Shown: piece after piece, positions 1 to 64,000 of the stretch | How positions within the stretch are numbered: the stretch's first letter is position 1 | Layout of the letters: each line of letters begins with the position of its first letter | Source: Shigella phage SSE1 | Sequence record: MK639187 | Reading direction: 5' to 3' (one strand) | DNA: 64,000 nt | Position numbers and translations under genes: made by a program | Notes under the pieces: model-generated | Seen by the model: only the letters and a program-made list of their open reading frames with translations | The model's database searches: none | What the model was told of the DNA's origin: nothing

Positions 1-411
1 CCTCGTTCGCCGTATGGTTGGTCGGGCACCGACAACTCTGAAGAAACATGGGAGTTCCTTGATAAGCATGGAATACTCTCAGGTAACTTCTACCATCACG
101 GCGACAACTATAATGTCCCTAATCGTCCTACAGTAAATGAAGACAAACTCCTTGAACAAAATATCTTAAGATACTATAGAATTGAGCACACATTTGAATT
201 GAGTGAAGATTGGGCTCAAGGGTTCTATTTTGGATTTGAAAGTGTTGACGCGGTTTATGCATGGTTTGATGACCAGGTGGATGTTGAACTCTTGAAAGCT
301 AAAGGATACTACATCGCGGTCTATGAAGCACCTGATTTCATCCTCGGAAGTTGTCAATTAATGTTTAGACGTTCATTGGCAGAACAAGTTGATTTTATTT
401 TGCTAAAATGA
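1..411 (+). CDS. hypothetical early protein, 5' end outside window
   Basis: Frame-1 reading frame is open from base 1 to the stop at 409-411 (the track shows only its last 70 aa from an internal Met); no recognisable motif. Confidence 0.4.
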   Translation, partial: PRSPYGWSGTDNSEETWEFLDKHGILSGNFYHHGDNYNVPNRPTVNEDKLLEQNILRYYRIEHTFELSEDWAQGFYFGFESVDAVYAWFDDQVDVELLKAKGYYIAVYEAPDFILGSCQLMFRRSLAEQVDFILLK

Positions 412-440
412 TGTACAACAACTATGGTCTATGATACTAT
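412..440 (+). promoter_or_regulatory. sigma70-type early promoter (TGTACAA -35, TACTAT -10)
   Basis: -35/-10 pair with about 17 bp spacing followed by the conserved CCTATCAA element, upstream of the ATG at 469. Confidence 0.45.
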
Positions 441-468
441 AGACCTATCAAAACAAGAGGAGAATATT

Positions 469-696
469 ATGAAACGTCAAATCATTAAAAACGTAACTAC
501 TGATTCAAACATCGATGAGTTTGAAGATGTTCTGTTTAATCCTGATTTAGTTGTTGTACAGAAAAACTGGACCGAATTTTTATGCTACACTGAAGTGGTT
601 TACGTTTACGAAAAACTCGGCGATGAAATGCCTATCTATGGTATCTTCCGTGAAATCACTGAAAACGGTACAACTTATTGGAAGGAAACTTACTAA
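469..696 (+). CDS. hypothetical small early protein
   Basis: ATG at 469 preceded by AGGAG; the track ORF 424..696 begins inside the promoter, so the internal Met is preferred; stop overlaps next ATG (TAATG). Confidence 0.45.
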
Positions 697-1109
697 TGGC
701 TAATAAATTCCGCGTTAACTCATGGTACCAATTTATAGATAAACGTGCCCAAGAAGAGTTTATTAAAGACCACACTGATAATGGGATTTATGCACGACGT
801 CTTGGCATGGAACCGTTTAAAGTATTAGATGTTGACCATCTTGGTCGTCCTACTAAAATTGTGACATCTACTGGCACGGTTGGATACGCAACAGGCGGTG
901 ATATCCTTGATGAAAACTTTATCTGGCTCTCCACGAATGAAGCAGAGTTCTTTGACGAAGTTGAAAATCCATATCTAGCGTCCGAAGAGCAAGATTCTGG
1001 TGAACTTGACGAATTGTCTGAATTTCCGGTGATGACGATTACTATCGAAAATAACGACCAGGCATGGTCTTTGTATCAAATGTTGAAAGCCCACTTTAAG
1101 GAACAATAA
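696..1109 (+). CDS. hypothetical early protein
   Basis: ATG at 696 overlapping upstream stop; track ORF 678..1109 starts at an upstream TTG. Confidence 0.45.
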
Positions 1110-1288
1110 TGCCGTTATACGACTATAAATGTCAATCTGAAGATTGTGGTCATGAATATGAAAAAATTAAAAGGATTTCTGAACGAGAAAACGATGTTTG
1201 CCCTGAATGTCATCGTCTGTCTACTCGTCGGGTTTCTGCTCCTAAACATGTGAACGGTGGTTTTTACGACTTACTTAAGAAGGGTTAA
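1109..1288 (+). CDS. small zinc-ribbon protein (CxxC...CxxC, FmdB-like)
   Basis: 59-aa ORF below the track cutoff: [19 protein letters not shown]...CPECHRL; two CxxC pairs; ATG overlaps upstream stop. Confidence 0.5.
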   Translation: MPLYDYKCQSEDCGHEYEKIKRISERENDVCPECHRLSTRRVSAPKHVNGGFYDLLKKG

Positions 1289-1290
1289 TT

Positions 1291-1716
1291 ATGGCTTTTA
1301 AAGGTTTTGAAGTTGGTAAGAAATATCGTATTATCAAAGGACAGGAAGATAATTTCTTGAGAATTCTTAATACGACTGGTAAGCGTCTTAATACTAATCT
1401 GCATACTACTTTATTGTCCAAAGATTTTATTGTGGAAGAGATGATTGGTTACGGCGTTTCGGTTATTGCTGTAGAAGCCGTAGGCGATTATGGCCGAACT
1501 ATTCATAGTATGCAAGGTGATATTCTGATTTATGGTGCAGAATTTAAATTCTTTGAAGAAGTTCCGGAACCAGATACAGCTGTCGATTTCAAAAAAGGCT
1601 CTATAGAATTTGTTGATGGTTCGGTGATCGTATCAGGCGATGTGGTCATTACAGTTAAAAGTGAACAAGGGCGTTTAGCTGCAATTGATGCACTTCAGAA
1701 AATTAAATTTAAATAA
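1291..1716 (+). CDS. hypothetical early protein
   Basis: 141-aa ORF immediately upstream of gp39, followed by a terminator hairpin. Confidence 0.5.
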   Translation: MAFKGFEVGKKYRIIKGQEDNFLRILNTTGKRLNTNLHTTLLSKDFIVEEMIGYGVSVIAVEAVGDYGRTIHSMQGDILIYGAEFKFFEEVPEPDTAVDFKKGSIEFVDGSVIVSGDVVITVKSEQGRLAAIDALQKIKFK

Positions 1717-1735
1717 GGGCTTCGGCCCTTTTTGC
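1717..1735 (+). terminator. intrinsic terminator, UUCG tetraloop hairpin
   Basis: GGGCTTCGGCCC followed by TTTTT. Confidence 0.7.
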
Positions 1736-1757
1736 TTTAGATTTCGGATGATAGAAT
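1733..1757 (+). promoter_or_regulatory. candidate MotA-dependent middle promoter for gene 39
   Basis: TGCTTTA (MotA-box-like) at 1733-1739 and TAGAAT at 1752-1757, 12 bp apart, about 25 nt upstream of the gp39 start. Confidence 0.45.
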
Positions 1758-1779
1758 ACCTTCATAACGAGGAGACAAC

Positions 1780-3597
1780 ATGATTAAAAATGAAATTAAG
1801 GTATTGTCAGATGTAGAACATATTAAGAAACGAAGTGGCATGTATATTGGTTCTTCAGCCAAAGAAGCCCACGAGCGTTTTTTGTTTGGTAAATATCAAC
1901 AAGTTGAATATGTTCCTGGTCTGGTTAAATTAATCGATGAGATTATTGACAACTCGGTTGATGAAGCTATTCGTACATCATTTAAGTTTGCAAATAAAAT
2001 TGATGTGCAAATTAAAAATAATCAAGTTTCAGTGGAAGATAACGGACGTGGTATTCCTCAAGGTTTAGTTACCGACCAAACAGGTGAACAAATTCCTGGG
2101 CCTGTAGCAGCCTGGACTATTCCAAAGGCTGGTGGTAACTTTGGCGATGACTCTGAACGCAAGACTGGTGGTATGAACGGCGTCGGGAGTAGTTTAACTA
2201 ATATCTTCTCTACGTTGTTTACAGGCATCACGTCAGATGGCGAAAATGAAATCACTGTTAACTGTTCAAACGGAATGGAAAACAAATCATGGTCTTCTAA
2301 GAAATCTAAAGGTAAAGGCACTAAAGTAATCTTCACTCCTGATTTCACTTCATTTGAAGAGCATAATTTATCTCAAATTTATTTAGATATTACTTTAGAC
2401 CGACTTCAAACATTGGCAGTCGTTTATCCTGACATCAAGTTCACATTTAATGGTAAAAAGGTTGATGGTAATTTTAAACGATTTGCTAAACAATTTGGTG
2501 AAGATAACATCATTCAAGAAAATGATAAAGTCTCTATAGCATTCACAACATCACCAGATGGCTTCCGTCATTTAACTTATGTGAATAACATCCATACTAA
2601 AAATGGTGGTCATCATGTTGAATGCGTAATGGATGATATCTGCGAACATCTTTTGCCAGGTATTAAAAAGAAATATAAGGGTATTGAAGTCACTAAAGCT
2701 CGTGTTAAAGAATGTCTCACAATGTTGATGTTTATTAGAGACATGAGCAATATGCGTTTTGATTCTCAGACTAAAGAACGTTTAACGTCAACGTATGGTG
2801 ATATTCGTAATCATATCCAATTAGATGCTAAGAAAATTGCTCAGGCACTTCTTAAAAACGAAGCCTTGATTATGCCTATTGTTGAAGCAGCATTAGCTCG
2901 TAAATTGGCGGCAGAAAAGGCTGCGGAAACTAAAGCAGCTAAAAAGGCAACTAAAGCTAAGGTTCATAAGCATATTAAAGCTAACCAATGTGGTAAAGAC
3001 GCAGATACGACATTGTTCTTAACAGAAGGTGATTCGGCAATTGGTTATCTCATTGATGTTCGTGACCGTGAACTACACGGCGGATTCCCATTACGTGGTA
3101 AGGTGATGAATAGCTGGGGTATGTCGTATGCTGATATGATGAAGAACAAAGAGCTCTTTGATATCTGTGCTATCACAGGTCTTATTCTTGGTGAAAAGGC
3201 AGAGAATACGAACTATCGTAATATTGCAATTATGACCGATGCCGATCATGATGGTCTTGGAAGTATTTATCCGGCTTTGCTTGCTTTCTTTAGTAATTGG
3301 CCCGAATTGTTCGAACAAGGACGTATTCGCTTTGTTAAAACGCCTGTAATTATTGCACAAATTGGCAAAACTCAAAAATGGTTTTATACTGTAGCTGAGT
3401 ATGAAGAAGTTAAAGATACACTGCCTAAGCATAGTATTCGATACATCAAGGGATTGGGCTCCCTTGAAAAGTCAGAATATCGTGAAATGATTCAGAATCC
3501 TGTGTACGACGTAGTTAAACTTCCTGAAAATTGGAAAGAACTCTTTGAAATGTTGTTGGGTGATGATTCAGAACTTCGTAAAGAATGGATGTCCTAA
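1780..3597 (+). CDS. 39: DNA topoisomerase II large subunit (GyrB-like ATPase), unsplit form
   Basis: 605 aa; N-terminus MIKNEIKVLSDVEHIKKRSGMYIGS with GHKL ATPase motifs and a toprim-like C-terminal region; recalled T2-type gp39 is also 605 aa whereas T4 splits this gene into 39 and 60. Confidence 0.93.
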   Translation: MIKNEIKVLSDVEHIKKRSGMYIGSSAKEAHERFLFGKYQQVEYVPGLVKLIDEIIDNSVDEAIRTSFKFANKIDVQIKNNQVSVEDNGRGIPQGLVTDQTGEQIPGPVAAWTIPKAGGNFGDDSERKTGGMNGVGSSLTNIFSTLFTGITSDGENEITVNCSNGMENKSWSSKKSKGKGTKVIFTPDFTSFEEHNLSQIYLDITLDRLQTLAVVYPDIKFTFNGKKVDGNFKRFAKQFGEDNIIQENDKVSIAFTTSPDGFRHLTYVNNIHTKNGGHHVECVMDDICEHLLPGIKKKYKGIEVTKARVKECLTMLMFIRDMSNMRFDSQTKERLTSTYGDIRNHIQLDAKKIAQALLKNEALIMPIVEAALARKLAAEKAAETKAAKKATKAKVHKHIKANQCGKDADTTLFLTEGDSAIGYLIDVRDRELHGGFPLRGKVMNSWGMSYADMMKNKELFDICAITGLILGEKAENTNYRNIAIMTDADHDGLGSIYPALLAFFSNWPELFEQGRIRFVKTPVIIAQIGKTQKWFYTVAEYEEVKDTLPKHSIRYIKGLGSLEKSEYREMIQNPVYDVVKLPENWKELFEMLLGDDSELRKEWMS

Positions 3598-3625
3598 GCT
3601 CCTTCGGGAGCTTCATTTTAATTTT
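3597..3625 (+). terminator. UUCG-loop hairpin, weak terminator or RNA stability element
   Basis: AAGCTCCTTCGGGAGCTT followed by an interrupted T-run (CATTTTAATTTT). Confidence 0.4.
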
Positions 3626-3639
3626 AATAAGGCTTAATT

Positions 3640-4740
3640 ATGAAAGTTATGTTTATCCCATCTCGTGCAGTCCCATTTAATCCTGACCGTGTACAAGGTG
3701 GCCTTGAAGCAGTACATTTAAATGTGTTGAAATATCTTGTGTCCATCGGTGCTGATATTGATTATATCGGCTTTGATAATGACACGTTTGGTGACTGGAA
3801 AGTTACACACCATCCTGTTGGTCATCTGGCTAAATTCAGTCTAGGTATGAGTTATACTATGGCTCGTAAGATTGTTGAACTAGCCAGCATTAATGAATAC
3901 GATTTCGTTGTTACAATGGAACCGACCAAACTAACGGTCCAAGCAATTAAAGATGCTGGACTCTCTAAAGTTCATAAGAATTTTATGGCTACACCGTTTG
4001 AACCGGTGTCTCGTGGTATTGTTCAAATTTGGGATCAGACTATCCAGATTCACAAGAACGGTGGGAAGAGCTATGCTCCTACTAAAGCATTCCGTGAATT
4101 TGAACGTAAATATTGTCATATGACTTCAGCTCTTACTGACAAAATTGATTATGACTACTGGCGTGAAAATCCATTATTTGAACCTGATGACTACCCGGTT
4201 ATTTGTTTGAATGAAAAACCTGAAGTTCTTCCGGCAACTGAGTTGATTATTAGTGCTCAACGTTATGACACTAAGATGCGTCGCACTGATGTTGCTCTTG
4301 AAGCAATTAAAGCACTAGGCGAAAATGGTATTGGTTATTGTCCAAGCAAATGGGCACCACCAGCTAAATATCCTGTTATTATTGATGCTCCACACAGTGA
4401 AATCATGGAACGTCTTAAAACAGCTAAAGCACTTATTAATACATGCCCTGACACAGGTACGGTAGAGAATAGTTCTATTGAAGCTATCTCTAAAGGTGTC
4501 CCCGTAATCCAGTTAGTTTTTAAGGATTATCCTCATGCGACATTCGAATACGACCCAGATACTGTGCGTGTAGAAATTGATTCCTCTACTCCTAAGAAAG
4601 AAGTAGTTGCGCTTTACACAAAAGCTGTATTAGAATTCACTGACACATACGAAGCTCGAGTTAAACGTGCTGAAGCAGTATGGAAGAAGTATAACCGAGA
4701 TGCAGTTGTTGCGATGTGGGATAAAATCTTCACAGCGTAA
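3640..4740 (+). CDS. GT-B fold glycosyltransferase (GT4-like); candidate DNA hydroxymethylcytosine sugar transferase
   Basis: 366 aa; N-terminal MKVMFIPS...GGLEAV resembles the Rossmann start of GT-B enzymes; C-terminal TGTVENSSIEAISKGVPVI matches the GT4 donor-binding motif; sits between gp39 and rIIA. Confidence 0.6.
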   Translation: MKVMFIPSRAVPFNPDRVQGGLEAVHLNVLKYLVSIGADIDYIGFDNDTFGDWKVTHHPVGHLAKFSLGMSYTMARKIVELASINEYDFVVTMEPTKLTVQAIKDAGLSKVHKNFMATPFEPVSRGIVQIWDQTIQIHKNGGKSYAPTKAFREFERKYCHMTSALTDKIDYDYWRENPLFEPDDYPVICLNEKPEVLPATELIISAQRYDTKMRRTDVALEAIKALGENGIGYCPSKWAPPAKYPVIIDAPHSEIMERLKTAKALINTCPDTGTVENSSIEAISKGVPVIQLVFKDYPHATFEYDPDTVRVEIDSSTPKKEVVALYTKAVLEFTDTYEARVKRAEAVWKKYNRDAVVAMWDKIFTA

Positions 4741-4751
4741 ATCCTGAATAG

Positions 4752-4812
4752 CCTGAGGCACTATTACACATAAGATGATAGATTATATGGTCTTTAGTAA
4801 TAGTGCCCTAGG
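4752..4812. repeat. inverted repeat, 15-bp arms with 31-bp spacer
   Basis: CCTGAGGCACTATTA (4752-4766) pairs with TAATAGTGCCCTAGG (4798-4812), 13 of 15 complementary. Confidence 0.6.
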
Positions 4813-4832
4813 AATCTACTGAAGAGAATATT

Positions 4833-5033
4833 ATGAGAACATATAACGTGGACTTGGACCTTTTTGATAAAGCGGTGCTCCGGGAATTCCGGCTTATCCA
4901 AAGATTTTTTGATATCGAGTCGGCAGAGTCCTTTAAAGAACGCTTTAAAGAAATTCGATATAAAATACAAACCGATACAGCTACTAAAGAAGAACTTCTT
5001 GAAGTAGCAGAAATTTTTAAACGTAACTTGTGA
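4833..5033 (+). CDS. hypothetical small protein (rIIA.1 position)
   Basis: 66-aa ORF immediately upstream of rIIA. Confidence 0.45.
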   Translation: MRTYNVDLDLFDKAVLREFRLIQRFFDIESAESFKERFKEIRYKIQTDTATKEELLEVAEIFKRNL

Positions 5034-5045
5034 TGAGAGAAAAAT

Positions 5046-7259
5046 ATGATTATTGAAACGGCTAAAGAAACGATTATTGGTTCAGGCGGTAAGAGCACAG
5101 CATTTACTATTCAAGGCAATAGCAAAGTTTATAAGATTTTGTCTAATGACCTTTATACAAACAAAGAATTGGCTTGTGTACGTGAATTAATCACAAACTG
5201 TATCGATGGTCAAATTCTTAATGGTTGCACTGATAAGTTTATTGTTCAGGCTCCAGGTCGTTTAGACCCACGTTTTGTAGTTCGAGACTTTGGTCCTGGT
5301 ATGAGTGATTTCACCATTCGAGGTAATGACGAAGAGCCAGGAATCTATAACTCATATTTTGCTTCAACTAAAACATCGAGTAACGATTTCATTGGTGGAT
5401 TCGGTCTCGGCTCTAAAGCTCCACTAGCATATACCGATACGTTTAACCTTACGTCTTATCACAATGGTGAAGTTCGTGGTTATGTAATCTACCAAGATGA
5501 CACAGGTCCACAGATTAAGCCGACCTTTGTAGATAAGATGGGTCCTGATGACCGTACGGGTGTAGAAGTAGTTGTACCGGTTAACCCGGAAGATTTTGAA
5601 AAGTTTGCATCCGAAATTGCATATGTTATGCGTCCTCTAGGTGATATTGCAGAAGTTCGTGGTGTTAAAGATATTAAATACTTCCCAGAATTTGATGATG
5701 TATATTTGGCCAAGGAAGCTCCATGGGGTGAACGTGGTAATATCATGGCTGTTTATGGCGGTATTGTATATCCAATCGGAAGTGTTATTAAAGAACAAAC
5801 ATGGATGATGACACGATGCACTACAGCTTATATTAAATTCCCAATGGGTGAACTAGATGTTGCTCCGTCTCGCGAAGCATTGTCATTTGATAAACGTACA
5901 GTAGCAAATATCCATAAACGCGTTGCAGAAATCGATGCTAAATTGTTCGCTGAAGATTCTAAGAAATGGATTGATTGTAAATACCCACGACATGTGTTCC
6001 GCGAAATTGATTCTCTTGGCTATACCGCTCGTAAATACATGGAAAAGGCTGGGTCTAATATTGAATCACTGAAATACTCTAAAGAACAACTAACTTATTC
6101 TGAGTTGTACAAACGTTTTAAAATGGGACCTGAGTGGTGTAATCTTGGTGTCGTATACGATATCGTTGAATCCCCTCGTCTTCGTCGTATTCGTGAAAGT
6201 GGTAGCTCATCATCAACCATTTCAATTAACAGCCTGATTGGCATTAACATTAAAAACGTTGAAATTGTTATTGACGATGTTAAGGGACGCGTTCCATTAA
6301 TGCGAGCTCTTAATTCAATTGAAATGTCTAAAGACGAGGTTAAATTATCCGGTAAAGTTCCACGCGGTTTTGGTAAAAGCGTACTATTCGTTGACCCTAC
6401 AGACGAAGACGCAATGAAACTTCTGGAACGCCTTAAAGTTATCTTTGATGGCGACAACATTAACATGTACAAGACTTCAGAGCTTTTACAAATCGTTAAG
6501 CCATGGATTGAAGTCAGGAAACGGACTAATGAGCCTCGTCCTAAATCCCCGAGTGCTCATCGATTCTTTAAGAATGAAAACGATGTTTGGGTATCAGAAG
6601 ACCTCTTTATTCCGGCAAGTGAAGCAGATGAAATCCAAGGTTATGCTATAGTTCGTAATCGTTCTAATGCTGAATGTCTTGACGCAGATAAAGGTTGGTT
6701 GAACTATGACTCCAATTTCTTGACCCGTATTGCTGATTTGTCAGGTATTAAAGAGTTCACTGTAGTTCGTCCACAGATTGCTAAGAAAGTTCGTAAACTT
6801 GGTGAAGTAGAATGCTTGTTCGAAAAATCAATTAACGACTATATTACGCTAATTGATAAAGTGGATTATGATGAGTATGTATCACCAAGTCGTAGAGCAC
6901 AGCCTTATTTGAATCATATTACTCGTAATGAAGAGCTTAACTTCCTTAGTAAGTATTTTAGCTCTAAAAACAAAGAAATCAGTAAAGATTTTGCAAAACT
7001 CTCAACAGTAAATAATCGTTGGGGATGGAATCGATTCGCAGGTGCTACTAATACAGACCTGAATAAGAAGTTAGAATTGTGTGCTAAAATTTTCGATAAG
7101 CTTAAAGATAATGCTTACGATAATGATGATAAAATGGTTATTGAATTCGAAACCAATTATCATATTGTGTCAGAATACATGGGACGACGTGGTACTCTTT
7201 CCAAAGAACAGGTCGCTCAAATCGTTAAATTCATGAAGGCCGTGGAAGCGGCCAAATAA
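5046..7259 (+). CDS. rIIA: rIIA protein (GHKL-type ATPase, lysis inhibition/RexAB sensitivity)
   Basis: 737 aa; N-terminus MIIETAKETIIGSGGKS...SNDLYTNK...VRELITN and length match T4 rIIA (725 aa) as recalled. Confidence 0.9.
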   Translation: MIIETAKETIIGSGGKSTAFTIQGNSKVYKILSNDLYTNKELACVRELITNCIDGQILNGCTDKFIVQAPGRLDPRFVVRDFGPGMSDFTIRGNDEEPGIYNSYFASTKTSSNDFIGGFGLGSKAPLAYTDTFNLTSYHNGEVRGYVIYQDDTGPQIKPTFVDKMGPDDRTGVEVVVPVNPEDFEKFASEIAYVMRPLGDIAEVRGVKDIKYFPEFDDVYLAKEAPWGERGNIMAVYGGIVYPIGSVIKEQTWMMTRCTTAYIKFPMGELDVAPSREALSFDKRTVANIHKRVAEIDAKLFAEDSKKWIDCKYPRHVFREIDSLGYTARKYMEKAGSNIESLKYSKEQLTYSELYKRFKMGPEWCNLGVVYDIVESPRLRRIRESGSSSSTISINSLIGINIKNVEIVIDDVKGRVPLMRALNSIEMSKDEVKLSGKVPRGFGKSVLFVDPTDEDAMKLLERLKVIFDGDNINMYKTSELLQIVKPWIEVRKRTNEPRPKSPSAHRFFKNENDVWVSEDLFIPASEADEIQGYAIVRNRSNAECLDADKGWLNYDSNFLTRIADLSGIKEFTVVRPQIAKKVRKLGEVECLFEKSINDYITLIDKVDYDEYVSPSRRAQPYLNHITRNEELNFLSKYFSSKNKEISKDFAKLSTVNNRWGWNRFAGATNTDLNKKLELCAKIFDKLKDNAYDNDDKMVIEFETNYHIVSEYMGRRGTLSKEQVAQIVKFMKAVEAAK

Positions 7260-7268
7260 GGAAACATT

Positions 7269-8216
7269 ATGTACAATATTAAATGCTTGTCCCAAGAAGA
7301 ACAGTTAGAAGCTTACGGCCTGGTTGAATCAGGCAAATGGACTCGTAAAGAAATTGCCGATTACTTCGACATTTCAACAGATACTCTTCGTAAGATTGTT
7401 AAGAATTTTAAAGCAGAAGGCGTTGTCCCTGAAGCAAACGATGCCTCTTATGTAATCGAAGAAGTTCCAGAAAATGATGAACCTATTATCGGCGGACATC
7501 GTCCTGAAATCGTATGGAACGCGTCATCTAAATTTATTTCAATTATTGAAGGACGCGTAGCATACAATGCGACTCCATCAAGTCATGCAAATTTTGAAGA
7601 AATTAAAGCTAATCTGGTCGCAGGAAACCTTAGTAAAGCTGTCGAACTTATTAACATCAAGAAAGCTATTAGTAAGTTTGTTGACGGTAATGTTGTTATT
7701 GAAGGTGGTAGTTTATTTTATCAAGGTATAGAGATTCGTTCTGGCCTGGTTAATCGTATTATTGATTCTATGGAAAAAGGCGAAGACTTTAAATTCTATC
7801 TACCGTTCCTTGAAAACCTGTTAGAAAACCCAAGCGAAAAAGCTGTACAACGTTTATTCGACTTCTTGGTTGCAAATGATATTGAAATCACTGAAGATGG
7901 GCATTTCTACGCGTGGAAAGTAGTTCGTAAAGATTATTTAGATTGCTATAGCGGTACATTTGATAACTCACCAGGTAAAGTTGTTTCAATGCCTCGTACT
8001 CGTGTTAACGATGATGATACACAAACCTGCTCCCGTGGTCTACATGTTTGCGCTAAATCGTATATTCGTTACTTTGGTTCTAGCTCAGATAAAGTTGTTA
8101 AGGTTAAAGTTCATCCACGTGATGTTGTATCTATCCCAGTTGACTATGGCGATGCTAAGATGCGTACTTGTCGTTATGAAGTAATTTCAGACGTTACTGA
8201 ATTATTTGCAGAATAA
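7269..8216 (+). CDS. rIIB: rIIB protein
   Basis: 315 aa directly downstream of rIIA; T4 rIIB is 312 aa. Confidence 0.85.
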   Translation: MYNIKCLSQEEQLEAYGLVESGKWTRKEIADYFDISTDTLRKIVKNFKAEGVVPEANDASYVIEEVPENDEPIIGGHRPEIVWNASSKFISIIEGRVAYNATPSSHANFEEIKANLVAGNLSKAVELINIKKAISKFVDGNVVIEGGSLFYQGIEIRSGLVNRIIDSMEKGEDFKFYLPFLENLLENPSEKAVQRLFDFLVANDIEITEDGHFYAWKVVRKDYLDCYSGTFDNSPGKVVSMPRTRVNDDDTQTCSRGLHVCAKSYIRYFGSSSDKVVKVKVHPRDVVSIPVDYGDAKMRTCRYEVISDVTELFAE

Positions 8217-8221
8217 TAATT

Positions 8222-8244
8222 GGGGACTTCGGTCCCCTTTTTTC
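8222..8244 (+). terminator. intrinsic terminator, UUCG tetraloop hairpin
   Basis: GGGGACTTCGGTCCCC followed by TTTTTT. Confidence 0.75.
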
Positions 8245-8257
8245 TTTAGGGGTAATT

Positions 8258-8545
8258 ATGATTCATCCATTTGACGTATCAGAATCCAAAATTGCTAATC
8301 TTCGTGGTCATCATAAGTGTAAATCAGTTTATTGTGCTAAATTGGTAAAACATCCTGGCGATGCACACTATGGTTGGTTAGAATGCGACGAAGTTGTTAT
8401 TGAAATCCCACCGGTAGATGCAGAATATCTTGAAGAAGGTGACCGCATTTATTTTGGCGAACTACACATCAGAGGTATCTATGGTAAAGACGAACTTGGG
8501 ACTGTTGAGACTGAAGAATCTTCCGACATTTATCCTGTCGAATGA
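8258..8545 (+). CDS. hypothetical protein
   Basis: 95-aa ORF with AGGGG spacer before the ATG. Confidence 0.45.
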   Translation: MIHPFDVSESKIANLRGHHKCKSVYCAKLVKHPGDAHYGWLECDEVVIEIPPVDAEYLEEGDRIYFGELHIRGIYGKDELGTVETEESSDIYPVE

Positions 8546-8561
8546 GTTTTTGACTAGTGAA

Positions 8562-9038
8562 ATGAAGGTGAAGATTGCTGACACTGCTCGGTATTCCCTG
8601 AGCCAAAATCCTGACCAAAACAAAGAAGACGTTGTTCGACGTTGTAAGGTTGCAGTCTTTGCAGAGTATGTAGTAGCAAATTGGCTAGACGGATATGTTA
8701 ATAAAGGTAATGAAGACGTAGAAGACCCGTACACGTATGCATGGGACGTTTTAGCTCATCCTAAATACTGCGGGTTACGTGTCGAAGTCAAGACGCACCA
8801 GATCGATTCTAAATGGATTTCGGTTACCACAGGATACAGTGGTGATTATCCAGGTGGCAACGGAATCAACATAGGGCCCTTCTTGAATCATCGAGTCGCA
8901 GATTGCATTATTATATTAGATGTCAAAGAAACCTCACCTGACGTCTTCTCTTATTCTATAAAGTTCGTGGGAGACCATGAGGACCTAAAGAAAATCGTCC
9001 GCAAGAGCAACTACAACGGGTGGTATCTTCATCTTTAA
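8562..9038 (+). CDS. hypothetical protein (positional candidate for denB, unverified)
   Basis: 158 aa from the ATG at 8562 just after the upstream stop; the track ORF 8418..9038 overlaps 8258..8545 in another frame, so the internal Met is preferred. Confidence 0.35.
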   Translation: MKVKIADTARYSLSQNPDQNKEDVVRRCKVAVFAEYVVANWLDGYVNKGNEDVEDPYTYAWDVLAHPKYCGLRVEVKTHQIDSKWISVTTGYSGDYPGGNGINIGPFLNHRVADCIIILDVKETSPDVFSYSIKFVGDHEDLKKIVRKSNYNGWYLHL

Positions 9039-9050
9039 TTTCATAAAAGT

Positions 9051-9087
9051 GTTTACAACTAAGTAGGACTATGATATAGTAGTCCTA
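9051..9087 (+). promoter_or_regulatory. early promoter (GTTTACA -35, TATAGT -10) with inverted repeat around the -10
   Basis: GTTTAC 9051-9056, TATAGT 9075-9080; TAGGACTA 9064-9071 pairs with TAGTCCTA 9080-9087. Confidence 0.55.
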
Positions 9088-9106
9088 TCTAAAAGAGGAT
9101 AACATT

Positions 9107-9370
9107 ATGAAATTTAAATTTTTCTACGCAAAACATAAAGTAACAGGCGAATTTGTTTCAATGTACAACACCGCCGATGACGAAGGGATGATTTATACTC
9201 ATTTAGGTCTATCTCATTGGGACTCAGACGTGCCTTATATGTCATCTGAAGCCGAAATAACTCGTTTAGTTAACGGACATATGAACGACCATTTTAGTGT
9301 TATTCTTTCTAAAGACCTTAAAGAGGTTATCAACAAAGGATATATGGAACTCGCGGAAGTTGAGATATGA
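9107..9370 (+). CDS. hypothetical small early protein
   Basis: 87-aa ORF downstream of a promoter cassette. Confidence 0.45.
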   Translation: MKFKFFYAKHKVTGEFVSMYNTADDEGMIYTHLGLSHWDSDVPYMSSEAEITRLVNGHMNDHFSVILSKDLKEVINKGYMELAEVEI

Positions 9371-9562
9371 GTTCTAAAATGTGGATCGGAATATGGTTGC
9401 TTAGTATCCCTATGATTTGTATAATATCTTCAATTGCATTGAGGTACTTATGAAAAATGCACTTCTTATTGTACTAAGAACAATTTGTGATACGGGTTTT
9501 TACATTGCATGTTCGTTCACTGGAACATGGTTGGCTTTAACATATTTTAATGTAATTTAATT

Positions 9563-9600
9563 GTTTACATCAAGGTAGGATTATGGTATAGTAGTCCTAC
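9563..9600 (+). promoter_or_regulatory. early promoter (GTTTACA, TATAGT) with inverted repeat around the -10
   Basis: GTTTAC 9563-9568, TATAGT 9587-9592; GTAGGATTA pairs with TAGTCCTAC (8 of 9). Confidence 0.55.
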
Positions 9601-9620
9601 TGAAACATGAGGAACACAAA

Positions 9621-9821
9621 ATGGCTAAGCTTTTTAAAGATGTTGAAATTGGTGAAAAATTTGTCCTGAATAATGGTCAGCAGCTTATTCGTGTAGCTTC
9701 TATCGCCGGACAAACTCATAACTGTATCGCCCCAACGTGTTGGACTCGATTCTTTATTGAAGATGACACTGAATGTTTAACTGTTGAAGAGCTTTTTGAA
9801 CGTTCTGATATAGCCGAATAA
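9621..9821 (+). CDS. hypothetical small early protein
   Basis: 66-aa ORF with AGGAAC spacer. Confidence 0.45.
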   Translation: MAKLFKDVEIGEKFVLNNGQQLIRVASIAGQTHNCIAPTCWTRFFIEDDTECLTVEELFERSDIAE

Positions 9822-9823
9822 AA

Positions 9824-9859
9824 TTGTACAAACTCTTGAGAGCAGAGTATAATGCTCTC
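9824..9859 (+). promoter_or_regulatory. early promoter (TTGTACA -35, TATAAT -10) with perfect 7-bp inverted repeat around the -10
   Basis: GAGAGCA 9838-9844 and TGCTCTC 9853-9859 bracket TATAAT 9848-9853. Confidence 0.55.
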
Positions 9860-9897
9860 ATGGATTACAAAAACATTAATCAATTGAGGAAATTAGC

Positions 9898-10344
9898 ATG
9901 TCCAAATATTTAACTCGTAAAGACCTTCTGGCAGTTGGCGGTGAAGTTGTTGCAGTAGTTCGTAACGGCGAATACGGTTCTGAAGTTTCTAAAGAGTTTC
10001 GTTCTCGTGAAGGTTTTTACTTCTTTGTTAAAGGTTCATCTGATTGGCGACAAGTAGCAGCACGATTCTTTGTAGGACGTCAACGTTCTAAACAAGGGTT
10101 GGATGCAATTCTTTCTCACATTCGTCAAGGCCGTTCGCAACTAGCCCGTACTATGGGCACTAACAATATTGAATATGATGTAATCTTTGTTGCAGCTAAG
10201 AACATGAAACCACTGACCACTGGTTACGGTAAAGGACAATTGGCTCTGGCATTCACTCGCAACCATACATCAGAATATCAAACACTCACTGAAATGAACC
10301 GTCTTCTGGCAGATAATTTCAAATTCATTCTGCAGAGTTACTAA
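9898..10344 (+). CDS. ndd: nucleoid disruption protein Ndd
   Basis: 148 aa; ...[10 protein letters not shown]...[14 protein letters not shown]...[21 protein letters not shown]...[11 protein letters not shown] matches recalled T4 Ndd. Confidence 0.8.
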
Positions 10345-10396
10345 TTTATATAGGCCTAGCTTAATAGGCCTTTAATTTATTTTTGAGGTAATTAAA

Positions 10397-10543
10397 ATGG
10401 TAGCATGGATTATTGCATTGCTGTGTTGGTCGTTTTTATTCGTTAACACTTTAGTTACAGGCGAAACAACAGTATTTCAACAGGCCGTATCACAAGGTAC
10501 CTTAGCGGTCTTAGCTCTTCTTAACGTATTAAAAGGCGAGTAA
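10397..10543 (+). CDS. small hydrophobic membrane peptide (ac/52.1 position)
   Basis: 48-aa ORF below the track cutoff, MVAWIIALLCWSFLFVNTLVTG..., one predicted TM helix. Confidence 0.4.
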   Translation: MVAWIIALLCWSFLFVNTLVTGETTVFQQAVSQGTLAVLALLNVLKGE

Positions 10544-10683
10544 TGATTAAGAAAATCTTAGCAGGAGCCTTCGGGCTCTTGTTGTTGCTTACGGTTCTGT
10601 ACTATGGTGTGATGTTTGGGCTAATCCAAGTAGTGCTTTTCATTTCAGATGTTATAATGGTTATTCGTTCATTAATATGGTGA
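10543..10683 (+). CDS. small hydrophobic membrane peptide
   Basis: 46-aa ORF, MIKKILAGAFGLLLLLTVLYYGVMFG..., ATG overlaps upstream stop. Confidence 0.4.
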   Translation: MIKKILAGAFGLLLLLTVLYYGVMFGLIQVVLFISDVIMVIRSLIW

Positions 10684-10687
10684 AAAT

Positions 10688-12013
10688 ATGCAATTGAATT
10701 CTCGTAATCTAAAAAGTATTATTGATAACGAAGCCTTAGCATATGCGATGTACACCGTTGAAAACCGTGCAATCCCAAACATGATTGATGGATTTAAGCC
10801 GGTTCAACGTTTTGTGGTTCATCGTGCGTTAGATTTGGCTCGTGGTAATAAAGAAAAATTTCATAAACTTGCGTCAATTGCAGGCGGTGTTGCAGATTTA
10901 GGTTATCACCATGGTGAATCTTCTGCACAAGATGCAGGTGCATTGATGGCTAACACATGGAACAACAACTATCCACTGTTAGATGGCCAAGGCAACTTTG
11001 GTTCTCGAACAGTCCAAAAAGCTGCAGCATCTCGTTATATTTTTGCTCGTGTAAGTAAAAATTTCTATAACGTATATAAAGATACTGAATATGCTCCAGC
11101 TCATGAAGATAAAGAACACATTCCACCAAAATTCTATCTTCCTATTATTCCGACAGTTCTTTTGAATGGTGTCTCTGGTATTGCAACCGGTTACGCAACA
11201 AATATTCTGCCTCATAGTTTTAAATCAGTCAAAAAGGCTGTATTACAAGCTCTTCAAGGTAAAAATGTCACTAAGCCAAAAGTTGAATTCCCGGAATTCC
11301 GTGGTGAAGTGCATGAAGTTGATGGGCGTTATGAGATTCACGGAACATATAAGTTCACATCTCGCACTCAAATGCAGATAACTGAAATCCCATATAAATT
11401 CGACCGTGAAACGTATGTGAGTAAGGTTCTTGACCCGTTGGAAGACAAAGGTCTAATCTCATGGGAAGATGATTGTGGTGAACACGGCTTTGGGTTTAAG
11501 GTGAAGTTCCGTAAAGAGTACTCGCTTCCTGATGATGAAGAGCTACGTCATGAAAAAATCATGAAAGATTTTAGTCTCATCGAACGTCGTTCACAAAACA
11601 TCACAGTGATTAATGAAAAGGGTAAATTAGCGGTCTACGATAACGTAGTGGACTTAATCAAAGATTTTGTTGAAGTCCGTAAGACTTACGTTCAGAAACG
11701 TATTGACAACAAAATCCTTGAATCTGAAAAAGCATTTAAACTTGCTTTTGCTAAGGCACACTTCATCAAAAAAGTTATTGCCGGTGAAATTGTGATTCAG
11801 GGCAAGACTCGTAAAGCTTTGACTGAAGAGCTAGCACAAATCGAAATGTATAAAGAACATGTCGATAAACTGGTAGGTCTTAACATCTTCCATATCACTT
11901 CCGACGAAGCACGTAAACTAGCAGAAGAAGCTAAAGCTAAGAAAGAAGAAAATGAGTATTGGAAGTCTACTGATGTTGTGACAGAGTACACTAAAGACTT
12001 GGAGGCACTTTGA
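10688..12013 (+). CDS. 52: DNA topoisomerase II medium subunit (GyrA-like)
   Basis: 441 aa; N-terminus MQLNSRNLKSIIDNEALAYAMYTVENRAIPNMIDGFKPVQR is the type II topoisomerase cleavage-domain signature; T4 gp52 is about 442 aa. Confidence 0.92.
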   Translation: MQLNSRNLKSIIDNEALAYAMYTVENRAIPNMIDGFKPVQRFVVHRALDLARGNKEKFHKLASIAGGVADLGYHHGESSAQDAGALMANTWNNNYPLLDGQGNFGSRTVQKAAASRYIFARVSKNFYNVYKDTEYAPAHEDKEHIPPKFYLPIIPTVLLNGVSGIATGYATNILPHSFKSVKKAVLQALQGKNVTKPKVEFPEFRGEVHEVDGRYEIHGTYKFTSRTQMQITEIPYKFDRETYVSKVLDPLEDKGLISWEDDCGEHGFGFKVKFRKEYSLPDDEELRHEKIMKDFSLIERRSQNITVINEKGKLAVYDNVVDLIKDFVEVRKTYVQKRIDNKILESEKAFKLAFAKAHFIKKVIAGEIVIQGKTRKALTEELAQIEMYKEHVDKLVGLNIFHITSDEARKLAEEAKAKKEENEYWKSTDVVTEYTKDLEAL

Positions 12014-12089
12014 GTGCCATAGCCTTAGGATTTCTCGGTGCAATAGCTGCACTAGTGATTTGGCTGTATTGGTTGGACAAACACGATTA

Positions 12090-12110
12090 GGGAGCTTCGG
12101 CTCCCTTTTG
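12090..12110 (+). terminator. intrinsic terminator, UUCG tetraloop hairpin
   Basis: GGGAGCTTCGGCTCCC followed by TTTT. Confidence 0.7.
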
Positions 12111-12132
12111 TGCATTTTTTTCTCACAAAACA

Positions 12133-12161
12133 GTTTACATGTGCTTCAAACATGGTATTAT
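12133..12161 (+). promoter_or_regulatory. early promoter (GTTTACA -35, TATTAT -10)
   Basis: 17-bp spacing, followed by the CCTATCAA element, upstream of motA. Confidence 0.55.
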
Positions 12162-12200
12162 AGACCTATCAAAACAAAACAACCAAATTGGAGAAATAAA

Positions 12201-12833
12201 ATGTCTAAAGTTACTTACATCATCAAAGCTTCTGAAAACGCTCTGAATGAAAAAACTGCCGCGATAATGGTTTATATCATTAAGAACAACTTCACCACTG
12301 CTGCCAATGTCCGTGAAGCTCTGGAAGCAGAATACAATGCATCAGTTGTTAACTCTAACATTGGTGTATTGATTAAGAAAGGTTTAGTCGAAAAATCCGG
12401 TGATGGACTTATAGCAACAGGCGAAGCAATGGATATTATCCAAAAAGCTGCAGACCTCTTTGCCCAAGAAAATGCTCCAGAACTTCTTCAGAAACGTAAC
12501 ACTAGAAAAGCACGTGGAGTTACTCCTGAAATGCATGAATTAGCAAACTTTGTTTTTGAAAATATTAAAGATAAAGTTGAAGTTAAAGAAATTGGTGAAA
12601 ACCGTAGTAACTTAGAAGTTCGATTCGCTAAACGAGTTCTAGGCATTCGCCAAATTGAAATTCGACGAGATGGCGCTCTTAGAATCTTTGCATATAACAT
12701 GTCAGAAACTGAATCAAAGCTGTTTACTTCTCTTGAAAATGATGTTAAGATTAAGATAGGTGGTAAATATACTTACATTGACTTCCCTAACGTGTCCAAA
12801 GAAATCATTACTCTTGTAACTAACGTACTGTGA
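12201..12833 (+). CDS. motA: MotA middle-transcription activator
   Basis: 210 aa from the internal ATG at 12201 (MSKVTYIIKAS...NSNIGVLIKKGLVEKSGDGL); matches recalled T4 MotA (211 aa); the track ORF starts upstream inside the terminator. Confidence 0.85.
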   Translation: MSKVTYIIKASENALNEKTAAIMVYIIKNNFTTAANVREALEAEYNASVVNSNIGVLIKKGLVEKSGDGLIATGEAMDIIQKAADLFAQENAPELLQKRNTRKARGVTPEMHELANFVFENIKDKVEVKEIGENRSNLEVRFAKRVLGIRQIEIRRDGALRIFAYNMSETESKLFTSLENDVKIKIGGKYTYIDFPNVSKEIITLVTNVL

Positions 12834-12843
12834 GGAATACATA

Positions 12844-13188
12844 ATGAATAAGCTGAATATTATTAACGAACTTCGTAAATGCGCAGAACCTACTCAGGAA
12901 GGATGGGATATTTGGTACCACGGGGCTTATTTAGGGACAATTGTAAAGGTTAAAGCTGGGTTATATTTAATTATTCGCGAAAATTCCGAATTCCCTAATG
13001 GAGTAGCTCCTGGTGGTCTTCGTAAAAACTACATGGCAGCGATCAGTTCATTTGTTGATGCGGCTTACGAAATCTATAAAGAAGATTATAAAGAATATCA
13101 GCAGTCACAACCGGTTATTCGTTCGATTGGTGTAAATAAACAAGCACAAAAATCTATTTGGCAACGTATTAAGGAATGGTTTAAATGA
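12844..13188 (+). CDS. hypothetical protein (motA.1/arn region)
   Basis: 114-aa ORF. Confidence 0.45.
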
Positions 13189-13646
13189 AATCATTTAAAG
13201 AACGTTTAGAGCTATTAGATTTGGCCTTGTCTCGTGAGACTCCTGAAAGTCTAGCAGAAAAATTCCAGTCCTACGGTTATAATTATTCTGCTGATGATAT
13301 AATGAATGAAGTTCCTGAAATCTGTTGGCAAACGTGTTATTGGAATAATGACCAAAAAGTTCAACGTGTTATAGTATGTGCAGCTAATAGGTTTAAATTG
13401 AAGAGCGGTGGAACTCTGGTTATTCCTGGAGTTCGTCATTACTCTAAAGATATGGCTGAAGTACTTGATATAGTTGGTCATCAATTAGTCTCGCAACAAG
13501 TTTGTGGTGACGACCAAGGCTTTATCGACCAATACTCTAATTACTGGACTCGTGAAGAAGCAATGATTATTGCAACATACGCTGGACAGGTACGTATTGA
13601 ACGTGGCGGAAGCGAGAAAGAACTTTATTCAGAGGACCTTTATTAA
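13185..13646 (+). CDS. hypothetical protein (arn region)
   Basis: 153-aa ORF, start overlaps upstream stop; conserved-looking VIVCAANRF...[12 protein letters not shown] block of unknown function. Confidence 0.5.
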
Positions 13647-13927
13647 TGAATATTAAACAACTCCAGAAAGATGCTATTGAAACACGTATCCAAGATATCA
13701 AACGTCTTAATCATATGATGGAAGAAAACTATGGTATGTACGCTAATCAGCCTGGTTGGGATGCTTTAGATCATCCTTATTTGGTTAATTTATGTAAAGG
13801 TGATACGTTAGCAATTATTCGTGATGGGTTAAAACCTTTCTTGCGTGACATGTATATTAAAATTAACGAAGAAATTATTAGCTCGTTGCAATATCAATTA
13901 AGGAAATTAGATGATGAGAATAATTGA
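13646..13927 (+). CDS. hypothetical protein (arn region)
   Basis: 93-aa ORF, ATG overlaps upstream stop. Confidence 0.45.
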   Translation: MNIKQLQKDAIETRIQDIKRLNHMMEENYGMYANQPGWDALDHPYLVNLCKGDTLAIIRDGLKPFLRDMYIKINEEIISSLQYQLRKLDDENN

Positions 13928-14138
13928 TTCTAAAGCAGATTATTTTAATTCTGTTAATGATAAGAATAAAGCTTTAATTCGCCACTTTATTACTGAGATG
14001 GGTTATACTAACTCTAAAGATTTGAAAGAGCACATTATCGAATGTTCTGTGGCTAAAAAGTTTTCTTTTACCGATAAATGCTTAAATGAGGTTATAAATC
14101 ATTATGAACAATCTTGTAGCAAAACACGATTTCAATAA
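13911..14138 (+). CDS. hypothetical protein (arn region)
   Basis: 75-aa ORF. Confidence 0.4.
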   Translation: MMRIIDSKADYFNSVNDKNKALIRHFITEMGYTNSKDLKEHIIECSVAKKFSFTDKCLNEVINHYEQSCSKTRFQ

Positions 14139-14212
14139 GGCTTCTGTCCATAAGGACAAGAAGAAATCAGAACTTCAATCTAAACGCAAACAAAAACATA
14201 AGGGTAAAGACT

Positions 14213-14512
14213 ATGTTTACTAAAATCAAAGAAAATCCTGCCACTGAACTTGTTATTCGTTGTGAAGAACTTGCAGAGCTTTATCAGGTTAACAGAGAAG
14301 TGTGTCGTAGTGTTATCGTAGATATGGAAGATGAAGTCTGTTCTCGTATTCCTTTTAGTGTCGATTTCAATCACATGAAGCCTGGTGAAATCACTATCGT
14401 CTTTGGTTCTGACTATACTGAAGAACGGGCTCTTAATGTCCTAGAGTATGAAATGTCGTTCTTTGACATACAGGACTACATTGATAGTTATAAGGAACAA
14501 TATGAGTCATAA
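14213..14512 (+). CDS. acidic small protein, positional candidate for Arn anti-restriction (McrBC inhibitor)
   Basis: 99 aa, rich in D/E, located just upstream of asiA where T4 carries arn; sequence identity not verified. Confidence 0.35.
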   Translation: MFTKIKENPATELVIRCEELAELYQVNREVCRSVIVDMEDEVCSRIPFSVDFNHMKPGEITIVFGSDYTEERALNVLEYEMSFFDIQDYIDSYKEQYES

Positions 14513-14663
14513 TCTTCAGAACGTAGTAGAGGCCGAACGTGAGCGTGAGGCTTTAGTCTATAATGAACTATTAGTTCAATTCTTGGTCTTACACTCGTAT
14601 GAACAGGAAGACTACACCAATTACGTTAAAAGCGTAGAAAAAGCCGTTTACAATCAACACTGA
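14502..14663 (+). CDS. hypothetical small protein
   Basis: 53 aa from the ATG overlapping the upstream stop (track ORF 14448..14663 starts further upstream). Confidence 0.35.
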   Translation: MSHNLQNVVEAEREREALVYNELLVQFLVLHSYEQEDYTNYVKSVEKAVYNQH

Positions 14664-14675
14664 TAATGGTACTAT
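14646..14675 (+). promoter_or_regulatory. early promoter (GTTTACA, TACTAT) for asiA
   Basis: 18-bp spacing, followed by the CCTATCAA element. Confidence 0.5.
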
Positions 14676-14709
14676 ACTCCTATCAATTGAGTGGAATGAA
14701 TAAAACGTT

Positions 14710-14982
14710 ATGAATAAAGACATTGAAATCGTACGTGAAATTATTACTATTGCTTCTATTTTGATTAAATTCTCTAGGGAAGATATTGTTGAAGACCGAG
14801 CAAGTTTCATCGGATTCTTGAATGAGATTGGAATTAAAAAAGATGGTCGGCAGCTAAATCAGAATTCTTTTAGAAAACTAATTACAAATTTAACTGCCGA
14901 AGAAAAGAAAACACTGATTGGTGAATTCAATGAAGGTTTTGAAAATATTTATCGTCATTTAGCGATGTATTCTAACAACTAA
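14710..14982 (+). CDS. asiA: AsiA anti-sigma70 factor
   Basis: 90 aa; MNKDIEIVREIITIASILIKFSREDIVE...FNEGFE matches recalled T4 AsiA (90 aa). Confidence 0.88.
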   Translation: MNKDIEIVREIITIASILIKFSREDIVEDRASFIGFLNEIGIKKDGRQLNQNSFRKLITNLTAEEKKTLIGEFNEGFENIYRHLAMYSNN

Positions 14983-15645
14983 TTATTTAGCCCTTCCTAG
15001 TATTCGGATCGCTTGGTTGCATATAGCCGCTAAGCGATCTTCCTCAAGTATATTATTATTCCCCTTATACCAATACATCGCCACAGTTCCAGCATAGATG
15101 TTATCCAAATTAAAGTATGGACAACTATACATATAAGAAAGTTCGGCAGTCTTAGATTTTGTAGGCAAAAATGCAAATTCTGATTTAGACGAGAAATGAC
15201 GGCCACTTAAATGAATTATATATTCATTAGCCGTTTTATCCACCGGGAATCCACCAAGGGACTTTTCAGAAATTGTGCTAGGTAGTTTGCCTTCATAAGC
15301 TATAAGGTCGACAAAATAATTTAAGTTTTTAGGTCTGAAAGAATACACAGCACTAAAATCTGCACCAGATGAGATATGAACTATTTGCAGTTGTTCTAGA
15401 GCCGCAGATTCAAAACGTAAAGCTCGTTCTTTTTGGATTATTTCAGTATAAGTATCATACTTAGCTCTTACATAATAATCCAGCAAAATACTTCCTTTGT
15501 ACCATATTAGTGCCATTAGGAACAAAAGAATAATTACCGCTACTCGGGACATTAAAACCTTTCCAGTAGCGTTATCTTTGAAAATACGATCTAGCAACCC
15601 AAATAGAATATCACTAGGCGAAAATGACACTTTTGGTGTTGCCAT
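14983..15645 (-). CDS. t: holin T
   Basis: 220 aa; MATPKVSFSPSDILFGLLDRIFKDNATGKVLMSRVAVIILLF... single TM plus large periplasmic domain, as in T4 T (218 aa). Confidence 0.9.
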   Translation of the reverse strand: MATPKVSFSPSDILFGLLDRIFKDNATGKVLMSRVAVIILLFLMALIWYKGSILLDYYVRAKYDTYTEIIQKERALRFESAALEQLQIVHISSGADFSAVYSFRPKNLNYFVDLIAYEGKLPSTISEKSLGGFPVDKTANEYIIHLSGRHFSSKSEFAFLPTKSKTAELSYMYSCPYFNLDNIYAGTVAMYWYKGNNNILEEDRLAAICNQAIRILGRAK

Positions 15646-15654
15646 AATACCTCC

Positions 15655-16206
15655 TTACTTAAAGATATTTATAATCGCTTTGACAATAGATTTTTTTTCA
15701 AGGTCAGGGAATTTAGGGAATTCACCGCCGAGATGTTCATGTTTTTCTAAAAGGGCAAAGAATTTTTTGAGCTCTTTAAATTTTCGTTTTTCTTCTCTAT
15801 TAGCAACCTCTGCGTCAACAAGAGAACTTAAAACACTGAATAATTTATAGAGTTCATGAATTTTTTTATCACGTTGAACTACACGTTTATATGCTTCATC
15901 TTCCTTCCAACCGTCGCCGGTCCAAATGTCAAATTCACCAGGTTCTTCTGTAGTAACATTTTGAAGAGCACCTGGAGTGTCAATAACAATTTTTTGCTTA
16001 TCATAAGTCCATACTGTTTTTCCACGATGGTCTTCAACATATACCCATTCTTGCTCGCGTTCGTCAAATATAACAGCATAGCCTTCTTTAGGGTCTAAAG
16101 GTTTTTTTGGTGTTGAATGAGCCGGAAATCCTACGCCTTTTAATGGTTTATAATTTTCTTCTTTGTAAAATTCTTTAGTGTCAAAATAATAATGATAGAG
16201 TTTCAT
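15655..16206 (-). CDS. 38: gp38, T4-type long-tail-fibre assembly chaperone
   Basis: 183 aa; MKLYHYYFDTKEFYKEENYKP...FALLEKHEHLGGEFP matches recalled T4 gp38 (183 aa). Confidence 0.88.
   Translation of the reverse strand: MKLYHYYFDTKEFYKEENYKPLKGVGFPAHSTPKKPLDPKEGYAVIFDEREQEWVYVEDHRGKTVWTYDKQKIVIDTPGALQNVTTEEPGEFDIWTGDGWKEDEAYKRVVQRDKKIHELYKLFSVLSSLVDAEVANREEKRKFKELKKFFALLEKHEHLGGEFPKFPDLEKKSIVKAIINIFK
15666..15673 (-). promoter_or_regulatory. late promoter TATAAATA for gene t
   Basis: Exact TATAAATA on the - strand about 20 nt upstream of the t start, inside the gp38 coding region. Confidence 0.6.
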
Positions 16207-16207
16207 A

Positions 16208-16231
16208 TTATAAAAAGGGACCGAAGTCCCT
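16208..16231 (-). terminator. UUCG-loop hairpin between genes 37 and 38
   Basis: GGGACTTCGGTCCC on the - strand followed by TTTTTAT. Confidence 0.55.
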
Positions 16232-16236
16232 TCTCC

Positions 16237-19200
16237 TTATGCTAAACGAACGATATAGTTAAAAGCAACGTTTTTAACAGTGTTTTCTGTATTTCCTGTG
16301 GCATTTACAGTTATTGTATGTCCATGGGAACCAATTGCAACAGTATGAGAATGAGCACCAATACCTACCGAATGGGTATGAGCACCAATACCTACCGTAT
16401 GGGCATGGTTACCAGTAGCGCTAGTAGTTCCTGACCAACTATGGGTATGGTTACCTTCTGTTGACGACTTTGCAATATATTGGCTTGTACCAGGCACGAC
16501 ACCGTTGCTTAGGCCAAAACCAACAACCTGAGACCCACTAATTAGAGTAGCCCCATTAGGAAATATCCCGGTCGGTTGGTTACTAGGTCCTCTTGGGCCT
16601 GTCTGTGAGTGCTGGTGGTTACCAGCGGCACTAGTATTACCACTCACTGTATGGTTATGGTTACCAGTAGTATTACTGGTTTTAGTACCATAATCAAAGC
16701 TTGAAGTCGTTTTGCTACCGTAATCAAAACTAGAAGTGGTCTTAGTACCTAAATCCGTGCTTGACGCACTTGCACTATGGCTATGTGACTTAACACCATC
16801 TTCTTCTGTACTTAATACAGCACGTCCAGATGGTTTACCCTTGATAGTTTGACCACGCATATCAGGCAGAGTGCCGGAAGGATACACCGCAGCTAACTTA
16901 GGATACAAGTCAGCATCAAACGTCTGGCCTTCCATTATGGCATAACCTTCAGGAGGTGTATCAGTAGGCCAAGGAATCGGAGCACCAATTGGATAACTTG
17001 AGACAATATCTGTCTTAAGGTTATTTATTGTCGAGTTCAAGTTAGCAAAGTTACCAGTGCCTCCAGTGATGTTACCATCAGTACCGAATTGAGCATTACC
17101 AACTTTTAATGGTTTAGTAATATCGACAGTATCAGAATTCAGTGCAATACCATGTGAATAGGTGTAACTATGCATACGAACGACGTTACCGCCATCGCCA
17201 ATACCTAAATACCATTTTGTAACATCTGCTTTACGTCCTTGAATAAAGTTAGAAGACTCTTGCGTTGGGGCATTTATTCTAATAGCATCTGACGCCGCAT
17301 TAACTGTAATACGTTTCCCTGCTGTTGTTCCACTAGTTTCTACTTTAAATATTCCACCACCGATATCTACATCATGGTCCATAGAAACTTTACCGGTACT
17401 TAATGTAATATAGAACGGACGTAAATTAGAAATACCACCTGATTCGCCAGCATTCTGTGGGGTCGGAATAATATAAAGCTTATCTTCTGAACGGCGGAAA
17501 ATAGCACCATATTCAGCGTTCCAAATTCTTAATACATCTGCTGTTCCACCAATTTTAACTTGGCCTGTAATAGAAGAACCACCTTGGACAAACAAACCGT
17601 TAGACATGGTAACATTGCCACCAAAAGAACCTGTACCGGAGGCACTTATATTACCAAGGCCTATGATATGGCCTGTTTCGACAGTTCCGTTAAATTTAAA
17701 GTTAACAGGACCTACTGTTTCACCAGAAGCCGGGTTGGTACGTTGAGCATAAAAATAATAACCTTGTGAATCTGATACTTCAAATACAGTTTCTCTATTA
17801 CCCTTTTCAGCGTTAAATGAGTTACCCCATGCTTTAATGGTTACAGTATTTTTATTCTGACCATTACGAGTACCTGCATCCCAGTTAATGGTTTTTGTCC
17901 CGTCAACGCCTGTAGGCGCTTTAAATGTCAAAGCATTGGTATTGTCATCACCTGATAAAAATAACCCAGTACGCATTGAAATACGTTGGGTTGAGTCAAA
18001 TGTACCATCTGCTCTAATAGCAACCCTATTTGAACTGGTTTTAATATCTAAAATGCCAGGCTCAACAAGAAGCCCATCACCCATACTAACGGACATACGA
18101 CCAGTGCCACGGAAATAGTGATACATCTTGGCATTGCTACTATAACCGATATGAGTCTGACCGTCACCGTTATTATTACCATCAACATCGGTACGCGCAG
18201 TAAACATTGCTTGGTTGTTATTTGGGTAATCCCAAGTAGAACCAGAATCTCGACTATAACCAACCATCAATTTTTTAGTACTGTTAATACCGTTATTAAG
18301 AATAGTGCCGGCAGAAATACCATTCGCAACTAAATCGATAACCCCGTCACGAACCCATTTAATACCAGTATCATTGTCACCAATTGCAATACCTTTACCA
18401 AACGAAACCAATGGATAACGTCCTTGGTCACCAACATCAGCAAGACCTATACCTATCGAATTAGCAACAGACATACGCCCATCTGTGGTATAAGACCATT
18501 GATAAACTTCAGCATTACGTCCTGTCCAATACGAAATATTCTGTGGTTTACCTGAACGAGCATCAGCAACTTCATGGAAAATAGCAGAAGAAACATGTCC
18601 GCGGAATTTACGAAGGTAGTTTATACCATTAGTATCCAAATCCGTTTCGGTTGGAGTATACTGCCAAGTCGGTAATGAAACTAAATCATATGCAGTATCA
18701 ATATTAGTGTCCCAAGATTTAGTGCTCACATTGATATTTTTGGTAATAACTTTAGGACCAATTAAAGAACCAGCTTTAGTTTCAATATTACTTTGAGTAA
18801 CTAAATATCCATTAGATACTAATAAACTTCCGGAATCAACTTGAAAATTACCGTTTCGATTAAAAGTCCAGTATTTTGAAGTCCCGGTTTCATCAATATA
18901 ATGGAATTTAAAACTACCTTCGTTTACTAATGTACCAGCAGAAAAAGTTCCATCTTTATAGCGTTGTTTAATCAGTGGATGGTATTCTGAAACAGAAGTA
19001 GTTGAACTTAAATCTGTAAAGATAGGGGCTTTATTCGAATGTTGGTTAGCCCAAGCGCCATTTCCAGTGGTTTTAGGTAAAAATTCAATGTATTTTCCTG
19101 CATAAACAAACTGATTTCCATTGAGATTATACGTGCCGTTTTGTAAATAATCGCCAGTTTGAGTTACATTACCGTTAATATCCCCACCCTTAGCAAAGCC

Positions 19201-19350
19201 TAGGCTAATAATATTACCGAGGTCATCTTTAGTAAAAAGAGTTCGATCTTTTAAGTTTATCGCTAATTCGCCTTCGGCTAATTGTGCTGCAGTAGGATTA
19301 ACTCCTGCCACTTTGCTTCTTTTAAATTGTATCTGTTTTAATGTAGCCAT
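16237..19350 (-). CDS. 37: long tail fibre distal subunit gp37 (receptor-binding tip)
   Basis: 1037 aa; N-terminus [19 protein letters not shown]..., C-terminal His-rich HxH repeats and ...NYIVRLA end as in T4 gp37. Confidence 0.92.
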
Positions 19351-19358
19351 AAGTCCTC

Positions 19359-20021
19359 TTAATAATAGCCGAAATCTTGAACAGAATCTTTAATTACAAT
19401 CTGGTCGAAACGAGGAACGTGATTAGCCTCAGACGCCGGATTCTGTGAGAAAAAGTTTGGTGCTGTTAAAGTACCAGTCATGGTATCGCCTTTACGCAAT
19501 ACACGGGAATTTGCGTTATCCGTAACAATATTTATTCGTCCATCAACATAGTCCTTTCTAGTAAGGTCATTCGCTGCTACAGGAGCAGTAGCGTTAGAAC
19601 GGACAGGACCAGTTGCATAAACACCACCCTTAGTGCTGATATCACCGGTACGAGAGTTAATAACAACAGTTCTACCTGCTGTTCCTTGTGATGATTTAAA
19701 TCCAACCCCATACCACGAAACGATGTCAATATTTGCTATATCAAAAGTAGCTGCGTCACCGTTACCCGGATAAATACCACATTGTTGACTACTACCTACA
19801 GTAGGAACATGTACGCCTCCATTAAATCTAACGGTCGCGGCGTAAGTACCACCATTAGCTTTAGAAACGAAATCGTTATCAGCCGCTTGTGGTTTATTAT
19901 ATTCTGAATAGAGTTTAAACGTTTTATACAGGACGTCATCACCTGCCGGCATTAAAGGGAAATTACCTTGATGCCATATAACAGCACCGCCAGTTGTACT
20001 ACCAGCTTTTAAATCGGCCAT
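19359..20021 (-). CDS. 36: long tail fibre distal connector gp36
   Basis: 220 aa between gp35 and gp37; T4 gp36 is 221 aa. Confidence 0.85.
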
Positions 20022-20045
20022 AGTTGTCTCCTTATATGTATACCA

Positions 20046-20053
20046 TATTTATA
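20046..20053 (-). promoter_or_regulatory. late promoter TATAAATA for gene 36
   Basis: Exact TATAAATA on the - strand about 25 nt upstream of the gp36 start. Confidence 0.6.
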
Positions 20054-20078
20054 CAAAAATGGGAGACCGAAGTCTCCC
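20052..20078 (-). terminator. intrinsic terminator after gene 35
   Basis: GGGAGACTTCGGTCTCCC on the - strand followed by ATTTTTGTAT. Confidence 0.6.
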
Positions 20079-20083
20079 TAAAT

Positions 20084-21211
20084 TTATTCTGATGCTTCTT
20101 TAAATTCTTGTCCAAATACCTTACCAGTATCAGTTGAAGATTGAGTAGGTAATGTCATTATGTCTGGGGCACTTAAAGATTCTGAAACATAATTTACACG
20201 AATACCATTTATACCAAACTCAGCAGGTTTTGAAACGCTTCCATTACATGATACTTCAGTGAATATAACGTTTCTTAATCCACCTTGCCCGACTGGAGCT
20301 GTACGATAACAATAAATCGTGAACCCGTCAGCACCAGCAGGAATTTCTATGTAGTCTTCATATATCTTCCATTCACCTGCAGCCCCATCAAAGTTTATAT
20401 CCTTAAATGAAATAGGTGAAGTAGAAGGAGATTTAAAGAAACGAATAGAAAGTCGTGTCGTCCCTTGTGCTAACAAATCGACATCGGCCATTAGTTGGAA
20501 TTTCATATAAAGGAAATCTCCAGGCTTCAATTTATACCCGGCGAGAGGTGTAATAAGAGATGTTGTAGGCATCCTTTTAATTTCATTATTAGTACCTCCA
20601 ACGGCAGATAAAAATGTGTCTGACGATTCATACGTACGACTAGGGAAGCCGGTAGCACCAATATCATCGATCGTGTCGTACACAACATCAAGTGGTGTAC
20701 TATAGTCGGTTGAAGTTTTCTTATTACTATACTTAATATGTTCTAGTGCTATAGCATTCTTACCAGAAATATAAAACGCAGAATAAGAAATGTCCACTAT
20801 ATTTAAAACTTGTTGAGCTAATGGAATAGCAGAACTTCCGGCTTTATTAAACCATGTAAGAACTTCGGGTGGAAAGTTTGTTTTAGCGTTAGTAACAAGA
20901 GCAAATATAAAATTTGAAGCATATGTGTCCATGAAAGTAACAAATGCACTTGACGTGGCGTCGTTTTCAGTAGAGAAATTATATGACTTAGATTCAACTA
21001 CTGCACCTGTTGTAGGATTTATTACACGAACGTTTAATCCAACAGAAAAAACCTGGGACCCAAGTGGATTATCTTGGAACTTAATATAAGCAGGAGATGT
21101 TGATAGCGGACAAGAGCCCGCTATGCTTAATTTAAATCGTACCGAATTGCTTTCCGATAAAAATGGCGTTTGGACGTATCCTTGTCCAAACTTAGCCATA
21201 AATTTTTCCAT
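20084..21211 (-). CDS. 35: long tail fibre hinge connector gp35
   Basis: 375 aa between gp34 and gp36; T4 gp35 is 372 aa. Confidence 0.85.
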   Translation of the reverse strand: MEKFMAKFGQGYVQTPFLSESNSVRFKLSIAGSCPLSTSPAYIKFQDNPLGSQVFSVGLNVRVINPTTGAVVESKSYNFSTENDATSSAFVTFMDTYASNFIFALVTNAKTNFPPEVLTWFNKAGSSAIPLAQQVLNIVDISYSAFYISGKNAIALEHIKYSNKKTSTDYSTPLDVVYDTIDDIGATGFPSRTYESSDTFLSAVGGTNNEIKRMPTTSLITPLAGYKLKPGDFLYMKFQLMADVDLLAQGTTRLSIRFFKSPSTSPISFKDINFDGAAGEWKIYEDYIEIPAGADGFTIYCYRTAPVGQGGLRNVIFTEVSCNGSVSKPAEFGINGIRVNYVSESLSAPDIMTLPTQSSTDTGKVFGQEFKEASE

Positions 21212-21219
21212 AATACCTC

Positions 21220-24200
21220 TTATTCAATCCACTCGAATTTAACAGATTTATTCACAGGGTCTGGAATAACGCGGACATTACCAATCCTTAAGAAATCCCT
21301 TATTGTCAAGTTTCCGATTGTTGCATTATCAGAAGGTAAAGCACCAATATCAGATGGCTGAGGAGGGTTACCCCCATCAAATACTTGAACAAAACTTGAC
21401 CAAGAATTTTTAGTTTTCTGCCATGTACGAGTCCAGCGAGTGGTACGTGCTTCCGGAGTTGTTGGATAAGTAATCCAATCTTGGTAAAGCGAATCAAGTG
21501 TGTTACCAAACTGAGTCAATGTACCAGGAGATTTAACTTCTTCGCCACGTTCTAAGTATGGAAGTCCAGACACTTCATTAGTTTTTTCAACCATTTTAAA
21601 ATAACCAGGGAACTGGTTATAAGTGGCTGAATCATTAATATCAATTGACCAGAATCCTACAGTATCGGATGTTGGCGCACGAGTATATAAGTCAGATGTT
21701 TTAGTACCCTGAGAACGAATTCTAGAGTTAACAGTCAAACCATCTGAATTTATAGTAGCACCTTTGGCAATGATTAAGCCTTCACCAATCGTTACTTGGC
21801 CGGATGCATTATTAATAGCTAAAGGACGTAATCCATTAAATCCGCCAGTCTGATCGCCTGATGCAGTGAGCATAAAATAGGTATTAGCAGCGTCATTACG
21901 AATAAAGAATCCGTAATCACCACTAATTGCTCTGAAAGCATTTGCAGACTTACTAATGAATTCGCCATTAGCAGTAACTGAACGACCGAATGTTGCAACG
22001 CCATTAACATTCATCAAACCGGAAGCATTAATGTTTATTGGCATCACAGTACCATTAATGCTAAACGCTATATTCCCATCTTTATTACGTTGAGAATAAA
22101 AATGATTAGACGTTTCATCACCAACTTCAAATACAGTAGAACGTGTTGTATCTGATCCGCCACCAAACTGATTTCCCCAAACTCTGATAGTCATCGTCTG
22201 TGCTGGATTAGTTCCAGTTTGAGGTCCTTTCTCAAAAATCAGACGAGTTGCCGTTCCAGTATTAGAAATAGTTAATGTACTATTTGCCGAAACTGACCCA
22301 CCAAACGTAGCAGTACTAGATGATACAAGAGGGGCACTCAGATTAGTTTGTTTCGTTAAGGTTAGTGAACCATTAACCGTCTGTGCAATATCCCTACGAA
22401 TGAACTGAGATGAATCTATGCCATCTAATAAATTTGCGTCAGCGGCTTTTGCTTTTAATGGCAAATAGTTAGCAAGTACACGGTTTAATTCATATGGAGA
22501 TATAGCATAGCTATTTTTTTCATATGATTCTAAAGGTTGTGTTGAACCAACTGTATCATTACCAACGAATGTAATAGAACCGGATGAAGTTTTAACGAAT
22601 CCACGAATTGCCATAGTAGCAGCCCATGTTGGTTCATTCTGGACAATCCATTTTAAATTCTTAGGCGATACAGCAGTATTAGCAGAAGTTCCTGTTACAG
22701 TTTCAGCCCGAGTAGCAACCTTAATTACACCTTCAGACGTTTCAGTGGACTTAGTCCCTAAAAGCTTTTTAGGAGTAATAAGAACATCATCTAAAGTTCC
22801 TGCATTAGATTCTGCCTGAGTCGCTACTCGAAGTGTACCACGTTGTGTTTCATTTGCTTTAGAAATATCAAGAGTATAATGGTTCCACAAGGTTCCTTCT
22901 TCAATAAGTCCGGAATCAGAATTAACACTGGTACGGTCAGAAGAATCAAAATGAGTTTTAATTTTCAGTGGAGTCGAGATACGAGTATCATCAGTTCCAG
23001 TATCAAATTCAACTTGCGTAGCAAGTTCGGCTATGCCGGATAATCCTTCCGTAGCTTTCCTATCATTTAACGTCTTAGGCGTTACTGCACGTGTATAATC
23101 AGTCCCAGCATTAGTTTCTGCTTGCGTAGCAATTTCAATTAAACCAATACGTCCATCAGTAGAAGTTTTCTTATGTAGTGTTTCAGGAGTTACTACAGCA
23201 TGAGAATAACCTGCTTGAGATTGTCCAGCAATTACTTCACTATCAACAGCTAAAATTACTGCACCTTGTTGAGCATAAGTTGCTTTATATTGGTCAAGGG
23301 CTTTAGGAGAAATAGTTAACGTGGATGTGTCTTTATTATAAACATTAGTGCCTGCAGCTCCACGAGTCGCGGCAGGTGTAGCAGAAGTAGTTGATACATA
23401 TTTAACTATACCCGATAGTGTTTCAGAACCCTGACGTGCCTGCAATTTCTTAGGTGTAATAATTGTTGTGTCATCAAGACCAGCATCTGTTTCAGCCTGA
23501 GTAGCAATTTCAGCAAGACCACGACGAGTTTCGGTTGCTGTACGCTCATTTAATTTTTTAGGCGTAACAATAGTATCATCCACAAATGTTGCAGTGGAAT
23601 TCTGATTAACCTGTGCTGTTGTAGCAATTTTAGCGATACCACGTCGAGCTTCAGTTGCTGTACGATTTGCCAACGTTTCAGGAGTAATAGCCACTTCTTT
23701 AGCTGGAGTATTCTCTAAATCAGCATTTGCTTGCGCTTGAGTAGCAAGAGCAATAACACCTAAACGAGCTCGTGTAGCATCAGTTCCAGCATCAACACGT
23801 TCTACTGTAGGGACATTCTGTTGCACAACCCAATAATGAGTGTCAGAATCGGTGTCTTCAACATATGCTAATTCTAATACAGGAACATATGAAGTAGTGC
23901 CATTGAATTCTAGTTCAGTAACAGAGACCCATTGAGCATCAGGTGGATATTCAGAACGTTTAGGGAACTGAAGTAATGCGACAGAAGAAGCAATTGTATC
24001 ACCTTTGGCAGCTTTAATTTTTACTGTTTGGCCTTTACGCATGTAGTTCATTGAAATTTTAACAGTGTCACCAGTCAAAATTCCTGTAGGAAGCGTAAGG
24101 TTAATAGTTTCTGCTGTAGCGTTATTTGTACCAAAAATAAGAACTTCTTCATTTGGGCGAATATTTGAATCTGCACGGATAATACGAAGACGTGATTTCT

Positions 24201-25095
24201 GGTCGCCTTCCCATATACGCCATAAACTATTTGCAGCATCAAAAACAAAAAACGCGTCAGAAGAAGTTCTGCCTTCGACGATATGAGTCCCGACTTCGCC
24301 AATAGACGTTGTATCATCAAATGTTTTAATAATCGTATGATACAGTGGGTTTAATTTATCTAAATCAACTAGGCTGATTATATCACCATTGTTAGCATTA
24401 CGTGGAAGTGTAATGTCGATTGGTGCTGCACTAGTAAAACGAAGAACAATAAAATCGTTTGCTTGCGCTTGATATGGTGTAGCAGGTGTAACAGTGATTG
24501 ATTCTTTACCGTAATCAATGATATACATCTGCCACAAACGATTACTAAACACAAACACTAGTTGTGAACGCGGACGCGTCATTAAAACTGTACGAACTTG
24601 TTCGCCTCTAAAGTTTAAAATACTCTGCACAGACGCGTTAATCTGTACTTTAACTGCCCCGGTTCTTCCACCAATATCAGCCAAAACAATAGTGTCACCA
24701 TCAACCGGCGCATTTGGCAACGTGAAAACCATATCATTGCCGGCACCAGTGTTAACCGAAATCGATTCACCTGAAGAAAGTTGATAAGTCCCAGAAGCGA
24801 CAGTTATCCATTGTGCATCAGTACGAACTGCACGCCATTGTAAAAGGTTAAATGCCCCGGAAGGAGACACAATATCATTTATTGCTTGATATAAACGGTT
24901 GTCATAAAGAACAACAAATCCTTTGTTATATCCACGCGTAGAATCATATACTTGAACGGTGTTTTCTTGTACCAGGAAGTCAACGTTTACGCCATCAGTA
25001 CCTACTGTACGGTCGGCTAATGCTACGTTAACAATCTTGTCGCCACCGGCGTCCAGACCGTCTTCGGCTCTGAACTTACGTTTGATGTCGGCCAT
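21220..25095 (-). CDS. 34: long tail fibre proximal subunit gp34
   Basis: 1291 aa; N-terminus MADIKRKFRAEDGLDAGGDKIVNVALADRTVGTDGVNVDFL and repeated ...TATETRRG.AEIATQ... motifs as in T4 gp34 (1289 aa). Confidence 0.93.
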   Translation of the reverse strand: MADIKRKFRAEDGLDAGGDKIVNVALADRTVGTDGVNVDFLVQENTVQVYDSTRGYNKGFVVLYDNRLYQAINDIVSPSGAFNLLQWRAVRTDAQWITVASGTYQLSSGESISVNTGAGNDMVFTLPNAPVDGDTIVLADIGGRTGAVKVQINASVQSILNFRGEQVRTVLMTRPRSQLVFVFSNRLWQMYIIDYGKESITVTPATPYQAQANDFIVLRFTSAAPIDITLPRNANNGDIISLVDLDKLNPLYHTIIKTFDDTTSIGEVGTHIVEGRTSSDAFFVFDAANSLWRIWEGDQKSRLRIIRADSNIRPNEEVLIFGTNNATAETINLTLPTGILTGDTVKISMNYMRKGQTVKIKAAKGDTIASSVALLQFPKRSEYPPDAQWVSVTELEFNGTTSYVPVLELAYVEDTDSDTHYWVVQQNVPTVERVDAGTDATRARLGVIALATQAQANADLENTPAKEVAITPETLANRTATEARRGIAKIATTAQVNQNSTATFVDDTIVTPKKLNERTATETRRGLAEIATQAETDAGLDDTTIITPKKLQARQGSETLSGIVKYVSTTSATPAATRGAAGTNVYNKDTSTLTISPKALDQYKATYAQQGAVILAVDSEVIAGQSQAGYSHAVVTPETLHKKTSTDGRIGLIEIATQAETNAGTDYTRAVTPKTLNDRKATEGLSGIAELATQVEFDTGTDDTRISTPLKIKTHFDSSDRTSVNSDSGLIEEGTLWNHYTLDISKANETQRGTLRVATQAESNAGTLDDVLITPKKLLGTKSTETSEGVIKVATRAETVTGTSANTAVSPKNLKWIVQNEPTWAATMAIRGFVKTSSGSITFVGNDTVGSTQPLESYEKNSYAISPYELNRVLANYLPLKAKAADANLLDGIDSSQFIRRDIAQTVNGSLTLTKQTNLSAPLVSSSTATFGGSVSANSTLTISNTGTATRLIFEKGPQTGTNPAQTMTIRVWGNQFGGGSDTTRSTVFEVGDETSNHFYSQRNKDGNIAFSINGTVMPININASGLMNVNGVATFGRSVTANGEFISKSANAFRAISGDYGFFIRNDAANTYFMLTASGDQTGGFNGLRPLAINNASGQVTIGEGLIIAKGATINSDGLTVNSRIRSQGTKTSDLYTRAPTSDTVGFWSIDINDSATYNQFPGYFKMVEKTNEVSGLPYLERGEEVKSPGTLTQFGNTLDSLYQDWITYPTTPEARTTRWTRTWQKTKNSWSSFVQVFDGGNPPQPSDIGALPSDNATIGNLTIRDFLRIGNVRVIPDPVNKSVKFEWIE

Positions 25096-25125
25096 TCGTT
25101 TTTCCTTTATTGTTTCAATAATACT

Positions 25126-25133
25126 TATTTATA
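25126..25133 (-). promoter_or_regulatory. late promoter TATAAATA for gene 34
   Basis: Exact TATAAATA on the - strand about 30 nt upstream of the gp34 start. Confidence 0.65.
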
Positions 25134-25136
25134 CCA

Positions 25137-25165
25137 GTTTACGCTTTCAAATGAGTGTGTTACTA
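25137..25165 (+). promoter_or_regulatory. early promoter (GTTTAC, TACTAT) for rnh, divergent from the gene 34 late promoter
   Basis: GTTTAC 25137-25142, TACTAT 25160-25165, 17-bp spacing. Confidence 0.5.
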
Positions 25166-25198
25166 TAGACAAGTTGACTAACTGAACAAGAGGTTCAT

Positions 25199-26116
25199 AT
25201 GGATTTAGAAATGATGTTGGATGAAGATTACAAAGAAGGTATTGCACTTGCCGACTTTAGTAACATTGCGTTGGCAGCCGCATTAAACAACTTTGAAGAC
25301 GGTGATAAAATTACTGTTCCAATGGTTCGACATGTAATCTTGAATTCAATTCGTAAAAACGTAGTGATGTTCCGTAAGCAAGGCTATACAAAATTTGTAT
25401 TGTGTATGGATAATGCTACTTCAGGTTATTGGCGACGTGACTTTGCTTACTATTACAAGAAAAATCGTAAAACCGATCGTGAAGCTTCAAAGTGGGATTG
25501 GGAAGGATATTTTACTGCACTCCATCAAGTTGTTGATGAGATTAAGAAATACATGCCATACGTTGTAATGGATATTGACAAGTATGAAGCGGATGACCAT
25601 ATTGGTGTATTAACTAAATATTTGTCATTAGCTGGTCATAAGGTATGTATTGTTGCATCAGATGGTGACTTTACACAATTACACAAATATCCTAACGTTA
25701 AACAGTGGTCGCCACCACAGAAAAAATGGGTTAAAATTAAGAATGGTTCTGCTGAAATTGATTGCATGACTAAAATTCTTAAAGGCGACCGTAAGGACGG
25801 TGTTGCATCTGTTCGAGTTCGTGGTGACTTCTGGTTTACTCGAGTTGAAGGTGAACGAACTCCAAGCATGAAAACATCAATTATTGAAGCAATTGCTAAC
25901 GACCGTTCTCAAGCTGAAGTATTATTAAGTGCAGAAGAATATAAACGGTATCAAGAAAATTTGGTTCTCATTGATTTTGATTATATCCCTGATAATATTG
26001 CTTCAACCATTATAGAGTATTATAACTCGTATAAACAACAACCTAAAGGCAAGATTTATTCATACTTTGTAAAATCGGGTCTTTCTAAATTAACAAGTGT
26101 AATTAACGAATTCTGA
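25199..26116 (+). CDS. rnh: RNase H (5'-3' exonuclease, FEN family)
   Basis: 305 aa, same length as T4 RNase H; position between gene 34 and dsbA. Confidence 0.85.
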   Translation: MDLEMMLDEDYKEGIALADFSNIALAAALNNFEDGDKITVPMVRHVILNSIRKNVVMFRKQGYTKFVLCMDNATSGYWRRDFAYYYKKNRKTDREASKWDWEGYFTALHQVVDEIKKYMPYVVMDIDKYEADDHIGVLTKYLSLAGHKVCIVASDGDFTQLHKYPNVKQWSPPQKKWVKIKNGSAEIDCMTKILKGDRKDGVASVRVRGDFWFTRVEGERTPSMKTSIIEAIANDRSQAEVLLSAEEYKRYQENLVLIDFDYIPDNIASTIIEYYNSYKQQPKGKIYSYFVKSGLSKLTSVINEF

Positions 26117-26123
26117 GGTAAAC

Positions 26124-26393
26124 ATGGCTAAGAAAGAAGCAGTTGAATTTAATCAAGATGTGCATGGTGAAGAACTGGCTAAACTAGTCAAGGAAGCTTC
26201 CGATAACAAACTTAAAATTTCTGGTTATAATGAACTGATTAAAGACATTCGTACTCGTGCTAAAGAAGAGCTTGGCGTTGATGGAAAAATGTTTAATCGT
26301 TTGTTAGCTCTTTATCATAAAGACGCTCGTGACCAATTTGAAGCTGAAAATGAAGAGGTAGTCGAGCTTTATGACACAGTTTTCACTAAGTGA
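26124..26393 (+). CDS. dsbA: double-stranded DNA-binding protein DsbA
   Basis: 89 aa, same length and position as T4 dsbA. Confidence 0.8.
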   Translation: MAKKEAVEFNQDVHGEELAKLVKEASDNKLKISGYNELIKDIRTRAKEELGVDGKMFNRLLALYHKDARDQFEAENEEVVELYDTVFTK

Positions 26394-26709
26394 TATTAAA
26401 CCGGTTGATGAGGCCGGTTTATCTGAACAAGAATTAGCAGTAAAACATGATAAAGATGACATCGCTAAATTGCTTGACCGTCAAGAAAACGGATTCATTA
26501 TCGAATCTATGGTTGAACAATTTGGTATGTCTTATTTAGAAGCAACAACTGCTTTCTTGGAAGAAAATTCTATTCCAGAAACACAATTTGCTAAATTTAT
26601 TCCTACAGGAATTGTTGAAAAAATTACAAGCGAAGCAATTGACGAAAACATGCTTCGCCCATCAGTTGCTCGTGGTGAAAAAACTAATACGTTAGATTTC
26701 TTATTATGA
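26371..26709 (+). CDS. 33: late transcription co-activator gp33
   Basis: 112 aa; MTQFSLSDIKPVDEAGLSEQEL...RQENGFIIESMVEQFGMSYLEATTAFLEENSIPETQFAKF matches recalled T4 gp33. Confidence 0.88.
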   Translation: MTQFSLSDIKPVDEAGLSEQELAVKHDKDDIAKLLDRQENGFIIESMVEQFGMSYLEATTAFLEENSIPETQFAKFIPTGIVEKITSEAIDENMLRPSVARGEKTNTLDFLL

Positions 26710-27389
26710 AATACGTTGTGTATAAAACTACCAATAAAATAAACGGTAAAATTTATATAGGCGTACACAAAAAACATAAAGAGAAAGATTGGTATATTGG
26801 GTCTGGTCGCGCTATATTAGCGGCCAAAGCTAAATACGGGCTAAAAAATTTTTATACTGAAGTTCTTTATGAATATGATAATGACAAGGACGCCTATAAA
26901 AAAGAAGCAGAATTGGTTAATGAAGATTTTGTTTTGCGAACTGATACTTATAACCTGGTTCCAGGTGGTAAAGGTGGCCCTGGTAAAAAACAAAGTGATG
27001 AAGCTAAAAGGGCTATTTCACTTTCTAAAATAGGGAAACCTAGATCTGAAGAGACTAAGGCTAAAGTATCTAAAACCAGATTAGAAAGAAAAATACCATC
27101 CCCTAATAAGGGTAAGAAACTATCTGAAGCTCATAAATTAGCTTTGAGTAAAGTCCGAAAAGGGCGAAAAACGAATAAGCCGATGCCTGATTCAACCAAA
27201 GAAGCTCTTAGAATAGCAAATTCAAAGCCGCATTCTAAAGAAAGAACTATTAAAAAACAAAAACCTATAATTATTGATGGTATAAAATACTCATCATGCA
27301 CAGAAGTTTCAGATGTTTTTAATATTTCTGCATCTCTAGTTACGTATAGACTTAAATCTTCAAAATGGCCTGGATGGAACTATGATTAA
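26706..27389 (+). CDS. GIY-YIG homing endonuclease (Seg-like)
   Basis: 227 aa; N-terminal VVYKTTNKINGKIYIGV (GIY-YIG motif), Lys/Ser-rich NUMOD-like linker, C-terminal helix-turn-helix; overlaps gp33 stop and gp59 start. Confidence 0.8.
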   Translation: MKYVVYKTTNKINGKIYIGVHKKHKEKDWYIGSGRAILAAKAKYGLKNFYTEVLYEYDNDKDAYKKEAELVNEDFVLRTDTYNLVPGGKGGPGKKQSDEAKRAISLSKIGKPRSEETKAKVSKTRLERKIPSPNKGKKLSEAHKLALSKVRKGRKTNKPMPDSTKEALRIANSKPHSKERTIKKQKPIIIDGIKYSSCTEVSDVFNISASLVTYRLKSSKWPGWNYD

Positions 27390-28035
27390 AATACGCATGC
27401 CTCCTGACGGAGAACGTTATATTAACGGTAAATCAGTATATAAACTATACTTGATGTGCAAAAACCACTTTGGTGGTCGGTATGACGTAATCAAATATAA
27501 CTGGTGCATGCGTGTTTCGGATAATGCGTATCAAAAACGCCGAGATAAATATTTCTTTGAAAAACTAGCAGAGAAATATAAATTGAAGGAACTCACCTTG
27601 ATATTCATAAGTAACTTAGTTGCTAACCAAGATGCGTGGATTGGTGAGATATCAGACGCTGATGCATTAGTTTTCTATAGGGAATATATTGGACGTCTCA
27701 AACAAGCCAAGGAGACGTTTGCTGAAGACATACGTAACATCTACTATTTCAGTAAGAAAGTGGAAGTTAGTGCGCTTCAAGAGATATTTGATTATAATAA
27801 TAAAGTTCAGTCGAGCTACATATTTAAATTGCTACAAAGCAATATAATTTCATTTGAAACCTTCTTGTTGTTGGATTCATTCTTGAATATTATAGATAAG
27901 CATGACGAACTTACTGACAATTTAGTCTGGCAAAATTATTCTACCAAATTAAAGGCATATCGAAAAATACTTCAAATCGATGGAAATGCTGCTAAGAAAT
28001 TGTTCATAGAAACAATCAAATCATGTAAGTATTAA
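27382..28035 (+). CDS. 59: gp59 helicase loader
   Basis: 217 aa; MIKIRMPPDGERYINGKSVYKLYLM...YDVIKYNWCMRVSDNAYQKRRDKYFF matches recalled T4 gp59 (217 aa). Confidence 0.9.
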   Translation: MIKIRMPPDGERYINGKSVYKLYLMCKNHFGGRYDVIKYNWCMRVSDNAYQKRRDKYFFEKLAEKYKLKELTLIFISNLVANQDAWIGEISDADALVFYREYIGRLKQAKETFAEDIRNIYYFSKKVEVSALQEIFDYNNKVQSSYIFKLLQSNIISFETFLLLDSFLNIIDKHDELTDNLVWQNYSTKLKAYRKILQIDGNAAKKLFIETIKSCKY

Positions 28036-28064
28036 GCTTTATTTCTTGTGTGTTAAAATTACTT

Positions 28065-28072
28065 TATAAATA
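28065..28072 (+). promoter_or_regulatory. late promoter TATAAATA upstream of gene 32
   Basis: Exact TATAAATA on the + strand about 90 nt upstream of gp32. Confidence 0.5.
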
Positions 28073-28082
28073 AATCATACCA

Positions 28083-28160
28083 GCTACGAGGTATAAGTGT
28101 CGTAGCAACCAACTGTAAATAAATTAAATAATCTAAATAATCTAAATAAAGGTAAATATA
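28083..28160 (+). promoter_or_regulatory. gene 32 translational operator (leader hairpin plus A/U-rich repeats)
   Basis: GCTACG...CGTAGC stem followed by unstructured AAATAAATTAAATAATCTAAATAATCTAAATAAA run ending at the gp32 ATG, as in the T4 gp32 autoregulatory leader. Confidence 0.55.
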
Positions 28161-29063
28161 ATGTTTAAACGTAAATCTACTGCTGACCTCGCTGCTCAAA
28201 TGGCTAAACTGAACGGTAACAAAGGTTTCTCTTCAGAAGATAAAGGCGAATGGAAGCTGAAGCTAGATGCATCAGGTAATGGTCAAGCGGTAATTCGTTT
28301 CTTGCCAGCAAAAACTGATGATGCACTACCATTTGCAATTCTTGTTAACCACGGTTTCAAGAAAAATGGTAAATGGTATATTGAAAATTGCTCTTCTACA
28401 CACGGTGATTACGACTCTTGTCCTGTATGTCAGTACATTAGTAAAAATGACCTGTACAATACCAACAAAACTGAATATTCTCAACTGAAACGTAAAACTT
28501 CTTATTGGGCTAATATTCTGGTTGTTAAAGACCCTCAAGCTCCAGATAATGAAGGTAAAGTATTTAAATATCGTTTCGGTAAAAAGATTTGGGACAAAAT
28601 CAATGCAATGATTGCAGTTGATACCGAAATGGGTGAAACTCCGGTTGATGTTACTTGTCCGTTTGAAGGTGCCAACTTCGTTCTGAAAGCTAAGCAGGTT
28701 TCTGGTTTTAGCAACTATGACGAATCTAAATTCTTGGGTCAATCTGAAATTCCTCGTATTAATGATGAAGCATTCCAGAAAGAACTATATGACCAGATGG
28801 TAGACCTTACCACTTTGACGGCTAAAGACCAGTTCAAATCCTTTGAAAAATTAAATGAATCTTTCGCTAAGGTTCTTGGTACTGCCGCTCTTGGTGGTGC
28901 AGCAGCCGCAGCAGCTTCTGTTGCAGATAAAGTTGCTTCTGACCTTGACGATTTTGATAAAGACATGGAAGCCTTTAGTTCTGCAAAAACTGAAGATGAC
29001 TTCATGAGCTCTACCTCATCCTCTGATGATGGTGACCTCGATGACCTGTTAGCCGGTCTATAA
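28161..29063 (+). CDS. 32: single-stranded DNA-binding protein gp32
   Basis: 300 aa; [36 protein letters not shown]...; zinc site C..H..CPVC; acidic C-terminus; T4 gp32 is 301 aa. Confidence 0.95.
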
Positions 29064-29069
29064 TAAATC

Positions 29070-29091
29070 GGGAGACTTCGGTCTCCCTTTT
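29070..29091 (+). terminator. intrinsic terminator, UUCG tetraloop hairpin
   Basis: GGGAGACTTCGGTCTCCC followed by TTTT. Confidence 0.75.
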
Positions 29092-29118
29092 GAGTATCTG
29101 TAAATTGCCGAAAAAGTT

Positions 29119-29147
29119 GTTTACTTCTTCCCTGGATGTGTTAGTAT
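29119..29147 (+). promoter_or_regulatory. early promoter (GTTTAC, TAGTAT)
   Basis: 17-bp spacing, followed by the CCTATCAA element. Confidence 0.5.
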
Positions 29148-29176
29148 AGACCTATCAACAACATGAGGAAATCAAA

Positions 29177-29581
29177 ATGGAAATCGGAAAATCTTATATC
29201 ATTAACCCTTTATTTAAAGATGACTTTGTTCAAGAAGCACCACACAATAACGCTAAGATGTTAAAATTGATTGAACTCCACGGGCCTAGTTTTGTTGTAA
29301 ACGGAATGGAACCTGATTATGATAGCGATACGTCAAACGTAGTAAGTGTAACTATGGAAGATGGTACTGTATGTTCTGCCGGTGGTGAAATTGAAACTTA
29401 TTTTGAGATTTATCCTGACGAGTTCAAATACTTTATTGAGTACTTTACTGAGGTAACTTTAGAAAAGCCTCAACCTACTAACGAAGGTATACCTTTAGGT
29501 GTAACAAAAATCCATTGTATCGTAGATGAAACCAACGTCGACGAAATCATCAAACTTTTGCAAAAAACTTTTAAAAAGTAG
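29177..29581 (+). CDS. hypothetical protein (frd.3 position)
   Basis: 134-aa ORF with AGGAAA spacer. Confidence 0.5.
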   Translation: MEIGKSYIINPLFKDDFVQEAPHNNAKMLKLIELHGPSFVVNGMEPDYDSDTSNVVSVTMEDGTVCSAGGEIETYFEIYPDEFKYFIEYFTEVTLEKPQPTNEGIPLGVTKIHCIVDETNVDEIIKLLQKTFKK

Positions 29582-29618
29582 TGTACAATCAGATAGGGTT
29601 ATGTTATAGTAGCCCTAT
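29582..29618 (+). promoter_or_regulatory. early promoter (TGTACAA, TATAGT) with inverted repeat around the -10
   Basis: TATAGT 29605-29610; ATAGGGTTA pairs with TAGCCCTAT (8 of 9). Confidence 0.5.
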
Positions 29619-29645
29619 CAAATCAAAAGTGAAGCGGAGAATAAA

Positions 29646-29894
29646 ATGAGATTGCAACGCCAGAGCATCAAAGATTCGGAAGTTAGAGGTAAATGGTACT
29701 TCAACATCGTCGGTAAAGACGCTGAACTCCTTGAACAAGCTGAAGAAGCTTTACGAGAAATGGGTTGGAACGAAGAATGTGATGGATGTCCACTCTACGA
29801 AGATGGTGAAAGTGCAGGATTCTGGATTTATCATTCTGACGTCGATCAGTTTAAAGCTGATTGGAAAGTTGTTAAGAAAAATCTGAGGAAATAA
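29646..29894 (+). CDS. hypothetical protein
   Basis: 82-aa ORF. Confidence 0.45.
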   Translation: MRLQRQSIKDSEVRGKWYFNIVGKDAELLEQAEEALREMGWNEECDGCPLYEDGESAGFWIYHSDVDQFKADWKVVKKNLRK

Positions 29895-29896
29895 TT

Positions 29897-30145
29897 ATGA
29901 ATGTTGTTGTTGAATACTCTCAAGGCGCTGATGTCGGATATGAAGTTTATACTTCAGTTAATTTAGACCATCCGGATTTGGCCGAATTCATTGGCGACGC
30001 ATTTGATTTGTCTGGGCGATACACAACAAAACCTCGCGTTTGTGTTATAACATTTGACCCGACCGACGGCTGTCAAATCCAGACTGATTTGGTTTCTTCT
30101 AAATCACAAATCCAAAAAGTTATTAAAGGACTTAAAAATGCTTAA
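29897..30145 (+). CDS. hypothetical protein
   Basis: 82-aa ORF; its stop overlaps the frd start. Confidence 0.45.
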   Translation: MNVVVEYSQGADVGYEVYTSVNLDHPDLAEFIGDAFDLSGRYTTKPRVCVITFDPTDGCQIQTDLVSSKSQIQKVIKGLKNA

Positions 30146-30725
30146 ATTAGTATTCGCATGTGCTCCGACTAAAACAGTTGATGATAAGCTGGAATATGCT
30201 TTTGGATTAGGTGATGGACTTCCATGGAAGCATATCAAACAAGATATGAGTAACTTTGTTGCTCGCACTAAAAACACTGTAATGGTTATGGGTGCTAAGA
30301 CTTTTGCATCATTACCTCGTCTACTCCAAGACCGTACTCATGTGGTTGTCACTGATATGGCCAGAAAACTGCCTAGGACTAAAACCAACGAACTTGCACG
30401 GTTCTATATCACCCAATCTGAATTTATTACCTTGGTAACAGGTGGTGAAATTAACCTGTTTAGCCCTGCAACTGACGTACCGTTTAAACTTTCTACTGAA
30501 CATGTTGATGTCTCGGTTATTGGTGGTCCTGCTTTATTAAAACAAGCACTGCCTTATGCCGATGAAATCGTGATGACTAAAATCATTAAGAAATGTCGTG
30601 TTAATTCCGATGTTCAACTTGATAAAGATTTCGTCCAAGATATTATGCTTCAACGTTCTATGGTAGAATCTCATTACTACAGAATCGATGAACTCACCGA
30701 AATTACTGAGAGCGTTTATAAATGA
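30138..30725 (+). CDS. frd: dihydrofolate reductase
   Basis: 195 aa from the internal ATG at 30138 (MLKLVFACAPTKTVDD...FGLGDGLPW...VMGAKTF...VIGGPALL); DHFR motifs; T4 frd is 193 aa. Confidence 0.88.
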   Translation: MLKLVFACAPTKTVDDKLEYAFGLGDGLPWKHIKQDMSNFVARTKNTVMVMGAKTFASLPRLLQDRTHVVVTDMARKLPRTKTNELARFYITQSEFITLVTGGEINLFSPATDVPFKLSTEHVDVSVIGGPALLKQALPYADEIVMTKIIKKCRVNSDVQLDKDFVQDIMLQRSMVESHYYRIDELTEITESVYK

Positions 30726-31582
30726 AACAATACCAATACCTGATTAAAGATATCTTAGAAAATGGCTACGAAACAGACGACCGTACAGGTACAGGCACTA
30801 TTGCCCTGTTCGGAACTAAATTGCGATGGGATCTGACTAAAGGATTCCCTGCGGTAACAACTAAGAAATTAGCATGGAAAGCTTGTATTGCCGAGTTACT
30901 GTGGTTCATGTCTGGTTCTACCAATGTTAATGATTTACGTATTCGTACTCATGGTAGTCTTATTCAAGGTAAAACTATTTGGGACGACAACTATGAAAAT
31001 CAGGCAAAAGACCTTGGATATCATAGCGGCGAACTTGGTCCTATTTATGGTAAGCAATGGCGTGATTTTGGCGGTGTAGACCAATTGGTCAAAACTATCG
31101 ACCGCATTAAAGCTCTTCCTAATGATCGTCGTCAAATAGTTTCTGCATGGAACCCAGCCGAAATTGACCAAATGGCTCTTCCTCCTTGTCATATGTTCTA
31201 TCAATTTAATGTGCGTAATGGGCATCTTGATTTACAATGGTATCAACGCAGTGTAGATGTTTTCTTGGGTCTGCCGTTCAACATTGCCTCGTACGCTGCC
31301 TTGACGCATATTGTAGCGAAGATGTGTAACCTTATCCCAGGTGATTTAGTGTTCTCAGGCGGCAACACGCATATCTACAGCAATCATGTAGAACAATGCA
31401 AAGAAGTTCTTCGTCGTGAACCTAAAGAGTTATGTTCTCTTGAAATTAATTGGCCTAGTAATTTTGAGAATTGGCCTACAAAAATCCAAATGGACTGGGT
31501 TACTGGAACGATGACACATTCTGATTTCATTCTTAAAAATTACGAATCACATCCAGCTATCAAAGCTAAAATGGCGGTATAA
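30722..31582 (+). CDS. td: thymidylate synthase, uninterrupted
   Basis: 286 aa continuous ORF with catalytic ...ALPPCHMFYQF... motif; no intron interruption. Confidence 0.93.
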   Translation: MKQYQYLIKDILENGYETDDRTGTGTIALFGTKLRWDLTKGFPAVTTKKLAWKACIAELLWFMSGSTNVNDLRIRTHGSLIQGKTIWDDNYENQAKDLGYHSGELGPIYGKQWRDFGGVDQLVKTIDRIKALPNDRRQIVSAWNPAEIDQMALPPCHMFYQFNVRNGHLDLQWYQRSVDVFLGLPFNIASYAALTHIVAKMCNLIPGDLVFSGGNTHIYSNHVEQCKEVLRREPKELCSLEINWPSNFENWPTKIQMDWVTGTMTHSDFILKNYESHPAIKAKMAV

Positions 31583-31583
31583 A

Positions 31584-31838
31584 ATGATTTTACGTTTTAT
31601 TAATTCATATGGCACCACAATTTTTGAAATGAAAAATCCTACCGAACTGGATATCCCTTCGCCGAATAGTGAAATCACAGTTAAAGGTGAACGATTCATT
31701 TGCTATTCACACGAACGAATTTATGACTATCGTGAATTTTGTGGTGGTTATGGTATAGAAAAAGAACCGTTGGTTTATTTCGATATCACGGTCTTGACTC
31801 CTAAAGAATATGAAGAAATTATTGCTGAGGATAATTAA
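31584..31838 (+). CDS. hypothetical small protein
   Basis: 84-aa ORF starting 2 nt after the td stop. Confidence 0.4.
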   Translation: MILRFINSYGTTIFEMKNPTELDIPSPNSEITVKGERFICYSHERIYDYREFCGGYGIEKEPLVYFDITVLTPKEYEEIIAEDN

Positions 31839-31867
31839 CGCTTCAGTTTAAAAGTGTATAATAAATT

Positions 31868-31890
31868 AACGGGATAAATACTATCCCGTT
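31868..31890. promoter_or_regulatory. inverted repeat AACGGGATA / TATCCCGTT around a TACTAT element, upstream of the HNH gene
   Basis: 9-bp perfect arms separated by 5 bp. Confidence 0.4.
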
Positions 31891-31913
31891 GATACTACAA
31901 AGTGGATTATATT

Positions 31914-32549
31914 ATGGATTATTTAAAAATATATAAAAACTTGGTAAATAAAGAAAGAAATTTTGAAGATATAGATGGTGAATGGCATCATATAATCCCA
32001 AAATGTTTAGGTGGCACCGATGAGTCATACAATCTAGTTAAATTAACATATTCAGAACATTATTTGGCTCATCTTCTTTTATTAAAAATATATCCGAACA
32101 ATTTAGGTTTAGCAACCGCGGTTAATTTAATGAGTTCTAGAAATAATAAAGAATTTGGATGGGCTAGAGCAAAAATGGTTGATTTGCTTAAAGGGCGAAA
32201 ATTAGACCAAAAAACAAAAGATAAAATATCTCGTTCCAAACTAGGACATGTTAAATCTGAAGAGACTAAAGAAAAGATACGAAATTCTTTATTAGGTAAA
32301 AAACGTGGACAATACAATATAAAAATTAAATCAAAAATTTCTAAAGGAGTCCCATTAAAAGAATCAACTAAGCAAGCTATTTCTAATGCTATGATAGGAG
32401 CTAAGAATCCATTTGCAAAGAAAGTAATTATAAACGACGTAATATATGATACATTAAATGAAGCGTCAATAGCTTTATCTATGAGCACCCAAACGGTTAG
32501 ACGCCGTCTAAAATCATCAAATTATCCAACATGGAATTATTATGTATAA
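31914..32549 (+). CDS. HNH homing endonuclease (MobE-like, free-standing)
   Basis: About 211 aa from the ATG at 31914; EWHHIIPKCLGGTDESYNLVKLTYSEHYLAH (HNH motif) plus NUMOD-like repeats and C-terminal helix-turn-helix; stop overlaps the nrdA start. Confidence 0.75.
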   Translation: MDYLKIYKNLVNKERNFEDIDGEWHHIIPKCLGGTDESYNLVKLTYSEHYLAHLLLLKIYPNNLGLATAVNLMSSRNNKEFGWARAKMVDLLKGRKLDQKTKDKISRSKLGHVKSEETKEKIRNSLLGKKRGQYNIKIKSKISKGVPLKESTKQAISNAMIGAKNPFAKKVIINDVIYDTLNEASIALSMSTQTVRRRLKSSNYPTWNYYV

Positions 32550-34806
32550 TTTTAAAGTAGTGAAAAATTCAGGTGTATCCCAAAATTTTGATGCACAGAA
32601 AATTATTCAAGTATTAACTTGGCAATGTGAAGGAACACAAATCGACCCATATGAATTGTATGAAGAAATTAAGACCCATCTTGTCGATGGGATGAGCACC
32701 AAAGATATTCAGAAGATTTGTATTAAAGTTGCAGCTAACTCGATTTCTGTCGAAGAACCTGATTATCAATATGTCGCCGCTAAAGGATTAATGTTTGCAC
32801 TTCGTAAAGATGTATATGGACAGTTTGAACCGCCTGCTTTTATCGACCATATTTCTTATTGTGTTAATGAAGGCAAATACGATCCCGAGTTGTTGTCTAG
32901 ATATTCTGCAGAAGAAATCATTTATCTTGATTCTCAGATTAAACACGAGCGAGATTTTGACCTGACTTATGCTGGTGCTATGCAGCTTAAAGAAAAATAC
33001 TTGGTTAAAGATAAAACAACTGGTAAGATTTATGAAACTCCCCAGTTTGCTATCATGGCTATTGGTATGGCCTTACATCAAGACGAAACTCATGACCGTT
33101 TGAAACATATTATTCGTTTTTATGATGCCGTTTCTACTCATCAAGTTTCATTGCCTACTCCAATTATGGCAGGTGCTCGTACTCCGACTCGCCAGTTCTC
33201 TAGTTGTGTAGTTATTGAAGCCGGTGATTCGTTAAAATCTATTAACAAAACTTCAGCATCAATTATTGAATATATTTCTAAACGAGCTGGTATCGGTATC
33301 AACGTTGGCATGCTTCGTGCAGAAGGTTCTAAGATCGGTATGGGTGAAGTTCGACATACAGGTGTTATTCCATTCTGGAAACATTTCCAAACTGCAGTAA
33401 AATCTTGTTCTCAAGGTGGTATTCGTGGTGGTGCTGCTACAGCGTATTATCCGATGTGGCACTTAGAAGTAGAGAACCTATTAGTTCTGAAAAATAACAA
33501 AGGCGTGGATGAAAACCGTATTCGACATATGGACTACGGAATTCAGATTAATGACCTTATGATGGAACGCCTTGGTAAAAATGATTATATTACTTTATTT
33601 AGCCCTCACGAAATGTCAGGCGAACTATACTACTCGTTCTTTGAAGATCAAGATAAATTCCGTGAGCTTTATGAGAAAGCTGAAAAAGACCCAACAATCA
33701 GAAAGAAAAGAATCAAAGCACTAGAACTCTTTGAATTGTTCATGACTGAACGTTCTGGCACTGCTCGAATTTATCCGCAGTTTGTTGATAACACGAATAA
33801 CTACACTCCATTTATTCGTGAAAAAGCTCCAATTCGTCAAAGTAACTTATGTTGTGAAATCGCTATTCCAACTAATGATGTGAATGGACCTGACGCTGAA
33901 ATCGGTTTATGCACATTATCTGCTTTTGTATTAGATAAATTTGATTGGCAAGACCAAGATAAAATTAATGAACTTGCTGAAGTACAAGTACGTGCACTTG
34001 ATAACCTGTTAGACTATCAAGATTATCCGGTTCCAGAAGCTTTAAAAGCTAAAAAGCGTCGAAACCTCGGTGTCGGTGTGACGAACTATGCTGCATGGTT
34101 AGCTTCTAACTTTGCTTCATATGAAGACGCTAACGATTTGACTCATGAATTGTTTGAGAGATTGCAATATGGCCTTATCAAAGCTTCAATCAAACTCGCC
34201 AAAGAAAAAGGACCTTGTGAGTATTATTCAGACACTAAATGGTCTAGAGGCGAATTACCTATCGACTGGTACAATAAAAAGATTGACCAAATCGCAGCCC
34301 CGAACTACGTCTGTGACTGGGAAGAACTTCGAGCTGAACTCAAAGAACATGGAATTCGTAACTCAACGTTGTCTGCACTCATGCCTTGTGAGTCAAGCAG
34401 TCAAGTATCGAACTCTACAAACGGGATTGAGCCTCCGCGCGGTCCAGTAAGTATTAAAGAATCTAAAGAAGGCAACTTCCGACAGGTTGTTCCTAATATC
34501 GAACATAACATGAGTCTTTACGACTACGCGTGGAAACTTGCTAAGAAAGGTAATAAACCTTATTTGACCCAAGTTGCTATCATGTTGAAATGGGTGTGCC
34601 AATCTGCTTCTGCTAATACTTACTATGACCCTGCAGTATTTGAGAAAGGTAAAGTGCCAATGTCAGTAATGCTTGACGATCTGCTTTACTTCTGGTACTT
34701 TGGCGGAAAAAACCTCTACTATCATAACACTCGTGATGGGTCGGGTACAGATGACTATGAATTAGAAACACCTAAAGCTGAAGATTGTTCTGCTTGTAAG
34801 CTTTAA
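32542..34806 (+). CDS. nrdA: ribonucleotide reductase large subunit
   Basis: 754 aa, same length as T4 NrdA; class Ia motifs ...NLCCEIAIPT... and C-terminal CSACKL. Confidence 0.95.
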   Translation: MYNFKVVKNSGVSQNFDAQKIIQVLTWQCEGTQIDPYELYEEIKTHLVDGMSTKDIQKICIKVAANSISVEEPDYQYVAAKGLMFALRKDVYGQFEPPAFIDHISYCVNEGKYDPELLSRYSAEEIIYLDSQIKHERDFDLTYAGAMQLKEKYLVKDKTTGKIYETPQFAIMAIGMALHQDETHDRLKHIIRFYDAVSTHQVSLPTPIMAGARTPTRQFSSCVVIEAGDSLKSINKTSASIIEYISKRAGIGINVGMLRAEGSKIGMGEVRHTGVIPFWKHFQTAVKSCSQGGIRGGAATAYYPMWHLEVENLLVLKNNKGVDENRIRHMDYGIQINDLMMERLGKNDYITLFSPHEMSGELYYSFFEDQDKFRELYEKAEKDPTIRKKRIKALELFELFMTERSGTARIYPQFVDNTNNYTPFIREKAPIRQSNLCCEIAIPTNDVNGPDAEIGLCTLSAFVLDKFDWQDQDKINELAEVQVRALDNLLDYQDYPVPEALKAKKRRNLGVGVTNYAAWLASNFASYEDANDLTHELFERLQYGLIKASIKLAKEKGPCEYYSDTKWSRGELPIDWYNKKIDQIAAPNYVCDWEELRAELKEHGIRNSTLSALMPCESSSQVSNSTNGIEPPRGPVSIKESKEGNFRQVVPNIEHNMSLYDYAWKLAKKGNKPYLTQVAIMLKWVCQSASANTYYDPAVFEKGKVPMSVMLDDLLYFWYFGGKNLYYHNTRDGSGTDDYELETPKAEDCSACKL

Positions 34807-34858
34807 GACTTTTGATTATAATTTACTCATGGATGAGTTAAACTAAGTGAGAAATATA

Positions 34859-36037
34859 ATGAGTACAGTTTTTAACACACAACAAGTCGATGTTTTGAAT
34901 GAACCGATGTTCTTTGGTTCTGGTCTTGGTATTGCGCGTTATGATATTCAACGCCATAAAGTTTTTGAAGATTTGACCGAAAAGCAATTGTCATTTTTCT
35001 GGCGCCCCGAAGAGGTAAACTTGATGTTGGACTCTGCGCAGTTCAATAAGCTTCCTCAGTTCCAACAGGACATCTTTACAAACAATCTTAAGTATCAATC
35101 ATTATTAGATTCTATCCAAGGCAGGGCCCCATCTGCGGTACTTATGGCACTGATTTCTGACCCTTCATTAGATACATGGGTTGCAACATGGACTTTCAGT
35201 GAAACTATTCACTCTCGTTCGTATACTCATATTATGCGAAATCTTTATACAGACCCATCTAAGGTATTTGATGAGATTGTATTAGACGAAGCAATCATGA
35301 AACGAGCTGAATCAATAGGTAAATATTACGATGATGTTCTGATTAAAACCCGCGAATGGGAAAATGCTAAAGAAATTTTTAAATGTTTTTCCGAAAATGA
35401 ATATGATTTAGATGCATATTCAAATAGTCTTATGCACATGGAAGAATGTAAACATGACCTAATGAAGTCTCTTTATCTCTGTTTGCATGTTATCAACGCC
35501 TTAGAAGCTATTCGTTTTTACGTATCATTTGCATGTACTTTCAACTTCCATAAAAATATGGAAATTATGGAAGGTAATGCAAAGATTATGAAGTTCATTG
35601 CTCGTGACGAACAACTCCACCTCAAGGGTACTCAGTACATTATCCGTCAACTTCAATCTGGTACTGATGGTGATGAGTGGGTTCAAATTGCTAAAGAATG
35701 CGAACAAGAAGCAGTTGATATTTTTATGGAAGTAAATAGACAAGAGAAGGAATGGGCTGCACACCTCTTTAAAGACGGTACATGTCCAGGTATCAATACG
35801 CAGAGTATGTGTGCTTTTGTCGATTACTTGACTGTGTCTCGTATGAAACAGTGTGGTTTGCCATGCCCAATCACCGATGCTCCGACCAAGCATCCGTATC
35901 CTTGGATTCGTGAATATCTGAACTCTGATTTAGTTCAAGCAGCTCCTCAGGAAGTTGAAATCAGTTCTTATCTTGTCGCACAAATTGATAATGATGTAGA
36001 CCAAAATGTAATCAATTCATACAAAAAATATTTCTAA
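34859..36037 (+). CDS. nrdB: ribonucleotide reductase small subunit, uninterrupted
   Basis: 392 aa from the ATG at 34859 (MSTVFNTQQVDVLNEP...); di-iron/tyrosyl radical motifs; continuous ORF, no intron. Confidence 0.93.
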   Translation: MSTVFNTQQVDVLNEPMFFGSGLGIARYDIQRHKVFEDLTEKQLSFFWRPEEVNLMLDSAQFNKLPQFQQDIFTNNLKYQSLLDSIQGRAPSAVLMALISDPSLDTWVATWTFSETIHSRSYTHIMRNLYTDPSKVFDEIVLDEAIMKRAESIGKYYDDVLIKTREWENAKEIFKCFSENEYDLDAYSNSLMHMEECKHDLMKSLYLCLHVINALEAIRFYVSFACTFNFHKNMEIMEGNAKIMKFIARDEQLHLKGTQYIIRQLQSGTDGDEWVQIAKECEQEAVDIFMEVNRQEKEWAAHLFKDGTCPGINTQSMCAFVDYLTVSRMKQCGLPCPITDAPTKHPYPWIREYLNSDLVQAAPQEVEISSYLVAQIDNDVDQNVINSYKKYF

Positions 36038-36041
36038 GGAC

Positions 36042-36060
36042 GGGACTTCGGTCCCACTTT
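36042..36060 (+). terminator. UUCG-loop hairpin after nrdB
   Basis: GGGACTTCGGTCCC followed by ACTTTATT (weak T-run). Confidence 0.45.
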
Positions 36061-36063
36061 ATT

Positions 36064-36474
36064 ATGAAAGATATTGCCGCCGAATATTCCTTTATTAAAT
36101 ATACAGAATTGGAGCTATTAGAAGATGCAACAATTAAAACAGTTGATGTCCCTAATAAGAAAAATGTCATATACGCTATTGCTATAGATGACGAACTTGT
36201 GTATATTGGTAAAACCAAGAATTTAAAGAAACGCATTAACTATTATCGAACAGCCATAAATCGAAAAGACCAGACTTCAGATTCAAGAAAATCACTTATG
36301 ATTTTGGATGCCTTAATGCAAGGCAAAAAGGTTGAATTCTGGGCCCGCCAATGTTTTGACCTTTCAGTCACCAACGAACTTGGTTCAATGACCATCGCAA
36401 CAATGGACCTTGAAGAACCACTTTTTATCAAAAAGTTCAACCCGCCTTGGAATATCCAACATAAGAAAAAGTAG
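36064..36474 (+). CDS. denA: endonuclease II
   Basis: 136 aa; MKDIAAEYSFIKYTELEL...VIYAIAIDDELVYIGKTKNLKKRINYYRT (GIY-YIG-like core) ...FNPPWNIQHKKK; matches recalled T4 DenA (136 aa). Confidence 0.9.
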   Translation: MKDIAAEYSFIKYTELELLEDATIKTVDVPNKKNVIYAIAIDDELVYIGKTKNLKKRINYYRTAINRKDQTSDSRKSLMILDALMQGKKVEFWARQCFDLSVTNELGSMTIATMDLEEPLFIKKFNPPWNIQHKKK

Positions 36475-36503
36475 TTTACATACCACAAGGATTGTGGTAC
36501 AAT
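36474..36503 (+). promoter_or_regulatory. early promoter (GTTTACA, TACAAT) with CCACAA/TTGTGG inverted repeat
   Basis: 18-bp spacing; 6-bp inverted repeat immediately 5' of the -10. Confidence 0.5.
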
Positions 36504-36520
36504 TTAAAAAAACTAACTGA

Positions 36521-37654
<1,134 letters not shown>

Positions 37655-37656
37655 TG

Positions 37657-37686
37657 GTTTACAAACACCAAGGAAGGTGTTACTAT
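37657..37686 (+). promoter_or_regulatory. early promoter (GTTTACA, TACTAT)
   Basis: 18-bp spacing; ACACC/GGTGT inverted repeat between the elements. Confidence 0.5.
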
Positions 37687-37716
37687 GGCTTTTATCAATA
37701 ACACGAGGAGAAAATT

Positions 37717-38217
37717 ATGAATATGCAATTGATTACTAATGATATGGTCGTAACCGCTTTTGGAGACACAACTGACGGAATCCGAGTCTTTAAGAAAGGA
37801 CGTCCAGTTGGTTATCTTACTGACCTACGTGTTACACTGGCCAAAAATCTTAAAAAGAAAGTAAAACAAAAAGAGTATTCCACCCGATACGCTGAAGAGA
37901 AACGCGAAGCGATGCCGGAAGCAGTTAATGCTATGGTAGAATTTCTTCAAAACAATTTGTCTAAATACGACGCTAACGTGTTCATTAATATTAGTCAACC
38001 AAATGTACATATCGCAGGTATAAAATTCTACATTATTTGCGACCCTCTTACCGACAAATTCAACCGCCTCGGAATTTCAAGTCCATATCATACAGCAGAA
38101 GAGTTGTGTGTATTGTTTGAATCGTACAAAATCCAGTGCGATGGTTTGAAAACCGTTCTTATCAATGGACTGTCCCGAGATGAAATCATTGAGATTATTA
38201 AAACATGCTTAAAGTAA
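37717..38217 (+). CDS. alc: probable Alc (inhibitor of host transcription), assigned by position and length
   Basis: 166 aa directly downstream of rnlA; T4 Alc is 167 aa; sequence identity not verified. Confidence 0.5.
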   Translation: MNMQLITNDMVVTAFGDTTDGIRVFKKGRPVGYLTDLRVTLAKNLKKKVKQKEYSTRYAEEKREAMPEAVNAMVEFLQNNLSKYDANVFINISQPNVHIAGIKFYIICDPLTDKFNRLGISSPYHTAEELCVLFESYKIQCDGLKTVLINGLSRDEIIEIIKTCLK

Positions 38218-38561
38218 ATCCGATTTATGCTATAGTAACAGCTTTTGCTCTAGTTTCTACTATAACAATAGTTGTCTTAAACAACAAAGTTGATTCGTTG
38301 AATACTGAATTAGCTTCTGTCAAAAAGACCGCTAAAAACAATGCTAAAGTATTAGACGACTTCAAAGCTCAATATCAGTCAATCGAAGAAATGACTTATA
38401 AGAATCGTGTTTTAGTTGACCAACTTAAGGCCGAAAATGAAAAGCTCCGTAAGGATTCGAAGAAGAAGAACGTGGTGGCAAGTAAACCAGGATTGGTCGA
38501 AAAACAAATCAACAAGTCCTTCGATTCCTTTGCAGAAGACCTCAGGAAGCTCTCAGAATGA
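38205..38561 (+). CDS. inner-membrane spanin (i-spanin, Rz-like)
   Basis: 118 aa; N-terminal TM helix (IYAIVTAFALVSTITIVVL) followed by coiled-coil periplasmic domain. Confidence 0.65.
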   Translation: MLKVNPIYAIVTAFALVSTITIVVLNNKVDSLNTELASVKKTAKNNAKVLDDFKAQYQSIEEMTYKNRVLVDQLKAENEKLRKDSKKKNVVASKPGLVEKQINKSFDSFAEDLRKLSE

Positions 38562-38848
38562 TTAAATTAACCGCAGTTGTATTATCTATTAGTATTTTGG
38601 CTGGATGTGCCCAGGATGTGCCCTTAAGCCCTAAAGAAACTTTACATCCGCCATGGCCTGAATCTATTGTTGAATATAACCAGAAATGGCAAGTAAAGGT
38701 TATTGATGGTAATCCGTGGGTTGGAATGCCGTTTGAAGACTCTCAAGAATTTCGTATCTGGTTAAACGATGTAAAAAGATATGTACATGACCAGAAGACT
38801 ATGATATGTTATTATCGTAGTGGTTTAAAAGAGGAAAAATGCCAATGA
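38558..38848 (+). CDS. outer-membrane lipoprotein spanin (o-spanin, Rz1-like)
   Basis: 96 aa; signal peptide with lipobox LAGC; start overlaps the i-spanin stop (ATGA). Confidence 0.65.
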   Translation: MIKLTAVVLSISILAGCAQDVPLSPKETLHPPWPESIVEYNQKWQVKVIDGNPWVGMPFEDSQEFRIWLNDVKRYVHDQKTMICYYRSGLKEEKCQ

Positions 38849-39063
38849 CTAAAGAACAACATGAATACATTAAAGGGCTTATCTATGAATCTGAAATGGC
38901 GGCTATGATTTATGGACGCCAGATTCAACGATTAGAATCTTTGCCTCCGACTAATGACCGCTTGTTAGTTCAGTCTCGTGCTAATCTGAAAAATGAATAT
39001 CAGAATAAGTGGGCAGTAGCGACTAAAGCTCTTCACGAGTATATTGAATCTTTAGTAAAATAG
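38839..39063 (+). CDS. hypothetical small protein
   Basis: 74-aa ORF. Confidence 0.4.
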   Translation: MPMTKEQHEYIKGLIYESEMAAMIYGRQIQRLESLPPTNDRLLVQSRANLKNEYQNKWAVATKALHEYIESLVK

Positions 39064-39098
39064 TTTACAAACTCTCAGGAGCAGAGTATAATGCTCCT
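39063..39098 (+). promoter_or_regulatory. early promoter (GTTTACA, TATAAT) with perfect 7-bp inverted repeat around the -10
   Basis: AGGAGCA 39078-39084 and TGCTCCT 39092-39098 bracket TATAAT 39087-39092. Confidence 0.55.
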
Positions 39099-39120
39099 AT
39101 GGATAATTGAGGAAATCTAA

Positions 39121-39419
39121 ATGAAAACATTACTAGAGAATTACATCAAACGGTCTGATGAGTATATTGATATCTGTCGTGGAATGTCACTCGGCAATTA
39201 TGACAAAGATGCAGCAAAGGCACTAGATGAAGCAGGTAAAGCTCTTCGTAAAGCTGCTAAAGAAAAAGGGTTGGATTTGCAACAACTCAAAAGTCATATG
39301 ATTAAATTTATTTCTTCAAACGTTAGAAGTACGTCAATTAATAAAAACGTTGCTGAAATTAATAAAGACCGGCGCGAGCATAACATTCGTATTCTTGAAA
39401 TTTTCTTAGGAATAAAATA

Positions 39420-39420
<1 letters not shown>
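39121..39420 (+). CDS. hypothetical protein
   Basis: 99-aa ORF. Confidence 0.45.
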
Positions 39421-40506
<1,086 letters not shown>

Positions 40507-40507
<1 letters not shown>

Positions 40508-40698
40508 TGAAACGATTATATGAAGTGATTGAGGCCATCGAACAGCATAAAGAATATTTGTTTGTAGTATGGCCTTTAGTAAATGGACGGTTCGGTATTG
40601 ATGTGCTGGACTATGAACATGAAGAATGGTTGGACGGCGGTATATTTGATAACGTCGACCAGGCAATTGAATGGTTAAATGAAAACTATGTACGATAA
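40507..40698 (+). CDS. hypothetical small protein
   Basis: 63-aa ORF. Confidence 0.4.
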
Positions 40699-40903
40699 AC
40701 ATCATGAAATCGAAGATGAAGCATACAAAATGCTTCGTAAACTAGTGGGACTTAATATGAGTCCTACATTAATCAACAAACTCGCAGGAATTCGTAATGA
40801 TCTGAATACTCGTTACAAAGGTGAATATCATGTAGAGTTTGTTCCTGTAGGTGAACCGACCGAGCGATTTGTTGTTCGAGTTAAAGTAAATACTGTACAC
40901 TGA
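40679..40903 (+). CDS. hypothetical small protein
   Basis: 74-aa ORF. Confidence 0.4.
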   Translation: MKTMYDKHHEIEDEAYKMLRKLVGLNMSPTLINKLAGIRNDLNTRYKGEYHVEFVPVGEPTERFVVRVKVNTVH

Positions 40904-40910
40904 GGTAATT

Positions 40911-41186
40911 ATGTTCCCAACTTATTCTGAAATTGTAAAGGTAGTCTTCAGTCAGATTATTGCTAATAATATGTTTGAAGTGCTTGATAATGCAGCCGAA
41001 CTCAGAGTTCATGCTCAACTAACTCATGTACTCAATGCTTTGCTCCCAGACCAAGTAGATTCTATTGCTATTACTCTTCTCCCTGGGTCTGCACACGTCA
41101 TAGTGGTATTTGATCTTGACGGCGATTTAGTTATCCAATGTGATATCAATTTCGGTACACAAAAAATTGAATGCAAAGCAATTTAA
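40911..41186 (+). CDS. hypothetical protein
   Basis: 91-aa ORF. Confidence 0.4.
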   Translation: MFPTYSEIVKVVFSQIIANNMFEVLDNAAELRVHAQLTHVLNALLPDQVDSIAITLLPGSAHVIVVFDLDGDLVIQCDINFGTQKIECKAI

Positions 41187-41188
41187 TG

Positions 41189-41227
41189 GTTTACAACATG
41201 GTGGAGTTGTGATACTATAACTCTACC
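41189..41227 (+). promoter_or_regulatory. early promoter (GTTTACA, TACTAT) with inverted repeat around the -10
   Basis: GGTGGAGTT 41201-41209 pairs with AACTCTACC 41219-41227 (8 of 9). Confidence 0.5.
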
Positions 41228-41246
41228 AACAAATGAGGAAATAGAA

Positions 41247-41483
41247 ATGCTAAGTGAAAACCCAATTACAGTACACGAATTTCAGATTAAAGTAAAAGAA
41301 TTTGCTCAAGCACTCATCAATAAAGTGTCTGAACGTTTCCAAGATGCAACATTACGAGTTATTCAAGAATCTCCACGTTCTTTTCTCATAATCGTTAATC
41401 CTAAAGATGGTGACCAAATTACTAATCTTAAATTAGGCAGTGATGGTCTTGTTGAAGCAACTCGAGTATATGGAACACTATAA
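41247..41483 (+). CDS. hypothetical small protein
   Basis: 78-aa ORF. Confidence 0.4.
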   Translation: MLSENPITVHEFQIKVKEFAQALINKVSERFQDATLRVIQESPRSFLIIVNPKDGDQITNLKLGSDGLVEATRVYGTL

Positions 41484-41603
41484 TGAGAGCTATCTCATTA
41501 CTATCGTGAATGGTCATAAATCTGAGCACTACCAACTTAGCCTGTCTAATCCGGTTAAAGGTATTGTTGAATCAGAATCTGTTTATATCTCCTAAGGATT
41601 GTT

Positions 41604-42596
41604 ATGTTACCTGTCATCAGAAAACTTATTTCTCCAAAAGAACTGGCTGAGATTATTCCTTTGTCGGAAGCTTACGCATCACAAGTGGCTTCTCATCGCG
41701 AACAAGTTAATTCGATTATGAACGGTGAAGACCCACGCAAACTTATTGTTGTAGGTCCTTGTTCAATTCATGACCCTATTGCTGCTGTTGAATACGGCAA
41801 ACGTCTGGCTGAACTTCAAACTCGTCTTCCTAATGTTCTGTTAGTGATGCGCGTTTATTTTGAAAAGCCTCGAACTACCGTAGGTTGGAAAGGTCTTGTA
41901 AATGATCCATATCTTGACGGAAGTTTTGATATGAACCACGGTCTTATAGTTGCACGAACATTGTGTCGTAAACTTCTACGTATGGGACTTCCATTAGCAA
42001 CTGAAGTATTAGACCCATTCACGATTAAGTATCTTTCTGGTATTTTCTCATGGGTTGCTATTGGCGCCCGTACGACTGAAAGTCAGACACATCGTGAAAT
42101 TGCTTCAGGTCTACCGATGTGCGTAGGCTTCAAGAACGCAACCAATGGTTCTATTAAAGTAGCTACAGACGCGATGTATAGTGCCGCCTGGCCTCATCGG
42201 TATATGGGTATGGACGTCGATGGTACTGTAGGCATTGTTGAAGCTGAAGGTAATCAGAATACGCATATCGTATTGCGTGGCGGGACTAACGGCCCGAACT
42301 ATCATTCTTCTGATATTCAAGAAGCTTCTAACAAAGCAAGTGCATTAGGTCTGAATCATTATGTAATGGTTGACTGTAGCCATGCAAACGCTGATGGGTA
42401 TTATAGCAATCAAATTGGTATTGGTAAAAATTTAGCAGCTAATGATTTGGTCAAAGGAATTATGATAGAATCATTCCTACATGAAGGAAATCAAAAAATT
42501 TCTGATAATATGTCCTATGGCGTTTCCGTTACCGATGCGTGCATCGGTTGGGAACAAACTAAAGAGCTGTTAACTTATATTAATAAGGTTCAATAA
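41604..42596 (+). CDS. DAHP synthase homolog (3-deoxy-7-phosphoheptulonate synthase, class I AroG/F/H-like)
   Basis: 330 aa; blocks VVGPCSIHD, MRVYFEKPRTTVGWKGLVNDP, IGARTTESQTHRE, DCSHAN and ESFLHEGNQ correspond to conserved class I DAHP synthase / KDO8P synthase family segments. Confidence 0.8.
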   Translation: MLPVIRKLISPKELAEIIPLSEAYASQVASHREQVNSIMNGEDPRKLIVVGPCSIHDPIAAVEYGKRLAELQTRLPNVLLVMRVYFEKPRTTVGWKGLVNDPYLDGSFDMNHGLIVARTLCRKLLRMGLPLATEVLDPFTIKYLSGIFSWVAIGARTTESQTHREIASGLPMCVGFKNATNGSIKVATDAMYSAAWPHRYMGMDVDGTVGIVEAEGNQNTHIVLRGGTNGPNYHSSDIQEASNKASALGLNHYVMVDCSHANADGYYSNQIGIGKNLAANDLVKGIMIESFLHEGNQKISDNMSYGVSVTDACIGWEQTKELLTYINKVQ

Positions 42597-43177
42597 TGAA
42601 AGCTAGCACATATCTTCAAATTGCTTATTTGATTTCTCAAGAATCAAAATGTTGTTCATGGAAAGTTGGTGCCGTCATTGAAAAAGATGGACGCATTATC
42701 TCTACTGGATATAATGGCTCACCCGCAGGTGGCGTTAACTGTTGTGAACATGCATCCGAAAATGGTTGGTTGAAGAATAAACCAAGCCCGGTCATCGTTG
42801 CTGGACATAAAGAAGGCACTACAGCATTTGGACGGGCAGATAATTTTGTTTTGGCTAAAGAACATCGGGCCGCTCATAGTGCATGGTCTGCTAATAATGA
42901 AATCCATGCAGAATTGAATGCAATTTTGTTTGCAGCTCGTAAAGGTAATTCTATTGAAGGTGCTACGTTATATACTACGCTTTCTCCATGTCCTGATTGC
43001 ACTAAAGCTATTACGCAGTCAGGTATTAAAAAGGTTGTATACGCAGAATTATACGATCGATCTCCTGAAAATTGGGCAGACATTCTAAAACAAGCCGGTA
43101 TTGAAGTAATTCAGTACTCTCGTAATAATCTTCGTTCTCTGAATTGGGAACAAATCCGAAACTTTTGTGGTGAATAA
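42596..43177 (+). CDS. cd: dCMP deaminase
   Basis: 193 aa, same length as T4 Cd; zinc-binding deaminase motifs HAELNA and PCPDC. Confidence 0.92.
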   Translation: MKASTYLQIAYLISQESKCCSWKVGAVIEKDGRIISTGYNGSPAGGVNCCEHASENGWLKNKPSPVIVAGHKEGTTAFGRADNFVLAKEHRAAHSAWSANNEIHAELNAILFAARKGNSIEGATLYTTLSPCPDCTKAITQSGIKKVVYAELYDRSPENWADILKQAGIEVIQYSRNNLRSLNWEQIRNFCGE

Positions 43178-43178
43178 T

Positions 43179-43475
43179 ATGATTTTAACTGAACAAGAAA
43201 CTATGGTTCTTCGTGAACGTATTAAAACTATTCTGTCTGTAGGCGTTCATTGTGTTGTATTTGAAAAGGCTAACGGCGAGGTACGCACTATGTTTGCTTC
43301 GCGCGATGAACTTGAAGTCAAATATGAAAATAACAATCCAGCAACAGAAGTTCGTTATGAACCTCGTGAATCAGTTCGAGCATTCGATACCAAGTTAGGC
43401 CAGTGGCGTTCTTTCCGCCTTGATAAAGTAATTTCGGTTGATGGTACTCCGGCGGAACGTTTGCTTCTTATGTAA
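43179..43475 (+). CDS. hypothetical protein
   Basis: 98 aa from the ATG at 43179 overlapping the cd stop. Confidence 0.4.
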   Translation: MILTEQETMVLRERIKTILSVGVHCVVFEKANGEVRTMFASRDELEVKYENNNPATEVRYEPRESVRAFDTKLGQWRSFRLDKVISVDGTPAERLLLM

Positions 43476-43532
43476 TATGCTTTACGAATAGTATGGTATT
43501 ATTAATCTATCGTCAAACAACAAGGAAATAAG

Positions 43533-43865
43533 ATGTCTGAAGTACAACTCCCAATTCGTGCTGTTGGTGAATATGTCATTCTGGTTTCTGAACCCGCTCA
43601 AGCAGGTGATGAAGAAGTTACAGAATCAGGACTTGTGATTGGTAAACGTGTTCAAGGTGAAGTTCCTGAACTATGTGTAGTTCATTCTGTAGGTCCTGAT
43701 GTTCCTGAAGGTTTTGTTGAAGTCGGTGATTTGACTCCACTACCAGTTGGACAAATTCGAAATGTTCCACATCCATTTGTGGCTTTGGGACTTAAACAAC
43801 CTAAAGAAATTAAACAGAAATTCGTAACATGCCACTATAAAGCTATTCCGTGTCTTTATAAGTGA
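43533..43865 (+). CDS. 31: gp31 co-chaperonin (GroES-like)
   Basis: 110 aa; [40 protein letters not shown]... matches recalled T4 gp31 (111 aa). Confidence 0.9.
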
Positions 43866-43989
43866 TATAAATAACTATATGAAGAGAACACTCTTCTAAG
43901 CGGTAGCCTACAACTGAGAGTCTTGTCGAAAGAAAGTGAAATTCAGAAGAACGTGGCTACTAAATATTATCTCGAATTGAGAATTTAAA

Positions 43990-44238
43990 ATGATTAAACA
44001 ATTACAACACGCTCTTGAACTGCAACGCCATGCATGGAATAATGGCCATGACAATTATGGTGCATCTATTGATGTTGAAGCCGAAGCTCTTGAAATCTTA
44101 CAGTATTTCAAACATCTGAATCCAGCACAAGCCGATCTTCGCGATATCCTGGTCCAGAAAGATGAATTGAAATATGCTAAGCCTCTGGCTTCTGCCGCAC
44201 GTAAAGCAGTACGTCATTTTATTATTACCCTGAAGTAA
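43990..44238 (+). CDS. rIII: rIII lysis inhibition accessory protein
   Basis: 82 aa, same length and position as T4 rIII. Confidence 0.8.
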   Translation: MIKQLQHALELQRHAWNNGHDNYGASIDVEAEALEILQYFKHLNPAQADLRDILVQKDELKYAKPLASAARKAVRHFIITLK

Positions 44239-44506
44239 GCTAAATCGAGGAGCCGTCGAATTGTCTGATTATCGATTTGCGAATCGGTATGTTTTAGAAG
44301 TACCGCCCCGACAATTTTACGGTGTACCTCTTGAATGTATTTTGTACTATCACGCGTCAGAAAAGGGTTATCTGTTTAAGTCGTGGTTGGTATGATGACG
44401 GGTTTATGGTTATCCTGTCGTTAAATATCCAAAACCTATGTTCCCCTTGAGGGCTTGCGCAGGCAATGTCAATAAGTCCTGCATTTTCATTTAAAGAGAA
44501 TTTATA

Positions 44507-44686
44507 ATGGCAAAACAAGCTAAAGCAAAGAAAGCAGTAGAAAAGAAAGTTGATGGTACCTCTAAACGCGCTGGATACAAGCGTGGGTCGAACTCTCGTA
44601 TTAATCAAACAGTTGAGAAGATCATGCGCAGAGCACGTGCAGTTCTTCGAGATGATGCTTCTCGTTTTGGAAAGGTTGCTGCATAA
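44507..44686 (+). CDS. small basic protein (unknown function)
   Basis: 59-aa ORF below the track cutoff; MAKQAKAKKAVEKKVDGTSKRAGYKRGSNSRINQ...; followed directly by a strong terminator. Confidence 0.45.
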   Translation: MAKQAKAKKAVEKKVDGTSKRAGYKRGSNSRINQTVEKIMRRARAVLRDDASRFGKVAA

Positions 44687-44691
44687 TTTTA

Positions 44692-44714
44692 GGGAGACTT
44701 CGGTCTCCCTTTTG
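44692..44714 (+). terminator. intrinsic terminator, UUCG tetraloop hairpin
   Basis: GGGAGACTTCGGTCTCCC followed by TTTT; identical hairpin to the one at 29070. Confidence 0.75.
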
Positions 44715-44746
44715 TGCGTTTAGGGCAGAAAAAGTTTAAAAAAGAT

Positions 44747-44775
44747 GTTTACTCTCCTGTAGGATGTGTTACTAT
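44747..44775 (+). promoter_or_regulatory. early promoter (GTTTAC, TACTAT)
   Basis: 17-bp spacing. Confidence 0.5.
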
Positions 44776-44816
44776 AGACTTGTACCACCTAATCAATAAA
44801 ACAATCGGAGAATAAA

Positions 44817-45185
44817 ATGAAAATCAATCTGAACTCATACATCAAATGTAAAGACCACGACGGTTATAAAGCTATCGAAATTAAAGAATTCCAGTGGATG
44901 TTATACAAAGAGCAATTTGAGTTCGTAGGTTGTATGACCCCTGAAGGTCCTTCAGATGATTTCTCTTGGAAAATTGTGTTAGCAAACTTTTTCACAGGTG
45001 ACACATACGAATTAAAAACTATTATTACCGGTAAAATTCGTTCAGAAACATATGTTGACGAAGAAACTGGTTACTCTGAAGATGTTACATGGTATCAAAA
45101 TGGACGCATTACAGCAGATAACCTGATCGAAAAAATGAAAGCCAAAGGTGTTTTAAATTTAGACAATTGGATTAAAGTTGCATAA
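44817..45185 (+). CDS. hypothetical protein
   Basis: 122-aa ORF. Confidence 0.45.
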   Translation: MKINLNSYIKCKDHDGYKAIEIKEFQWMLYKEQFEFVGCMTPEGPSDDFSWKIVLANFFTGDTYELKTIITGKIRSETYVDEETGYSEDVTWYQNGRITADNLIEKMKAKGVLNLDNWIKVA

Positions 45186-45189
45186 AACA

Positions 45190-45229
45190 GTTTACTTTGG
45201 TACAGGTTATGTTATTATAGACCTGTACC
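45190..45229 (+). promoter_or_regulatory. early promoter (GTTTAC, TATTAT) with perfect 9-bp inverted repeat around the -10
   Basis: GGTACAGGT 45199-45207 pairs with ACCTGTACC 45221-45229. Confidence 0.55.
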
Positions 45230-45259
45230 AACAAACAACTTAAACATCTGGAGAATAAA

Positions 45260-45625
45260 ATGAACTACACCAACTTCGAACGCAAATATGTTTCTAATGG
45301 TATCGCTGGTTCTATCGATATGGTTTGTTTGTGGAAGCATAAAAATGGTTCAGTATGTGAAATTGAGCAGTGCATGACTCCTAATTATGTTTATATGCGA
45401 TTTGAAAATGGCATCACGGTTTCAATCACGATGGAAGGTTCAAATTTTAAAATTGCATTAGATGATGATTTCCGTCAGCGTGATTTAGGTACTCATCCTT
45501 GCTGGAACGGTGTTAATCGTAAACTTCTGGTTAAAACTTGGATTCGTCATATCCTGAGTAACCGAGCTAAACATGAACATCTCGAAGCAATCTTTGATGT
45601 AGTTCTTAACGAATTTGATATCTAA
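45260..45625 (+). CDS. hypothetical protein
   Basis: 121-aa ORF. Confidence 0.45.
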   Translation: MNYTNFERKYVSNGIAGSIDMVCLWKHKNGSVCEIEQCMTPNYVYMRFENGITVSITMEGSNFKIALDDDFRQRDLGTHPCWNGVNRKLLVKTWIRHILSNRAKHEHLEAIFDVVLNEFDI

Positions 45626-45660
45626 TTTAACTGGGAGCCGAAGCTCCCATTGAGGAAATT

Positions 45661-46275
45661 ATGTTTAAAGTTAATACTTTTTATAAAATGAATTTTAAAA
45701 ATGGGGATATTACTCCACGCCTTAAAAACATGTTCTCATATGACCTTATCGAGCCTTTTGAAGTTTTAGAAGTTACTGATGCTGGCTCAGTTTGTGAAAT
45801 TAGAACGTCTGAAGGTAAAATTTATCAGGCAGGTGTTGGTAAATTCAGTAATTGTTTTACTTTAATATTCTCGACTGATTTAGATGAGCATTTTATTGAA
45901 TGTCCTAACCCTAAGGTCTACGAAGTTCCACATCAAGAAACTAAGAAAAATGGCCCACACGAATATACGAAGGTTGAAACTCCTAACGGCGTGATGTGGC
46001 GTCATAACTCTCCTTTTGGAAGTAAAGGAACATTTGCTCAACCGTCTAAACCGTATGACGATGAAAAATACATCGTCGTCTTTTTATCTGAACAGGGTAC
46101 TCAAGACCGTGGATGCCAACGAAGTGGTTTACTAAGTGAACTTGAAGCTCATAACCAAGCACGTGAATTCGTTGAGAAAAATCCTGGTTCTGAAGCTCTA
46201 GTCATGAAAGCAATTACTCAATATATCACTGCTCAACCTGTTGTTCATCCGGTAGAAATTAATTTCGTTAAGTAG
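45661..46275 (+). CDS. hypothetical protein
   Basis: 204-aa ORF with AGGAAA spacer. Confidence 0.5.
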   Translation: MFKVNTFYKMNFKNGDITPRLKNMFSYDLIEPFEVLEVTDAGSVCEIRTSEGKIYQAGVGKFSNCFTLIFSTDLDEHFIECPNPKVYEVPHQETKKNGPHEYTKVETPNGVMWRHNSPFGSKGTFAQPSKPYDDEKYIVVFLSEQGTQDRGCQRSGLLSELEAHNQAREFVEKNPGSEALVMKAITQYITAQPVVHPVEINFVK

Positions 46276-46305
46276 TTTACATCCAAGGACGGATTAGAGT
46301 ATAAC
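46275..46305 (+). promoter_or_regulatory. early promoter (GTTTACA, TATAAC)
   Basis: 19-bp spacing. Confidence 0.4.
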
Positions 46306-46329
46306 GATTTCTTTAGTAAGTGGAAAAAT

Positions 46330-46527
46330 ATGAAATTTTTAATAGCACAAACAGTCCAATTAAAAGGTGTTGGAATTCCTGGGGTGATTTTTAAAGTTCT
46401 CCCTGAATTTAAAACCGCCGCTGGAATTATCAATGAAGCGTATGCTGTTCAATGGGTTGATTGGACTTCTGACATACGTATGGGTAAAGAGTTATCTCCT
46501 ATTAAAGGGTTGAAACATGTTGAATAA
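46330..46527 (+). CDS. hypothetical small protein
   Basis: 65-aa ORF. Confidence 0.4.
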   Translation: MKFLIAQTVQLKGVGIPGVIFKVLPEFKTAAGIINEAYAVQWVDWTSDIRMGKELSPIKGLKHVE

Positions 46528-46735
46528 ATTAATCCAGAAATTGTTTGGTACGGAAATGATCGAAGTTACTTATCGTGTAACAGACGTTTTTCCATATTAT
46601 GCAGAAAACCGTTTAGAACCATATGTTACGTCAATTAAAATTCCTAAAAATGACGGAAATTTATCTATCGAAGACCGTATACCTGGATATGGCCATTGGG
46701 CCGATGTTGAAATTATAAGTGTTAAAGATGTCTGA
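46517..46735 (+). CDS. hypothetical small protein
   Basis: 72-aa ORF. Confidence 0.4.
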   Translation: MLNKLIQKLFGTEMIEVTYRVTDVFPYYAENRLEPYVTSIKIPKNDGNLSIEDRIPGYGHWADVEIISVKDV

Positions 46736-47186
46736 ATTAGAAATAAGAAGCAATTTCAAATGGCCGTCATGCGCATTAAGTAACTTTGCTCAATGGCCTT
46801 TTGTTATGGATGGTATTCAATTCGGAGGACTTGAAGGATTTCTCCAAGGATGTAAGGTGAAAAATGTTGAACAGCAAAGACGCATATTTGGGATGTCTGG
46901 ATTGGCTGCACAGCAAGCTGGAAGGTCTTATGCAAGAGCTCAGGACCGTGGGACTCTCTTCTGGATAGGAGTTCCATTTTCAAGATACTCCGAAGCGTGG
47001 AAAGAATTATACACAAATGCATATTTTGAAGCCGCGATCCAAAATAAGGGGTTTCGTGATGCCTTACAAGCCTCTAAAGGAAAAATTTTGAAGCACAGCA
47101 TGGCTAGCGGTCTAACAAAAGATGATACAATACTAACCGAAGCTGAATTTATTGATGTGTTAAACCTATTAAGAGACTCTTTATGA
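46719..47186 (+). CDS. NADAR / YbiA-like (DUF1768) domain protein
   Basis: 155 aa; SNFAQWPFVMDGIQFGGLEGFLQGCKV parallels the E. coli YbiA segment DFSNFAAWPIKVDGKTWPTSEHYFQAQKF as recalled. Confidence 0.55.
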   Translation: MLKMSELEIRSNFKWPSCALSNFAQWPFVMDGIQFGGLEGFLQGCKVKNVEQQRRIFGMSGLAAQQAGRSYARAQDRGTLFWIGVPFSRYSEAWKELYTNAYFEAAIQNKGFRDALQASKGKILKHSMASGLTKDDTILTEAEFIDVLNLLRDSL

Positions 47187-47998
47187 AACCTACTATTTTG
47201 ACTGATATTGATGGTGTATGTTTAAGCTGGCAATCTGGACTTCCTTATTTTGCCCAAAAATATAATCTTCCATTAGAACATATTTTAAAAATGATTCAGG
47301 ACGAAAAATTTATTTCTCCTGGTAAACTATTCAATACCGACGATAACCTCGGTAAACAATTAATAGAAAAATATAATCGCTCTGATTTTATTCGTTACTT
47401 AGCGCCTTATTCGGATGCTCTTCGAGTTATCAATAAACTAAAAGAAGACTATAATTTTGTAGCCGTGACGGCGCTAGGTGATTCAATTGATGCTCGATTG
47501 AATAGACAATTTAATTTGAATGCTTTGTTCCCAGGCGCTTTCTCTGAAGTAATGATGTGTGGTCATGATTCTTCAAAGGAACAATTATTCGAACTAGCTA
47601 AAACAAAATATAACGTGATTTGTTACGTTGACGATTTAGCTCATCATTGTGACCATGCAGCAGAAATTCTTAATGTACCGATTTATTGGTTGGCTCGTGG
47701 TGAACGTGATGCCATTCCTCGTACTGCACAACGTGTACACACGTGGGATGATATTGAATCTCGTTTGGTTCCACCCGAGCATAATTCAGATTCAGATCGT
47801 GAAGACCTTTTAAAACGATTGGCGGATTTGCTTAAAGAATCTGGTACAACAAGTCCAGGTGCATGGCCTAATCAAATTGGCACTCCGTCGAATCCGTATA
47901 CCTGGCGAAACCAAGGACCAACCGATATGCAGCCATGGTGGACGATTCAAAACTTTCCTTTAGATTCGTCCAAATGGACTTGGTCTATAAATTGTTAA
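47183..47998 (+). CDS. HAD-superfamily hydrolase (nucleotidase-like)
   Basis: 271 aa; N-terminal LTDIDGV matches HAD motif I (DxDGT/V); start overlaps the upstream stop. Confidence 0.55.
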   Translation: MKPTILTDIDGVCLSWQSGLPYFAQKYNLPLEHILKMIQDEKFISPGKLFNTDDNLGKQLIEKYNRSDFIRYLAPYSDALRVINKLKEDYNFVAVTALGDSIDARLNRQFNLNALFPGAFSEVMMCGHDSSKEQLFELAKTKYNVICYVDDLAHHCDHAAEILNVPIYWLARGERDAIPRTAQRVHTWDDIESRLVPPEHNSDSDREDLLKRLADLLKESGTTSPGAWPNQIGTPSNPYTWRNQGPTDMQPWWTIQNFPLDSSKWTWSINC

Positions 47999-48007
47999 GG
48001 GTTAATT

Positions 48008-48277
48008 ATGTTTGTAGTTCATGATATTACAGATGGCAAAAACACAACGCGTGACTACGGTCACGTTAACATGTTCTTTCGAGACTGGCCATTGTTTCGT
48101 TCAGTAAAAGACGCAGAAATATTTAAAGAGTGTGTTGAACAAGGGTTCATCTACATTTCAGAATATTATGTTGAAGGTCTCGGTAAATGGATTACCACTT
48201 ATCAGAAAACGCTGAAATCGCTTCTAGATGAAGTGGCTTATAATAGAACCGTAACCAAAATCGAGGACATCAAATGA
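48008..48277 (+). CDS. hypothetical protein
   Basis: 89-aa ORF; stop overlaps the ligase start. Confidence 0.4.
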   Translation: MFVVHDITDGKNTTRDYGHVNMFFRDWPLFRSVKDAEIFKECVEQGFIYISEYYVEGLGKWITTYQKTLKSLLDEVAYNRTVTKIEDIK

Positions 48278-49767
48278 TTTTAGATATTTTAAACCAAATA
48301 GCTGCGATCGGTTCTACTAAAACAAAACAAGAAATCCTTAAGAAAAATAAAGACAACAAATTACTTGAACGTGTGTATCGTTTAACATATGCACGTGGTA
48401 TCCAGTATTATATTAAGAAATGGCCTGGACCGGGTGAAAGGTCTCAAGCGTATGGACTTCTTGAATTAGATGACATGTTGGATTTTATTGAGTTCACATT
48501 AGCCACTCGTAAACTCACTGGTAATGCCGCAATTAAAGAGCTCATGGGTTATATCGCTGACGGTAAACCTGATGATGTAGAAGTCCTTCGTCGTGTAATG
48601 ATGCGCGACCTTGAAGTAGGTGCTTCAGTGTCTATCGCGAATAAGGTGTGGCCTGGACTTATTCAATTGCAACCACAGATGTTAGCATCTGCATATGATG
48701 AGAAATTGATTACTAAAAATATTAAATGGCCTGCATTTGCCCAATTAAAAGCAGACGGTGCTCGTTGTTTCGCTGAAGTTCGCGATGATGGTGTTCAATT
48801 CTTTTCTCGTGCCGGTAACGAATATCACGGTCTTACTCTATTAGCGGATGAACTAATGGAAATGACTAAAGAAGCTCGTGAAAGACACCCTAATGGGGTT
48901 TTAATCGACGGTGAATTAGTTTATCATTCATTTGATATTAAAAAGGCTGTGAGCTCAGGAAATGACCTGTCGTTCTTATTTGGTGATAATGAAGAATCCG
49001 AAGAAGTACAAGTTGCAGACCGTAGCACTTCAAATGGTTTAGCAAATAAATCTCTTCAAGGGACTATTTCTCCTAAAGAAGCGGAAGGTATGGTTCTTCA
49101 AGCCTGGGACTATGTTCCTTTAGATGAAGTCTATTCTGATGGCAAAATTAAAGGTCAGAAATACGATGTTCGTTTTGCTGCTCTTGAAAATATGGCTGAA
49201 GGCTTTAAACGAATTGAGCCAATTGAAAATCAGTTAGTTCGTAATCTTGACGAAGCTAAAGTGGTTTATAAAAAATATGTTGACCAAGGTCTTGAAGGTA
49301 TTATCCTTAAAAACCGTGATTCATATTGGGAAAACAAACGCTCTAAGAACCTAATTAAATTTAAAGAAGTTATTGATATCGCTTTAGAAGTTGTAGGATA
49401 CTATGAACACTCTAAAGACCCTAACAAATTAGGTGGTGTCGAACTCGTATCACGTTGTCGTCGTATTACAACCGATTGTGGTTCAGGGTTTAAAGATACA
49501 ACTCATAAAACAGTTGACGGTGTAAAGGTTCTTATTCCTTTAGACGAGCGTCATGATTTGGACCGTGAACGATTAATGGCTGAAGCTCGTGAAGGTAAAT
49601 TGATTGGACGTATTGCTGATTGTGAATGCAATGGTTGGGTTCATTCTAAAGGACGTGAAGGCACTGTAGGTATTTTCCTTCCAATTATTAAAGGGTTCCG
49701 TTTTGATAAAACAGAAGCGGATTCATTTGAAGACGTATTTGGACCGTGGTCCCAGACAGGTTTATAA
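48274..49767 (+). CDS. 30: ATP-dependent DNA ligase
   Basis: 497 aa; adenylation motif KADGAR; T4 gp30 is 487 aa. Confidence 0.92.
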   Translation: MILDILNQIAAIGSTKTKQEILKKNKDNKLLERVYRLTYARGIQYYIKKWPGPGERSQAYGLLELDDMLDFIEFTLATRKLTGNAAIKELMGYIADGKPDDVEVLRRVMMRDLEVGASVSIANKVWPGLIQLQPQMLASAYDEKLITKNIKWPAFAQLKADGARCFAEVRDDGVQFFSRAGNEYHGLTLLADELMEMTKEARERHPNGVLIDGELVYHSFDIKKAVSSGNDLSFLFGDNEESEEVQVADRSTSNGLANKSLQGTISPKEAEGMVLQAWDYVPLDEVYSDGKIKGQKYDVRFAALENMAEGFKRIEPIENQLVRNLDEAKVVYKKYVDQGLEGIILKNRDSYWENKRSKNLIKFKEVIDIALEVVGYYEHSKDPNKLGGVELVSRCRRITTDCGSGFKDTTHKTVDGVKVLIPLDERHDLDRERLMAEAREGKLIGRIADCECNGWVHSKGREGTVGIFLPIIKGFRFDKTEADSFEDVFGPWSQTGL

Positions 49768-49955
49768 TGAAAGCTTATTTAGAAACAGTTATTGTAGCTA
49801 AGAAGGATGGTGGAGATGTTTCCACCTCTTGCTCTCAGATTATATTAGATTTTCCTAATAACGATTCCTATCGTATTTTTATGGGCAATTTTGATAAGTA
49901 CGAAAAAGGTCCTAATTTTGAAGTTTATCGTACTTTGCTCCCGATTGTGGATTAA
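49767..49955 (+). CDS. hypothetical small protein
   Basis: 62 aa from the ATG overlapping the ligase stop. Confidence 0.4.
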   Translation: MKAYLETVIVAKKDGGDVSTSCSQIILDFPNNDSYRIFMGNFDKYEKGPNFEVYRTLLPIVD

Positions 49956-49976
49956 GAGCCTTCGGGCTCTTTTTGG
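49955..49976 (+). terminator. intrinsic terminator, UUCG tetraloop hairpin
   Basis: AGAGCCTTCGGGCTCT followed by TTTTT. Confidence 0.7.
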
Positions 49977-50010
49977 CATAAATATAAATTATTACTAAAA
50001 GGAAAACACT

Positions 50011-52098
50011 ATGTCTGAACAATTAAATGAAGTGTTTGAATCTGAAGGCAGTCTTCCTGTCGTCAATTTGAACCCTAAAGCTAAAGTTCCACAAGTCTGG
50101 AAAATTGGTGATATCGATACAAACATCGTAGTTCGCTTATTCTCTTATCTTTCTGAAGGCGATGCTGTAAAACAAGTTAAACTTGGCGACAAATATGCTC
50201 ATGTTGTTATTATGAGTCTGTCTGAAAAGGGTAATCTCGCTGAATTGAAAAATGGCCTTGGTCCTGCTCCTATTGATGCAATCAACACTATTTTCAATAC
50301 AGTATATGAACAGGTTAAAGCTCTTCGTATGGATGCAGTTCTGTTCCGGTTCCCTACCAAGAAATTGAAAGGACGTGGACAACAGCTTCAAACTCTTCTT
50401 GCTCGTTTAGTTTCTACTAAAACTGGCGGTCGTTTTAAAGTATTGTCAGCAATGTATCAATTCACAGGTAAACACACCTATGTGATGATGGTTCGTAAAA
50501 ATGCCAACATTGAAGATATTAAAGGCATCCCTAACATTAACACAGAGTTGTACACGAAAGTAGATTCTGATGTTGGCGAAGTTTATGTGAGTAAAAAGAC
50601 TGGTGAAAAGGTCACCAAAGAAACGGCTATCGCTGGTTCTATTGCTGCTGTAGAAGAAAAACGTAAAGATAAGCCTGTTATTGCTCGTACTAAAATTTCT
50701 CGTCGTGCTATTGCAGCAAGTCAATCTTTAGAAGCTGACCGCCAAGAAGGTGAGTTATTCCAGAAATATGAAAATTCTGCTAAAGAAGTTAGTGGCCCAG
50801 CTACAGCCGAATTACTTCCTGAAGCATATGAAATCGTACTAGCCCAAGCATCATCCACAGCAAAAGGCACTTTAGTTGCTGATATCGAAAATAAGATTTA
50901 TAATCGTATTGATGAATCCTTTAAATTTGCTGATGAAGTTTCTTATGGTAGTGTTATTAAGCCATCTTTAGAAAAGTTTGCTAAGAAAATTAAAACTGAA
51001 AAAACAACATCTGTTAAAGCATTAGCTGCTTTTGTTGAAGCTGCAAATGAAATTGCAGACTCTATTAAAGACGAATGGTTTGAAGATTTTAGACGTGATA
51101 ATTTCCAACTGCCTGACGACGTTTTAGCTGAAGTATCTGAAAGAACTTGGAAACAACGTAAATCAGCGTTCTTGTCTAATGTGATGTATACTTATGCCAG
51201 AGAATCGGCTAGAGGCACCTTTAATATAACAATGAATCGGGACCCTAAACAATACTCTGTTGCTGAAAAACGAGCTATTCGTGAATATGCCTCTTCTGCG
51301 TATATCGATATCAATAATATGTTGTTAGGTCGTTATAAACCAGATTTTTACGATGTTGCAGATGAAGATGAAGTTAAACGCGCTATTGATGGTCTTGATT
51401 CGGCGTTTTTAAATGGAGACCGTTTACCTGAAGGACTAACGTTATATAGAGCTCAGTCTATCAGAATGCCTATTTACGAAGCAATGGTTAAAAATAAGGT
51501 ATTCTACTTCAGAAACTATGTTTCCACTTCACTAGCTCCTATTATTTTCGGTGGGTTTAAAGAGAACGTTGCCCTTGGACTTGCTCCTGAAGAAGTTCGC
51601 AAAGAGCTTAACATTGACAATAATGACGAAGGTGTTACTATTTCTCCGAGTCAAGTAAGAACAGCTATGCATGCACCAGAACAAATCCGTGTTAACGTTG
51701 GATGGGCTATTGATGGCGCCCATAAAGTTAACGTGATTTATCCAGGACAGTTGAGTAATCACCCTAATGAGCAAGAAATTATTTTGCCTAGAGGCATTCT
51801 CTTGCAGATAAATAAAATTACAGATGCGTCATCTGATACTGGTGCAGGTTTAGAATCCAACCTTAAATTTATTCAAGCTGAAGTCATGTCCTCAGACCAG
51901 TTAGATGAAGCTGTCATTTACGATGGTGATGTTCTCATGGAAACAGGCGAGGTGGTTGCTATGACGGGTGAAATCGAATCAGATGAGCCGGTATCGTTCT
52001 CCTCATTTGTAGAAAAAACTAGTGCTCCTAAAGGATTGAAATTGTTAGCATCTTTAATGGATTTAGAATCAGTTCCGTTTAAATTTGTCCAAGGATAG
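50011..52098 (+). CDS. alt: Alt ADP-ribosyltransferase (head-packaged)
   Basis: 695 aa; N-terminus MSEQLNEVFESEG...; R, STS and E-x-E type catalytic motifs (YRAQSIR, VSTSLAP, EQEIILPRG); T4 Alt is 682 aa. Confidence 0.85.
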   Translation: MSEQLNEVFESEGSLPVVNLNPKAKVPQVWKIGDIDTNIVVRLFSYLSEGDAVKQVKLGDKYAHVVIMSLSEKGNLAELKNGLGPAPIDAINTIFNTVYEQVKALRMDAVLFRFPTKKLKGRGQQLQTLLARLVSTKTGGRFKVLSAMYQFTGKHTYVMMVRKNANIEDIKGIPNINTELYTKVDSDVGEVYVSKKTGEKVTKETAIAGSIAAVEEKRKDKPVIARTKISRRAIAASQSLEADRQEGELFQKYENSAKEVSGPATAELLPEAYEIVLAQASSTAKGTLVADIENKIYNRIDESFKFADEVSYGSVIKPSLEKFAKKIKTEKTTSVKALAAFVEAANEIADSIKDEWFEDFRRDNFQLPDDVLAEVSERTWKQRKSAFLSNVMYTYARESARGTFNITMNRDPKQYSVAEKRAIREYASSAYIDINNMLLGRYKPDFYDVADEDEVKRAIDGLDSAFLNGDRLPEGLTLYRAQSIRMPIYEAMVKNKVFYFRNYVSTSLAPIIFGGFKENVALGLAPEEVRKELNIDNNDEGVTISPSQVRTAMHAPEQIRVNVGWAIDGAHKVNVIYPGQLSNHPNEQEIILPRGILLQINKITDASSDTGAGLESNLKFIQAEVMSSDQLDEAVIYDGDVLMETGEVVAMTGEIESDEPVSFSSFVEKTSAPKGLKLLASLMDLESVPFKFVQG

Positions 52099-52127
52099 TT
52101 TACAAACACATGGATGTGTGATACTAT
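52098..52127 (+). promoter_or_regulatory. early promoter (GTTTACA, TACTAT) overlapping the alt 3' end
   Basis: 18-bp spacing; CACAT/ATGTG inverted repeat between the elements. Confidence 0.45.
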
Positions 52128-52156
52128 CATCTCATCAACAACATGAGGAAAACGTT

Positions 52157-52450
52157 ATGAAATCTATGCTTCGCTTTAATGGTCAAGAACTAGTAGTTGA
52201 AGATGTTATCCCAGCGGATGATGCTTTTAACGAAGCTGTGATTGACGAATTGAATCGAGTATTCCCAGGTGCATTCCATATTGCTATGGAACCTCTTAAA
52301 AACTTTCGTGACCCTGAGCACACTGATCAAATTTTTGTCGGTGTAGTGACAGGTCATTTAGAAACAGAGGTACCAATGGTCGTATTAGTTAAATACTCTA
52401 AAGATGATACTCCATTCAGAGCACCAGCATTCCTTTCATTCCGTAAATAA
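52157..52450 (+). CDS. hypothetical protein
   Basis: 97 aa from the ATG at 52157 with GAGGAAA spacer. Confidence 0.45.
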   Translation: MKSMLRFNGQELVVEDVIPADDAFNEAVIDELNRVFPGAFHIAMEPLKNFRDPEHTDQIFVGVVTGHLETEVPMVVLVKYSKDDTPFRAPAFLSFRK

Positions 52451-52459
52451 ACCCCTAAA

Positions 52460-52483
52460 GGGAGACGTTGTCTCCCTTTTTCT
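52460..52483 (+). terminator. intrinsic terminator at the convergent junction with gene 54
   Basis: GGGAGACGTTGTCTCCC followed by TTTTTC. Confidence 0.65.
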
Positions 52484-53445
52484 TATAGTCCTAAAACTCT
52501 TGACGCAGAATTCACAACACCTGTCAATGTGTTTATATTAGACACACCACCAGCAGTCCCACCTAATCTAGAAAGTCTTGATACTGCACTTCCTAGTCCA
52601 GAATCATTCTGATTATTTCCAAACATTCCTGAAACACTACTAATAAGTCCTGATTCCAGCCATTCTAAAGCAGCCTGTCTATTTACAGCACCTGATTGCA
52701 TAACGCGATAAGCAAATGTTACGTCAAAAACTGTTATCTGATTATCACCATCATACGTTAACTCAGGAGAAGAGACACTAACAGGAATACATCCGGTGAA
52801 CATGACAGCGGTATGTGGTAAACCATTTCGTGCATGTAAATTAACCTGAATATCTGCTTCGACGTCTTGTGGTAAAGCACGAAGACCTGTTACAGGGTCT
52901 TGGACTGAGTTTACCCAGTCTTGCATTGCTCTAAAGTTAGATGCTTCAGAATCCATTCTAAAGCTTATTACTAACGGGTCCATTTCACGACCGGTAATTC
53001 GGATGTTCGGGGAGTTATAGTTGAAATCCGTTTCATACGATAATCGGTTCTCAGGCATTTTTACAGAATAAATCATTAAACCTGTATTATTATATGCCAT
53101 ATTGAAGAAGTCTATCAGATAAGCTCCTACTGTGAACTCACCTAACAAGCTTTGTACCGTACGTTGACTCATTGCTCCAATCAGATATTTACTTATACCT
53201 GATTTTCGAATTAATTTCTGTGTTCCTGCTGTAATCAGGGTTGTTACTCCCTGATTGATATCACCTTGAGACAATCCTAGCCAATCTGAATCCAACCCTA
53301 AGTTATTATAAGCAAAACTACCAATTGACGAAATTAGTGAAGACGATTTGGTTGATGGTGTAGTAGCAAATACACAACTAAACATATTGTTTCGTTGGAA
53401 ATCTGCATTTATAGCTTGGTTATTAAATTCTTCTAAAGAGTACAT
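52483..53445 (-). CDS. 54: baseplate tail-tube initiator gp54
   Basis: 320 aa, same length as T4 gp54; position in the 54-48-29-28-27-51 cluster. Confidence 0.85.
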   Translation of the reverse strand: MYSLEEFNNQAINADFQRNNMFSCVFATTPSTKSSSLISSIGSFAYNNLGLDSDWLGLSQGDINQGVTTLITAGTQKLIRKSGISKYLIGAMSQRTVQSLLGEFTVGAYLIDFFNMAYNNTGLMIYSVKMPENRLSYETDFNYNSPNIRITGREMDPLVISFRMDSEASNFRAMQDWVNSVQDPVTGLRALPQDVEADIQVNLHARNGLPHTAVMFTGCIPVSVSSPELTYDGDNQITVFDVTFAYRVMQSGAVNRQAALEWLESGLISSVSGMFGNNQNDSGLGSAVSRLSRLGGTAGGVSNINTLTGVVNSASRVLGL

Positions 53446-54554
53446 TAGAAAGTCCCCGCATAAAGTGAAGAACGGTTTAATGTAATAATTTCTCGCATTG
53501 TTATCTCTAACGTAAATGTTGATGGTAAGTTAGGAGCAACAGCAAGACCATTAAATTGTCCATTTGGAGTTTTATCAAAACGTACGCTTTGAATTTGACA
53601 TGGGCCAAATACGTCAGTTAATCCATCAAATTTAGACGTATAACCAAAGTTTTTAACCATCCAAATTGTAGGGTTGCTTACAACTAATACGTTTGTTAAT
53701 GACGCAGTAATCTTTTCAAACAATGTCTTATTTTTTACTGCATCGTCTGGTGTCATAGGCTCAATAAACGTTGAACGGTACCATTCGTCTAAATAACTTT
53801 TAATCTCTTGGGCGTACTGTGATTTACCGGTCTCACCATATGAGAAATAGTTAAAATACTGGTAAATGTTTATAATAGCCATAAGGTCTTCAGTTGAACG
53901 CGGAGTTAAATCCCATGTAAAGACTTTAGTACGGTTCTCAGCACCGCCATACATACTACGAGAAGTCGTATAAATCTGTTCGTTATTATCAGCCATAAGC
54001 CCTTGAGTAATAGAATCTAATGCACCAAAAACTGCAGTAGAAGCAATGTTACTTAAAACACCTGTAGCAGCACCTCCACCTTTAGTAATAAGACTATCAC
54101 CGATATCATTAAAACGATGTGAAGTTGTATCAACGTCAGATTTGGAACGTGGCAAAAGTATATTAGCAACAGGAGTTTTATTTATAGTAGGTTTATTAGC
54201 TCCGGCAGGAAGCAACCCATTAGAGAATTTAGTCACTGCATCTTTCACATTATCAGTTAAATCTGATATGATACCGTTAGATGAAGTGCCGGCGTATGCC
54301 GGACGTAAATTCCTGAGGGATCCTGAATCGCGTGCAGACATATTGTACGCGGTAAATAATAATCCGTTCTTATAAAGGTCTGTTACCTGGAAGTCTCCTG
54401 TGGAGTCATTTCCGGCTGCTCTTCCTGTAGGAAATTGAGCAACATAAGTTTTAGTAGTTGTTTCGGTTTTAGTGCTTTGCCCGGCACTTTCTGAGACTGG
54501 GATTGCTTTATTTAAATCCTTTGCATCTACTACTATTTCTTTTACACTAATCAT
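53445..54554 (-). CDS. 48: baseplate tail-tube cap gp48
   Basis: 369 aa (T4 gp48 is 364 aa); synteny. Confidence 0.85.
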   Translation of the reverse strand: MISVKEIVVDAKDLNKAIPVSESAGQSTKTETTTKTYVAQFPTGRAAGNDSTGDFQVTDLYKNGLLFTAYNMSARDSGSLRNLRPAYAGTSSNGIISDLTDNVKDAVTKFSNGLLPAGANKPTINKTPVANILLPRSKSDVDTTSHRFNDIGDSLITKGGGAATGVLSNIASTAVFGALDSITQGLMADNNEQIYTTSRSMYGGAENRTKVFTWDLTPRSTEDLMAIINIYQYFNYFSYGETGKSQYAQEIKSYLDEWYRSTFIEPMTPDDAVKNKTLFEKITASLTNVLVVSNPTIWMVKNFGYTSKFDGLTDVFGPCQIQSVRFDKTPNGQFNGLAVAPNLPSTFTLEITMREIITLNRSSLYAGTF

Positions 54555-54562
54555 AATAATCC

Positions 54563-56335
54563 TTAATTAACACCGGTGGCATGGAAAATTCCAGGAGCCG
54601 TTGTACTTGTTACAGGGGTCATATTCTGGACTACGGTATTCTTTTTGACGACATTATTTGTGTTACTAATCGCCGCTACCGGTTGCTGTTGTTTAGATTC
54701 AGAAGCACGTCCTTTCTCTATTGACTGAACTTGTTTTGCTTCCGAAGATTTAGACGAAGATTCAGGCTTAACTGTTGTCTGAGCCTTTTTGGCTTCAGCC
54801 ATTTTATTATTTAGCTTTTCAAATCTAGCATCTAATTCCTTTTTAACAACAGGAGTTTTATTAAGTTCAGGGTCTTTAATAAGTTTACTTAAATCAGCAT
54901 AAGACTTCTCGACGTTTTTAGCATTTTCCGGATTAGTCATATCGATTTTATCGATATAATCCTCAAATCTAACCAGTGCCGCACGAGTTTCATTAGCTTT
55001 TATATACGCCTCTTTACGCTCCTCTTCAGGTAACTCTTTTAATTTTGCTGATTCCGCAGCACGCTCATCGCTTGTACTAAACTCTTCTTTATTGTCATTA
55101 CCACGAACCCAGTTAGTAACGAATGTTTTGCCGCGTTGTAACATATCAAGACCTTTAGAAACGGTTCCTAATTCCCCATCGTCACGCTTCATTTGATATT
55201 TAGCGACTTTCTCTTGGTCTTCTTTCTTTAATTTGTTTCCAGTAGTTTCTTGGAATCCTTCCAAAGCACGTCCTTCTATTTCGTCCGCGGTATCGCCAAA
55301 ACCTATAGCACGCAATATAGACGCAGAGAGTTTAGCCATTCCTAATTGAATTAGTTCACCTAAGTTCATTAATGCTGTTCCTACACCTTTGACAATAGCA
55401 ACGGTTAAACCACCCCAGTCTCCAGCTTCCCACAATTGTTTTATCGAGTCAATAGAAGTGAATATATCACTTAAGAATTTACCCCACTCTTTAGCTTCAT
55501 CGGAGAATTTAGTAAAGTTTTCATCAAATAAATCCCAGGCAGAAGTGAACTTGTCTGTCCAATATTTGAAATGGACTATCAATAAATCAATACCGATAAC
55601 AATACCAAGAATAAGCGCGGCCATTTTTGCTGCTTCAATAGCAGCCGTTATAGTGTATTTGAAAAGCATTCCAGCAATTCTGTCTGAAATTGATATTGAT
55701 TTATTAAACCCGGTTTGAACCGTTTTGGTGAGCATTGCAATTTTATCGCTCAATTTAAAGCTAATCCCGCCTTTAGAATCGGAAGTAGAATTATCGCTTT
55801 CTTGAACCGGTGCTGGGAAGAAATCTTCGTCTGGCTTATTATCAATCTTTTCAGGTGTAGGTAATGCTTTAAACAACTCATCAGAAGTTTCGTTATCAAC
55901 CACTTTAACAGGTATTGCGTTCTCAATTGCTTCAAGAGAGGTGCCTCCTGTATTTTGAATAGCGGTAGATGTTTGTAATTTTTGCTCTAATAATGTAGCT
56001 AATCGGTCTAACTTAGAGCTTATTGCACTAGAAACTTCGTTTATACTTTTAGTGACTTCAGTTTGTTTTTCAATAACTTCTGCGATAAGCTCTGTGCCTT
56101 CAGCAGTATTATCTGTCGAATTCTTTAAGTCTCCAATTGATTCAATAATTCCATTGCCTTTATCTTCTACACTTTGTGATGTGAGTTCAGACGCGGCTTG
56201 GACATCGTCTAGTTTTGATGAAATATCATTCAATGCTTCTAATGAATCAGTAGCTGCTGTTGCAGCTACTTTTTGTGGTTTATTATCGGCAATGACCTTA
56301 TTTCTACGCATGGATTTCATTTCTTCAGGTTTCAT
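54563..56335 (-). CDS. 29: baseplate hub / tail length tape-measure protein gp29
   Basis: 590 aa, same length as T4 gp29; extended coiled-coil composition. Confidence 0.85.
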   Translation of the reverse strand: MKPEEMKSMRRNKVIADNKPQKVAATAATDSLEALNDISSKLDDVQAASELTSQSVEDKGNGIIESIGDLKNSTDNTAEGTELIAEVIEKQTEVTKSINEVSSAISSKLDRLATLLEQKLQTSTAIQNTGGTSLEAIENAIPVKVVDNETSDELFKALPTPEKIDNKPDEDFFPAPVQESDNSTSDSKGGISFKLSDKIAMLTKTVQTGFNKSISISDRIAGMLFKYTITAAIEAAKMAALILGIVIGIDLLIVHFKYWTDKFTSAWDLFDENFTKFSDEAKEWGKFLSDIFTSIDSIKQLWEAGDWGGLTVAIVKGVGTALMNLGELIQLGMAKLSASILRAIGFGDTADEIEGRALEGFQETTGNKLKKEDQEKVAKYQMKRDDGELGTVSKGLDMLQRGKTFVTNWVRGNDNKEEFSTSDERAAESAKLKELPEEERKEAYIKANETRAALVRFEDYIDKIDMTNPENAKNVEKSYADLSKLIKDPELNKTPVVKKELDARFEKLNNKMAEAKKAQTTVKPESSSKSSEAKQVQSIEKGRASESKQQQPVAAISNTNNVVKKNTVVQNMTPVTSTTAPGIFHATGVN

Positions 56336-56865
56336 TCAAGCAATCCAATAATTTCTGCTATACCCTTAATAGGGCCATTAGGGCCTGGAATAGCAATAGT
56401 TGTCGAAAGGTCTTCTGCCCATTTGATTACAAAAGCAGGCATCTCAAGGAAAGAAATTTCTTTCTCTTCGTCATTAACTTTTATTAAGCAATTTGATAGC
56501 ATTTCACTGATTGTAGCGAATTGTTCAAATTTGCCTGGGGGTCTAAAATAAAAAGTATTACCTTGAAATTGGAATTCTGTTCGTTGGCATACATAGACGT
56601 CATCTAGTTTATAAATGAATCCATCTTTTTCAACTTCAGACTTAAGTTTGTTATTAAATTCCAATATATGTAGACATGCAAAATCAAAATCTGCTGGACT
56701 CATATTTTTACAAATAGAATCAGCTAAGATTTTCATGTTTTCATCAGGGCCTTTAACGTCCTTTAAAAGATTATAATGTTTGAGCCCTAATTTGGGAATC
56801 ATTACCTTTTTATTAGACTGTGGTAGAATTATTTTCTTTAGAGGTAGAATCAGATTTAAGTTCAT
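56332..56865 (-). CDS. 28: baseplate hub distal subunit gp28
   Basis: 177 aa, same length as T4 gp28; the N-terminal 17 codons overlap the gp27 3' end, so the true start may be an internal Met. Confidence 0.75.
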
Positions 56866-57985
56866 TTTTAACCTTAACTGGGTTAACAGGTTCTAACACC
56901 ATTGAGTTGGTAAACATGTACAGATGAGTTTGTGAGTTGTTATTTGATAACTCATGAATAACTTCATCCACGTAAAATTCGGATTTGAATTGGTTCTTTT
57001 GGTCGACAAATATAATTTTAGTAGCAGGCGTTATGTTAAAATTACCTGTAGTAGTGCATTTAGCATATCCGTCATATTGAGCCATTGTCTGAAGACGACT
57101 TGCTTCTTCAAATCCATTACGATAGGTCATTTCGGAATATCCACCTGATCTTGACACAAGAATAGCATTATCACCATCACCTGTAACAATAACCGGAATA
57201 GATGTATCTAAAAATGAATGAGCGAATATCGTGGCGTTTTTAATAGGGTCTCTTGTAAATTGGTTAGCTTTAGTCATCCAGGTGAAATCCCATACTAATG
57301 GATACTCAAGCTCTTGAATATACTGACCTACAGTATTTGGCTCACCTACAATCATCTTAATGCCTTCCTGACCAATAAGAGTATCATAGTCAATCATGTT
57401 TACGCCTAAAATATCTTGCCATACGAATACGAACTTATCACTCGCTGTAGCAAGTCCTAATTCTCTGACATATGCCAAATAATCATCAAATGTGCTTGTC
57501 CAAGGAATATCAGGAACATAAGCATTAATAGTGTTTATTGGCGGAGTAATTAACGTACGGTCTTTATATATGACACCTAACATTTCACGTATAGATTCTC
57601 CTGCGTCTGAGAAGAATGGTCGCCCAAATTTAAGGTTCTCTATAGAATGTATTGTTCCAAGCTCAATTGCAATAATATTGTCACCTTTTGAGTCCACAGA
57701 CACAGAATAATGTCTACATCCATAAATTCGAGTTCTAACTTGGAGAGGTGTGTTTGAATTTGAAACAGAGATTTGGACTATCTGTCTACCATCCATTTTG
57801 GTGTGGATGTTTTTAGTGTCATAAAATTGAAGAATCCCTTCATTTCTTCCATATAGCGAATCTCGCATGGTTAAAGTTGTTATTGTTGCTGCGAGTTCAA
57901 CATATCTATTTTCTTGCCAAGCCGAATAATCTTGATATAATTTAACGCTTAAGTTAGGATATCCTGGACGTTGGAATACTGTCAT
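56813..57985 (-). CDS. 27: baseplate hub subunit gp27
   Basis: 390 aa (T4 gp27 is 391 aa); synteny. Confidence 0.85.
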
Positions 57986-58734
57986 TTTTTATGGTCCTTT
58001 TCTACTAATGTTAAAGCAATACCACGTTCAACAGGAATCATTTGCATAATAGAATCCAATGTGTATTGACTCTTTACAAGTGAATGGTTTATCTGATAGA
58101 ATGTAAAAATCTCATCAGGGTTAACTAACAATTTAAAAACCTCTAAGATATCAGTATATGTTTTAACATGACGTTCACAACAACCTAATCTAAGGGTCAA
58201 ATTAATAGGATTCATAGAAGCAATAACCTTCTCAAGAGAGTCAATGTCTATTGCTTCTATTACTTGGATTTGGTTCTCTTCAGTCAAATCATTCCATGGG
58301 TACCATTCATCATTATAATATATTTCTTTTATGTTTTCACTTATCATTAATGCTTTATTGTCATAAAACTTTTCAGGGAAAGAAAAACGTATTTTTATAC
58401 CAGCAACATCAAGTTCAGGTTCGACTAGTTCTTTTTGATATATCTCAAATGGTGCAGTTTTTTCTTTAGAGCATTTAGGGCAAGTGAAAATAACGGGAAC
58501 TTTTGTTTTGCCTATAGAGCCTGCAAAAACTTGCAGGAATATAAATGGTTGCCATGTTTTAGGGTACTCGCCAAAATAATCATCAATCAGATCGGCAATT
58601 ATTTCTTTTTGTTCTTGTGGCGAACGATGTTCGATATCATTTCTAACTAGTAAAAAGTCTCTATAATCCGCTACGGTGAACGGCTTGAAACGATGAACAC
58701 CATCCGGTAATTTACAACGAATTATATTAGCCAT
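57982..58734 (-). CDS. 51: baseplate hub assembly catalyst gp51
   Basis: 250 aa (T4 gp51 is 249 aa); synteny. Confidence 0.8.
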
Positions 58735-58751
58735 AATTACTCCTTTTCTAT

Positions 58752-58763
58752 TATTTATAAATA
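58752..58763. promoter_or_regulatory. overlapping divergent late promoters (TATAAATA on both strands) for genes 51 and 26
   Basis: TTATTTATAAATA contains TATAAATA on the - strand (58752-58759) and on the + strand (58756-58763). Confidence 0.65.
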
Positions 58764-58781
58764 CACAATAAAGGAGTTAAC

Positions 58782-59408
58782 ATGTACAAATATACGTTTA
58801 CCGTACGTTTAGGCGATAAAGAAGTGAATTGTAGAGCCTTTACTTTAAAAGAATATTTAGGACTCATAGGTGCGCGGGCTACCGGTACTATTGAATCCGC
58901 AGTGAACAATATTATCACTAATTGTTCTAACGCTAAAAACTTGACTAAACAAGAAGCCGAGTTATTGTTGGTAAATCTTTGGGCACATTCATTAGGTGAA
59001 GTTAATCAAGAACACACCTGGAATTGTTCCTGTGGGCATTCATTTCAAGTCTATATGAATTTATTGCACACTCAATTGGATGAACAGGCCGATCCCTGGT
59101 ATTCGTTTAGTGGTATTAAAATTAAGTTCCGTCAACCTAAATTATTTGACGATAAAAATATCGCATTAATGATTGCTTCATGTATTGAGGCTGTTTTTGT
59201 CAATGGAGAGTCCATCCCTGTTGAAGATTTAACTGAAGCAGAAATAAACGACCTTTACGGTCTTATAACAGAAGATGACATGATCAATATTAAAAATCTT
59301 TTGGTATCGCCGTCAATTTATCTGGCAACCCCTATTAAATGTCCCAAATGTGGGGCGACACACGTTCACACAATACGAGGCCTCAAAGAATTCTTTGAGT
59401 TACTATAA
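58782..59408 (+). CDS. 26: baseplate hub subunit gp26
   Basis: 208 aa, same length as T4 gp26; synteny. Confidence 0.85.
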   Translation: MYKYTFTVRLGDKEVNCRAFTLKEYLGLIGARATGTIESAVNNIITNCSNAKNLTKQEAELLLVNLWAHSLGEVNQEHTWNCSCGHSFQVYMNLLHTQLDEQADPWYSFSGIKIKFRQPKLFDDKNIALMIASCIEAVFVNGESIPVEDLTEAEINDLYGLITEDDMINIKNLLVSPSIYLATPIKCPKCGATHVHTIRGLKEFFELL

Positions 59409-59806
59409 TGTCTAATATCAATAAACTTTATTCAGATATCGACCCAGAAATGCGTATGGATTGGAACAAGGACGTTGCTCGTTCTGTAGGACTTCGTTCT
59501 ATTAAAAATAGTCTTCTTGGCATAGTGACAACTAGAAAAGGCTCACGCCCCTTCGACCCTGAATTTGGATGCGATTTGGTCGACGAACTTTTCGAGAACA
59601 TGACACCGCTTACAGCCGATACGATTGAGCGTAATATCCAGGCAGCCGTCCGTAACTATGAGCCACGCATCGACAAACTTTCTGTAAGTGTAACGCCAGT
59701 ATATGATGACTATACGGTTATAGTAGAGATTAGATTTTCGGTCGTAGATAACCCTGATGATATCGAACAAATTAAACTTCAGTTAGCGTCAAGCAATAGA
59801 GTGTAA
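59408..59806 (+). CDS. 25: baseplate wedge subunit gp25
   Basis: 132 aa; MSNINKLYSDIDPEMRMDWNKD...IKLQLASSNRV matches recalled T4 gp25 (132 aa). Confidence 0.9.
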   Translation: MSNINKLYSDIDPEMRMDWNKDVARSVGLRSIKNSLLGIVTTRKGSRPFDPEFGCDLVDELFENMTPLTADTIERNIQAAVRNYEPRIDKLSVSVTPVYDDYTVIVEIRFSVVDNPDDIEQIKLQLASSNRV

Positions 59807-59886
59807 TGCTTCAAGGCAACCTATGTATAATGGTTTTAGGTCCTTCCGATACAGCCGGGAGATTATTAGTTAAAAGAGAGAATATT

Positions 59887-60300
59887 ATGAAGCTGGAAGA
59901 TTTACAGGAAGAGTTAGACGCAGACTTAGTTATTGATACGACAAAGTTGCAATACGAGACGGCGAATAATGTTAAGTTATACAGCAAATGGCTACGTAAG
60001 CACTCATTTATTCGTAAAGAAATGTTGCGTATAGAGACTCAGAAGAAAACTGCTCTAAAAGCAAGATTAGACTACTACTCGGGACGAGGTGACGGTGATG
60101 AATTCAGTATGGACCGATACGAGAAATCTGAAATGAAAACTGTCCTGGCTGCAGATAAAGATGTGCTTAAAATAGAGACTACTTTACAATACTGGGGAAT
60201 TTTACTTGAGTTCTGTAGTGGTGCACTTGACGCAGTTAAGTCTCGTAGTTTTGCACTTAAACATATCCAGGATATGCGAGAATTTGAAGCGGGGCAATGA
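59887..60300 (+). CDS. uvsY: UvsY recombination mediator
   Basis: 137 aa from the internal ATG at 59887 (MKLEDLQEEL...); matches recalled T4 UvsY (137 aa). Confidence 0.88.
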   Translation: MKLEDLQEELDADLVIDTTKLQYETANNVKLYSKWLRKHSFIRKEMLRIETQKKTALKARLDYYSGRGDGDEFSMDRYEKSEMKTVLAADKDVLKIETTLQYWGILLEFCSGALDAVKSRSFALKHIQDMREFEAGQ

Positions 60301-60524
60301 TGCGTTATTCAATTGAAGATGCCTTTAATAATGATGAAGAATTTGAAACTGAAATTAAATTCTTAATGGAAAAGTATCGTCTACGTCGTCAGGATATTCG
60401 TATCCTGGCAGACCATCCTTGTGGCGAAGACGTCCTTTATATTAAAGGGAAGTTTGCTGGGTATATCGACGAGTATTTTTATACAAAAGATATGGGTATC
60501 GATATGTGTATGCGAGTTGTATAA
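60297..60524 (+). CDS. hypothetical small protein
   Basis: 75-aa ORF; start overlaps the uvsY stop. Confidence 0.45.
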   Translation: MMRYSIEDAFNNDEEFETEIKFLMEKYRLRRQDIRILADHPCGEDVLYIKGKFAGYIDEYFYTKDMGIDMCMRVV

Positions 60525-60556
60525 ATAGATATGTAATTTCAACTTAGGAGGCAATC

Positions 60557-60724
60557 ATGTCAGATAAGATTTGTGTTGTCTGTAAAACTCCAATCGATTC
60601 TGCATTGGTTGTTGAAACAGACAAAGGACCGGCACATCCTGGTCCTTGTTATAATTATGTCCAACAAATGCCGGTTTCAGAAAGTTCAGAAGAGCAATTG
60701 AACGAAACCCAACTTTTACTATAG
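60557..60724 (+). CDS. small zinc-binding protein (CxxC plus downstream Cys/His)
   Basis: 55-aa ORF below the track cutoff with AGGAGG spacer; MSDKICVVCKTPIDS...HPGPCYNY. Confidence 0.5.
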   Translation: MSDKICVVCKTPIDSALVVETDKGPAHPGPCYNYVQQMPVSESSEEQLNETQLLL

Positions 60725-60749
60725 TGTTACCTTTTTTGCCTATGGTTTT

Positions 60750-60778
60750 GGCCCTTCCAAAAAGGTCGGGCCTTTTTT
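60750..60778 (+). terminator. hairpin plus T-run at the convergent junction with uvsW.1
   Basis: GGCCC...GGGCC stem followed by TTTTTT. Confidence 0.45.
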
Positions 60779-60780
60779 AA

Positions 60781-61014
60781 TTAGAAGTCTTCTTCCTCAT
60801 CCTCATCATCGTCGCCTTCAAGTTCGGCACGCTTACCTGCTAAGGCATCCCTGACAGAAATATCATCCGTATCTTTTAATTCCGTTTCTTTTATACGTTT
60901 CTTATAATAAGCTTCCAATTCTTCAAGCCCTTCTAAGGTATGACAACTAGCAATTTTACCCATGAATTCGTCAATAGATGCTTCGTATAAAAATTGTTTA
61001 AATTCAAGTACCAT
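60781..61014 (-). CDS. uvsW.1: UvsW.1
   Basis: 77 aa with acidic C-terminus (DDDEDEEEDF), immediately downstream of uvsW as in T4. Confidence 0.75.
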   Translation of the reverse strand: MVLEFKQFLYEASIDEFMGKIASCHTLEGLEELEAYYKKRIKETELKDTDDISVRDALAGKRAELEGDDDEDEEEDF

Positions 61015-61039
61015 TTTTATCTCCTAAGGGCCGAAGCCC

Positions 61040-62554
61040 TTATAAATTAATTGTTTTCATTACATAGTTAAATTTCTCATCAGCGTAACGTTGGATACGA
61101 TCAATACCGTGTTTTAACAAGTAATTAAGATGAGTATACTTCTTTTTAGTATTTAATGATTTAGGTTTTACACCTGCGTCATCTATGAGATCCCAAACTG
61201 TAGCAACAGCTTTAGAACCATGCTTACGAAGCACACGACCTACGGTTTGAAGTACGATAATTTTTGATTTAACGCCATGGGCAAAAATAACATGATGAAG
61301 ATTCTTGACTGAAATACCAGTAGAGAATACTCCATATGATGCGACAATAATAATGCCTTTACCATTTTCTGCCATGACTTTAAGCGCGTTACGTGTTTCA
61401 GTATCAACTTCACCCGATACGTAATAAACTTTTTCGTATCCAAGCTCTTTAATAGCTTCAAATATTTCTTTACCGTGTGTAACGTGTTTAAACATTACAA
61501 AGGCGTTCTCGTCTTTCTTAGCCAATTTGACTGAAAGTTGAGCAATCCACTTTGTACGTCGTTTTAGTCCGGTAATAATTTTAACTTCTTCTTGGTATGT
61601 TTTACCTTTTAATTTAACAGTGAATTCGTCCGGATAACGAAGGAAAATACTATTAATCTTAAGCTCAGTTACCTGTCCGTCTTCCATTAATTTAGACGTG
61701 CTAACAGGACGGAAGATTTCGCCGAACATACCTACGTACTGCATTACGTTGGCTTTTCCGTCTCTTAATGAGCCAGATAAACCGAATTTAAACATGCAAT
61801 TATTTAATCCTGAGATGATTGAAGAAATACTTTTGCCTGTTGCTAAGTGGCATTCATCGTTCATCATCATACCGAACTGAGAGAACCATTCTTTAGGCTG
61901 CTTAACTACCGTTTGCCATGTGCCAACAATAATTGGAGCGTCGTTTTTAGATTTGTCTGCTTTATCAGCACCACCGCCAATTTTCTTAATCATCGAATGA
62001 CTAAACAAGCGATAATCAACAAAATCATTAGCCATCTGGGTTGTCAATGCTGTTGTAGGGACGATAATGAGAATTTTACCTTCATAGTTCTCTAGATAAT
62101 ATCGAGCTAAAAGTGCTTGGATTAGTGATTTACCTGCTGATGTCGGAAGGTTTAAAATTCGACGACGATTAACTAGTCCTTCGTATACTGCATCTTTTTG
62201 ATACCAATGTGGTTCGATTTTGGCGTTGCCTGAATAAATTTCTTGTTTAGAAAGCCATGCGTCAAAATCTTCCCTGGTAAGGTCTTCAGTCTCAAAGATT
62301 TTAGGGTCAATCCATACAGAATAACTCATATTGTTACAGAACTTTTTTATTTGTCCTACAAGTCCATATGGTAACAAACGGTTGTAATCTAAAAGACGAA
62401 TTCTACCATCCCATTGCCCATAGCGATATTTTGGGTTAAATTTATACCCGTCAGCTTCAAAGCTAAAAAAGTCACGAAGTTCGTAAAACGTACTTTCGTC
62501 GCATTCAATGCGCACGTGACTAAAATCATAAAAATGTACTTTAATGTCAGTCAT
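61040..62554 (-). CDS. uvsW: UvsW DNA/RNA helicase (SF2)
   Basis: 504 aa; N-terminus MTDIKVHFYDFSHVRIECDESTFYELRDFFSFEADGYKF; Walker A NLPTSAGKS; DEAH-like NDECH. Confidence 0.93.
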   Translation of the reverse strand: MTDIKVHFYDFSHVRIECDESTFYELRDFFSFEADGYKFNPKYRYGQWDGRIRLLDYNRLLPYGLVGQIKKFCNNMSYSVWIDPKIFETEDLTREDFDAWLSKQEIYSGNAKIEPHWYQKDAVYEGLVNRRRILNLPTSAGKSLIQALLARYYLENYEGKILIIVPTTALTTQMANDFVDYRLFSHSMIKKIGGGADKADKSKNDAPIIVGTWQTVVKQPKEWFSQFGMMMNDECHLATGKSISSIISGLNNCMFKFGLSGSLRDGKANVMQYVGMFGEIFRPVSTSKLMEDGQVTELKINSIFLRYPDEFTVKLKGKTYQEEVKIITGLKRRTKWIAQLSVKLAKKDENAFVMFKHVTHGKEIFEAIKELGYEKVYYVSGEVDTETRNALKVMAENGKGIIIVASYGVFSTGISVKNLHHVIFAHGVKSKIIVLQTVGRVLRKHGSKAVATVWDLIDDAGVKPKSLNTKKKYTHLNYLLKHGIDRIQRYADEKFNYVMKTINL

Positions 62555-62583
62555 GTCAAATTACCATGTAATAAATATAGTTA

Positions 62584-62591
62584 TATTTATA
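62584..62591 (-). promoter_or_regulatory. late promoter TATAAATA for uvsW
   Basis: Exact TATAAATA on the - strand about 30 nt upstream of the uvsW start. Confidence 0.55.
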
Positions 62592-62604
62592 ATGAGGAAA
62601 TACC

Positions 62605-63273
62605 ATGATCGATAAAGACTATATTGAAGAGTTACGTGCTCTTTCTGATAAAAAGGAAGCCAAAGCTAAACTGTCTGAATATGCGGAACAATTTGGTATT
62701 AGTGTTAAGAAAACAAAATCATTCGATAATATTGTTATTGATATCGAAGAAGCTCTTAACGCACTGGCTGATGAACCATTACCTGAAACTGATGGATTAT
62801 CTATCACTGATTTAATTACTGCCGCAGATGATGTAGACGGTGTTAATTTCACCAACGAAGAAGTTAAAGAAGAAGCTATTCTGTTGTTTGATTCTCCAAC
62901 AGAACAAGTTGAAGTATTAGAAGTTGTCGAACAAGAAAAAGAATTCGACCATGATAAATTCGAAGAAGCAATTACTCAGGTTGTTGAATCTGAAAAAGAG
63001 CCTGAGGCAGAGGTAAATAAAGAAGTAAAATTTGTTCTGCCTGAAAATTTTAGTCCTACACTCATTAAATTAGGCAAAGGTCCAGGATATGTTACTGTTC
63101 CTTGGTGGATTTATCAATGGATAGCCGAAACCCCAGATTGGAAATCTCGCCCAACTAGTTTTGTGCACGCTTCTGCTCACCAAACATTATTTAGCTTAAT
63201 TTATTATATTAATCGCGATGGATCAGTTCTAATTCGTGAAACTCGTAATTCTTCTTTCGTAACATTAAAATAA
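62605..63273 (+). CDS. inh: Inh, inhibitor of prohead protease gp21
   Basis: 222 aa (T4 Inh is 226 aa); position between uvsW and hoc. Confidence 0.75.
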   Translation: MIDKDYIEELRALSDKKEAKAKLSEYAEQFGISVKKTKSFDNIVIDIEEALNALADEPLPETDGLSITDLITAADDVDGVNFTNEEVKEEAILLFDSPTEQVEVLEVVEQEKEFDHDKFEEAITQVVESEKEPEAEVNKEVKFVLPENFSPTLIKLGKGPGYVTVPWWIYQWIAETPDWKSRPTSFVHASAHQTLFSLIYYINRDGSVLIRETRNSSFVTLK

Positions 63274-63282
63274 GGATAACTT

Positions 63283-64000
63283 ATGGCTTTTACAGTTGAT
63301 ATAACTCCTAAAACACCTACTGGAGTTATAGATCAGACTCAGCAGTTTACTGCTACACCCAGTGGTGAAACTGGAGGTGGAACTATTACCTATGCTTGGA
63401 CTGTAGATGATGTTCCACAAGATGGAGCTGAAGCAACTTTTAGTTATGTACTAAAAGGACCTGCCGGTCAAAAGACTATTAAAGTAGTTGCAACAAACAC
63501 AGTTCCAGATACTGATGCTGAAACGGCAGAAGCTACTACAACTATCACAGTTCAAAATAAGACACAGACAACTACTTTAGCTGTAACTCCTGGTAGCCCT
63601 GATGCTGGAGTGATTGGAACTCCAATTGAATTTACCGCCACTTTAGCTTCACAGCCATCAGGCGCAAACGCTACTTATCAATGGTATGTAGACGATTCTC
63701 CTGTTGGCGAAGCAACTAACGCTACGTTCAATTACACTCCTGCCGAAAGCGGGGTAAAAAGAATTAAGTGCGTGGCTCAAGTAACCGCAACAGATTATGA
63801 CGCACTAAGCGTTACTTCTAATGAAGTGTCACTGACTGTTAATAAAAAGACACAGACAACTACGTTGGCAGTAACTCCCAATAGTCCTTCAGCTGGAGTA
63901 ATTGGAACCCCAGTTCAATTTACTGCTGCCTTAGCTTCTCAACCGGTTGGAGCGTCTGCTACGTATCAGTGGTATGTAGATGATTCACAGGTTGGTGGAG
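63283..64000 (+). CDS. hoc: Hoc outer capsid protein, 3' end outside window
   Basis: MAFTVDITPKTPTGVIDQTQQFTATPSGETGGGTITYAWTVDDVPQDGAEATFSYVLKGPAGQKTIKVVATN...; tandem Ig-like domains each ending ...YQWYVDDS...; ORF runs to the window end. Confidence 0.9.
   Translation, partial: MAFTVDITPKTPTGVIDQTQQFTATPSGETGGGTITYAWTVDDVPQDGAEATFSYVLKGPAGQKTIKVVATNTVPDTDAETAEATTTITVQNKTQTTTLAVTPGSPDAGVIGTPIEFTATLASQPSGANATYQWYVDDSPVGEATNATFNYTPAESGVKRIKCVAQVTATDYDALSVTSNEVSLTVNKKTQTTTLAVTPNSPSAGVIGTPVQFTAALASQPVGASATYQWYVDDSQVGG

Follow-up and report, generated by a model that had tools for sequence, protein, structure and literature searches.

Co-varying, register-locked inverted repeats across the -10 box of early promoters in Shigella phage SSE1 and related phages

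Inverted repeats that straddle the -10 box of predicted early promoters in Shigella phage SSE1 (MK639187) and related phages are real, enriched over chance, co-varying and locked in register. SSE1 is an RB69/HX01-like Mosigvirus, a T4-type coliphage. We analysed a 64-kb stretch of its DNA (64,000 nucleotides, hereafter the window) and a larger, non-redundant sample of 342 promoters, drawn from 3.6 Mb of DNA of related phages; the representatives share less than 80% identity and remain phylogenetically related, so that the p-values obtained with them are optimistic. We consider it probable that these PeSL-type composite cassettes encode a hairpin of the sense RNA, formed in read-through transcripts and acting as attenuator, as 3'-end barrier, or both.

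The promoters themselves were recognised by sequence. The pattern GTTTAC-N16-20-TAnnnT matched 17 times in the window, compared to 5.3±2.1 times in shuffled sequence (none of 100 shuffles reached 17), and 13 of these matches lie between genes on the + strand, with SD/ATG downstream. Near-consensus -35 boxes were found at four further predicted promoters (ATGTAC at 411, TTGTAC at 9824, GTGTAC at 29581, and one at 38805). Some 17 predicted early promoters of the form GTTTAC-17-(TGn)TAnnnT are placed on the + strand of the window, with a -35 box GTTTAC(A/T), a spacer of 16-18 bp, TGn, a -10 box TAnnnT and an A-rich upstream region, all of which are sequence characters of T4-type early (sigma70) promoters. 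The consensus of 151 representatives, GTTTACA...tgTGnTAttAT, agrees with those published for RB69 (PMC1524935) and T4 (PMC2988021). The initial annotation had proposed about 18 such sites, and their boxes, spacing, TGn, A-rich upstream region, intergenic position and downstream SD/ATG bear this out. The RefSeq record of T4 contains no promoter features. The ORFs downstream of the window cassettes are 66-148 aa long, as is typical of PeSLs, and those at 9107-9370 and 9621-9821 had no match in Pfam. A position in front of small ORFs, also pointed out initially, holds for the window but does not characterise the hairpin, as hairpin-less early promoters are alike in this respect: in the larger sample, the downstream ORF had a median size of 97 aa for promoters with a hairpin and 105 aa for those without (p=0.87, no difference).

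In eight window promoters, all on the + strand, a repeat of 6-11 bp flanks the -10 box, its left arm lying within the spacer and its right arm immediately 3' of the box. Three of them are close together. The promoter at 9051..9087 lies 3' of denB and 5' of the 87-aa ORF (9107-9370); it combines GTTTAC (9051-9056), TGa and TATAGT (9075-9080) with arms TAGGACTA (9064-9071) and TAGTCCTA (9080-9087), whose RNA folds at -13.2 kcal/mol (z -4.3). That at 9563..9600 (-35 box 9563-9568, -10 box TATAGT 9587-9592) precedes the 66-aa ORF (9621-9821), and its arms GTAGGATTA (9575-9583) and TAGTCCTAC (9592-9600) pair with one U.G wobble (-13.6 kcal/mol, z -3.5). The ndd promoter at 9824..9860 (TTGTAC 9824-9829, TATAAT 9848-9853) has arms TGAGAGCA (9837-9844) and TGCTCTCA (9853-9860; -13.9 kcal/mol, z -4.3) and is a member of a family with the frame ACAAACTC-stem-AGAGTATAAT-stem. 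Its cassette has a paralogue with a compensated stem (repeat family D9) at 39063..39098, where AGGAGCA (39077-39083) and TGCTCCT (39092-39098) surround TATAAT (39087-39092; -12.2 kcal/mol, z -2.8).

The longer stems are found further along. At 29581..29619 (GTGTAC, TATAGT 29605-29610) the arms are GATAGGGTTA (29592-29601) and TAGCCCTATC (29610-29619), with one U.G (-16.3 kcal/mol, z -6.5), and syntenic orthologues differ in their arms while keeping the pairing. At 41189..41227 (TACTAT 41213-41218) they are GGTGGAGTT (41200-41208) and AACTCTACC (41219-41227), with one G.U (-16.9 kcal/mol, z -5.7); orthologues carry GGTAGAGTT/AGCTCTACC and GGTAGGACT/AGTCCTACC. The promoter at 45190..45231 (spacer 16, TATTAT 45213-45218) has 11-bp arms at 45197-45207 and 45221-45231 (-17.9 kcal/mol, z -5.2), and its cassette is the 91-nt repeat partner of that at 44731-44821 (family D5). 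RNA folding of the seven -10-straddling hairpins considered so far thus gave -12 to -18 kcal/mol, with z between -2.8 and -6.5. An eighth repeat, absent from the list first drawn up, belongs to the promoter at 411..445 (ATGTAC, TACTAT 435-440), where GGTCTAT (426-432) faces ATAGACC (439-445).

Of nine repeat pairs listed in the initial annotation, seven do flank the -10 box of early promoters and two are of another type. The pair given as 36484/36492, in the + strand promoter at 36474..36503, is spacer-internal (TACCACAA at 36481-36488, TTGTGGTA at 36492-36499; -8.3 kcal/mol, z -3.4): it was classed as lying wholly within the spacer and not around the -10 box, its right arm overlapping TGn and the start of that box. 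It is part of a conserved sequence family, present in T4 too. No early promoter of the GTTTAC type contains the pair 31868-31876/31882-31890, which comes after a MotA-box-like middle promoter. Spacer-internal hairpins at 37664 and 52106 were not individually significant by RNA folding.

Perfect -10-flanking repeats of at least 6 bp were present in 7 of 17 window promoters, with 1.0 expected when left and right halves were swapped between promoters (P<2e-4). Among the 342 promoters, 64 had perfect repeats of 7 bp or longer (11.3±3.4 expected) and 23 had repeats of 9 bp or longer (0.67 expected). The excess is concentrated in one register, i+j=1, in which the dyad axis falls between T-12 and A-11: 30 repeats were counted there, compared to 0.58 expected and a maximum of 3 under a null that preserves column composition, an excess of about 50 fold. 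Some hairpins use other registers or are spacer-internal, and arm length (6-13 bp) and arm spacing (5-18 nt) vary across promoters. Only some 20% of the promoters carry a hairpin, which is why the Watson-Crick excess computed column by column over all promoters was weak (best anti-diagonal sum z 8.9); counts of best stems and registers were used instead. A register fixed at the -12/-11 junction could also mean a role in promoter function.

The repeats change in sequence and stay paired. In the family selected by its conserved frame, which includes the ndd promoter, the 7 inner pairs are 100% paired across 9 distinct sequences, four pairs being altered on both sides; none of 500 shuffles matched this, and controls slid out of frame were 36-62% paired. 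Syntenic orthologues have arms that have changed yet remain paired, including an A-U / G.U / G-C series, and syntenic promoters retain the hairpin while both its sequence and its register change. Since the repeats co-vary and far exceed chance, we conclude that selection acts on pairing rather than on sequence, as had been claimed initially from compensatory changes; the covariation analysis proposed at that time gave a positive answer. The accompanying suggestion of either a hairpin or cruciform or else a dimeric protein site stands for its hairpin part only. Dyad symmetry over the core promoter is a classical repressor position, so that an operator bound by a dimeric DNA-binding protein and overlapping the -10 box might be thought of. 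Such a site should show a recurring half-site at fixed spacing, but the 35 promoters of register 1 have 25 distinct left arms. As the arms are unrelated between copies, variable in length and spacing, and interrupted by strand-asymmetric mismatches (G.T, not A.C; see below), we regard an operator as very improbable.

The repeats could also have a neutral origin. The extended -10 consensus, A-T-G-n-T-A-n-T-A-T, has a dyad symmetry of its own, centred on -12/-11, and could seed quasi-palindromes that template-switch correction, a process known in T4, would then perfect. The null indeed yields about 3 times more stems in the T-12/A-11 register than in other registers, and many copies belong to few families, so that common cassette ancestry could inflate the counts. 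We nevertheless find such a by-product quite unlikely, because the register excess is measured over a null that keeps composition, the hairpin persists at syntenic promoters whose sequence and register have changed, template switching yields perfect Watson-Crick arms and no excess of G.T, and the avoidance of terminators described below is not predicted.

The strand on which the structure forms was addressed by a mismatch census, limited to isolated positions that are not part of TGn or the -10 box; it replaced a stem search allowing G.U or A.C. Among isolated non-Watson-Crick positions, 20 were G.T and 6 A.C (null fraction 0.45, p=0.0009); G.T exceeded the null 6.6 fold, and A.C, at 1.6 fold, was near chance. 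Folding of the whole core segment gave a similar excess on the sense (z -11.8) and antisense (z -9.3) strands, so the assignment to the sense strand comes from the census alone. The G.T bias would be compatible, too, with hairpin formation by non-template DNA.

Along the promoters, excess folding is limited to two slots, across the -10 box (z -10) and 5' of the -35 box (z -10.5), and is absent between them; around the translation start there is less structure than in the null. Use of one slot excludes use of the other. When upstream terminators were scored as a stem plus a T-run, core stems of 7 bp or longer were found in 1 of 38 promoters preceded by an intrinsic terminator and in 63 of the 304 others (p=0.004); scoring upstream structure as the raw MFE of 70 nt gave no association with the core hairpin. 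A good example of the alternative arrangement is on the + strand at 12090..12161, where a UUCG-tetraloop intrinsic terminator (12090-12105) and its T-run are followed by an early promoter (12133-12161) without core hairpin, a layout also seen at 29070-29147 and 44692-44775. Promoters that start a unit, the upstream region being coding on the other strand, also tend to lack the structure: the core folded at -10 kcal/mol or better in 0 of 19 of these and 47 of 244 others (p=0.03), a difference that was not significant when a stem threshold was used (1/19 and 48/244, p=0.22). The -10-straddling hairpins are not canonical intrinsic terminators, since no U-tract comes after them on the + strand; a scan found no terminator of that strand at these sites, and their tails are A-rich (ATCAAC, AACAAG). 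Rfam had no match in the whole window at gathering score, and a literature search for T4 transcript 3'-end maps returned nothing usable.

Taken at the level of sequence, G.T enrichment, avoidance of terminators and absence at unit starts point to a sense-strand RNA hairpin that would replace a terminator hairpin. The cassette combines a predicted strong early promoter of the sigma70 type, with UP-like A-tract, GTTTAC, a spacer of 16-17 bp, TGn and TAnnnT, with arms placed where the polymerase does not read the sequence, in the distal spacer from about -25 to -16 and in the discriminator and start region from about -7 to +6; these two parts stay complementary to each other. Because the left arm is upstream of the predicted +1, the hairpin cannot form in the promoter's own transcript, only in RNA that enters by read-through from the preceding gene when both are on one strand. 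In such RNA it most likely takes over the task of an intercistronic terminator hairpin, attenuating read-through, providing the upstream cistron with a 3'-end barrier, or both, in intergenic gaps of 50-70 bp that are too short for a separate terminator. The preference for the T-12/A-11 register has a likely simple origin: with it, apical A-U, U-A and G.U pairs come with the extended -10 consensus, so that a stable helix costs least to evolve there. We infer that the hairpin most likely forms in RNA in vivo with such an attenuator or 3'-barrier role, attenuation being extrapolated from a single GC-rich RB49 stem-loop. A model in which a sigma70-dependent pause at the -10 box would let the hairpin act as a U-less terminator was set aside on geometry, by reasoning only, because, with the polymerase paused where expected, the right arm would not yet have left the RNA:DNA hybrid.

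The hairpin could instead act on the promoter as DNA, as a cruciform or a non-template-strand hairpin with -12/-11 at its apex, altering promoter opening, supercoil sensitivity, and early timing or shut-off. The register lock (30 versus 0.58) centres the dyad precisely where the transcription bubble begins on its upstream side, sense and antisense strands have an equal excess of folding, the G.T bias also fits single-stranded DNA of the sense strand, and the mechanism of early-promoter shut-off has been reported as unexplained (PMC2988021). We still judge this unlikely: the A.C/G.T asymmetry speaks against a two-stranded structure, terminator exclusivity and absence at unit-start promoters would have no obvious reason, other registers and spacer-internal hairpins exist, and most strong promoters have no hairpin at all. 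Moreover, short arms separated by 8-18 nt form cruciforms poorly, and the Watson-Crick arms, of 7-11 bp and 8-18 nt apart, are of this kind. Less likely again is a functional register lock, in which the hairpin at T-12/A-11, driven by supercoiling or by upstream transcription, would act on the promoter's own DNA as a cruciform or non-template-strand hairpin, define a subclass of structurally switchable early promoters and perhaps contribute to their rapid shut-off.

The cassettes are also dispersed repeats of 46-91 nt (families D3, D5, D6 and D9), and compared to SSE1, HX01 contains one more ORF, with a duplicated cassette on its flanks; homology of about 50-100 bp between copies, which border insertions, deletions or replacements between close relatives, is a PeSL character. 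Homology breakpoints fell in cassettes in 15 of 273 cases, compared to 2.2% expected (2.5 fold). This bears on the coincidence with gene-content breakpoints that the initial annotation proposed to check, as a weak test, since any intergenic region would be enriched. Pairing might then be kept for the spread of the cassettes, the hairpin marking them as targets of structure-specific nucleases or of excision and insertion in the manner of PeSLs (mini-circles). Besides the repeats, the SSE1/HX01 indel and the breakpoints, one cassette family is found at positions that are not syntenic (at 39061, in front of ndd and, in T4, in front of motB), and a crossover in RB49 was mapped within the stem-loop (PMC2839356). 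However, homologous recombination requires the repeat and not the hairpin, the single clear indel of the window involves hairpin-less cassettes (12156 type), breakpoints are to be expected between genes in any case, and neither the sense-strand G.U bias nor terminator exclusivity is predicted. We give a recombination signal a small chance. With an RNA hairpin as the preferred reading, the same cassettes would also offer the homology by which recombination adds and removes small ORFs.

Two signals would then be overlaid on one stretch, in gaps of only 50-70 bp: the polymerase reads -35, TGn and -10, and the spacer and start bases that it does not read would encode a hairpin of the upstream transcript. 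For annotation, this means that terminator finders needing a U-tract will miss such transcript boundaries in T4-like genomes. For evolution, the range of PeSL-type cassettes now includes RB69-like phages and, in T4 itself, a second slot, with testable quantitative rules of register, terminator exclusivity and G.U tolerance.

The closest known elements are the PeSLs of RB49 and phi1 (Arbiol et al. 2010, PMC2839356), whose stem-loops lie within or adjacent to an early promoter, as in the window. The likeness proposed initially is borne out, and is closer than was claimed: five positional subclasses were described, the commonest places of the stem-loop being the interval from -35 to -10 and the -10 box itself, so that overlap with the -10 box, put forward as a difference, is not one. 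In both cases a strong sigma70-type early promoter with AT-rich upstream sequence lies between the stop of a small gene and the next SD/ATG, the stem-loop is in the spacer or over the -10 box with G-T pairs drawn in stems, and repeated cassettes are tied to gain and loss of ORFs. One PeSL stem-loop attenuated lacZ expression (PMC2839356). The -35 box differs (GTTTAC in the window, TTGACA in RB49/phi1), as do the stems, which are AT-richer and highly diverse in the window and of the GGGG...CCCC type in RB49/phi1. Mosigvirus is a host genus without earlier PeSL description. PeSLs of T4/PST and KVP40/nt-1 (Comeau et al. 2014, PMC4122927) likewise associate T-even TTTACW-N17-TAYWAT promoters with stem-loops in hyperplastic regions. 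Their stem-loops are just upstream of the promoter, and this layout, a UUCG terminator and then the promoter, is present in the window too (12090, 29070 and 44692), which in addition uses the second slot straddling -10. T4 itself uses that slot at the dmd and motB promoters. The paper on RB69 promoters (PMC1524935) does not mention repeats, and the -12/-11 register lock, terminator exclusivity and G.U bias were not found in the PeSL and T4-promoter literature searched.

Other systems are more distant. Like intrinsic terminators, for which they appear to substitute, the window hairpins are predicted to be stable RNA hairpins at the end of a cistron; they differ by having no U-tract, a -10 box in the loop and less GC-rich stems. 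REP-type intercistronic stabilisers are U-tract-less hairpins between cistrons of a polycistronic RNA and act as barriers to 3'-exonucleases. This is an analogy only, as the window elements are embedded in a predicted functional promoter. In the hairpin promoters of phage N4 and the single-strand promoters of conjugative plasmids, a DNA hairpin also overlaps promoter elements, and either a dedicated polymerase recognises it or single-stranded DNA rebuilds a duplex promoter; the window has an ordinary duplex sigma70 promoter with its -10 box in the loop. The window cassettes match the PeSL cassettes already described and are no new kind of element; the new points are quantitative, namely the register lock, terminator exclusivity and the wobble bias.

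Over the 4 kb around the finding, this phage is 98-99.6% identical to RB69/HX01/JS09-type coliphages (genus Mosigvirus). As read from the annotated relative HX01, early genes occupy the + strand of the window in the order gp39, rIIA, rIIB, denB, ndd, ac, gp52, motA and on to asiA, followed by rnh, gp59, gp32, frd, td, nrdA/B, pseT, cd, ligase and alt; the late genes, for tail fibres and baseplate, are encoded by the - strand. The interval 9051-9859 is flanked by denB and ndd, and the two small ORFs inside it gave no Pfam match. The early promoters claimed at GTTTAC -35 sites in the initial annotation were borne out: GTTTAC-N16-20-TAnnnT has 17 matches in the window, against 5.3+-2.1 in shuffles. 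About 17 plausible early promoters were left after inspection, all on the + strand and all intergenic, with an exact GTTTAC in 13 and ATGTAC, TTGTAC or GTGTAC in 4. Most contain TGn, and most have a conserved (A)GACCTATCAAC stretch, then SD/ATG. The four early promoters of 8900-12300 ranked top in a generic sigma70 scan. A conserved stretch, (A)GACCTATCAA(C/A), was also seen directly 3' of the -10 box, where it falls within the discriminator/initial transcribed region (repeat family D4 of the cassettes; copies at 431-456, 12152-12177, 29138-29163, 29601-29626 and 45209-45234). It is common to promoters with and without hairpins, and is part of the right arm in the former.

Nine repeat pairs had been reported at these promoters. 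Their positions hold, and seven straddle the -10 box; of the other two, 36481/36492 is spacer-internal, and 31868/31882 comes after a middle promoter of MotA-box-like type (CGCTTCA-11 nt-TATAAT) and does not belong to the GTTTAC early class. An eighth straddling pair, 426/439, was missing from that list. Perfect -10-flanking repeats of at least 6 bp were found in 7 of the 17 window promoters, when 1.0 was expected after swapping left and right halves between promoters (P<2e-4). RNA folding of seven straddling hairpins gave -12 to -18 kcal/mol (z -2.8 to -6.5), with helices of 10-13 bp, G.U counted, and loops of 4-8 nt. Two of the spacer-internal cases, 37664 and 52106, fell short of individual significance.

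Generality was examined in 206 loci (3.6 Mb) of T-even-type phages from IMG/VR, part of T4 and most of HX01. One promoter-calling rule applied to all genomes yielded 656 unique promoters, reduced to 342 by dropping those with at least 80% core identity. The null was made by shuffling every aligned column across promoters, so that the consensus is preserved and covariation within promoters is lost. In the segment from the -35 box to +18 there were 64 perfect stems of 7 bp or longer, against 11.3+-3.4 (null maximum 23); those of at least 8 bp numbered 40 against 2.9, and those of at least 9 bp 23 against 0.67. T4 itself has core hairpins, straddling the -10 box, before dmd (GACAAGACTA/TAGTCTTGTC) and motB (GGGACCA/TGGTCCC). 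Excess folding potential was confined to two slots, one across the -10 box (z -10) and one upstream of the -35 box (z -10.5), the classical terminator position, with no folding excess between them. In the related loci, the translation start region (+20 to +60, counted from the -10 box) showed less structure than the null (z +2.4 to +2.8), which fits selection for open ribosome-binding sites.

The position of the stems bears on one rival explanation, the neutral growth of quasi-palindromes. A single register, whose dyad axis falls between T-12 and A-11 (positions one and two of the -10 hexamer), holds 30 of the 64 stems; the null gives 0.58 and never more than 3. Lesser clusters correspond to a spacer-internal family (TACCACA..TGTGGTA) and to a register about 3 bp upstream; among the 342 promoters the remaining registers are at chance level. 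The extended -10 consensus, A-T-G-n-T-A-n-T-A-T, is dyad-symmetric about this same axis and gives apical A-U, U-A and G.U pairs in RNA. Because these pairs are already supplied, the T-12/A-11 register is the cheapest for building a helix. This symmetry is already contained in the null, whose preference for the register is only about 3-fold.

Covariation of the arms was analysed in a family chosen by its conserved frame only, ACAAACTC...AGAGTATAAT; members precede ndd and T4 motB, another sits at 39061, and six further phages have the family as well. The stems read GAGAGCA, AGGAGCA, GGGACCA, GAGGACA and GGGAGCA, each with the matching partner. Over 9 distinct sequences, all 7 inner pairs were paired, with both sides changed in 4; this pairing was reached by 0 of 500 shuffles, and slid controls were 36-62% paired. 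Another rival, a protein operator at the inverted repeat, is disfavoured by arm sequences that are unrelated between copies. At syntenic sites, arms vary between phages and pairing is kept. Downstream of gene 32 the arm pairs are GATAGGGTTA/TAGCCCTATC, GATAGGACTA/TAGTCCTATC, GGGTTAT/ATAACCC and GTCTAT/ATAGAC; at 41213 the arms are GGTGGAGTT, GGTAGAGTT and GGTAGGACT, each with its partner; and window 39077 and two related loci, L045 and L047, form an A-U / G.U / G-C series. There is a single counter-example: in HX01, the arm orthologous to that at 9064 has a T.T mismatch.

Since +1 is downstream of the left arm, a transcript started at the promoter itself is unable to fold into the hairpin; this is possible only in read-through RNA from upstream or in DNA. 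Isolated non-Watson-Crick positions in the helices, TGn and -10 box positions left out, comprised 20 G.T and 6 A.C (null G.T fraction 0.45, p=0.0009), that is 6.6 and 1.6 times the null, other mismatches being at 1.4 times. The G.T excess points to pairing on the sense strand. It would also fit a hairpin in non-template-strand DNA, and thus the rival of a DNA-level effect on the promoter; total folding excess, equal on both strands, likewise counts against the sense-strand RNA reading. A stem of at least 7 bp was present in 1 of 38 promoters with an intrinsic terminator upstream (a stem and a T-run, within 90 nt), versus 63 of 304 without (p=0.004), and core folds of -10 kcal/mol or better were likewise almost never found together with such a terminator. 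In the window, hairpin promoters lack terminators, and three UUCG-tetraloop terminators that are nearly identical, GGGAG(A)CTTCGG(T)CTCCC plus T-run (12090-12105, 29070-29087 and 44692-44709), each precede by about 40-55 nt an early promoter without core hairpin, a classical terminator-then-promoter cassette. Where the upstream region codes on the other strand, so that no read-through occurs, strong folds were found in 0 of 19 promoters versus 47 of 244 (p=0.03); the stem-count version of this test was not significant (p=0.22). The hairpins are not canonical terminators, as a U-tract was found at none of them. We consider the most likely mechanism, with fair though not high confidence, to be a composite promoter in which positions not read by the polymerase would encode a sense-strand RNA hairpin. 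Acting on read-through transcripts, it might attenuate them and/or form a barrier at the 3' end of the upstream cistron, and could replace a separate terminator where intergenic gaps are very short; we infer its formation in vivo and its exact effect.

The cassettes are dispersed repeats of 46-91 nt. Homology breakpoints were 2.5-fold enriched in them, as the rival of a recombination signal would have it, some enrichment being expected of any intergenic region. HX01 (24132-24531 of its locus) has an extra 71-aa ORF between two copies of a promoter cassette of which the window has one, the duplication being deduced from window 12132-12209 matching HX01 twice; this is a PeSL-type (promoter-early stem-loop) insertion or deletion. 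A 91-nt cassette repeat, 74% identical, stands on either side of a small ORF: the 45174-45264 copy has a perfect 11-bp hairpin, and the 44731-44821 copy, whose right arm, AGACTTGTACCA, is related but whose left arm is not, and which has an upstream terminator in place of the hairpin, looks like a chimeric cassette.

Other differences from HX01 were recorded. ORFs 26706-27389 (227 aa, between gp33 and gp59) and 31902-32549 (215 aa, between td and nrdA) are absent from HX01, with alignment breaks at window 26709/27381 and 31890/32572. The I-TevI DNA-binding domain and NUMOD3 were matched by both ORFs, and the SegE GIY-YIG domain by the former as well; they are seg-like homing endonuclease insertions. 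The 31868-31876 / 31882-31890 repeat, in region 31840-31890, is a perfect 9-bp stem-loop with a 5-nt loop, and its end coincides precisely with the left boundary of the second insertion. Conversely, HX01 has an HNH endonuclease ORF (13102-13785 of its locus) upstream of the topoisomerase large-subunit gene, at a site corresponding to window 1762-1836, which this phage lacks. The most divergent stretch is the distal tail-fibre/adhesin region on the - strand (16460-17740, gp37/gp38 homologues; alignment gaps at 16460-16609 and 17101-17740), probably a host-range difference.

No Rfam family was matched. PeSLs were defined in RB49/phi1 as a strong sigma70-like early promoter plus a stem-loop, one of which lowered lacZ expression as a strong terminator does; crossovers and mini-circles were mapped to these cassettes (Arbiol et al. 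2010, PMC2839356). Later work added T4/PST and KVP40/nt-1, where the stem-loops immediately precede the promoter (Comeau et al. 2014, PMC4122927). For RB69, 57 early promoters were predicted and the repeats were not noted (Nolan et al. 2006, PMC1524935). The repeats had initially been set apart from PeSLs as overlapping the -10 box rather than following it; this is no difference. The early-promoter and hairpin reading is otherwise supported by repeats above chance and co-varying arms, and the -10-box hairpins of the window are members of the known PeSL kind, in a genus where this was not spelled out before. Relative to the PeSL and T4-type promoter papers compared, four features appear to be new: the second, -10 slot in T-even-type phages, T4 included; the lock of the stems to the -12/-11 axis; the mutual exclusivity of core hairpin and upstream terminators; and the sense-strand wobble bias.

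Follow-up and report, generated by a model that had tools for sequence, protein, structure and literature searches.

A Seg-like GIY-YIG endonuclease gene at the junction of genes 33 and 59 in T4-like phages, and its predicted target in gene 59

T4 SegG is a GIY-YIG endonuclease encoded between genes 59 and 32 that cleaves gene 32 of phage T2 and brings about marker exclusion with distant-site co-conversion (Liu et al. 2003, in PMC2988022). Seg cassettes of this kind, which lack a promoter of their own, have targets in adjacent genes: segG, at the 32/59 junction, targets gene 32, and segF targets gene 56 (PMC2988022). Promoter-less cassettes have been described for segC, segF, segG and the mob genes (PMC2988022). 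SegD, which is antisense to its neighbours, is reportedly non-homing (PMC2988022 and, as far as its title goes, Sokolov et al. 2018, where SegD is called an endonuclease).

Here we describe a gene of this type between genes 33 and 59 of Shigella phage SSE1 (MK639187), in a stretch of 64,000 nucleotides that was analysed as a whole and that we refer to as the window. GenBank records label the gene 'homing endonuclease' or 'Seg-like', and in Shf125875 'SegH'; a literature search for a 33/59 endonuclease found no paper describing or assaying it.

Anatomy and expression signals of the 33-59 junction

The gene, hereafter seg, is an ATG-initiated open reading frame (ORF) of 227 aa at 26706..27389 on the + strand, and forms a mobile cassette. 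An initial annotation of the window had described it as overlapping the stop of gene 33 and the start of gene 59, and both the ORF list and the sequence confirmed these coordinates and overlaps exactly. The seg ORF is preceded on the same strand by rnh (25199..26116; Pfam T4 RNaseH_C, 9.1e-60), dsbA (26124..26393; Phage_DsbA, 3.3e-37) and, as the upstream flank, gene 33, which encodes the late-transcription co-activator (26371..26709; Trans_coact, 3.5e-26). The downstream flank is gene 59, which encodes the helicase loader and is also the predicted target (27382..28035, + strand; T4_Gp59_N, 1.9e-49, and T4_Gp59_C, 1.1e-44), followed by gene 32 (28161..29063, + strand; gp32, 9.8e-61). The seg gene is co-oriented with its neighbours, the flanking genes 33 and 59 are both complete, and the 59-32 spacer of the window measures 125 bp and contains no SegG gene. 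The initial annotation was right that genes 33 and 59 are contiguous in T4: their coordinates in NC_000866 (gene 33, 149193-149531; gene 59, 148543-149196) show a 4-nt overlap and no intervening sequence, and the two genes likewise adjoin in most T4-like phages.

At the left boundary, the ATGA at 26706-26709 (context ...TTATT-ATGA-AATAC) joins the seg start codon to the TGA stop of gene 33, while at the right boundary the TAA stop of seg lies inside the first 8 nt of gene 59, ATGATTAA (context ...AACT-ATGATTAA-AATA), the ATG of which is the gene 59 start. Alignment of filled with empty sites delimited a 676-bp insert between repeats. The ORFs of all six orthologs compared from other lineages open with ATGATTAA(A/G), that is, with the first 8-9 nt of gene 59; the cassette is therefore bordered on both sides by a direct repeat made of the opening codons of gene 59. 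The right copy of this repeat, ATGATTAAA, comprises the first three codons of gene 59 (27382..27390, + strand), and the left copy (26706-26711, + strand) is degenerate here, reading ATG-AAA with the ATT codon lost, so that the Mosigvirus protein lacks the second codon of the other-lineage orthologs and begins MKY... rather than MIKY.... The endonuclease ORF reuses the original start of gene 59 and supplies gene 59 with a new ATGATTAA start.

A pattern scan for middle-promoter-like motifs (MotA box GCTTCA with a -10 TATTAT) yielded 46 matches in the window versus 18.6 expected, a 2.5-fold excess over shuffles. One of these, at 26000..26023 on the + strand upstream of dsbA, is the likely source of a dsbA-33-seg-59 transcript; further motifs occur at 27774 and 28036, before gene 32, and none was found on the + strand inside seg. 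The T4 late promoter TATAAATA was absent in and before seg, the nearest + strand occurrence being at 28065, before gene 32, and sigma-70-like matches were not clearly above the shuffle expectation (24 versus 15.8 +/- 4.3). No Shine-Dalgarno sequence preceded the seg ATG, and RNA folding gave no sign of hairpins hiding the start of seg or of gene 59, the folds around both being no better than those of shuffles (z -1.0, +0.6). Because it has neither a late or middle promoter motif nor a Shine-Dalgarno sequence, seg looks like a promoter-less cassette similar to segC, segF, segG and the mob genes. In this arrangement the dsbA-33-59 message would include seg, whose translation would be coupled to that of gene 33, and translation of gene 59 would in turn be coupled to seg.

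The Seg protein, its orthologs and its distribution

The initial annotation had proposed a GIY-YIG domain, a NUMOD linker and a C-terminal helix-turn-helix (HTH), and Pfam searches, a structural model and a fold comparison together recovered all three. The GIY-YIG catalytic domain occupies residues 1-90 (26706..26975, + strand) and contains the GKIYIGV motif at residues 14-20; it is followed by a linker of four NUMOD3-like helical repeats (residues ~93-175; 26982..27230, + strand) and by an I-TevI-type HTH DNA-binding domain (residues 183-226; 27252..27383, + strand; Pfam I-TevI_DNA-bd, 5.7e-11). The ORF matched Pfam NUMOD3 with an E-value of 4e-4 (20.7 bits, cut-off 20.4) and SegE_GIY-YIG with 9e-4 (19.9 bits, under the cut-off of 25), and over its full length it matched the 'homing endonuclease' family PHROG 314 (4.3e-55). 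A search of a large protein database returned 642 homologs at E<=1e-5. Eight residues (Y6, Y17, G19, Y30, G32, F49, E67 and N83), which include the tyrosines, Glu and Asn of the GIY-YIG site, were invariant in the 50 homologs on which an AlphaFold2 model of mean pLDDT 91.1 was built, and the model's linker helices (98-108, 115-127, 141-153 and 162-173) match the four NUMOD3-like repeats.

In searches of the PDB, single-sequence phmmer detected the HTH only and a profile search reached the I-TevI catalytic domain weakly (E 0.03), and for this reason a fold comparison was needed to recognize the I-TevI-like catalytic fold. It showed that the protein has the N-terminal GIY-YIG alpha/beta fold of the I-TevI/Seg homing endonucleases, and the C-terminal DNA-binding modules (NUMOD repeats and HTH) of that group are likewise present. 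No residue of the Seg subfamily aligned with the essential Arg27 of I-TevI, the segment being deleted in the profile alignment. The number of homologs, the confident model and a low pN/pS place the ORF far beyond chance, and we consider it very probable that the protein is a homing endonuclease.

We searched 50,697 phage records by megablast with positions 26000-28200 and obtained matches in 170, of which 152, at 95-99% identity, belong to the genus Mosigvirus. Among these ~152 near-identical records, 28 are filled, with the whole query covered, and ~124 are empty, with 70% of the query covered in two pieces that correspond to the flanks minus the ORF, although Mosigvirus and Dhakavirus counts alike are inflated by GenBank/RefSeq duplicates and shared ancestry. 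The filled/empty alignment shows that genes 33 and 59 meet at the empty site in precisely the ATGA overlap that T4 has. Among the carriers are Shf125875 and Bas45 (PaulHMueller), the latter with a Seg protein identical to that of the window. The outcome that the initial annotation had named as telling against its reading, namely the same ORF in all relatives and no empty site, was looked for across relatives and is contradicted by these empty records. Presence/absence polymorphism with a precise empty site is characteristic of free-standing T-even endonuclease genes, and the seg gene is mobile, or was recently. In this T4-like coliphage the selfish gene separates two essential genes, and most close relatives do not have it.

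Beyond Mosigvirus, full-length relatives of 46-58% identity formed a tight group in the large protein database, and all seven orthologous loci examined, including those of IME540 (Dhakavirus), the IMG/VR locus L016, P0003, P0006, P0010 (Serratia phage vB_SspM_LC53) and P0013, sit between genes 33 and 59 with overlaps of 4 nt and 8 nt as in the window; in the shorter orthologs the fourth NUMOD3 repeat is missing. The filled state is in the minority in Dhakavirus as well (4 of ~48 records, representing the three phages IME540, AnYang and LQ5). An IMG/VR scan with gp59 found 21 T4-like loci, one of them filled (L016) and 19 others with genes 33 and 59 abutting, and searching IMG/VR with the Seg protein yielded only distant relatives (<=44% identity) and no copy of the 33-59 gene. 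These comparisons place seg in a lineage specific to the 33-59 junction of T4-like phages (subfamily Tevenvirinae). At the 59-32 junction IME540 and AnYang also carry a SegG ortholog with 58% identity to T4 SegG, and gene 59 in these two phages is thus bracketed by two unrelated endonuclease genes.

One of the 12 Mosigvirus copies inspected, that of AV116, is broken by a 1-nt insertion at 27012 that shifts the frame. The 11 intact copies had a pN/pS of 0.106 at a pS of 0.105, comparable to gene 59 (0.057), gene 33 (0.096) and rnh (0.031); they are under purifying selection and are as old as the diversity of the flanks. The suggestion that the insertion is an established one fits these data, as the pS of seg resembles that of the flanking genes and orthologs hold the same junction in other genera.

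Gene 59 substitutions linked to carriage, and their interpretation

We aligned the region from rnh through gene 32 in 12 filled (the window included) and 12 empty Mosigvirus genomes. Nine of the 382 variable columns outside the insert differed by >=0.5 in allele frequency between the two groups, and all nine are located at 27408-27473 (gene 59 nt 27-92). At gene 59 nt 60, T was present in 12/12 filled genomes and C in 11/12 empty ones, and the carrier bases at nt 82, 84, 91 and 92 were found in 12/12 filled versus 2/12 empty genomes. The resulting carrier allele, GTATATAAA...AAAAACCACTTTGGTGG, encodes gp59 N28/G31, and the common endonuclease-less allele, GTATACAAA...AAACAACATTTTAATGG, encodes gp59 Q28/N31; the N28/G31 allele was likewise found in 12/12 filled versus 2/12 empty genomes (Fisher p 6.7e-5, a value that ignores relatedness). 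The SNPs nearer the insert (gene 59 nt 27, 48 and 54) were less tightly linked than those at nt 60-92, and no association with seg presence was seen at the next common SNPs (27561, 26676 and 26508), nor at any beyond ~180 bp. In this 12 versus 12 comparison, genes 33 and 32 contained none of the strongly presence-linked substitutions. The gene 33 side is little informative, since the final ~130 bp of that gene hardly vary. The earlier suggestion that the neighbouring 33/59/32 sequences may carry a cleavage-resistant variant is thus supported for gene 59, with its linked substitutions at nt 27-92, but not for genes 33 and 32.

A census with 45-nt probes assigned 58 records to the carrier-type allele and 92-96 to the other allele. 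The filled copies that were checked (the 12 genomes of the alignment, four metagenomic copies and several rows of the census, which leaves a few of the 28 filled records unscored) were all of carrier type, and among those checked the Q28/N31 allele occurred in no filled genome. Approximately 30 empty records also had the carrier-type allele, 13 of them clones of one phage, and both sub-haplotypes of the carrier allele were found with and without seg. JS09, HX01, RB69 and p000v are empty-site phages with the other allele. N31 is the residue of T4 and most lineages, and G31 was found in no other T4-like lineage examined.

A second, independent cluster was observed in Dhakavirus, where the carriers IME540 and AnYang differed from three empty relatives by nine substitutions within gene 59 nt 57-78, including M25Q, and also at nt 15 and nt 33; among these five phages, gene 33 and the remainder of gene 59 showed no carrier-linked differences. 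The cluster in Mosigvirus lies next to that in Dhakavirus and the spans of the two overlap, but no substituted position is common to both. Because endonuclease lineages that are 56% identical each come with such a cluster, both point to one stretch of ~40 bp in gene 59, which corresponds to codons 19-32 in the conserved GKSVYKLYLM.K.HF.G block and starts ~55 bp downstream of the insertion point. The marked stretch spans 36 bp, the size of a bipartite I-TevI-type site; inspection by eye saw no CNNNG motif of the I-TevI cleavage type in it. On the basis of the association scan, the census and the Dhakavirus cluster, we delimit a predicted recognition and immunity region at 27436..27476 on the + strand (gene 59 nt 55-95). 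The occurrence of a cluster in two genera is what would be expected if the enzyme recognizes and cuts there and the carrier keeps a resistant version, and we lean, by a modest degree, toward gene 59 ~nt 55-95 being the cleavage target in endonuclease-less phages.

This pattern has to be weighed against linkage. The linked SNPs lie 26-92 bp from the insertion, a distance over which linkage is expected even without selection, and the three haplotypes (carrier allele with the gene, carrier allele without it, and the other allele only without it) also fit a single insertion into a pre-existing allele; tight physical linkage or such an insertion could give much of the same gene 59 pattern. The enzyme might accordingly home actively at a site elsewhere, for example one across the 33-59 junction that the insert splits, or one in gene 33 or gene 32, with the cluster at gene 59 nt 55-95 representing hitch-hiking donor DNA or linked polymorphism. 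Intron-encoded enzymes such as I-TevI gain immunity by an insertion that splits their site, and the insertion described here itself splits the ATGATTAA junction; furthermore, linkage decays only by ~180 bp, carrier-type alleles are common without seg, and a site in the end of gene 33 would leave no signal, because that end is almost invariant. However, it would then be surprising that two lineages as diverged as these both show a dense cluster in the same ~40 bp, that the clusters include amino-acid changes in a protein otherwise 98-99% conserved, that linkage is looser for SNPs nearer the insert than for those at nt 60-92, and that the other allele was seen in no filled genome even though both carrier sub-haplotypes occur with and without the gene. 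The targets listed for characterised free-standing T4 Seg enzymes also lie in a neighbouring gene and not at the insertion junction (PMC2988022). We therefore regard a site elsewhere as rather unlikely.

Readings in which the protein is not a free-standing homing endonuclease fare less well. The gene could be a non-nuclease passenger or a domesticated DNA-binding protein, retained for its coupling to gene 59 or for regulation of the 33-59-32 region. I-TevI acts as an autorepressor, and the missing Arg27 equivalent, the SegE_GIY-YIG score under the Pfam cut-off and the overlap of the gene 59 start with the seg stop, owing to which gp59 synthesis may need read-through of seg, would all suit such a role. 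We nevertheless consider this very improbable, as none of 50 homologs departs from Y6, Y17, E67 and N83, the pN/pS of 0.11 holds over the whole ORF and not just its 3' end, the frameshifted AV116 copy shows that the phage tolerates loss, and a patchy presence, with precise empty sites in both genera, is what an active mobile element would show and not a fixed domesticated gene. Some GenBank annotations imply instead an enzyme encoded by a group I intron: the WFbE185 and 348Ecol098PP records carry the label 'group I intron endonuclease', and the Seg protein does resemble I-TevI in sequence and fold. We rejected this reading, to which we give practically no chance, because the ORF lies between two complete genes that simply abut in empty sites, and because no Rfam family, group I introns included, matched in 25000-29500 even at E<=1; in the absence of any such RNA family, the label is wrong. 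The same observations (intact neighbours, no intron and no Rfam match) agree with the initial annotation's description of the gene as free-standing between 33 and 59.

We consider it probable that seg is a free-standing Seg-type endonuclease gene of the 33-59 lineage that homes by a cut at gene 59 ~nt 55-95, with a resistant allele in carriers. In a mixed infection the enzyme would bind and cut the endonuclease-less gene 59 ~55-95 bp downstream of the insertion point, and the break would be repaired from the carrier genome, such that the endonuclease gene and, with it, the first ~90 bp of gene 59 are copied. The outcome would be co-conversion and local marker exclusion of the kind reported for T4 SegF and SegG, and the carrier's own gene 59 may escape cutting through its substitutions at nt 60, 82, 84, 91 and 92 (gp59 Q28N and N31G). 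The population data fit a short one-sided tract that would extend from the insert to gene 59 nt ~92.

Two unrelated homing-endonuclease insertion sites border the helicase-loader gene, one on each side, and both can be filled in one phage. It is conceivable, if doubtful, that gene 59 itself is a shuttled cassette, in that the bracket formed by the 33-59 Seg and SegG moves the helicase-loader gene, or its 5' end, between genera of Tevenvirinae. The 5' end moved would then carry the Q28N/N31G or M25Q changes, the endonuclease would drive adaptive replacement of gp59 amino acids beyond neutral immunity changes, and translation of gene 59 would now depend on a selfish gene through the ATGATTAA coupling.

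Comparison with known Seg enzymes and I-TevI

With this gene the T-even Seg endonucleases gain a junction-specific lineage that had not been described before. What it contributes is a junction-specific lineage that crosses genera, the anatomy of the flanking repeat and a five-nucleotide immunity prediction in gene 59. It would also account for a local mosaic, the gp59 N28/G31 allele, which is otherwise an unexplained polymorphism in therapeutic and BASEL-collection coliphages, and, once characterised, an enzyme whose ~40-bp site lies in a conserved replication gene could serve for marker exclusion or phage engineering. Its biology is of the SegF, SegG and SegE type; it changes no concept and will not surprise specialists.

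Among other Tevenvirinae, the 33-59 Seg genes share with that of the window the junction, the overlaps, the flanking repeat and polymorphism within the genus, and differ in being diverged and, in Dhakavirus, in having linked substitutions at nt 57-78 as opposed to nt 60-92 in Mosigvirus. The resemblance to T4 SegG is one of organization: SegG is encoded on the opposite side of gene 59, is likewise a free-standing promoter-less cassette overlapping its neighbours, and has its target in an adjacent essential replication gene, as predicted for the 33-59 Seg. The two nevertheless have no detectable similarity (BLASTP E 9.8) and occupy different junctions, 33-59 and 59-32, on which grounds we rejected orthology, and SegG targets gene 32 and not gene 59. 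The distance from insert to site is reportedly 332 bp for SegG, compared with a predicted ~55-95 bp here.

T4 SegD, at the 23/24 junction, is the nearest T4 paralog, with 33-40% identity over nearly the full length, and shares the motif set GKIYIG.H...Y.GSG...KKYG..NF...E...YN, the NUMOD3 repeats and the C-terminal HTH; SegH of T6, RB3 and U5, in the nrd region, is 33-34% identical, also over nearly the full length. Both enzymes are encoded at other genomic junctions, and for this reason are not orthologs of the 33-59 Seg. SegD is moreover antisense and reportedly non-homing, whereas the gene described here is co-oriented and polymorphic. I-TevI, the td intron endonuclease of T4, is intron-encoded, unlike the 33-59 Seg, and has a zinc finger in its linker in place of NUMOD3 repeats; its Arg27/His31 segment is missing from the Seg alignment, and identity in the aligned catalytic core is 23%. 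Judged from these sequence comparisons, the 33-59 Seg has no ortholog among the named T4 Seg proteins. By analogy with T4 SegF, SegG and SegE, it would be of the same functional kind, an enzyme of intronless homing with local co-conversion.

An identical endonuclease in a different phage

The GIY-YIG homing endonuclease encoded between genes 33 and 59 (26706..27389) was found to be identical in the window, in Escherichia phage PaulHMueller (BASEL Bas45) and in vB_VIPECOMC06, the gene having been compared against MZ501098.1. However, over the 7 kb around this gene the window was just 95.7-96.9% identical to PaulHMueller or vB_VIPECOMC06, and it therefore derives from a different, mosaic Mosigvirus. 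The records of PaulHMueller and F2 file both phages under Tequatrovirus, despite their Mosigvirus-like sequence in this region.

Escherichia phage AV116 (OR352946; positions 3207..3891 of its locus, L101) carries the 33|59 gene with a 1-nt insertion (GGG-CT to GGTCCT) at the equivalent of window position 27012, which introduces stop codons from codon 108 on. Only the 3' part of the gene is annotated in GenBank, as 'hypothetical protein'. The frameshift reflects either a copy in decay or a sequencing error.

The 59-32 spacer and a downstream candidate

Variability in the region was highest in the spacer between genes 59 and 32, upstream of gene 32 (28100..28160), which showed 41 variable columns per 100 bp and several indels among Mosigvirus genomes that are otherwise 96-99% identical. 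This variation bore no relation to the presence of the endonuclease in these genomes. The spacer also contains a middle-promoter-like MotA-box/-10 motif (28036-28059) and TATAAATA at 28065.

The 33|59 gene is followed, about 4.5 kb downstream, by a second candidate Seg/I-TevI-like endonuclease, a 215-aa ORF (31902..32549, plus strand) whose C-terminal part matches I-TevI_DNA-bd (3.1e-6), and which is flanked by the td-position ORF (30722..31582) and the 754-aa nrdA-position ORF (32542..34806). It is listed with a GTG start, and the real start may lie farther inside.

SegG orthologs in Dhakavirus

In Dhakavirus, an ortholog of T4 SegG (58% identity) is located between genes 59 and 32 in IME540 (L004, 3845..4462), AnYang (L120, 2697..3314), and LHE83 and MX01 (L121 and L122, both ~2000..2635), and is absent from this junction in JS98 (L123), making it polymorphic inside the genus. 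IME540 and AnYang thus carry endonuclease genes on either side of gene 59.

Follow-up and report, generated by a model that had tools for sequence, protein, structure and literature searches.

DAHP synthase and KdsA (KDO8P synthase) belong to one superfamily of PEP-utilising aldolases. Among the closest described relatives of the phage enzyme analysed here are the E. coli DAHP synthases AroF (Tyr-sensitive; PDB entry 6AGM), AroG and AroH. In AroG, Gln151 and Ser180 touch the inhibitor and Asp155 stabilises the inhibitor site, and the P150L, S180F and F209A/S variants are feedback-resistant (PMC9529685). Resistance to feedback is also conferred by deletion of Ile11 in AroF (PMC10729320) and by the Q166K substitution in yeast ARO4 (PMC5879953). 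As regards the phage-borne copies, the searchable literature holds mentions in genome announcements only (PMC11845039, PMC8022965) and no functional study, biochemical or genetic, of any phage DAHP synthase (DAHPS).

A second described system concerns DNA modification. Arabinosylated DNA has been reported for phage RB69 (PMC13326640), which has arabinose genes between DNA polymerase and uvsX (RB69 gp45–55). In the summary given in that source, the arabinose derives from Ru5P; an isomerase, AfhE and AfhF account for the steps to UDP-arabinose, and none of the enzymes that the summary names resembles DAHPS (PMC13326640).

The 64-kb stretch of DNA analysed here (the window) is T4-like (Mosigvirus) coliphage DNA, and its DAHPS region is 100% identical to that of Escherichia phage PNJ-6, in which the gene is annotated. 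The gene is carried by about 190 phage genomes and has its own family, PHROG 5045 (‘phospho-2-dehydro-3-deoxyheptonate aldolase’, category moron/AMG). The gene call is therefore already known from GenBank annotation and PHROG classification and is not a discovery; its novelty was at first overrated. What is new is that the T4-like phage enzymes form a single clade with invariant catalytic residues and a rebuilt inhibitor site, and that this rebuilding has a parallel in Aeromonas phage HJ05.

A DAHP synthase with an intact catalytic centre

The original prediction of a class I DAHP synthase homologue was borne out by the open reading frame (Table 1) and by the comparisons that follow. The 330-residue product matches Pfam DAHP_synth_1 (PF00793; E = 1.8e-74, 250.5 bits for a cutoff of 25.5), the NCBIfam models TIGR00034 aroFGH (426.8 bits, cutoff 173.2) and NF009395 (454.1 bits, cutoff 343), and AroF in the PDB (6agm; E = 3.9e-104), scores that place its likeness to DAHP synthase well past chance. 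Its identity to E. coli AroF, AroG and AroH is 51, 48 and 45%, respectively, and it contains the motifs GPCSIHD (residues 51–57), RVYFEKPRTTVGWKGL (83–98), IGARTTESQTHRE (153–165), DCSHAN (257–262) and ESFLHEGNQ (289–297). That the protein is full length holds for these five motifs and for the PHROG 5045 profile (E = 2.3e-181, residues 1–330 on positions 8–337 of 341), but not for two segments, equivalent to AroG 2–8 and 289–292, which are missing. The AF2 model (pLDDT 94.6) superposes in Foldseek on 1gg1, 8e0u and 4hso with a TM score of 0.95–0.96 and an r.m.s.d. of 1.3–1.6 Å; these matches are AroG and the N. meningitidis DAH7PS, and the model has the (β/α)8 barrel of AroG.

Table 1. Features of the DAHPS locus (positions in the window).
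Feature	Position	Strand	Basis or remark
Early-promoter-like site TTTACA-17-TACTAT, with TG, in the cd.3/cd.2 gap	41190..41218	+	Consensus match only
Resident cd.2 homologue, DUF7320, PHROG 1504	41247..41483	+	Profiles
41-aa ORF, PHROG 15876, bas47_0049 in phage Bas47	41470..41595	+	Remnant, 3′ half of a Kanagawavirus-type cd.2
19-nt imperfect direct repeat, left copy ATAATGAGAGCTATCTCAT, bracketing the 1113-bp cassette	41480..41498	+	
Shine–Dalgarno AAGGA, 5 nt before the DAHPS ATG	41594..41598	+	Sequence read directly
DAHP synthase (class I-alpha) CDS, 330 aa, ATG start, PHROG 5045 member	41604..42596	+	ORF and profiles
Cys53 codon, metal ligand (AroG C61)	41760..41762	+	Invariant in 25/25 of the phage clade and all bacterial sequences
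K88-P89-R90-T91 codons, KPRT motif, PEP/E4P-phosphate binding (AroG 97–100)	41865..41876	+	Conserved in 25/25
I141-K142...G146 codons, replacing AroG P150, Q151, D155	42024..42041	+	Alignment; roles PMC9529685
P171 codon, replacing inhibitor-contacting AroG S180	42114..42116	+	Alignment; S180F feedback-resistant
Y200 codon, replacing AroG F209	42201..42203	+	Alignment; F209A/S feedback-resistant
H260 codon, metal ligand (AroG H268)	42381–42383	+	Alignment
E289 codon, metal ligand (AroG E302)	42468–42470	+	Alignment
D311 codon, metal ligand (AroG D326)	42534–42536	+	Alignment
19-nt repeat, right copy ATAATGAAAGCTAGCACAT, across the DAHPS stop and cd start	42593..42611	+	
dCMP deaminase (cd), start overlapping the DAHPS stop (TAATG)	42596..43177	+	ORF and profiles

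The metal ligands, the PEP site and the KPRT motif are identical to those of AroF, AroG and AroH. The residues kept at the PEP/E4P site are R83, K88-P89-R90-T91, A155, R156, K177 and R225, and the positions equivalent to AroG C61, H268, E302, D326, R92, K97, P98, R99, T100, A164, R165, K186 and R234 are conserved in all 25 members of the phage clade. Since every catalytic residue is intact, the protein is very probably a competent DAHP synthase (PEP + erythrose-4-phosphate → DAHP + Pi), an activity that the original prediction had thought probable. The alignment with AroG, AroF and AroH that it proposed thus shows the metal, PEP and E4P residues kept, and also the feedback residues systematically replaced. 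The gene is under purifying selection across genera (dN/dS 0.14–0.20, the genera being saturated at synonymous sites); within the genus only 13 differences are found (nine nonsynonymous and four synonymous), so the selection test has no power there. Its GC3 of 0.29 is in line with that of other phage genes.

The inhibitor site is rebuilt throughout the phage clade

Only six substitutions with respect to AroG are fixed in the clade, namely P150I, Q151K, D155G, S180P, F209Y and T223A. Five of them (all except T223A) fall on documented inhibitor-site residues, an overlap with a hypergeometric p of 6e-8, calculated post hoc. The replacement residues I141, K142, G146, P171 and Y200 are themselves invariant in 24–25 of the 25 members, down to 57% identity. 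The phage protein therefore has none of the canonical AroG residues P150, Q151, D155, S180 and F209, and neither does it have the N-terminal segment: the equivalent of AroG 2–8 is absent in all 25 members, as is the stretch of four residues equivalent to AroG 289–292. In AroG, the N-terminus presumably takes part in the Phe site through Asp6/Asp7 of the neighbouring subunit. In the alignment with AroF it is residues 2–10 that have no counterpart, and overall the N-terminus is about 8–11 residues shorter than in AroF, AroG and AroH. At the position of AroG S211 the phage protein has a glycine, as does AroF.

The clade is altered at the same positions as the laboratory alleles (AroG P150L, S180F and F209A/S, AroF ΔIle11 and ARO4 Q166K), and the change equivalent to AroG Q151K is the very substitution of ARO4-Q166K, as checked by the numbering. 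In contrast to the laboratory alleles, the phage enzymes have acquired their changes naturally and combine five substitutions with an N-terminal deletion, all of them fixed clade-wide. The residues found at positions 150, 180 and 209 (I, P and Y) differ from those of the alleles, so their effect on feedback is inferred. A rebuilt inhibitor pocket together with a lost N-terminal strand predicts blindness to feedback by Phe, Tyr and Trp, and the phage enzyme is probably feedback-insensitive, and hence unregulated, during infection. The protein also scores below the cutoffs of the NCBIfam models specific for AroG (364 versus 568) and AroH (384 versus 463). With the inhibitor-site residues replaced and these scores under the cutoff, names like ‘aroF, Tyr-sensitive’ in GenBank are unjustified; they are misleading and are corrected here.

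One phage clade and a convergent lineage

Neighbour-joining trees (NumPy implementation) group the DAHPS copies of T4-like phages in a single clade in 200 of 200 bootstraps, with 25 clade members aligned. The closest bacterial proteins, from mixed phyla, are only 50–55% identical. With these values, E. coli AroF at 51% and a phage-like GC3, we reject a recent capture of a host aroF. The gene is present in at least six genera and is kept in about 139 of some 150 Mosigvirus records (about 93%). The slot upstream of cd also holds DAHPS in Marfavirus, Bragavirus, Kanagawavirus and a divergent metagenomic T4-like contig. The members of PHROG 5045 (Kanagawavirus PEi20/Entb_45, Marfavirus, Winklervirus CHI14, Bragavirus PM2 and EcS1) belong to the same family, have the gene in the same slot and share the signature D-P-I-K-G-P-Y with the DAHPS of the window. 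By contrast with these other T4-like members, the Mosigvirus copy is part of a 1.1-kb cassette that includes a fragment of cd.2 and has flanking repeats, and is missing in some isolates.

The DAHPS of the Aeromonas phage HJ05 lineage is likewise phage-borne, keeps all catalytic residues and is changed at the same five allosteric positions, to A, H/S, P, P and V. It is only 38% identical, comes from an unrelated genome backbone and is not a sister lineage (it joins the T4-like clade in just 13 of 100 bootstraps), and it has a long His-rich N-terminal extension where the T4-like clade is truncated. This independent, convergent change at the inhibitor site adds weight to its significance. Of the more than 50 copies from giant viruses and other viruses in IMG/VR, most have P-Q-D-S-F at these positions (about 40 exactly, most others being one position off) and long N-termini, so the rebuilding of the pocket is not shared by viruses in general. 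The DAHP synthases of giant-virus MAGs (IMG/VR GVMAG contigs), which are also viral class I-alpha enzymes and are 42–47% identical, are mostly canonical too, and all of their N-termini exceed that of the T4-like clade. Two sets of candidate phage copies were discarded: the ‘Acinetobacter phage MD-2021a’ matches, whose contigs carry cob, clpA and argC and are bacterial, and putative phage contigs from faeces (‘Bacteriophage sp.’), whose DAHPS belongs to another subfamily.

An accessory cassette upstream of dCMP deaminase

The proximity to dCMP deaminase first noted is in fact an overlap of stop and start codons. As also noted at the outset, nothing similar occupies this position in T4, which has only cd.1, encoding an unrelated protein of 112 residues. 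RB69 does not have the DAHPS gene, nor do some six further isolates of Mosigvirus, including moha, JK36, JK42, mar005P1 and ECO111 5-P, and the right copy of the repeat that brackets the gene is identical to the ‘empty’ cd.2/cd junction of RB69. The gene is thus an accessory 1.1-kb cassette, and its absence from these isolates means that any benefit is conditional. The small ORF ahead of it marks the scar of an import of the cassette from a Kanagawavirus-like phage. The gene lies among genes of nucleotide metabolism.

A scan directly upstream of DAHPS found neither a promoter nor a terminator of its own. The promoter-like site of the cd.3/cd.2 gap is likely, judging by its match to the consensus, to drive cd.2, the small ORF, DAHPS and cd, and the T4 record also places an early promoter in this gap; in the promoter scan such sites were no more numerous than in shuffled sequence.

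DNA arabinosylation

A tie between the gene and the modification sugar had been suggested because of the glycosyltransferase in the window, which is a putative arabinosyltransferase of the RB69 ORF003c type (3640–4740). The modification cluster region (polymerase to uvsX, as in RB69) falls outside the window. DAHPS phages do appear to be a subset of the T4-like phages with an AfhE-like NDP-sugar module: records with DAHPS and with the module number 25 and 25 in Klebsiella and 7 and 7 in Proteus, both are found in EcS1, CHI14, PEi20/PEi26, phiP4-3, Pm5461, KLB31 and vB_SdyM_006, and Tequatrovirus has neither. Many phages have the arabinose module without DAHPS, namely Acinetobacter phages, Dhakavirus, Yersinia TG1 and RB69. 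Since RB69, reported to have arabinosylated DNA, and the other Mosigvirus members that share this DNA without the gene do not need it, DAHPS does not appear to belong to the arabinosyl-5-hydroxycytosine pathway of the Afh genes. In addition, Klebsiella is missing from the top organism names listed for matches to the arabinose-5-P isomerase, despite its 25 records with DAHPS, and shared ancestry confounds the association. We have rejected the link on these grounds, and the gene should not be tied to DNA arabinosylation.

Possible roles of the enzyme

We give slightly better than an even chance to an early-expressed, feedback-insensitive DAHP synthase that feeds the host shikimate/chorismate pathway, in keeping with the auxiliary metabolic role in aromatic supply first proposed and with the PHROG category. 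T4-like phages would long have carried their own DAHPS clade in the slot that directly precedes dCMP deaminase, and the conserved cd.3/cd.2 promoter would most likely give it early transcription. As the phage halts host transcription, the host aro genes controlled by TyrR/TrpR would no longer be inducible, and a constitutive enzyme at the flux-controlling first step could keep carbon entering the host pathway, the source of aromatic amino acids as well as of folate and quinone precursors. Which of these products matters is conjectural, and the other shikimate enzymes, being host-encoded, may limit the flux after host shut-off. The evolutionary part of this reading, a naturally ‘feedback-blind’ DAHPS whose pocket ablation was fixed by selection, with convergence in HJ05 and spread of the cassette between T4-like genera, has in our view an even chance of being right.

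As the replacement residues are fixed, the pocket, instead of being lost, could have been re-tuned for a new ligand; the enzyme would then be allosteric to a different, perhaps phage-specific metabolite (such as a nucleotide or sugar phosphate) that links the start of the shikimate pathway to how the infection is proceeding. Such fixation suggests constraint more than decay, and the new Lys and Tyr could hold an anionic ligand. We nevertheless regard re-tuning as unlikely: HJ05 has changed the same positions to other residues, which is more in keeping with loss of the old site than with a shared gain of a new one, the N-terminal segment that helps to close the pocket is deleted, and a candidate ligand is not known. 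Quite improbable is a carbon-flux valve that irreversibly drains erythrose-4-P and/or PEP instead of supplying amino acids, pulling transketolase (F6P + GAP → Xu5P + E4P) and central metabolism towards pentose phosphates for nucleotides and Ru5P-derived arabinose. The position of the gene among nucleotide-metabolism genes, the apparent nesting within the carriers of the AfhE-like module and the origin of the arabinose from Ru5P, as summarised in PMC13326640, are consistent with it. This nesting is nevertheless confounded by ancestry, many phages with the arabinose module have no DAHPS, the Klebsiella listing for the isomerase does not fit, and such fluxes are already handled by the oxidative pentose-phosphate branch and transaldolase, as textbooks describe.

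A different sugar-phosphate substrate, for instance arabinose-5-P in a reaction of the KDO8P-synthase kind that would serve modification of DNA or virion glycans, is very improbable, even though the superfamily is common to DAHPS and KdsA, the putative arabinosyltransferase is present and, in the part of the pathway summarised, the phage makes arabinose-5-P. All E4P and PEP contacts are of the DAHPS type, including the KPRT motif that distinguishes the active site from that of KdsA, and in NCBIfam and Pfam the protein matched DAHP synthase models alone and none for KdsA; on profiles and active-site residues together we reject a KDO8P-synthase-like specificity, and with it the alternative raised in the original prediction. 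Furthermore, RB69 is reported to have arabinosylated DNA without the gene, the summarised UDP-arabinose steps are otherwise assigned (PMC13326640), and the gene is distant from the modification cluster. Just as hard to credit is a neutral hitch-hiker, a moron of no benefit held by linkage to cd. The mobility of the cassette and its dispensability in RB69-type isolates would suit it, but the catalytic residues are invariant, dN/dS is low across synonymously saturated genera, the codon composition is fully ameliorated to that of the phage, and the gene is kept in most Mosigvirus records and across genera.

If the preferred reading of a feedback-insensitive enzyme holds, a lytic phage would deregulate the committed step of a host pathway instead of importing the whole pathway, and entry into the shikimate/chorismate pathway would limit the yield of T-even-type phages in nature. 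The clade would then offer ready-made feedback-resistant enzymes for metabolic engineering, natural scaffolds of possible biotechnological use; in the more exotic variant, the rebuilt pocket would sense a new phage-specific effector. The Mosigvirus isolates with and without the cassette constitute a built-in natural experiment.

Identity and neighbourhood of the phage DAHP synthase

The gene immediately upstream of cd encodes a class I-alpha DAHP synthase (DAHPS). As originally predicted, it is a 330-aa ORF carrying all five of the quoted DAHP synthase motifs and adjoining the dCMP deaminase gene (see the table). The protein matches Pfam DAHP_synth_1 (E = 1.8e-74) and lies above the cutoffs of NCBIfam TIGR00034 (aroFGH; 426.8 bits versus 173) and NF009395 (454 bits versus 343), and below those of the AroG-specific (364 versus 568) and AroH-specific (384 versus 463) models. 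Its closest solved structure is E. coli AroF (6agm; E = 3.9e-104), and its identities to E. coli AroF, AroG and AroH are 51, 48 and 45%, respectively. The AlphaFold2 model is confident (pLDDT 94.6, pTM 0.92) and resembles E. coli AroG and N. meningitidis DAH7PS closely (TM 0.95–0.96, rmsd about 1.4 Å).

Coordinates of the features discussed
Feature	Position	Strand	Remarks
DAHPS ORF	41604-42596	+	ATG start
dCMP deaminase (cd)	42596-43177		start overlaps the DAHPS stop (TAATG)
41-aa ORF	41470-41595	+	PHROG 15876; bas47_0049 in Bas47, unannotated in HX01
19-nt imperfect direct repeat	41480-41498 and 42593-42611		16/19 identical; flanks the 1113-bp segment missing from RB69
Promoter-like site	41190-41218	+	cd.3/cd.2 gap; TTTACA-17-TACTAT with extended TG (GGTTTACA ... 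TG-TACTAT); sigma-70/T4-early-like
RB69 ORF003c homologue, 366 aa	3640-4740	+	97% identical; RB69 ORF003c is a proposed DNA arabinosyltransferase; 'unknown function' in PHROG 8302
RB69 cd	L010 (RB69) 7743-8252		annotated as 169 aa, versus 193 aa in the window and T4
HJ05-type DAHPS	L008 (Aeromonas phage HJ05) 4899-6062; L016 8001-9161		79-84-kb non-T4-like phage

The surrounding block is of the T4 type: pseT ... cd.3, cd.2, the DAHPS slot, cd, 31.1 (WYL_2), 31 and rIII. The T4 order is pseT, cd.5, cd.4, cd.3, cd.2, cd.1, cd, and it had been correctly noted that nothing in T4 resembles DAHPS at this position: the slot is filled by the unrelated 112-aa cd.1. The window shares the use of this slot with four other lineages, namely Klebsiella phage Marfa, Proteus phage PM2, Kanagawavirus (Entb_45 and PEi26) and P0020, the most divergent metagenomic member, which lies on a T4-like contig.

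The gene call as such is ordinary, since it is already annotated in near-identical records, in a PHROG family and in genome papers. In the DAHPS region the window matches the Mosigvirus phages PNJ-6 (an Escherichia phage; 100% identity) and HX01, ST0 and pEK20 (99.9%), whose records name the product of the ORF phospho-2-dehydro-3-deoxyheptonate aldolase or DAHP synthase. The family is PHROG 5045 (E = 2.3e-181; 'moron, auxiliary metabolic gene and host takeover'), and a gene of this kind is briefly noted, with a presumed metabolic role, in two genome papers (PMC11845039, PMC8022965); no functional study of a phage DAHP synthase was found in the searchable literature. By tblastn, 212 phage records match, 139 of them Mosigvirus with 95% identity or higher. 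Among the remainder are Kanagawavirus at 77%, a group at 67–69% that comprises Klebsiella Marfa-like phages, Serratia CHI14/X20, Erwinia phages and EcS1, and Proteus Bragavirus at 58%. Two 'Acinetobacter phage MD-2021a' contigs (L013 and L014) were rejected as phage aroF, because the neighbouring genes are those for cobalamin, clpA/clpS and argC; both contigs are bacterial DNA misassigned to a phage, and such cases raise the counts of 'phage' DAHP synthases.

A conserved catalytic core with an altered feedback site

In a search of 5.8 billion proteins, the best matches are 24 proteins of 319–343 aa with 57–98% identity, the named members all coming from T4-like phages. The next-best matches are bacterial (Planctomycetota, Kiritimatiellota and Pseudomonadota), at just 50–55% identity, and no recent bacterial donor is visible among the proteins searched. 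In a MAFFT/NJ tree that set 25 phage sequences against 95 bacterial ones plus E. coli AroF, AroG and AroH, the phage proteins are monophyletic in 200/200 bootstraps. The GC3 of the gene (0.29) is similar to that of adjacent phage genes. Between genera its dN/dS is 0.14–0.20, with synonymous sites saturated, which points to purifying selection on the clade. The metal ligands C61, H268, E302 and D326 (AroG numbering) and the substrate residues R92, K97, P98, R99, T100, A164, R165, K186 and R234 are kept in 25/25 phage sequences. Because all metal, PEP and E4P contacts are thus conserved, the phage enzymes are very likely to be catalytically competent, and the loss of active-site residues that might have spoken against the original prediction is not seen.

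The inhibitor site differs. Along the entire sequence, just six positions have one residue in at least 90% of the phage sequences and another in at least 90% of the bacterial ones: P150I, Q151K, D155G, S180P, F209Y and T223A in AroG numbering. Deletions of AroG 2-8 and 289-292 separate the two groups by the same threshold. A second bacterial panel (n = 120) gave the same contrast at the inhibitor site, and the catalytic Cys is preceded by 48–52 residues in the phage proteins versus 58–95 in the bacterial ones. In AroG, Asp6 and Asp7 from the adjacent subunit contribute to the Phe site.

Five of the six positions are covered in a review of DAHPS feedback resistance (PMC9529685): AroG P150L is fully resistant, Q151 (AroF Q152) and S180 (AroF S181) touch the inhibitor when it is bound, S180F being resistant, a salt bridge of D155 stabilizes the site, and F209A and F209S are resistant. 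Five of six falling among the 11 residues named there corresponds to a hypergeometric p = 6e-8, for a list chosen post hoc. Moreover, P165-Q166 in the Aro4 structure sequence corresponds to AroG P150-Q151 and to phage I141-K142. As Aro4 Q166 aligns with phage K142, the phage clade has the exact change of yeast ARO4-Q166K, a published feedback-resistant variant (PMC5879953). AroF without Ile11 is also feedback-resistant (PMC10729320); the phage start aligns with this Ile11, and AroF residues 2-10 are missing in the phage protein. The alignment asked of the feedback residues therefore shows five inhibitor-site positions replaced rather than retained. What this adds to a known gene is a conserved core combined with a feedback pocket that appears to have been systematically ablated or re-tuned, with a parallel in a second phage lineage, and from this combination an unregulated enzyme is predicted.

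Remodelling in a second phage lineage

The second lineage comprises Aeromonas phage HJ05 (79 kb, non-T4-like) and three metagenomic relatives, with an unrelated genome backbone that carries ParB-like and methyltransferase genes. Its DAHPS shares 38% identity with the window protein and 40–46% with its closest bacterial matches. All catalytic residues are kept, the same five inhibitor-site positions are changed (A, H/S, P, P and V at AroG 150, 151, 155, 180 and 209), and the N-terminus is, by contrast, a long His-rich extension. The two phage lineages could descend from a deep common ancestor; they group together in only 13/100 bootstraps and lie equally far from bacteria, so that separate acquisition followed by convergent remodelling seems likelier.

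As a control, viral copies in IMG/VR were scanned. The T4-like loci have D-P-I-K-G-P-Y and short N-termini in 10/10 cases. Among over 50 loci from giant-virus MAGs and other viruses, P-Q-D-S-F is largely kept at the five positions (about 40 exactly, most others deviating at one), with 54–95 residues before the Cys. Because these copies mostly keep the signature, the remodelling is particular to the two tailed-phage lineages and not general to viral copies. Dozens of giant-virus MAG contigs (among L034-L086) encode class I-alpha DAHP synthases, and two putative viral genomes of 1.8–2.0 Mb (L070 and L073) show the variant signature S-P-A-P-D-G-F.

History of the cassette

The cd.2/cd junction is uninterrupted in 11 records (two of RB69, five of mar005P1, and JK36, JK42, moha and ECO111 5-P), and the accessory, mobile cassette is a presence/absence polymorphism inside one genus. 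The 120 nt separating cd.2 from DAHPS in the window encode the 41-aa ORF, which matches the C-terminal half of cd.2 from Kanagawavirus (scores 66 and 56; 0/500 shuffles as high) and, only weakly, the cd.2 that is resident in Mosigvirus (score 30). Kanagawavirus also has the closest DAHPS outside Mosigvirus, immediately preceded by cd.2. The ORF, a diverged copy of that cd.2 half, appears to be a recombination scar, and the cassette an import from another T4-like genus. In the simplest history, a cd.2 3'-fragment plus DAHPS from a Kanagawavirus-like phage would have recombined into an RB69-type junction. The repeat copies are spaced 1113 bp apart, and the right copy is the same as the RB69 junction; the empty junctions could be the ancestral state or could equally represent later deletions across this 19-nt repeat.

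Relation to DNA arabinosylation

Mosigvirus DNA contains arabinosylated 5-hydroxycytosine, the sugar donor being made from Ru5P via arabinose-5-P isomerase, AfhE and AfhF (PMC13326640). The arabinose genes lie between DNA polymerase and uvsX, outside the 64-kb window. The original prediction linked DAHPS either to auxiliary metabolism or to the modification sugar, citing a glycosyltransferase at 3640. That ORF is indeed the RB69 ORF003c homologue, but the link is not borne out: RB69 has no DAHPS, its cd.2 stop directly overlapping the cd start. The other proposal, an active enzyme that serves as an auxiliary metabolic gene, is supported, so the original interpretation holds in part. With respect to distribution, T4-like phages that bear DAHPS appear to fall within the larger group that has an AfhE-like module, a pattern confounded by shared ancestry, and many module phages have no DAHPS. 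Neither growth nor the DNA modification depends on the gene, yet about 93% of sequenced Mosigvirus retain it.

AfhE-like kinase/nucleotidyltransferase homologues (41–43% identity) also occur in Dhakavirus (Bp7, IME08 and QL01) and Klebsiella Marfa-like phages, neither of which is among the arabinose-5-P isomerase matches listed; these genes hint at other NDP-sugar DNA modifications.

Expression and possible role

The DAHPS ATG is preceded, at a distance of 5 nt, by a Shine-Dalgarno sequence (AAGGA). The nearest promoter-like site is that in the cd.3/cd.2 gap, and the T4 record annotates an early promoter in the equivalent place. Since the promoter scan gave no overall enrichment over shuffled sequence, it is positional homology that marks this site as a candidate early promoter, from which we infer that DAHPS is expressed. 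An unregulated DAHPS would hold the entry step of the shikimate pathway open after host shut-off; the benefit may be aromatic amino acids, chorismate-derived cofactors or the plain removal of E4P and PEP. Natural phage pairs with and without the cassette make the proposed role directly testable.

What the first reader, a model, noticed from the sequence alone, without database searches (positions are those of the whole stretch)
46719..47998. NADAR/YbiA-like ORF overlapping a HAD-type hydrolase ORF upstream of DNA ligase
ORF 46719..47186 shows the SNFA.WP...G..F...E.F.Q signature of the YbiA/NADAR (DUF1768) family, whose members are N-glycosidases acting on ADP-ribose or riboflavin-pathway intermediates. 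It overlaps the start of a HAD-family hydrolase (DIDGV motif) at 47183..47998. NADAR proteins have been implicated in reversing ADP-ribosylation, so this pair could be an anti-defence or nucleotide-salvage module. Whether T4 carries homologs at this position I cannot confirm from memory.
Basis: partly seen in the sequence, partly recalled or inferred. Interest (0 to 1): 0.5.

Follow-up and report, generated by a model that had tools for sequence, protein, structure and literature searches.

The report
Known phage anti-DarT enzyme AdfN
The first ORF is the T4-type gene 30.3, already published as AdfN, an enzyme that strips toxic ADP-ribose marks from phage DNA to defeat the bacterial DarTG1 defence. 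The overlapping HAD-type phosphatase gene (30.2) is a real but uncharacterised neighbour that published T4 data show is not needed for that defence.

Summary
The window comes from an RB69-like T-even phage (Mosigvirus), and the two ORFs are T4 genes 30.3 and 30.2, lying upstream of 30.1, DNA ligase (30) and alt.

- **Gene 30.3.** It starts most likely at ATG 46728, not GTG 46719, giving 152 aa. It is 96% identical to T4 gp30.3, which is AdfN. AdfN is a NADAR-fold DNA ADP-ribosylglycohydrolase shown experimentally to remove guanine ADP-ribosylation and to be required for T4 growth on DarTG1 hosts.
- **Supporting tests.** Pfam Phage_30_3 matches at E=7e-69. The AF2 model (pLDDT 93) has only NADAR structures among its credible PDB matches. 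E36, K43 and the phage-type H123 are invariant. The gene lacks the RB69 frameshift that truncates AdfN.
- **Gene 30.2.** It is a C1-capped HAD phosphatase with all four motifs (D8/D10, T96, K132, D150-D151) and a disordered, hypervariable tail. Its substrate is unknown, with a weak resemblance to 5'(3')-deoxyribonucleotidases.
- **The "pair as module" idea is not supported.** Immediate adjacency is seen in 14 of 75 informative related loci. Gene 30.2 tracks the ligase gene instead. In published T4 Tn-seq on DarTG1, 30.3 is lost (log2FC -7.25) while 30.2 is unaffected (-0.12).

Verdict: already known, low interest.

The parts
46728..47186 (+). Gene 30.3 / adfN: a 152-aa phage-type NADAR DNA ADP-ribosylglycohydrolase. 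The mechanical ORF begins at GTG 46719.
   Evidence: Pfam PF08010 E=7e-69. 146/152 identical to T4 gp30.3. AF2 pLDDT 93. The three best Foldseek PDB matches are all NADAR structures: YbiA 2b3w (E 3e-5), 8bau and 8bat. 25/64 family members hit Pfam NADAR.
46833..46856 (+). Catalytic segment E36-G-F-L-Q-G-C-K43. The E36 codon is 46833-46835 and the K43 codon is 46854-46856.
   Evidence: E36, G37, F38, Q40 and K43 are invariant in 65 homologues. E36A and K43A impair T4 AdfN (PMC11825919).
47094..47096 (+). H123 codon: the phage-NADAR-specific histidine in the last beta-strand, replacing the Glu of YbiA and the Asp of DarG1.
   Evidence: Invariant. Lies in strand E120-123 of the model. Described as the family signature in PMC11125620.
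47138..47186 (+). Intact 3' end encoding the C-terminal helix (residues 138-152). Nucleotide 411 (47138) is where RB69 carries an extra T that truncates AdfN.
   Evidence: Three-way DNA alignment of window, RB69 and T4. The RB69 CDS is 414 nt. [quoted passage not shown]
47183..47998 (+). Gene 30.2: a 271-aa HAD-superfamily (C1-capped) phosphatase of unknown substrate. The start overlaps the 30.3 stop (ATGA).
47204..47212 (+). HAD motif I, D8-I-D10: the nucleophile Asp and the general acid/base Asp.
   Evidence: D8, D10 and G11 are invariant in 60 homologues.
47468..47635 (+). HAD motifs II (T96, 47468-47470), III (K132, 47576-47578) and IV (D150-D151, 47630-47635).
   Evidence: K132 is invariant. 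T96, D150 and D151 are at least 90% conserved.
47768..47995 (+). gp30.2 C-terminal tail (residues 196-271): one predicted helix, then a disordered stretch rich in Pro, Ser, Thr and Trp. Hypervariable between phages.
   Evidence: pLDDT below 50 for most of residues 230-271. The tail does not align with T4. Family lengths range from 176 to 316 aa.
46517..46735 (+). Gene 30.4 (72 aa, unknown function). Its stop overlaps the 30.3 start by 8 nt, which suggests translational coupling.
   Evidence: phrog_2042 E=2e-34. Junction sequence. T4 30.4 insertions are mildly depleted on DarTG1 (log2FC -1.79, adjusted P 0.014).
48008..49767 (+). Context: gene 30.1 (DUF3045, 48008-48277) and ATP-dependent DNA ligase gp30 (48274-49767).
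   Evidence: Pfam DUF3045 E=1e-26. Annotated relatives.

Best explanation
ORF1 (46728-47186) is the orthologue of T4 gene 30.3, published as adfN. It is an early-expressed, single-domain NADAR enzyme.

When a host DarTG1 toxin-antitoxin system releases DarT1, which ADP-ribosylates guanine in phage DNA and blocks replication, AdfN hydrolyses the N-glycosidic bond between ADP-ribose and the guanine base. This releases ADP-ribose and restores replicable DNA. Catalysis depends on E36 and K43, which contact ADP-ribose, and probably on H123 in the last strand. The C-terminal helix is needed for full activity.

- Shown for the T4 protein: the in vitro activity, the mutant effects and the requirement on DarTG1 hosts.
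- Inferred here: the same function, from 96% identity, an intact reading frame, invariant catalytic residues and a NADAR-fold model.

ORF2 (47183-47998) is gene 30.2. It is an independent, Mg-dependent HAD phosphomonoesterase with a C1 cap, so it probably acts on a small phosphorylated molecule. A (deoxy)nucleoside monophosphate is the most likely candidate, but that is a weak inference. Gene 30.2 is co-transcribed and start/stop-coupled with 30.3 only because both sit in the tightly packed 30.x early gene block. It is not part of the anti-DarT mechanism.
For: **Identity.**
- Pfam Phage_30_3 E=7e-69.
- 146/152 identical to T4 gp30.3.
- Same gene order as T4 and RB69.

**Fold.**
- AF2 pLDDT 93.3.
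- The top three Foldseek PDB matches are exclusively NADARs: 2b3w E=3.3e-5, 8bau and 8bat. All other matches have E of 2 or more.
- The family profile hits YbiA at E=0.0065 across the SNF...E..Q..K motif.
- 25/64 family members hit Pfam NADAR, best E=1.5e-7.

**Catalytic residues.** E36, K43 and H123 are invariant.

**Intactness.** The RB69 T insertion at nt 411 is absent.

**Function of the T4 orthologue.**
- It removes ADPr from DarT1-modified DNA. E36A and K43A impair rescue, and deletion sensitises T4 to DarTG1 (PMC11825919).
- It hydrolyses G-ADPr but not T-ADPr or C-ADPr in vitro (PMC11125620; PMC12945103).
- In Tn-seq on DarTG1, 30.3 has log2FC -7.25.

**gp30.2.**
- All four HAD motifs are conserved.
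- The helical insert right after motif I (helices 16-72) is a C1 cap.
- Weak NT5C and cdN signals.

**Independence of the two genes.**
Against: - No experiment has been done on this particular phage.
- The window protein itself does not reach Pfam's NADAR model (PF08719) at E<=1. Only its relatives do.
- T4 AdfN works fully only during T-even infection, for unknown reasons, so the mechanism is incomplete.
Confidence: 0.93

Rival explanations
1. The two overlapping genes form one functional module. gp30.2 would either be the unknown T-even factor that potentiates AdfN, or would dispose of the ADP-ribose that AdfN releases.
For: - The genes overlap by 4 nt (ATGA) and are co-oriented.
- The arrangement is conserved in T4, RB69 and close relatives.
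- T4 AdfN needs an unidentified T-even factor for full activity.
Against: - In T4 Tn-seq on DarTG1, 30.2 has log2FC -0.12 (adjusted P 1.0) against -7.25 for 30.3.
- Among 75 informative loci encoding a gp30.3 relative, 14 have 30.2 immediately downstream, 6 have it 0.7-1.2 kb away, 1 has it upstream, and 54 have none within the flank.
- 19 of 21 loci with gp30.2 have the ligase gene within 700 nt downstream, so 30.2 tracks the ligase, not the NADAR.
- Start/stop overlaps are the rule throughout this gene block: 30.5/30.4, 30.4/30.3 and 30.1/30.
Confidence: 0.06
2. gp30.3 mainly processes soluble substrates, such as free ADP-ribose derivatives, NAD-derived immune signals or riboflavin-pathway intermediates (as E. 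coli YbiA does), rather than ADP-ribosylated DNA.
For: - The best structural match is YbiA.
Against: - Direct biochemistry and genetics on the 96%-identical T4 protein show DNA G-ADPr hydrolysis and a DarTG1-specific requirement.
- The last-strand residue is His, not the Glu that defines the YbiA family.
- 30.3 has no phenotype in LB versus M9 medium (log2FC 0.12).
Confidence: 0.04
3. gp30.3 is an Acb1-type anti-CBASS nuclease, as one public record labels a homologue (Klebsiella phage Roth21).
For: An annotated CDS, 'anti-CBASS protein acb1', lies under a 41.6%-identical tblastn match.
Against: - T4 Acb1 is gene 57B. BLASTP between it and the window protein finds nothing at E<=100.
- The two belong to different PHROGs: 755 for 57B, 652 for gp30.3.
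- The model matches NADAR structures only.
- No PDB sequence match to any Acb1 entry.
Confidence: 0.005
4. gp30.2 is a virion or baseplate-hub structural protein, as several phage records annotate it.
For: Labels such as 'putative baseplate hub (subunit)' appear under the match in some records.
Against: - It has a HAD enzyme fold with all catalytic motifs.
- It lies in the early gene block next to the ligase.
- T4 30.2 is fully dispensable, with 72 of 72 sites hit by insertions, whereas true hub genes are essential.
Confidence: 0.01

Closest known systems
T4 AdfN (gp30.3), anti-DarT factor NADAR (Johannesman et al., Nat Commun 2025, PMC11825919)
   Same: 152 aa and 96% identical. It occupies the same genomic position (30.4-30.3-30.2-30.1-30-alt). 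E36, K43 and H123 match, and the C-terminal helix is intact.
   Different: Six conservative substitutions. The host phage is an RB69-like Mosigvirus rather than a Tequatrovirus. Unlike RB69 itself, the gene is not frameshifted.
DarG1, the DarT1-associated NADAR antitoxin (e.g. Geobacter/Trichlorobacter lovleyi, PDB 8bat)
   Same: NADAR fold and the Glu/Lys catalytic pair. It has guanine-ADPr DNA glycohydrolase activity and is reported to be the closest non-phage clade.
   Different: The phage protein is the bare core domain, without the N-terminal extension. It has His instead of Asp in the last strand. It has no adjacent DarT gene. T4 AdfN cannot replace DarG1 in uninfected cells.
E. coli YbiA (PDB 2b3w; Pfam NADAR PF08719)
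   Same: Best structural match (TM 0.67, E 3e-5). Shares the SNF...E..Q..K motif.
   Different: 18% identity. YbiA has Glu in the last strand and a housekeeping role in riboflavin metabolism.
Cytosolic and mitochondrial 5'(3')-deoxyribonucleotidases (cdN/mdN, Pfam NT5C; PDB 2jao, 1mh9), compared with gp30.2
   Same: C1-capped HAD fold and a DxDGV motif I. They are the best Foldseek and phmmer matches. 11/59 family members weakly hit NT5C.

Membership tests
Phage NADAR / gp30.3 family (Pfam PF08010; AdfN) | Significant match to the family profile over its full length | tested here: met
   230 bits against a cutoff of 36, profile positions 1-138 of 138. 96% identical to T4 gp30.3.
Phage NADAR / gp30.3 family (Pfam PF08010; AdfN) | Histidine in the last beta-strand in place of Glu (YbiA) or Asp (DarG1) | tested here: met
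   H123 is invariant in 65 sequences and lies in strand 120-123 of the model. The criterion comes from PMC11125620.
Phage NADAR / gp30.3 family (Pfam PF08010; AdfN) | Full-length product including the C-terminal helix, i.e. not the RB69 frameshift allele | tested here: met
   No T insertion at nt 411. The ORF runs to residue 152.
Phage NADAR / gp30.3 family (Pfam PF08010; AdfN) | Hydrolysis of guanine-linked ADP-ribose on DNA, and protection from DarTG1 | not testable with these tools
   Shown only for the T4 and T2 orthologues.
NADAR superfamily (YbiA fold) | YbiA fold: a helical core flanked by two small beta-sheets | tested here: met
   AF2 pLDDT 93. The top three Foldseek PDB matches are all NADARs, with TM 0.58-0.67.
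NADAR superfamily (YbiA fold) | Conserved catalytic Glu and Lys in the E-x-x-x-Q-x-x-K motif | tested here: met
   E36, Q40 and K43 are invariant. They align to the YbiA motif.
NADAR superfamily (YbiA fold) | Match to Pfam NADAR (PF08719) | tested here: inconclusive
   The window protein does not hit at E<=1. 25 of 64 family members do, best E=1.5e-7.
HAD superfamily phosphatase (gp30.2) | Four catalytic motifs: DxD, T/S, K/R and DD | tested here: met
   D8/D10, T96, K132 and D150-D151 are invariant or at least 90% conserved in 60 homologues.
HAD superfamily phosphatase (gp30.2) | Rossmannoid HAD core fold with a cap inserted after motif I (C1) | tested here: met
HAD superfamily phosphatase (gp30.2) | Curated profile score above threshold | tested here: not met
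   HAD_2 scores 15.5 bits against a cutoff of 23.8. TIGR01428 scores 12.7 against 125. This is a divergent phage-specific family (phrog_420).
5'(3')-deoxyribonucleotidase (NT5C) family (gp30.2) | Significant profile match and nucleotide-binding cap residues | tested here: inconclusive
   14 loci immediately adjacent, against 54 with no gp30.2 within the flank, out of 75 informative loci.
   Published T4 Tn-seq on DarTG1: 30.3 at -7.25, 30.2 at -0.12.

The most novel reading that the evidence does not exclude
gp30.2 is an uncharacterised, phage-specific capped HAD phosphatase. It is nearly always encoded just upstream of the DNA ligase in T4-like phages and carries a hypervariable disordered tail. 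It might have a still-unknown role in counter-defence or in shaping the nucleotide pool, for example degrading a phosphorylated nucleotide-derived immune signal. Alternatively, it might act redundantly with another factor to potentiate AdfN or to clear AdfN's ADP-ribose product. The single-gene Tn-seq data do not exclude a redundant role.
Probability: 0.08. Interest if true: 0.5.

Novelty: already known. Interest (0 to 1): 0.12.

Why it matters
It matters little as a discovery. The NADAR assignment of gp30.3 was made bioinformatically years ago, and its anti-DarTG1 function, catalytic residues and substrate specificity were published in 2024-2026. Three results have practical value:

- This RB69-like phage carries an intact adfN, unlike RB69 itself, so it is predicted to resist DarTG1.
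- The tempting "NADAR + HAD module" reading can be set aside.
- gp30.2 remains one of the T4-core early enzymes with a clear catalytic fold and no known substrate or phenotype.

Tried and rejected
- **Direct PDB sequence search with gp30.3.** No hits at E<=10. Only the family profile reached YbiA.
- **NCBIfam.** Nothing useful for either protein.
- **Acb1 identity,** suggested by one record's annotation. Rejected.
- **gp30.2 as AdfN partner.** Rejected on neighbourhood statistics and T4 Tn-seq.
- **Search for any other conserved neighbour of gp30.3** that might be the unknown T-even potentiating factor. Clustering of flanking ORFs in 80 loci found none beyond the T4-core block.
- **Promoter and terminator scan of 43.5-52.5 kb.** Counts were no higher than in shuffled sequence, so uninformative.
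- **Literature searches** for 'gp30.2' and for 30.2 with 'haloacid dehalogenase'. No papers found.
- **T4's annotated internal ORF 30.3'.** Not conserved here.

Full report
**1. What is in the sequence**

The ORF list for 44-51 kb shows a tightly packed, co-oriented (+) block:
- 45260-45625
- 45661-46275
- 46330-46527
- 46517-46735
- 46719/46728-47186
- 47183-47998
- 48008-48277
- 48274-49767 (497 aa)
- 50011-52098 (695 aa)

Megablast of 45.6-50.0 kb finds 694 T-even phage records. The best is Escherichia phage HY126 at 98.7%. In the annotated Mosigvirus S143_2 the same genes are labelled as the T4 "Gp30-rIII intergenic region" proteins, followed by DNA ligase and the Alt ADP-ribosyltransferase. 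The T4 reference has the identical order, 30.5-30.4-30.3-30.2-30.1-30, and there too 30.3 and 30.2 overlap by 4 nt. RB69 has the same arrangement. The window's gp30.2 is 98% identical to that of RB69, so the window comes from an RB69-like Mosigvirus.

The real start of the first gene is almost certainly ATG 46728:
- Annotated CDSs are 459 nt.
- This ATG overlaps the stop of gene 30.4 (ATGTCTGA).
- It reproduces the published T4 residue numbering.

The DIDGV motif is at residues 8-12 of the second ORF, and the ATGA overlap is real.

**2. Gene 30.3 is a NADAR enzyme**

Profile and sequence evidence:
- Pfam gives a full-length hit to Phage_30_3 (PF08010, E=7e-69).
- The protein is 146/152 identical to T4 gp30.3.
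- 108 homologues were retrieved. In an alignment of 65 sequences, S18-N19-F20, E36, G37, F38, Q40, K43 and H123 are invariant.
- The family profile hits E. coli YbiA in the PDB across exactly this motif (E=0.0065).
- 25 of 64 family members individually hit Pfam NADAR (best E=1.5e-7), although the window protein itself does not.

Structural evidence:
- An AlphaFold2 model has mean pLDDT 93.3.
- Its only credible Foldseek matches in the PDB are the three NADAR structures: YbiA 2b3w (E=3.3e-5, TM 0.67), Phytophthora NADAR with ADP-ribose (8bau), and Geobacter lovleyi DarG1-type NADAR (8bat). Every other match has E of 2 or more.
- H123 lies in the last beta-strand of the model.

The frame is under purifying selection, with 35 synonymous and 6 non-synonymous codon differences against T4.

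**3. This is already known biology**

Johannesman et al. (Nat Commun 2025, PMC11825919) mapped DarTG1 resistance of T2 and T4 to gene 30.3 and renamed it adfN. Their findings:
- Deletion sensitises T4 to DarTG1.
- The purified protein removes ADP-ribose from DarT1-modified DNA.
- E36A and K43A impair function.
- RB69 is sensitive because a T insertion at nt 411 truncates the last 15 residues, which form a helix needed for full activity.

Two papers in Toxins add biochemistry. The T4 NADAR hydrolyses guanine-ADPr on DNA but not thymine- or cytidine-ADPr. [quoted passage not shown]

A T4 transposon-sequencing preprint (10.1101/2025.11.20.689424) independently finds 30.3 insertions lost on DarTG1 hosts.

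I verified the RB69 lesion directly. In the three-way DNA alignment, RB69 has the extra T at gene position 411, while the window and T4 do not. The window therefore encodes a full-length, catalytically complete AdfN. Unlike RB69, this phage is predicted to resist DarTG1.

**4. Gene 30.2 is a HAD phosphatase of unknown substrate**

Sequence profiles are weak:
- HAD_2 scores 15.5 bits, below its cutoff.
- The best PDB sequence hit is mouse 5'(3')-deoxyribonucleotidase, at E=0.5 for the single sequence and 0.18 for the profile.

The motif and fold evidence is strong:
- In 60 homologues all four HAD motifs are conserved: D8-x-D10-G11, T96, K132 and D150-D151.
- The AF2 model is confident for residues 1-220 and disordered beyond about 230.
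- Foldseek returns 103 hits at E<=1e-3, all HAD-type in the part of the list shown, led by cdN 2jao and a staphylococcal deoxyribonucleotidase-like protein.

From established knowledge of HAD enzymes, the Asp at position +2 and the DD motif IV point to a Mg-dependent phosphatase rather than a dehalogenase. The helical cap inserted after motif I points to a small-molecule substrate. A (d)NMP substrate is only a weak inference: 11/59 members hit NT5C, best E=0.002.

The C-terminal tail of about 75 residues is rich in Pro, Ser, Thr and Trp. It does not align even with T4, and it is absent or different in many relatives.

No literature on gp30.2 was found. In T4 it is non-essential (72/72 sites hit by insertions) and has no phenotype in M9 medium.

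**5. The two genes are not a module**

I fetched 80 viral loci that encode a gp30.3 relative and searched them with profiles for gp30.2 and its neighbours. Of the 75 loci with enough downstream sequence:
- 14 have gp30.2 immediately downstream. All are close T4 or RB69 relatives.
- 6 have it 0.7-1.2 kb downstream.
- 1 has it upstream.
- 54 have none within the flank, which extends up to 5 kb.

Conversely, 19 of the 21 loci with gp30.2 have the ligase gene within 700 nt downstream. Clustering of all flanking ORFs found no universally conserved neighbour of gp30.3.

The DarTG1 sheet of the T4 Tn-seq table (identified by sheet order and by 30.3 being the hit) gives:
- 30.3: log2FC -7.25, adjusted P 0.
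- 30.2: log2FC -0.12, adjusted P 1.0.

Start/stop overlaps occur at most junctions of this block, so the ATGA overlap reflects the compact T4 early operon style, not a specific functional pairing. A redundant or accessory link cannot be fully excluded, because T4 AdfN needs an unidentified T-even factor for full activity. I put that at about 6-8%.

**6. Other readings rejected**
- One public record labels a homologue "anti-CBASS protein acb1". T4 Acb1 is gene 57B, which shares no detectable similarity with the window protein and belongs to a different PHROG. The label is a misannotation.
- "Baseplate hub" labels on gp30.2 in some records conflict with its enzyme fold and with its dispensability in T4.

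**7. Verdict**

The NADAR and HAD identifications are correct, and the anti-DarT idea is correct but already published for the 96%-identical T4 protein. The substrate is guanine-ADPr, not thymine-ADPr. The "pair as module" idea is not supported. Novelty: already known. Interest: low.

Noticed in passing
window 46864-47091 (+), frame +2 relative to gene 30.3: T4 annotates an internal out-of-frame ORF, 30.3' (75 aa), inside 30.3. In the window the same frame is interrupted by a stop after 34 codons. Meanwhile the 30.3 frame shows 35 synonymous and 6 non-synonymous codon changes against T4. So 30.3' is probably not a conserved gene.
   Followed up: yes
window 46517-46735 (+), gene 30.4: In published T4 Tn-seq on DarTG1, insertions in 30.4 are significantly depleted (log2FC -1.79, adjusted P 0.014). 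Its stop overlaps the 30.3 start by 8 nt, and 30.3 has a weak Shine-Dalgarno sequence. A polar or translational-coupling effect is therefore likely, but a real accessory role for gp30.4 is not excluded.
   Followed up: partly
L083:3001-3450 (Klebsiella phage Roth21, PQ657794.1): A gp30.3/NADAR homologue is annotated as 'anti-CBASS protein acb1'. It belongs to phrog_652, like gp30.3, and is unrelated to T4 57B/Acb1 (phrog_755). This is a misannotation that could spread to other records.
   Followed up: yes
window 45661-46275 (+): A 204-aa ORF (phrog_17531, no Pfam hit) sits where T4 and RB69 have gene 30.6. It looks like a variable insertion or replacement spot within the 30.x block.
   Followed up: no
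window 47768-47995 (+), gp30.2 tail: The C-terminal 75 or so residues of gp30.2 are predicted to be disordered, are rich in Trp, Pro, Ser and Thr, and are hypervariable. They do not align with T4, although the catalytic core is 86% identical. Relatives range from 176 to 316 aa. The reason for this variability is unknown.
   Followed up: partly
L085:8268-8681 (RB69 gene 30.3), compared with window 47138: The RB69 frameshift, an extra T at nt 411 giving a 137-aa product, was confirmed directly. The window, although RB69-like (gp30.2 98% identical), carries the intact allele.
   Followed up: yes
window 50011-52098 (+): The Alt ADP-ribosyltransferase gene lies about 2.8 kb downstream of adfN in the same orientation. 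So an ADP-ribose 'writer' acting on host proteins and an 'eraser' acting on phage DNA share one early gene region. This arrangement was noted earlier in comparative-genomics work (PMC9503650).
   Followed up: no
PMC11125620, Methods section 4.2: The paper lists its T4 NADAR construct as 'gp30.3; residues 1-208', whereas T4 gp30.3 is 152 aa. This may be a typo or may include tag residues. It could not be resolved from the text.
   Followed up: no
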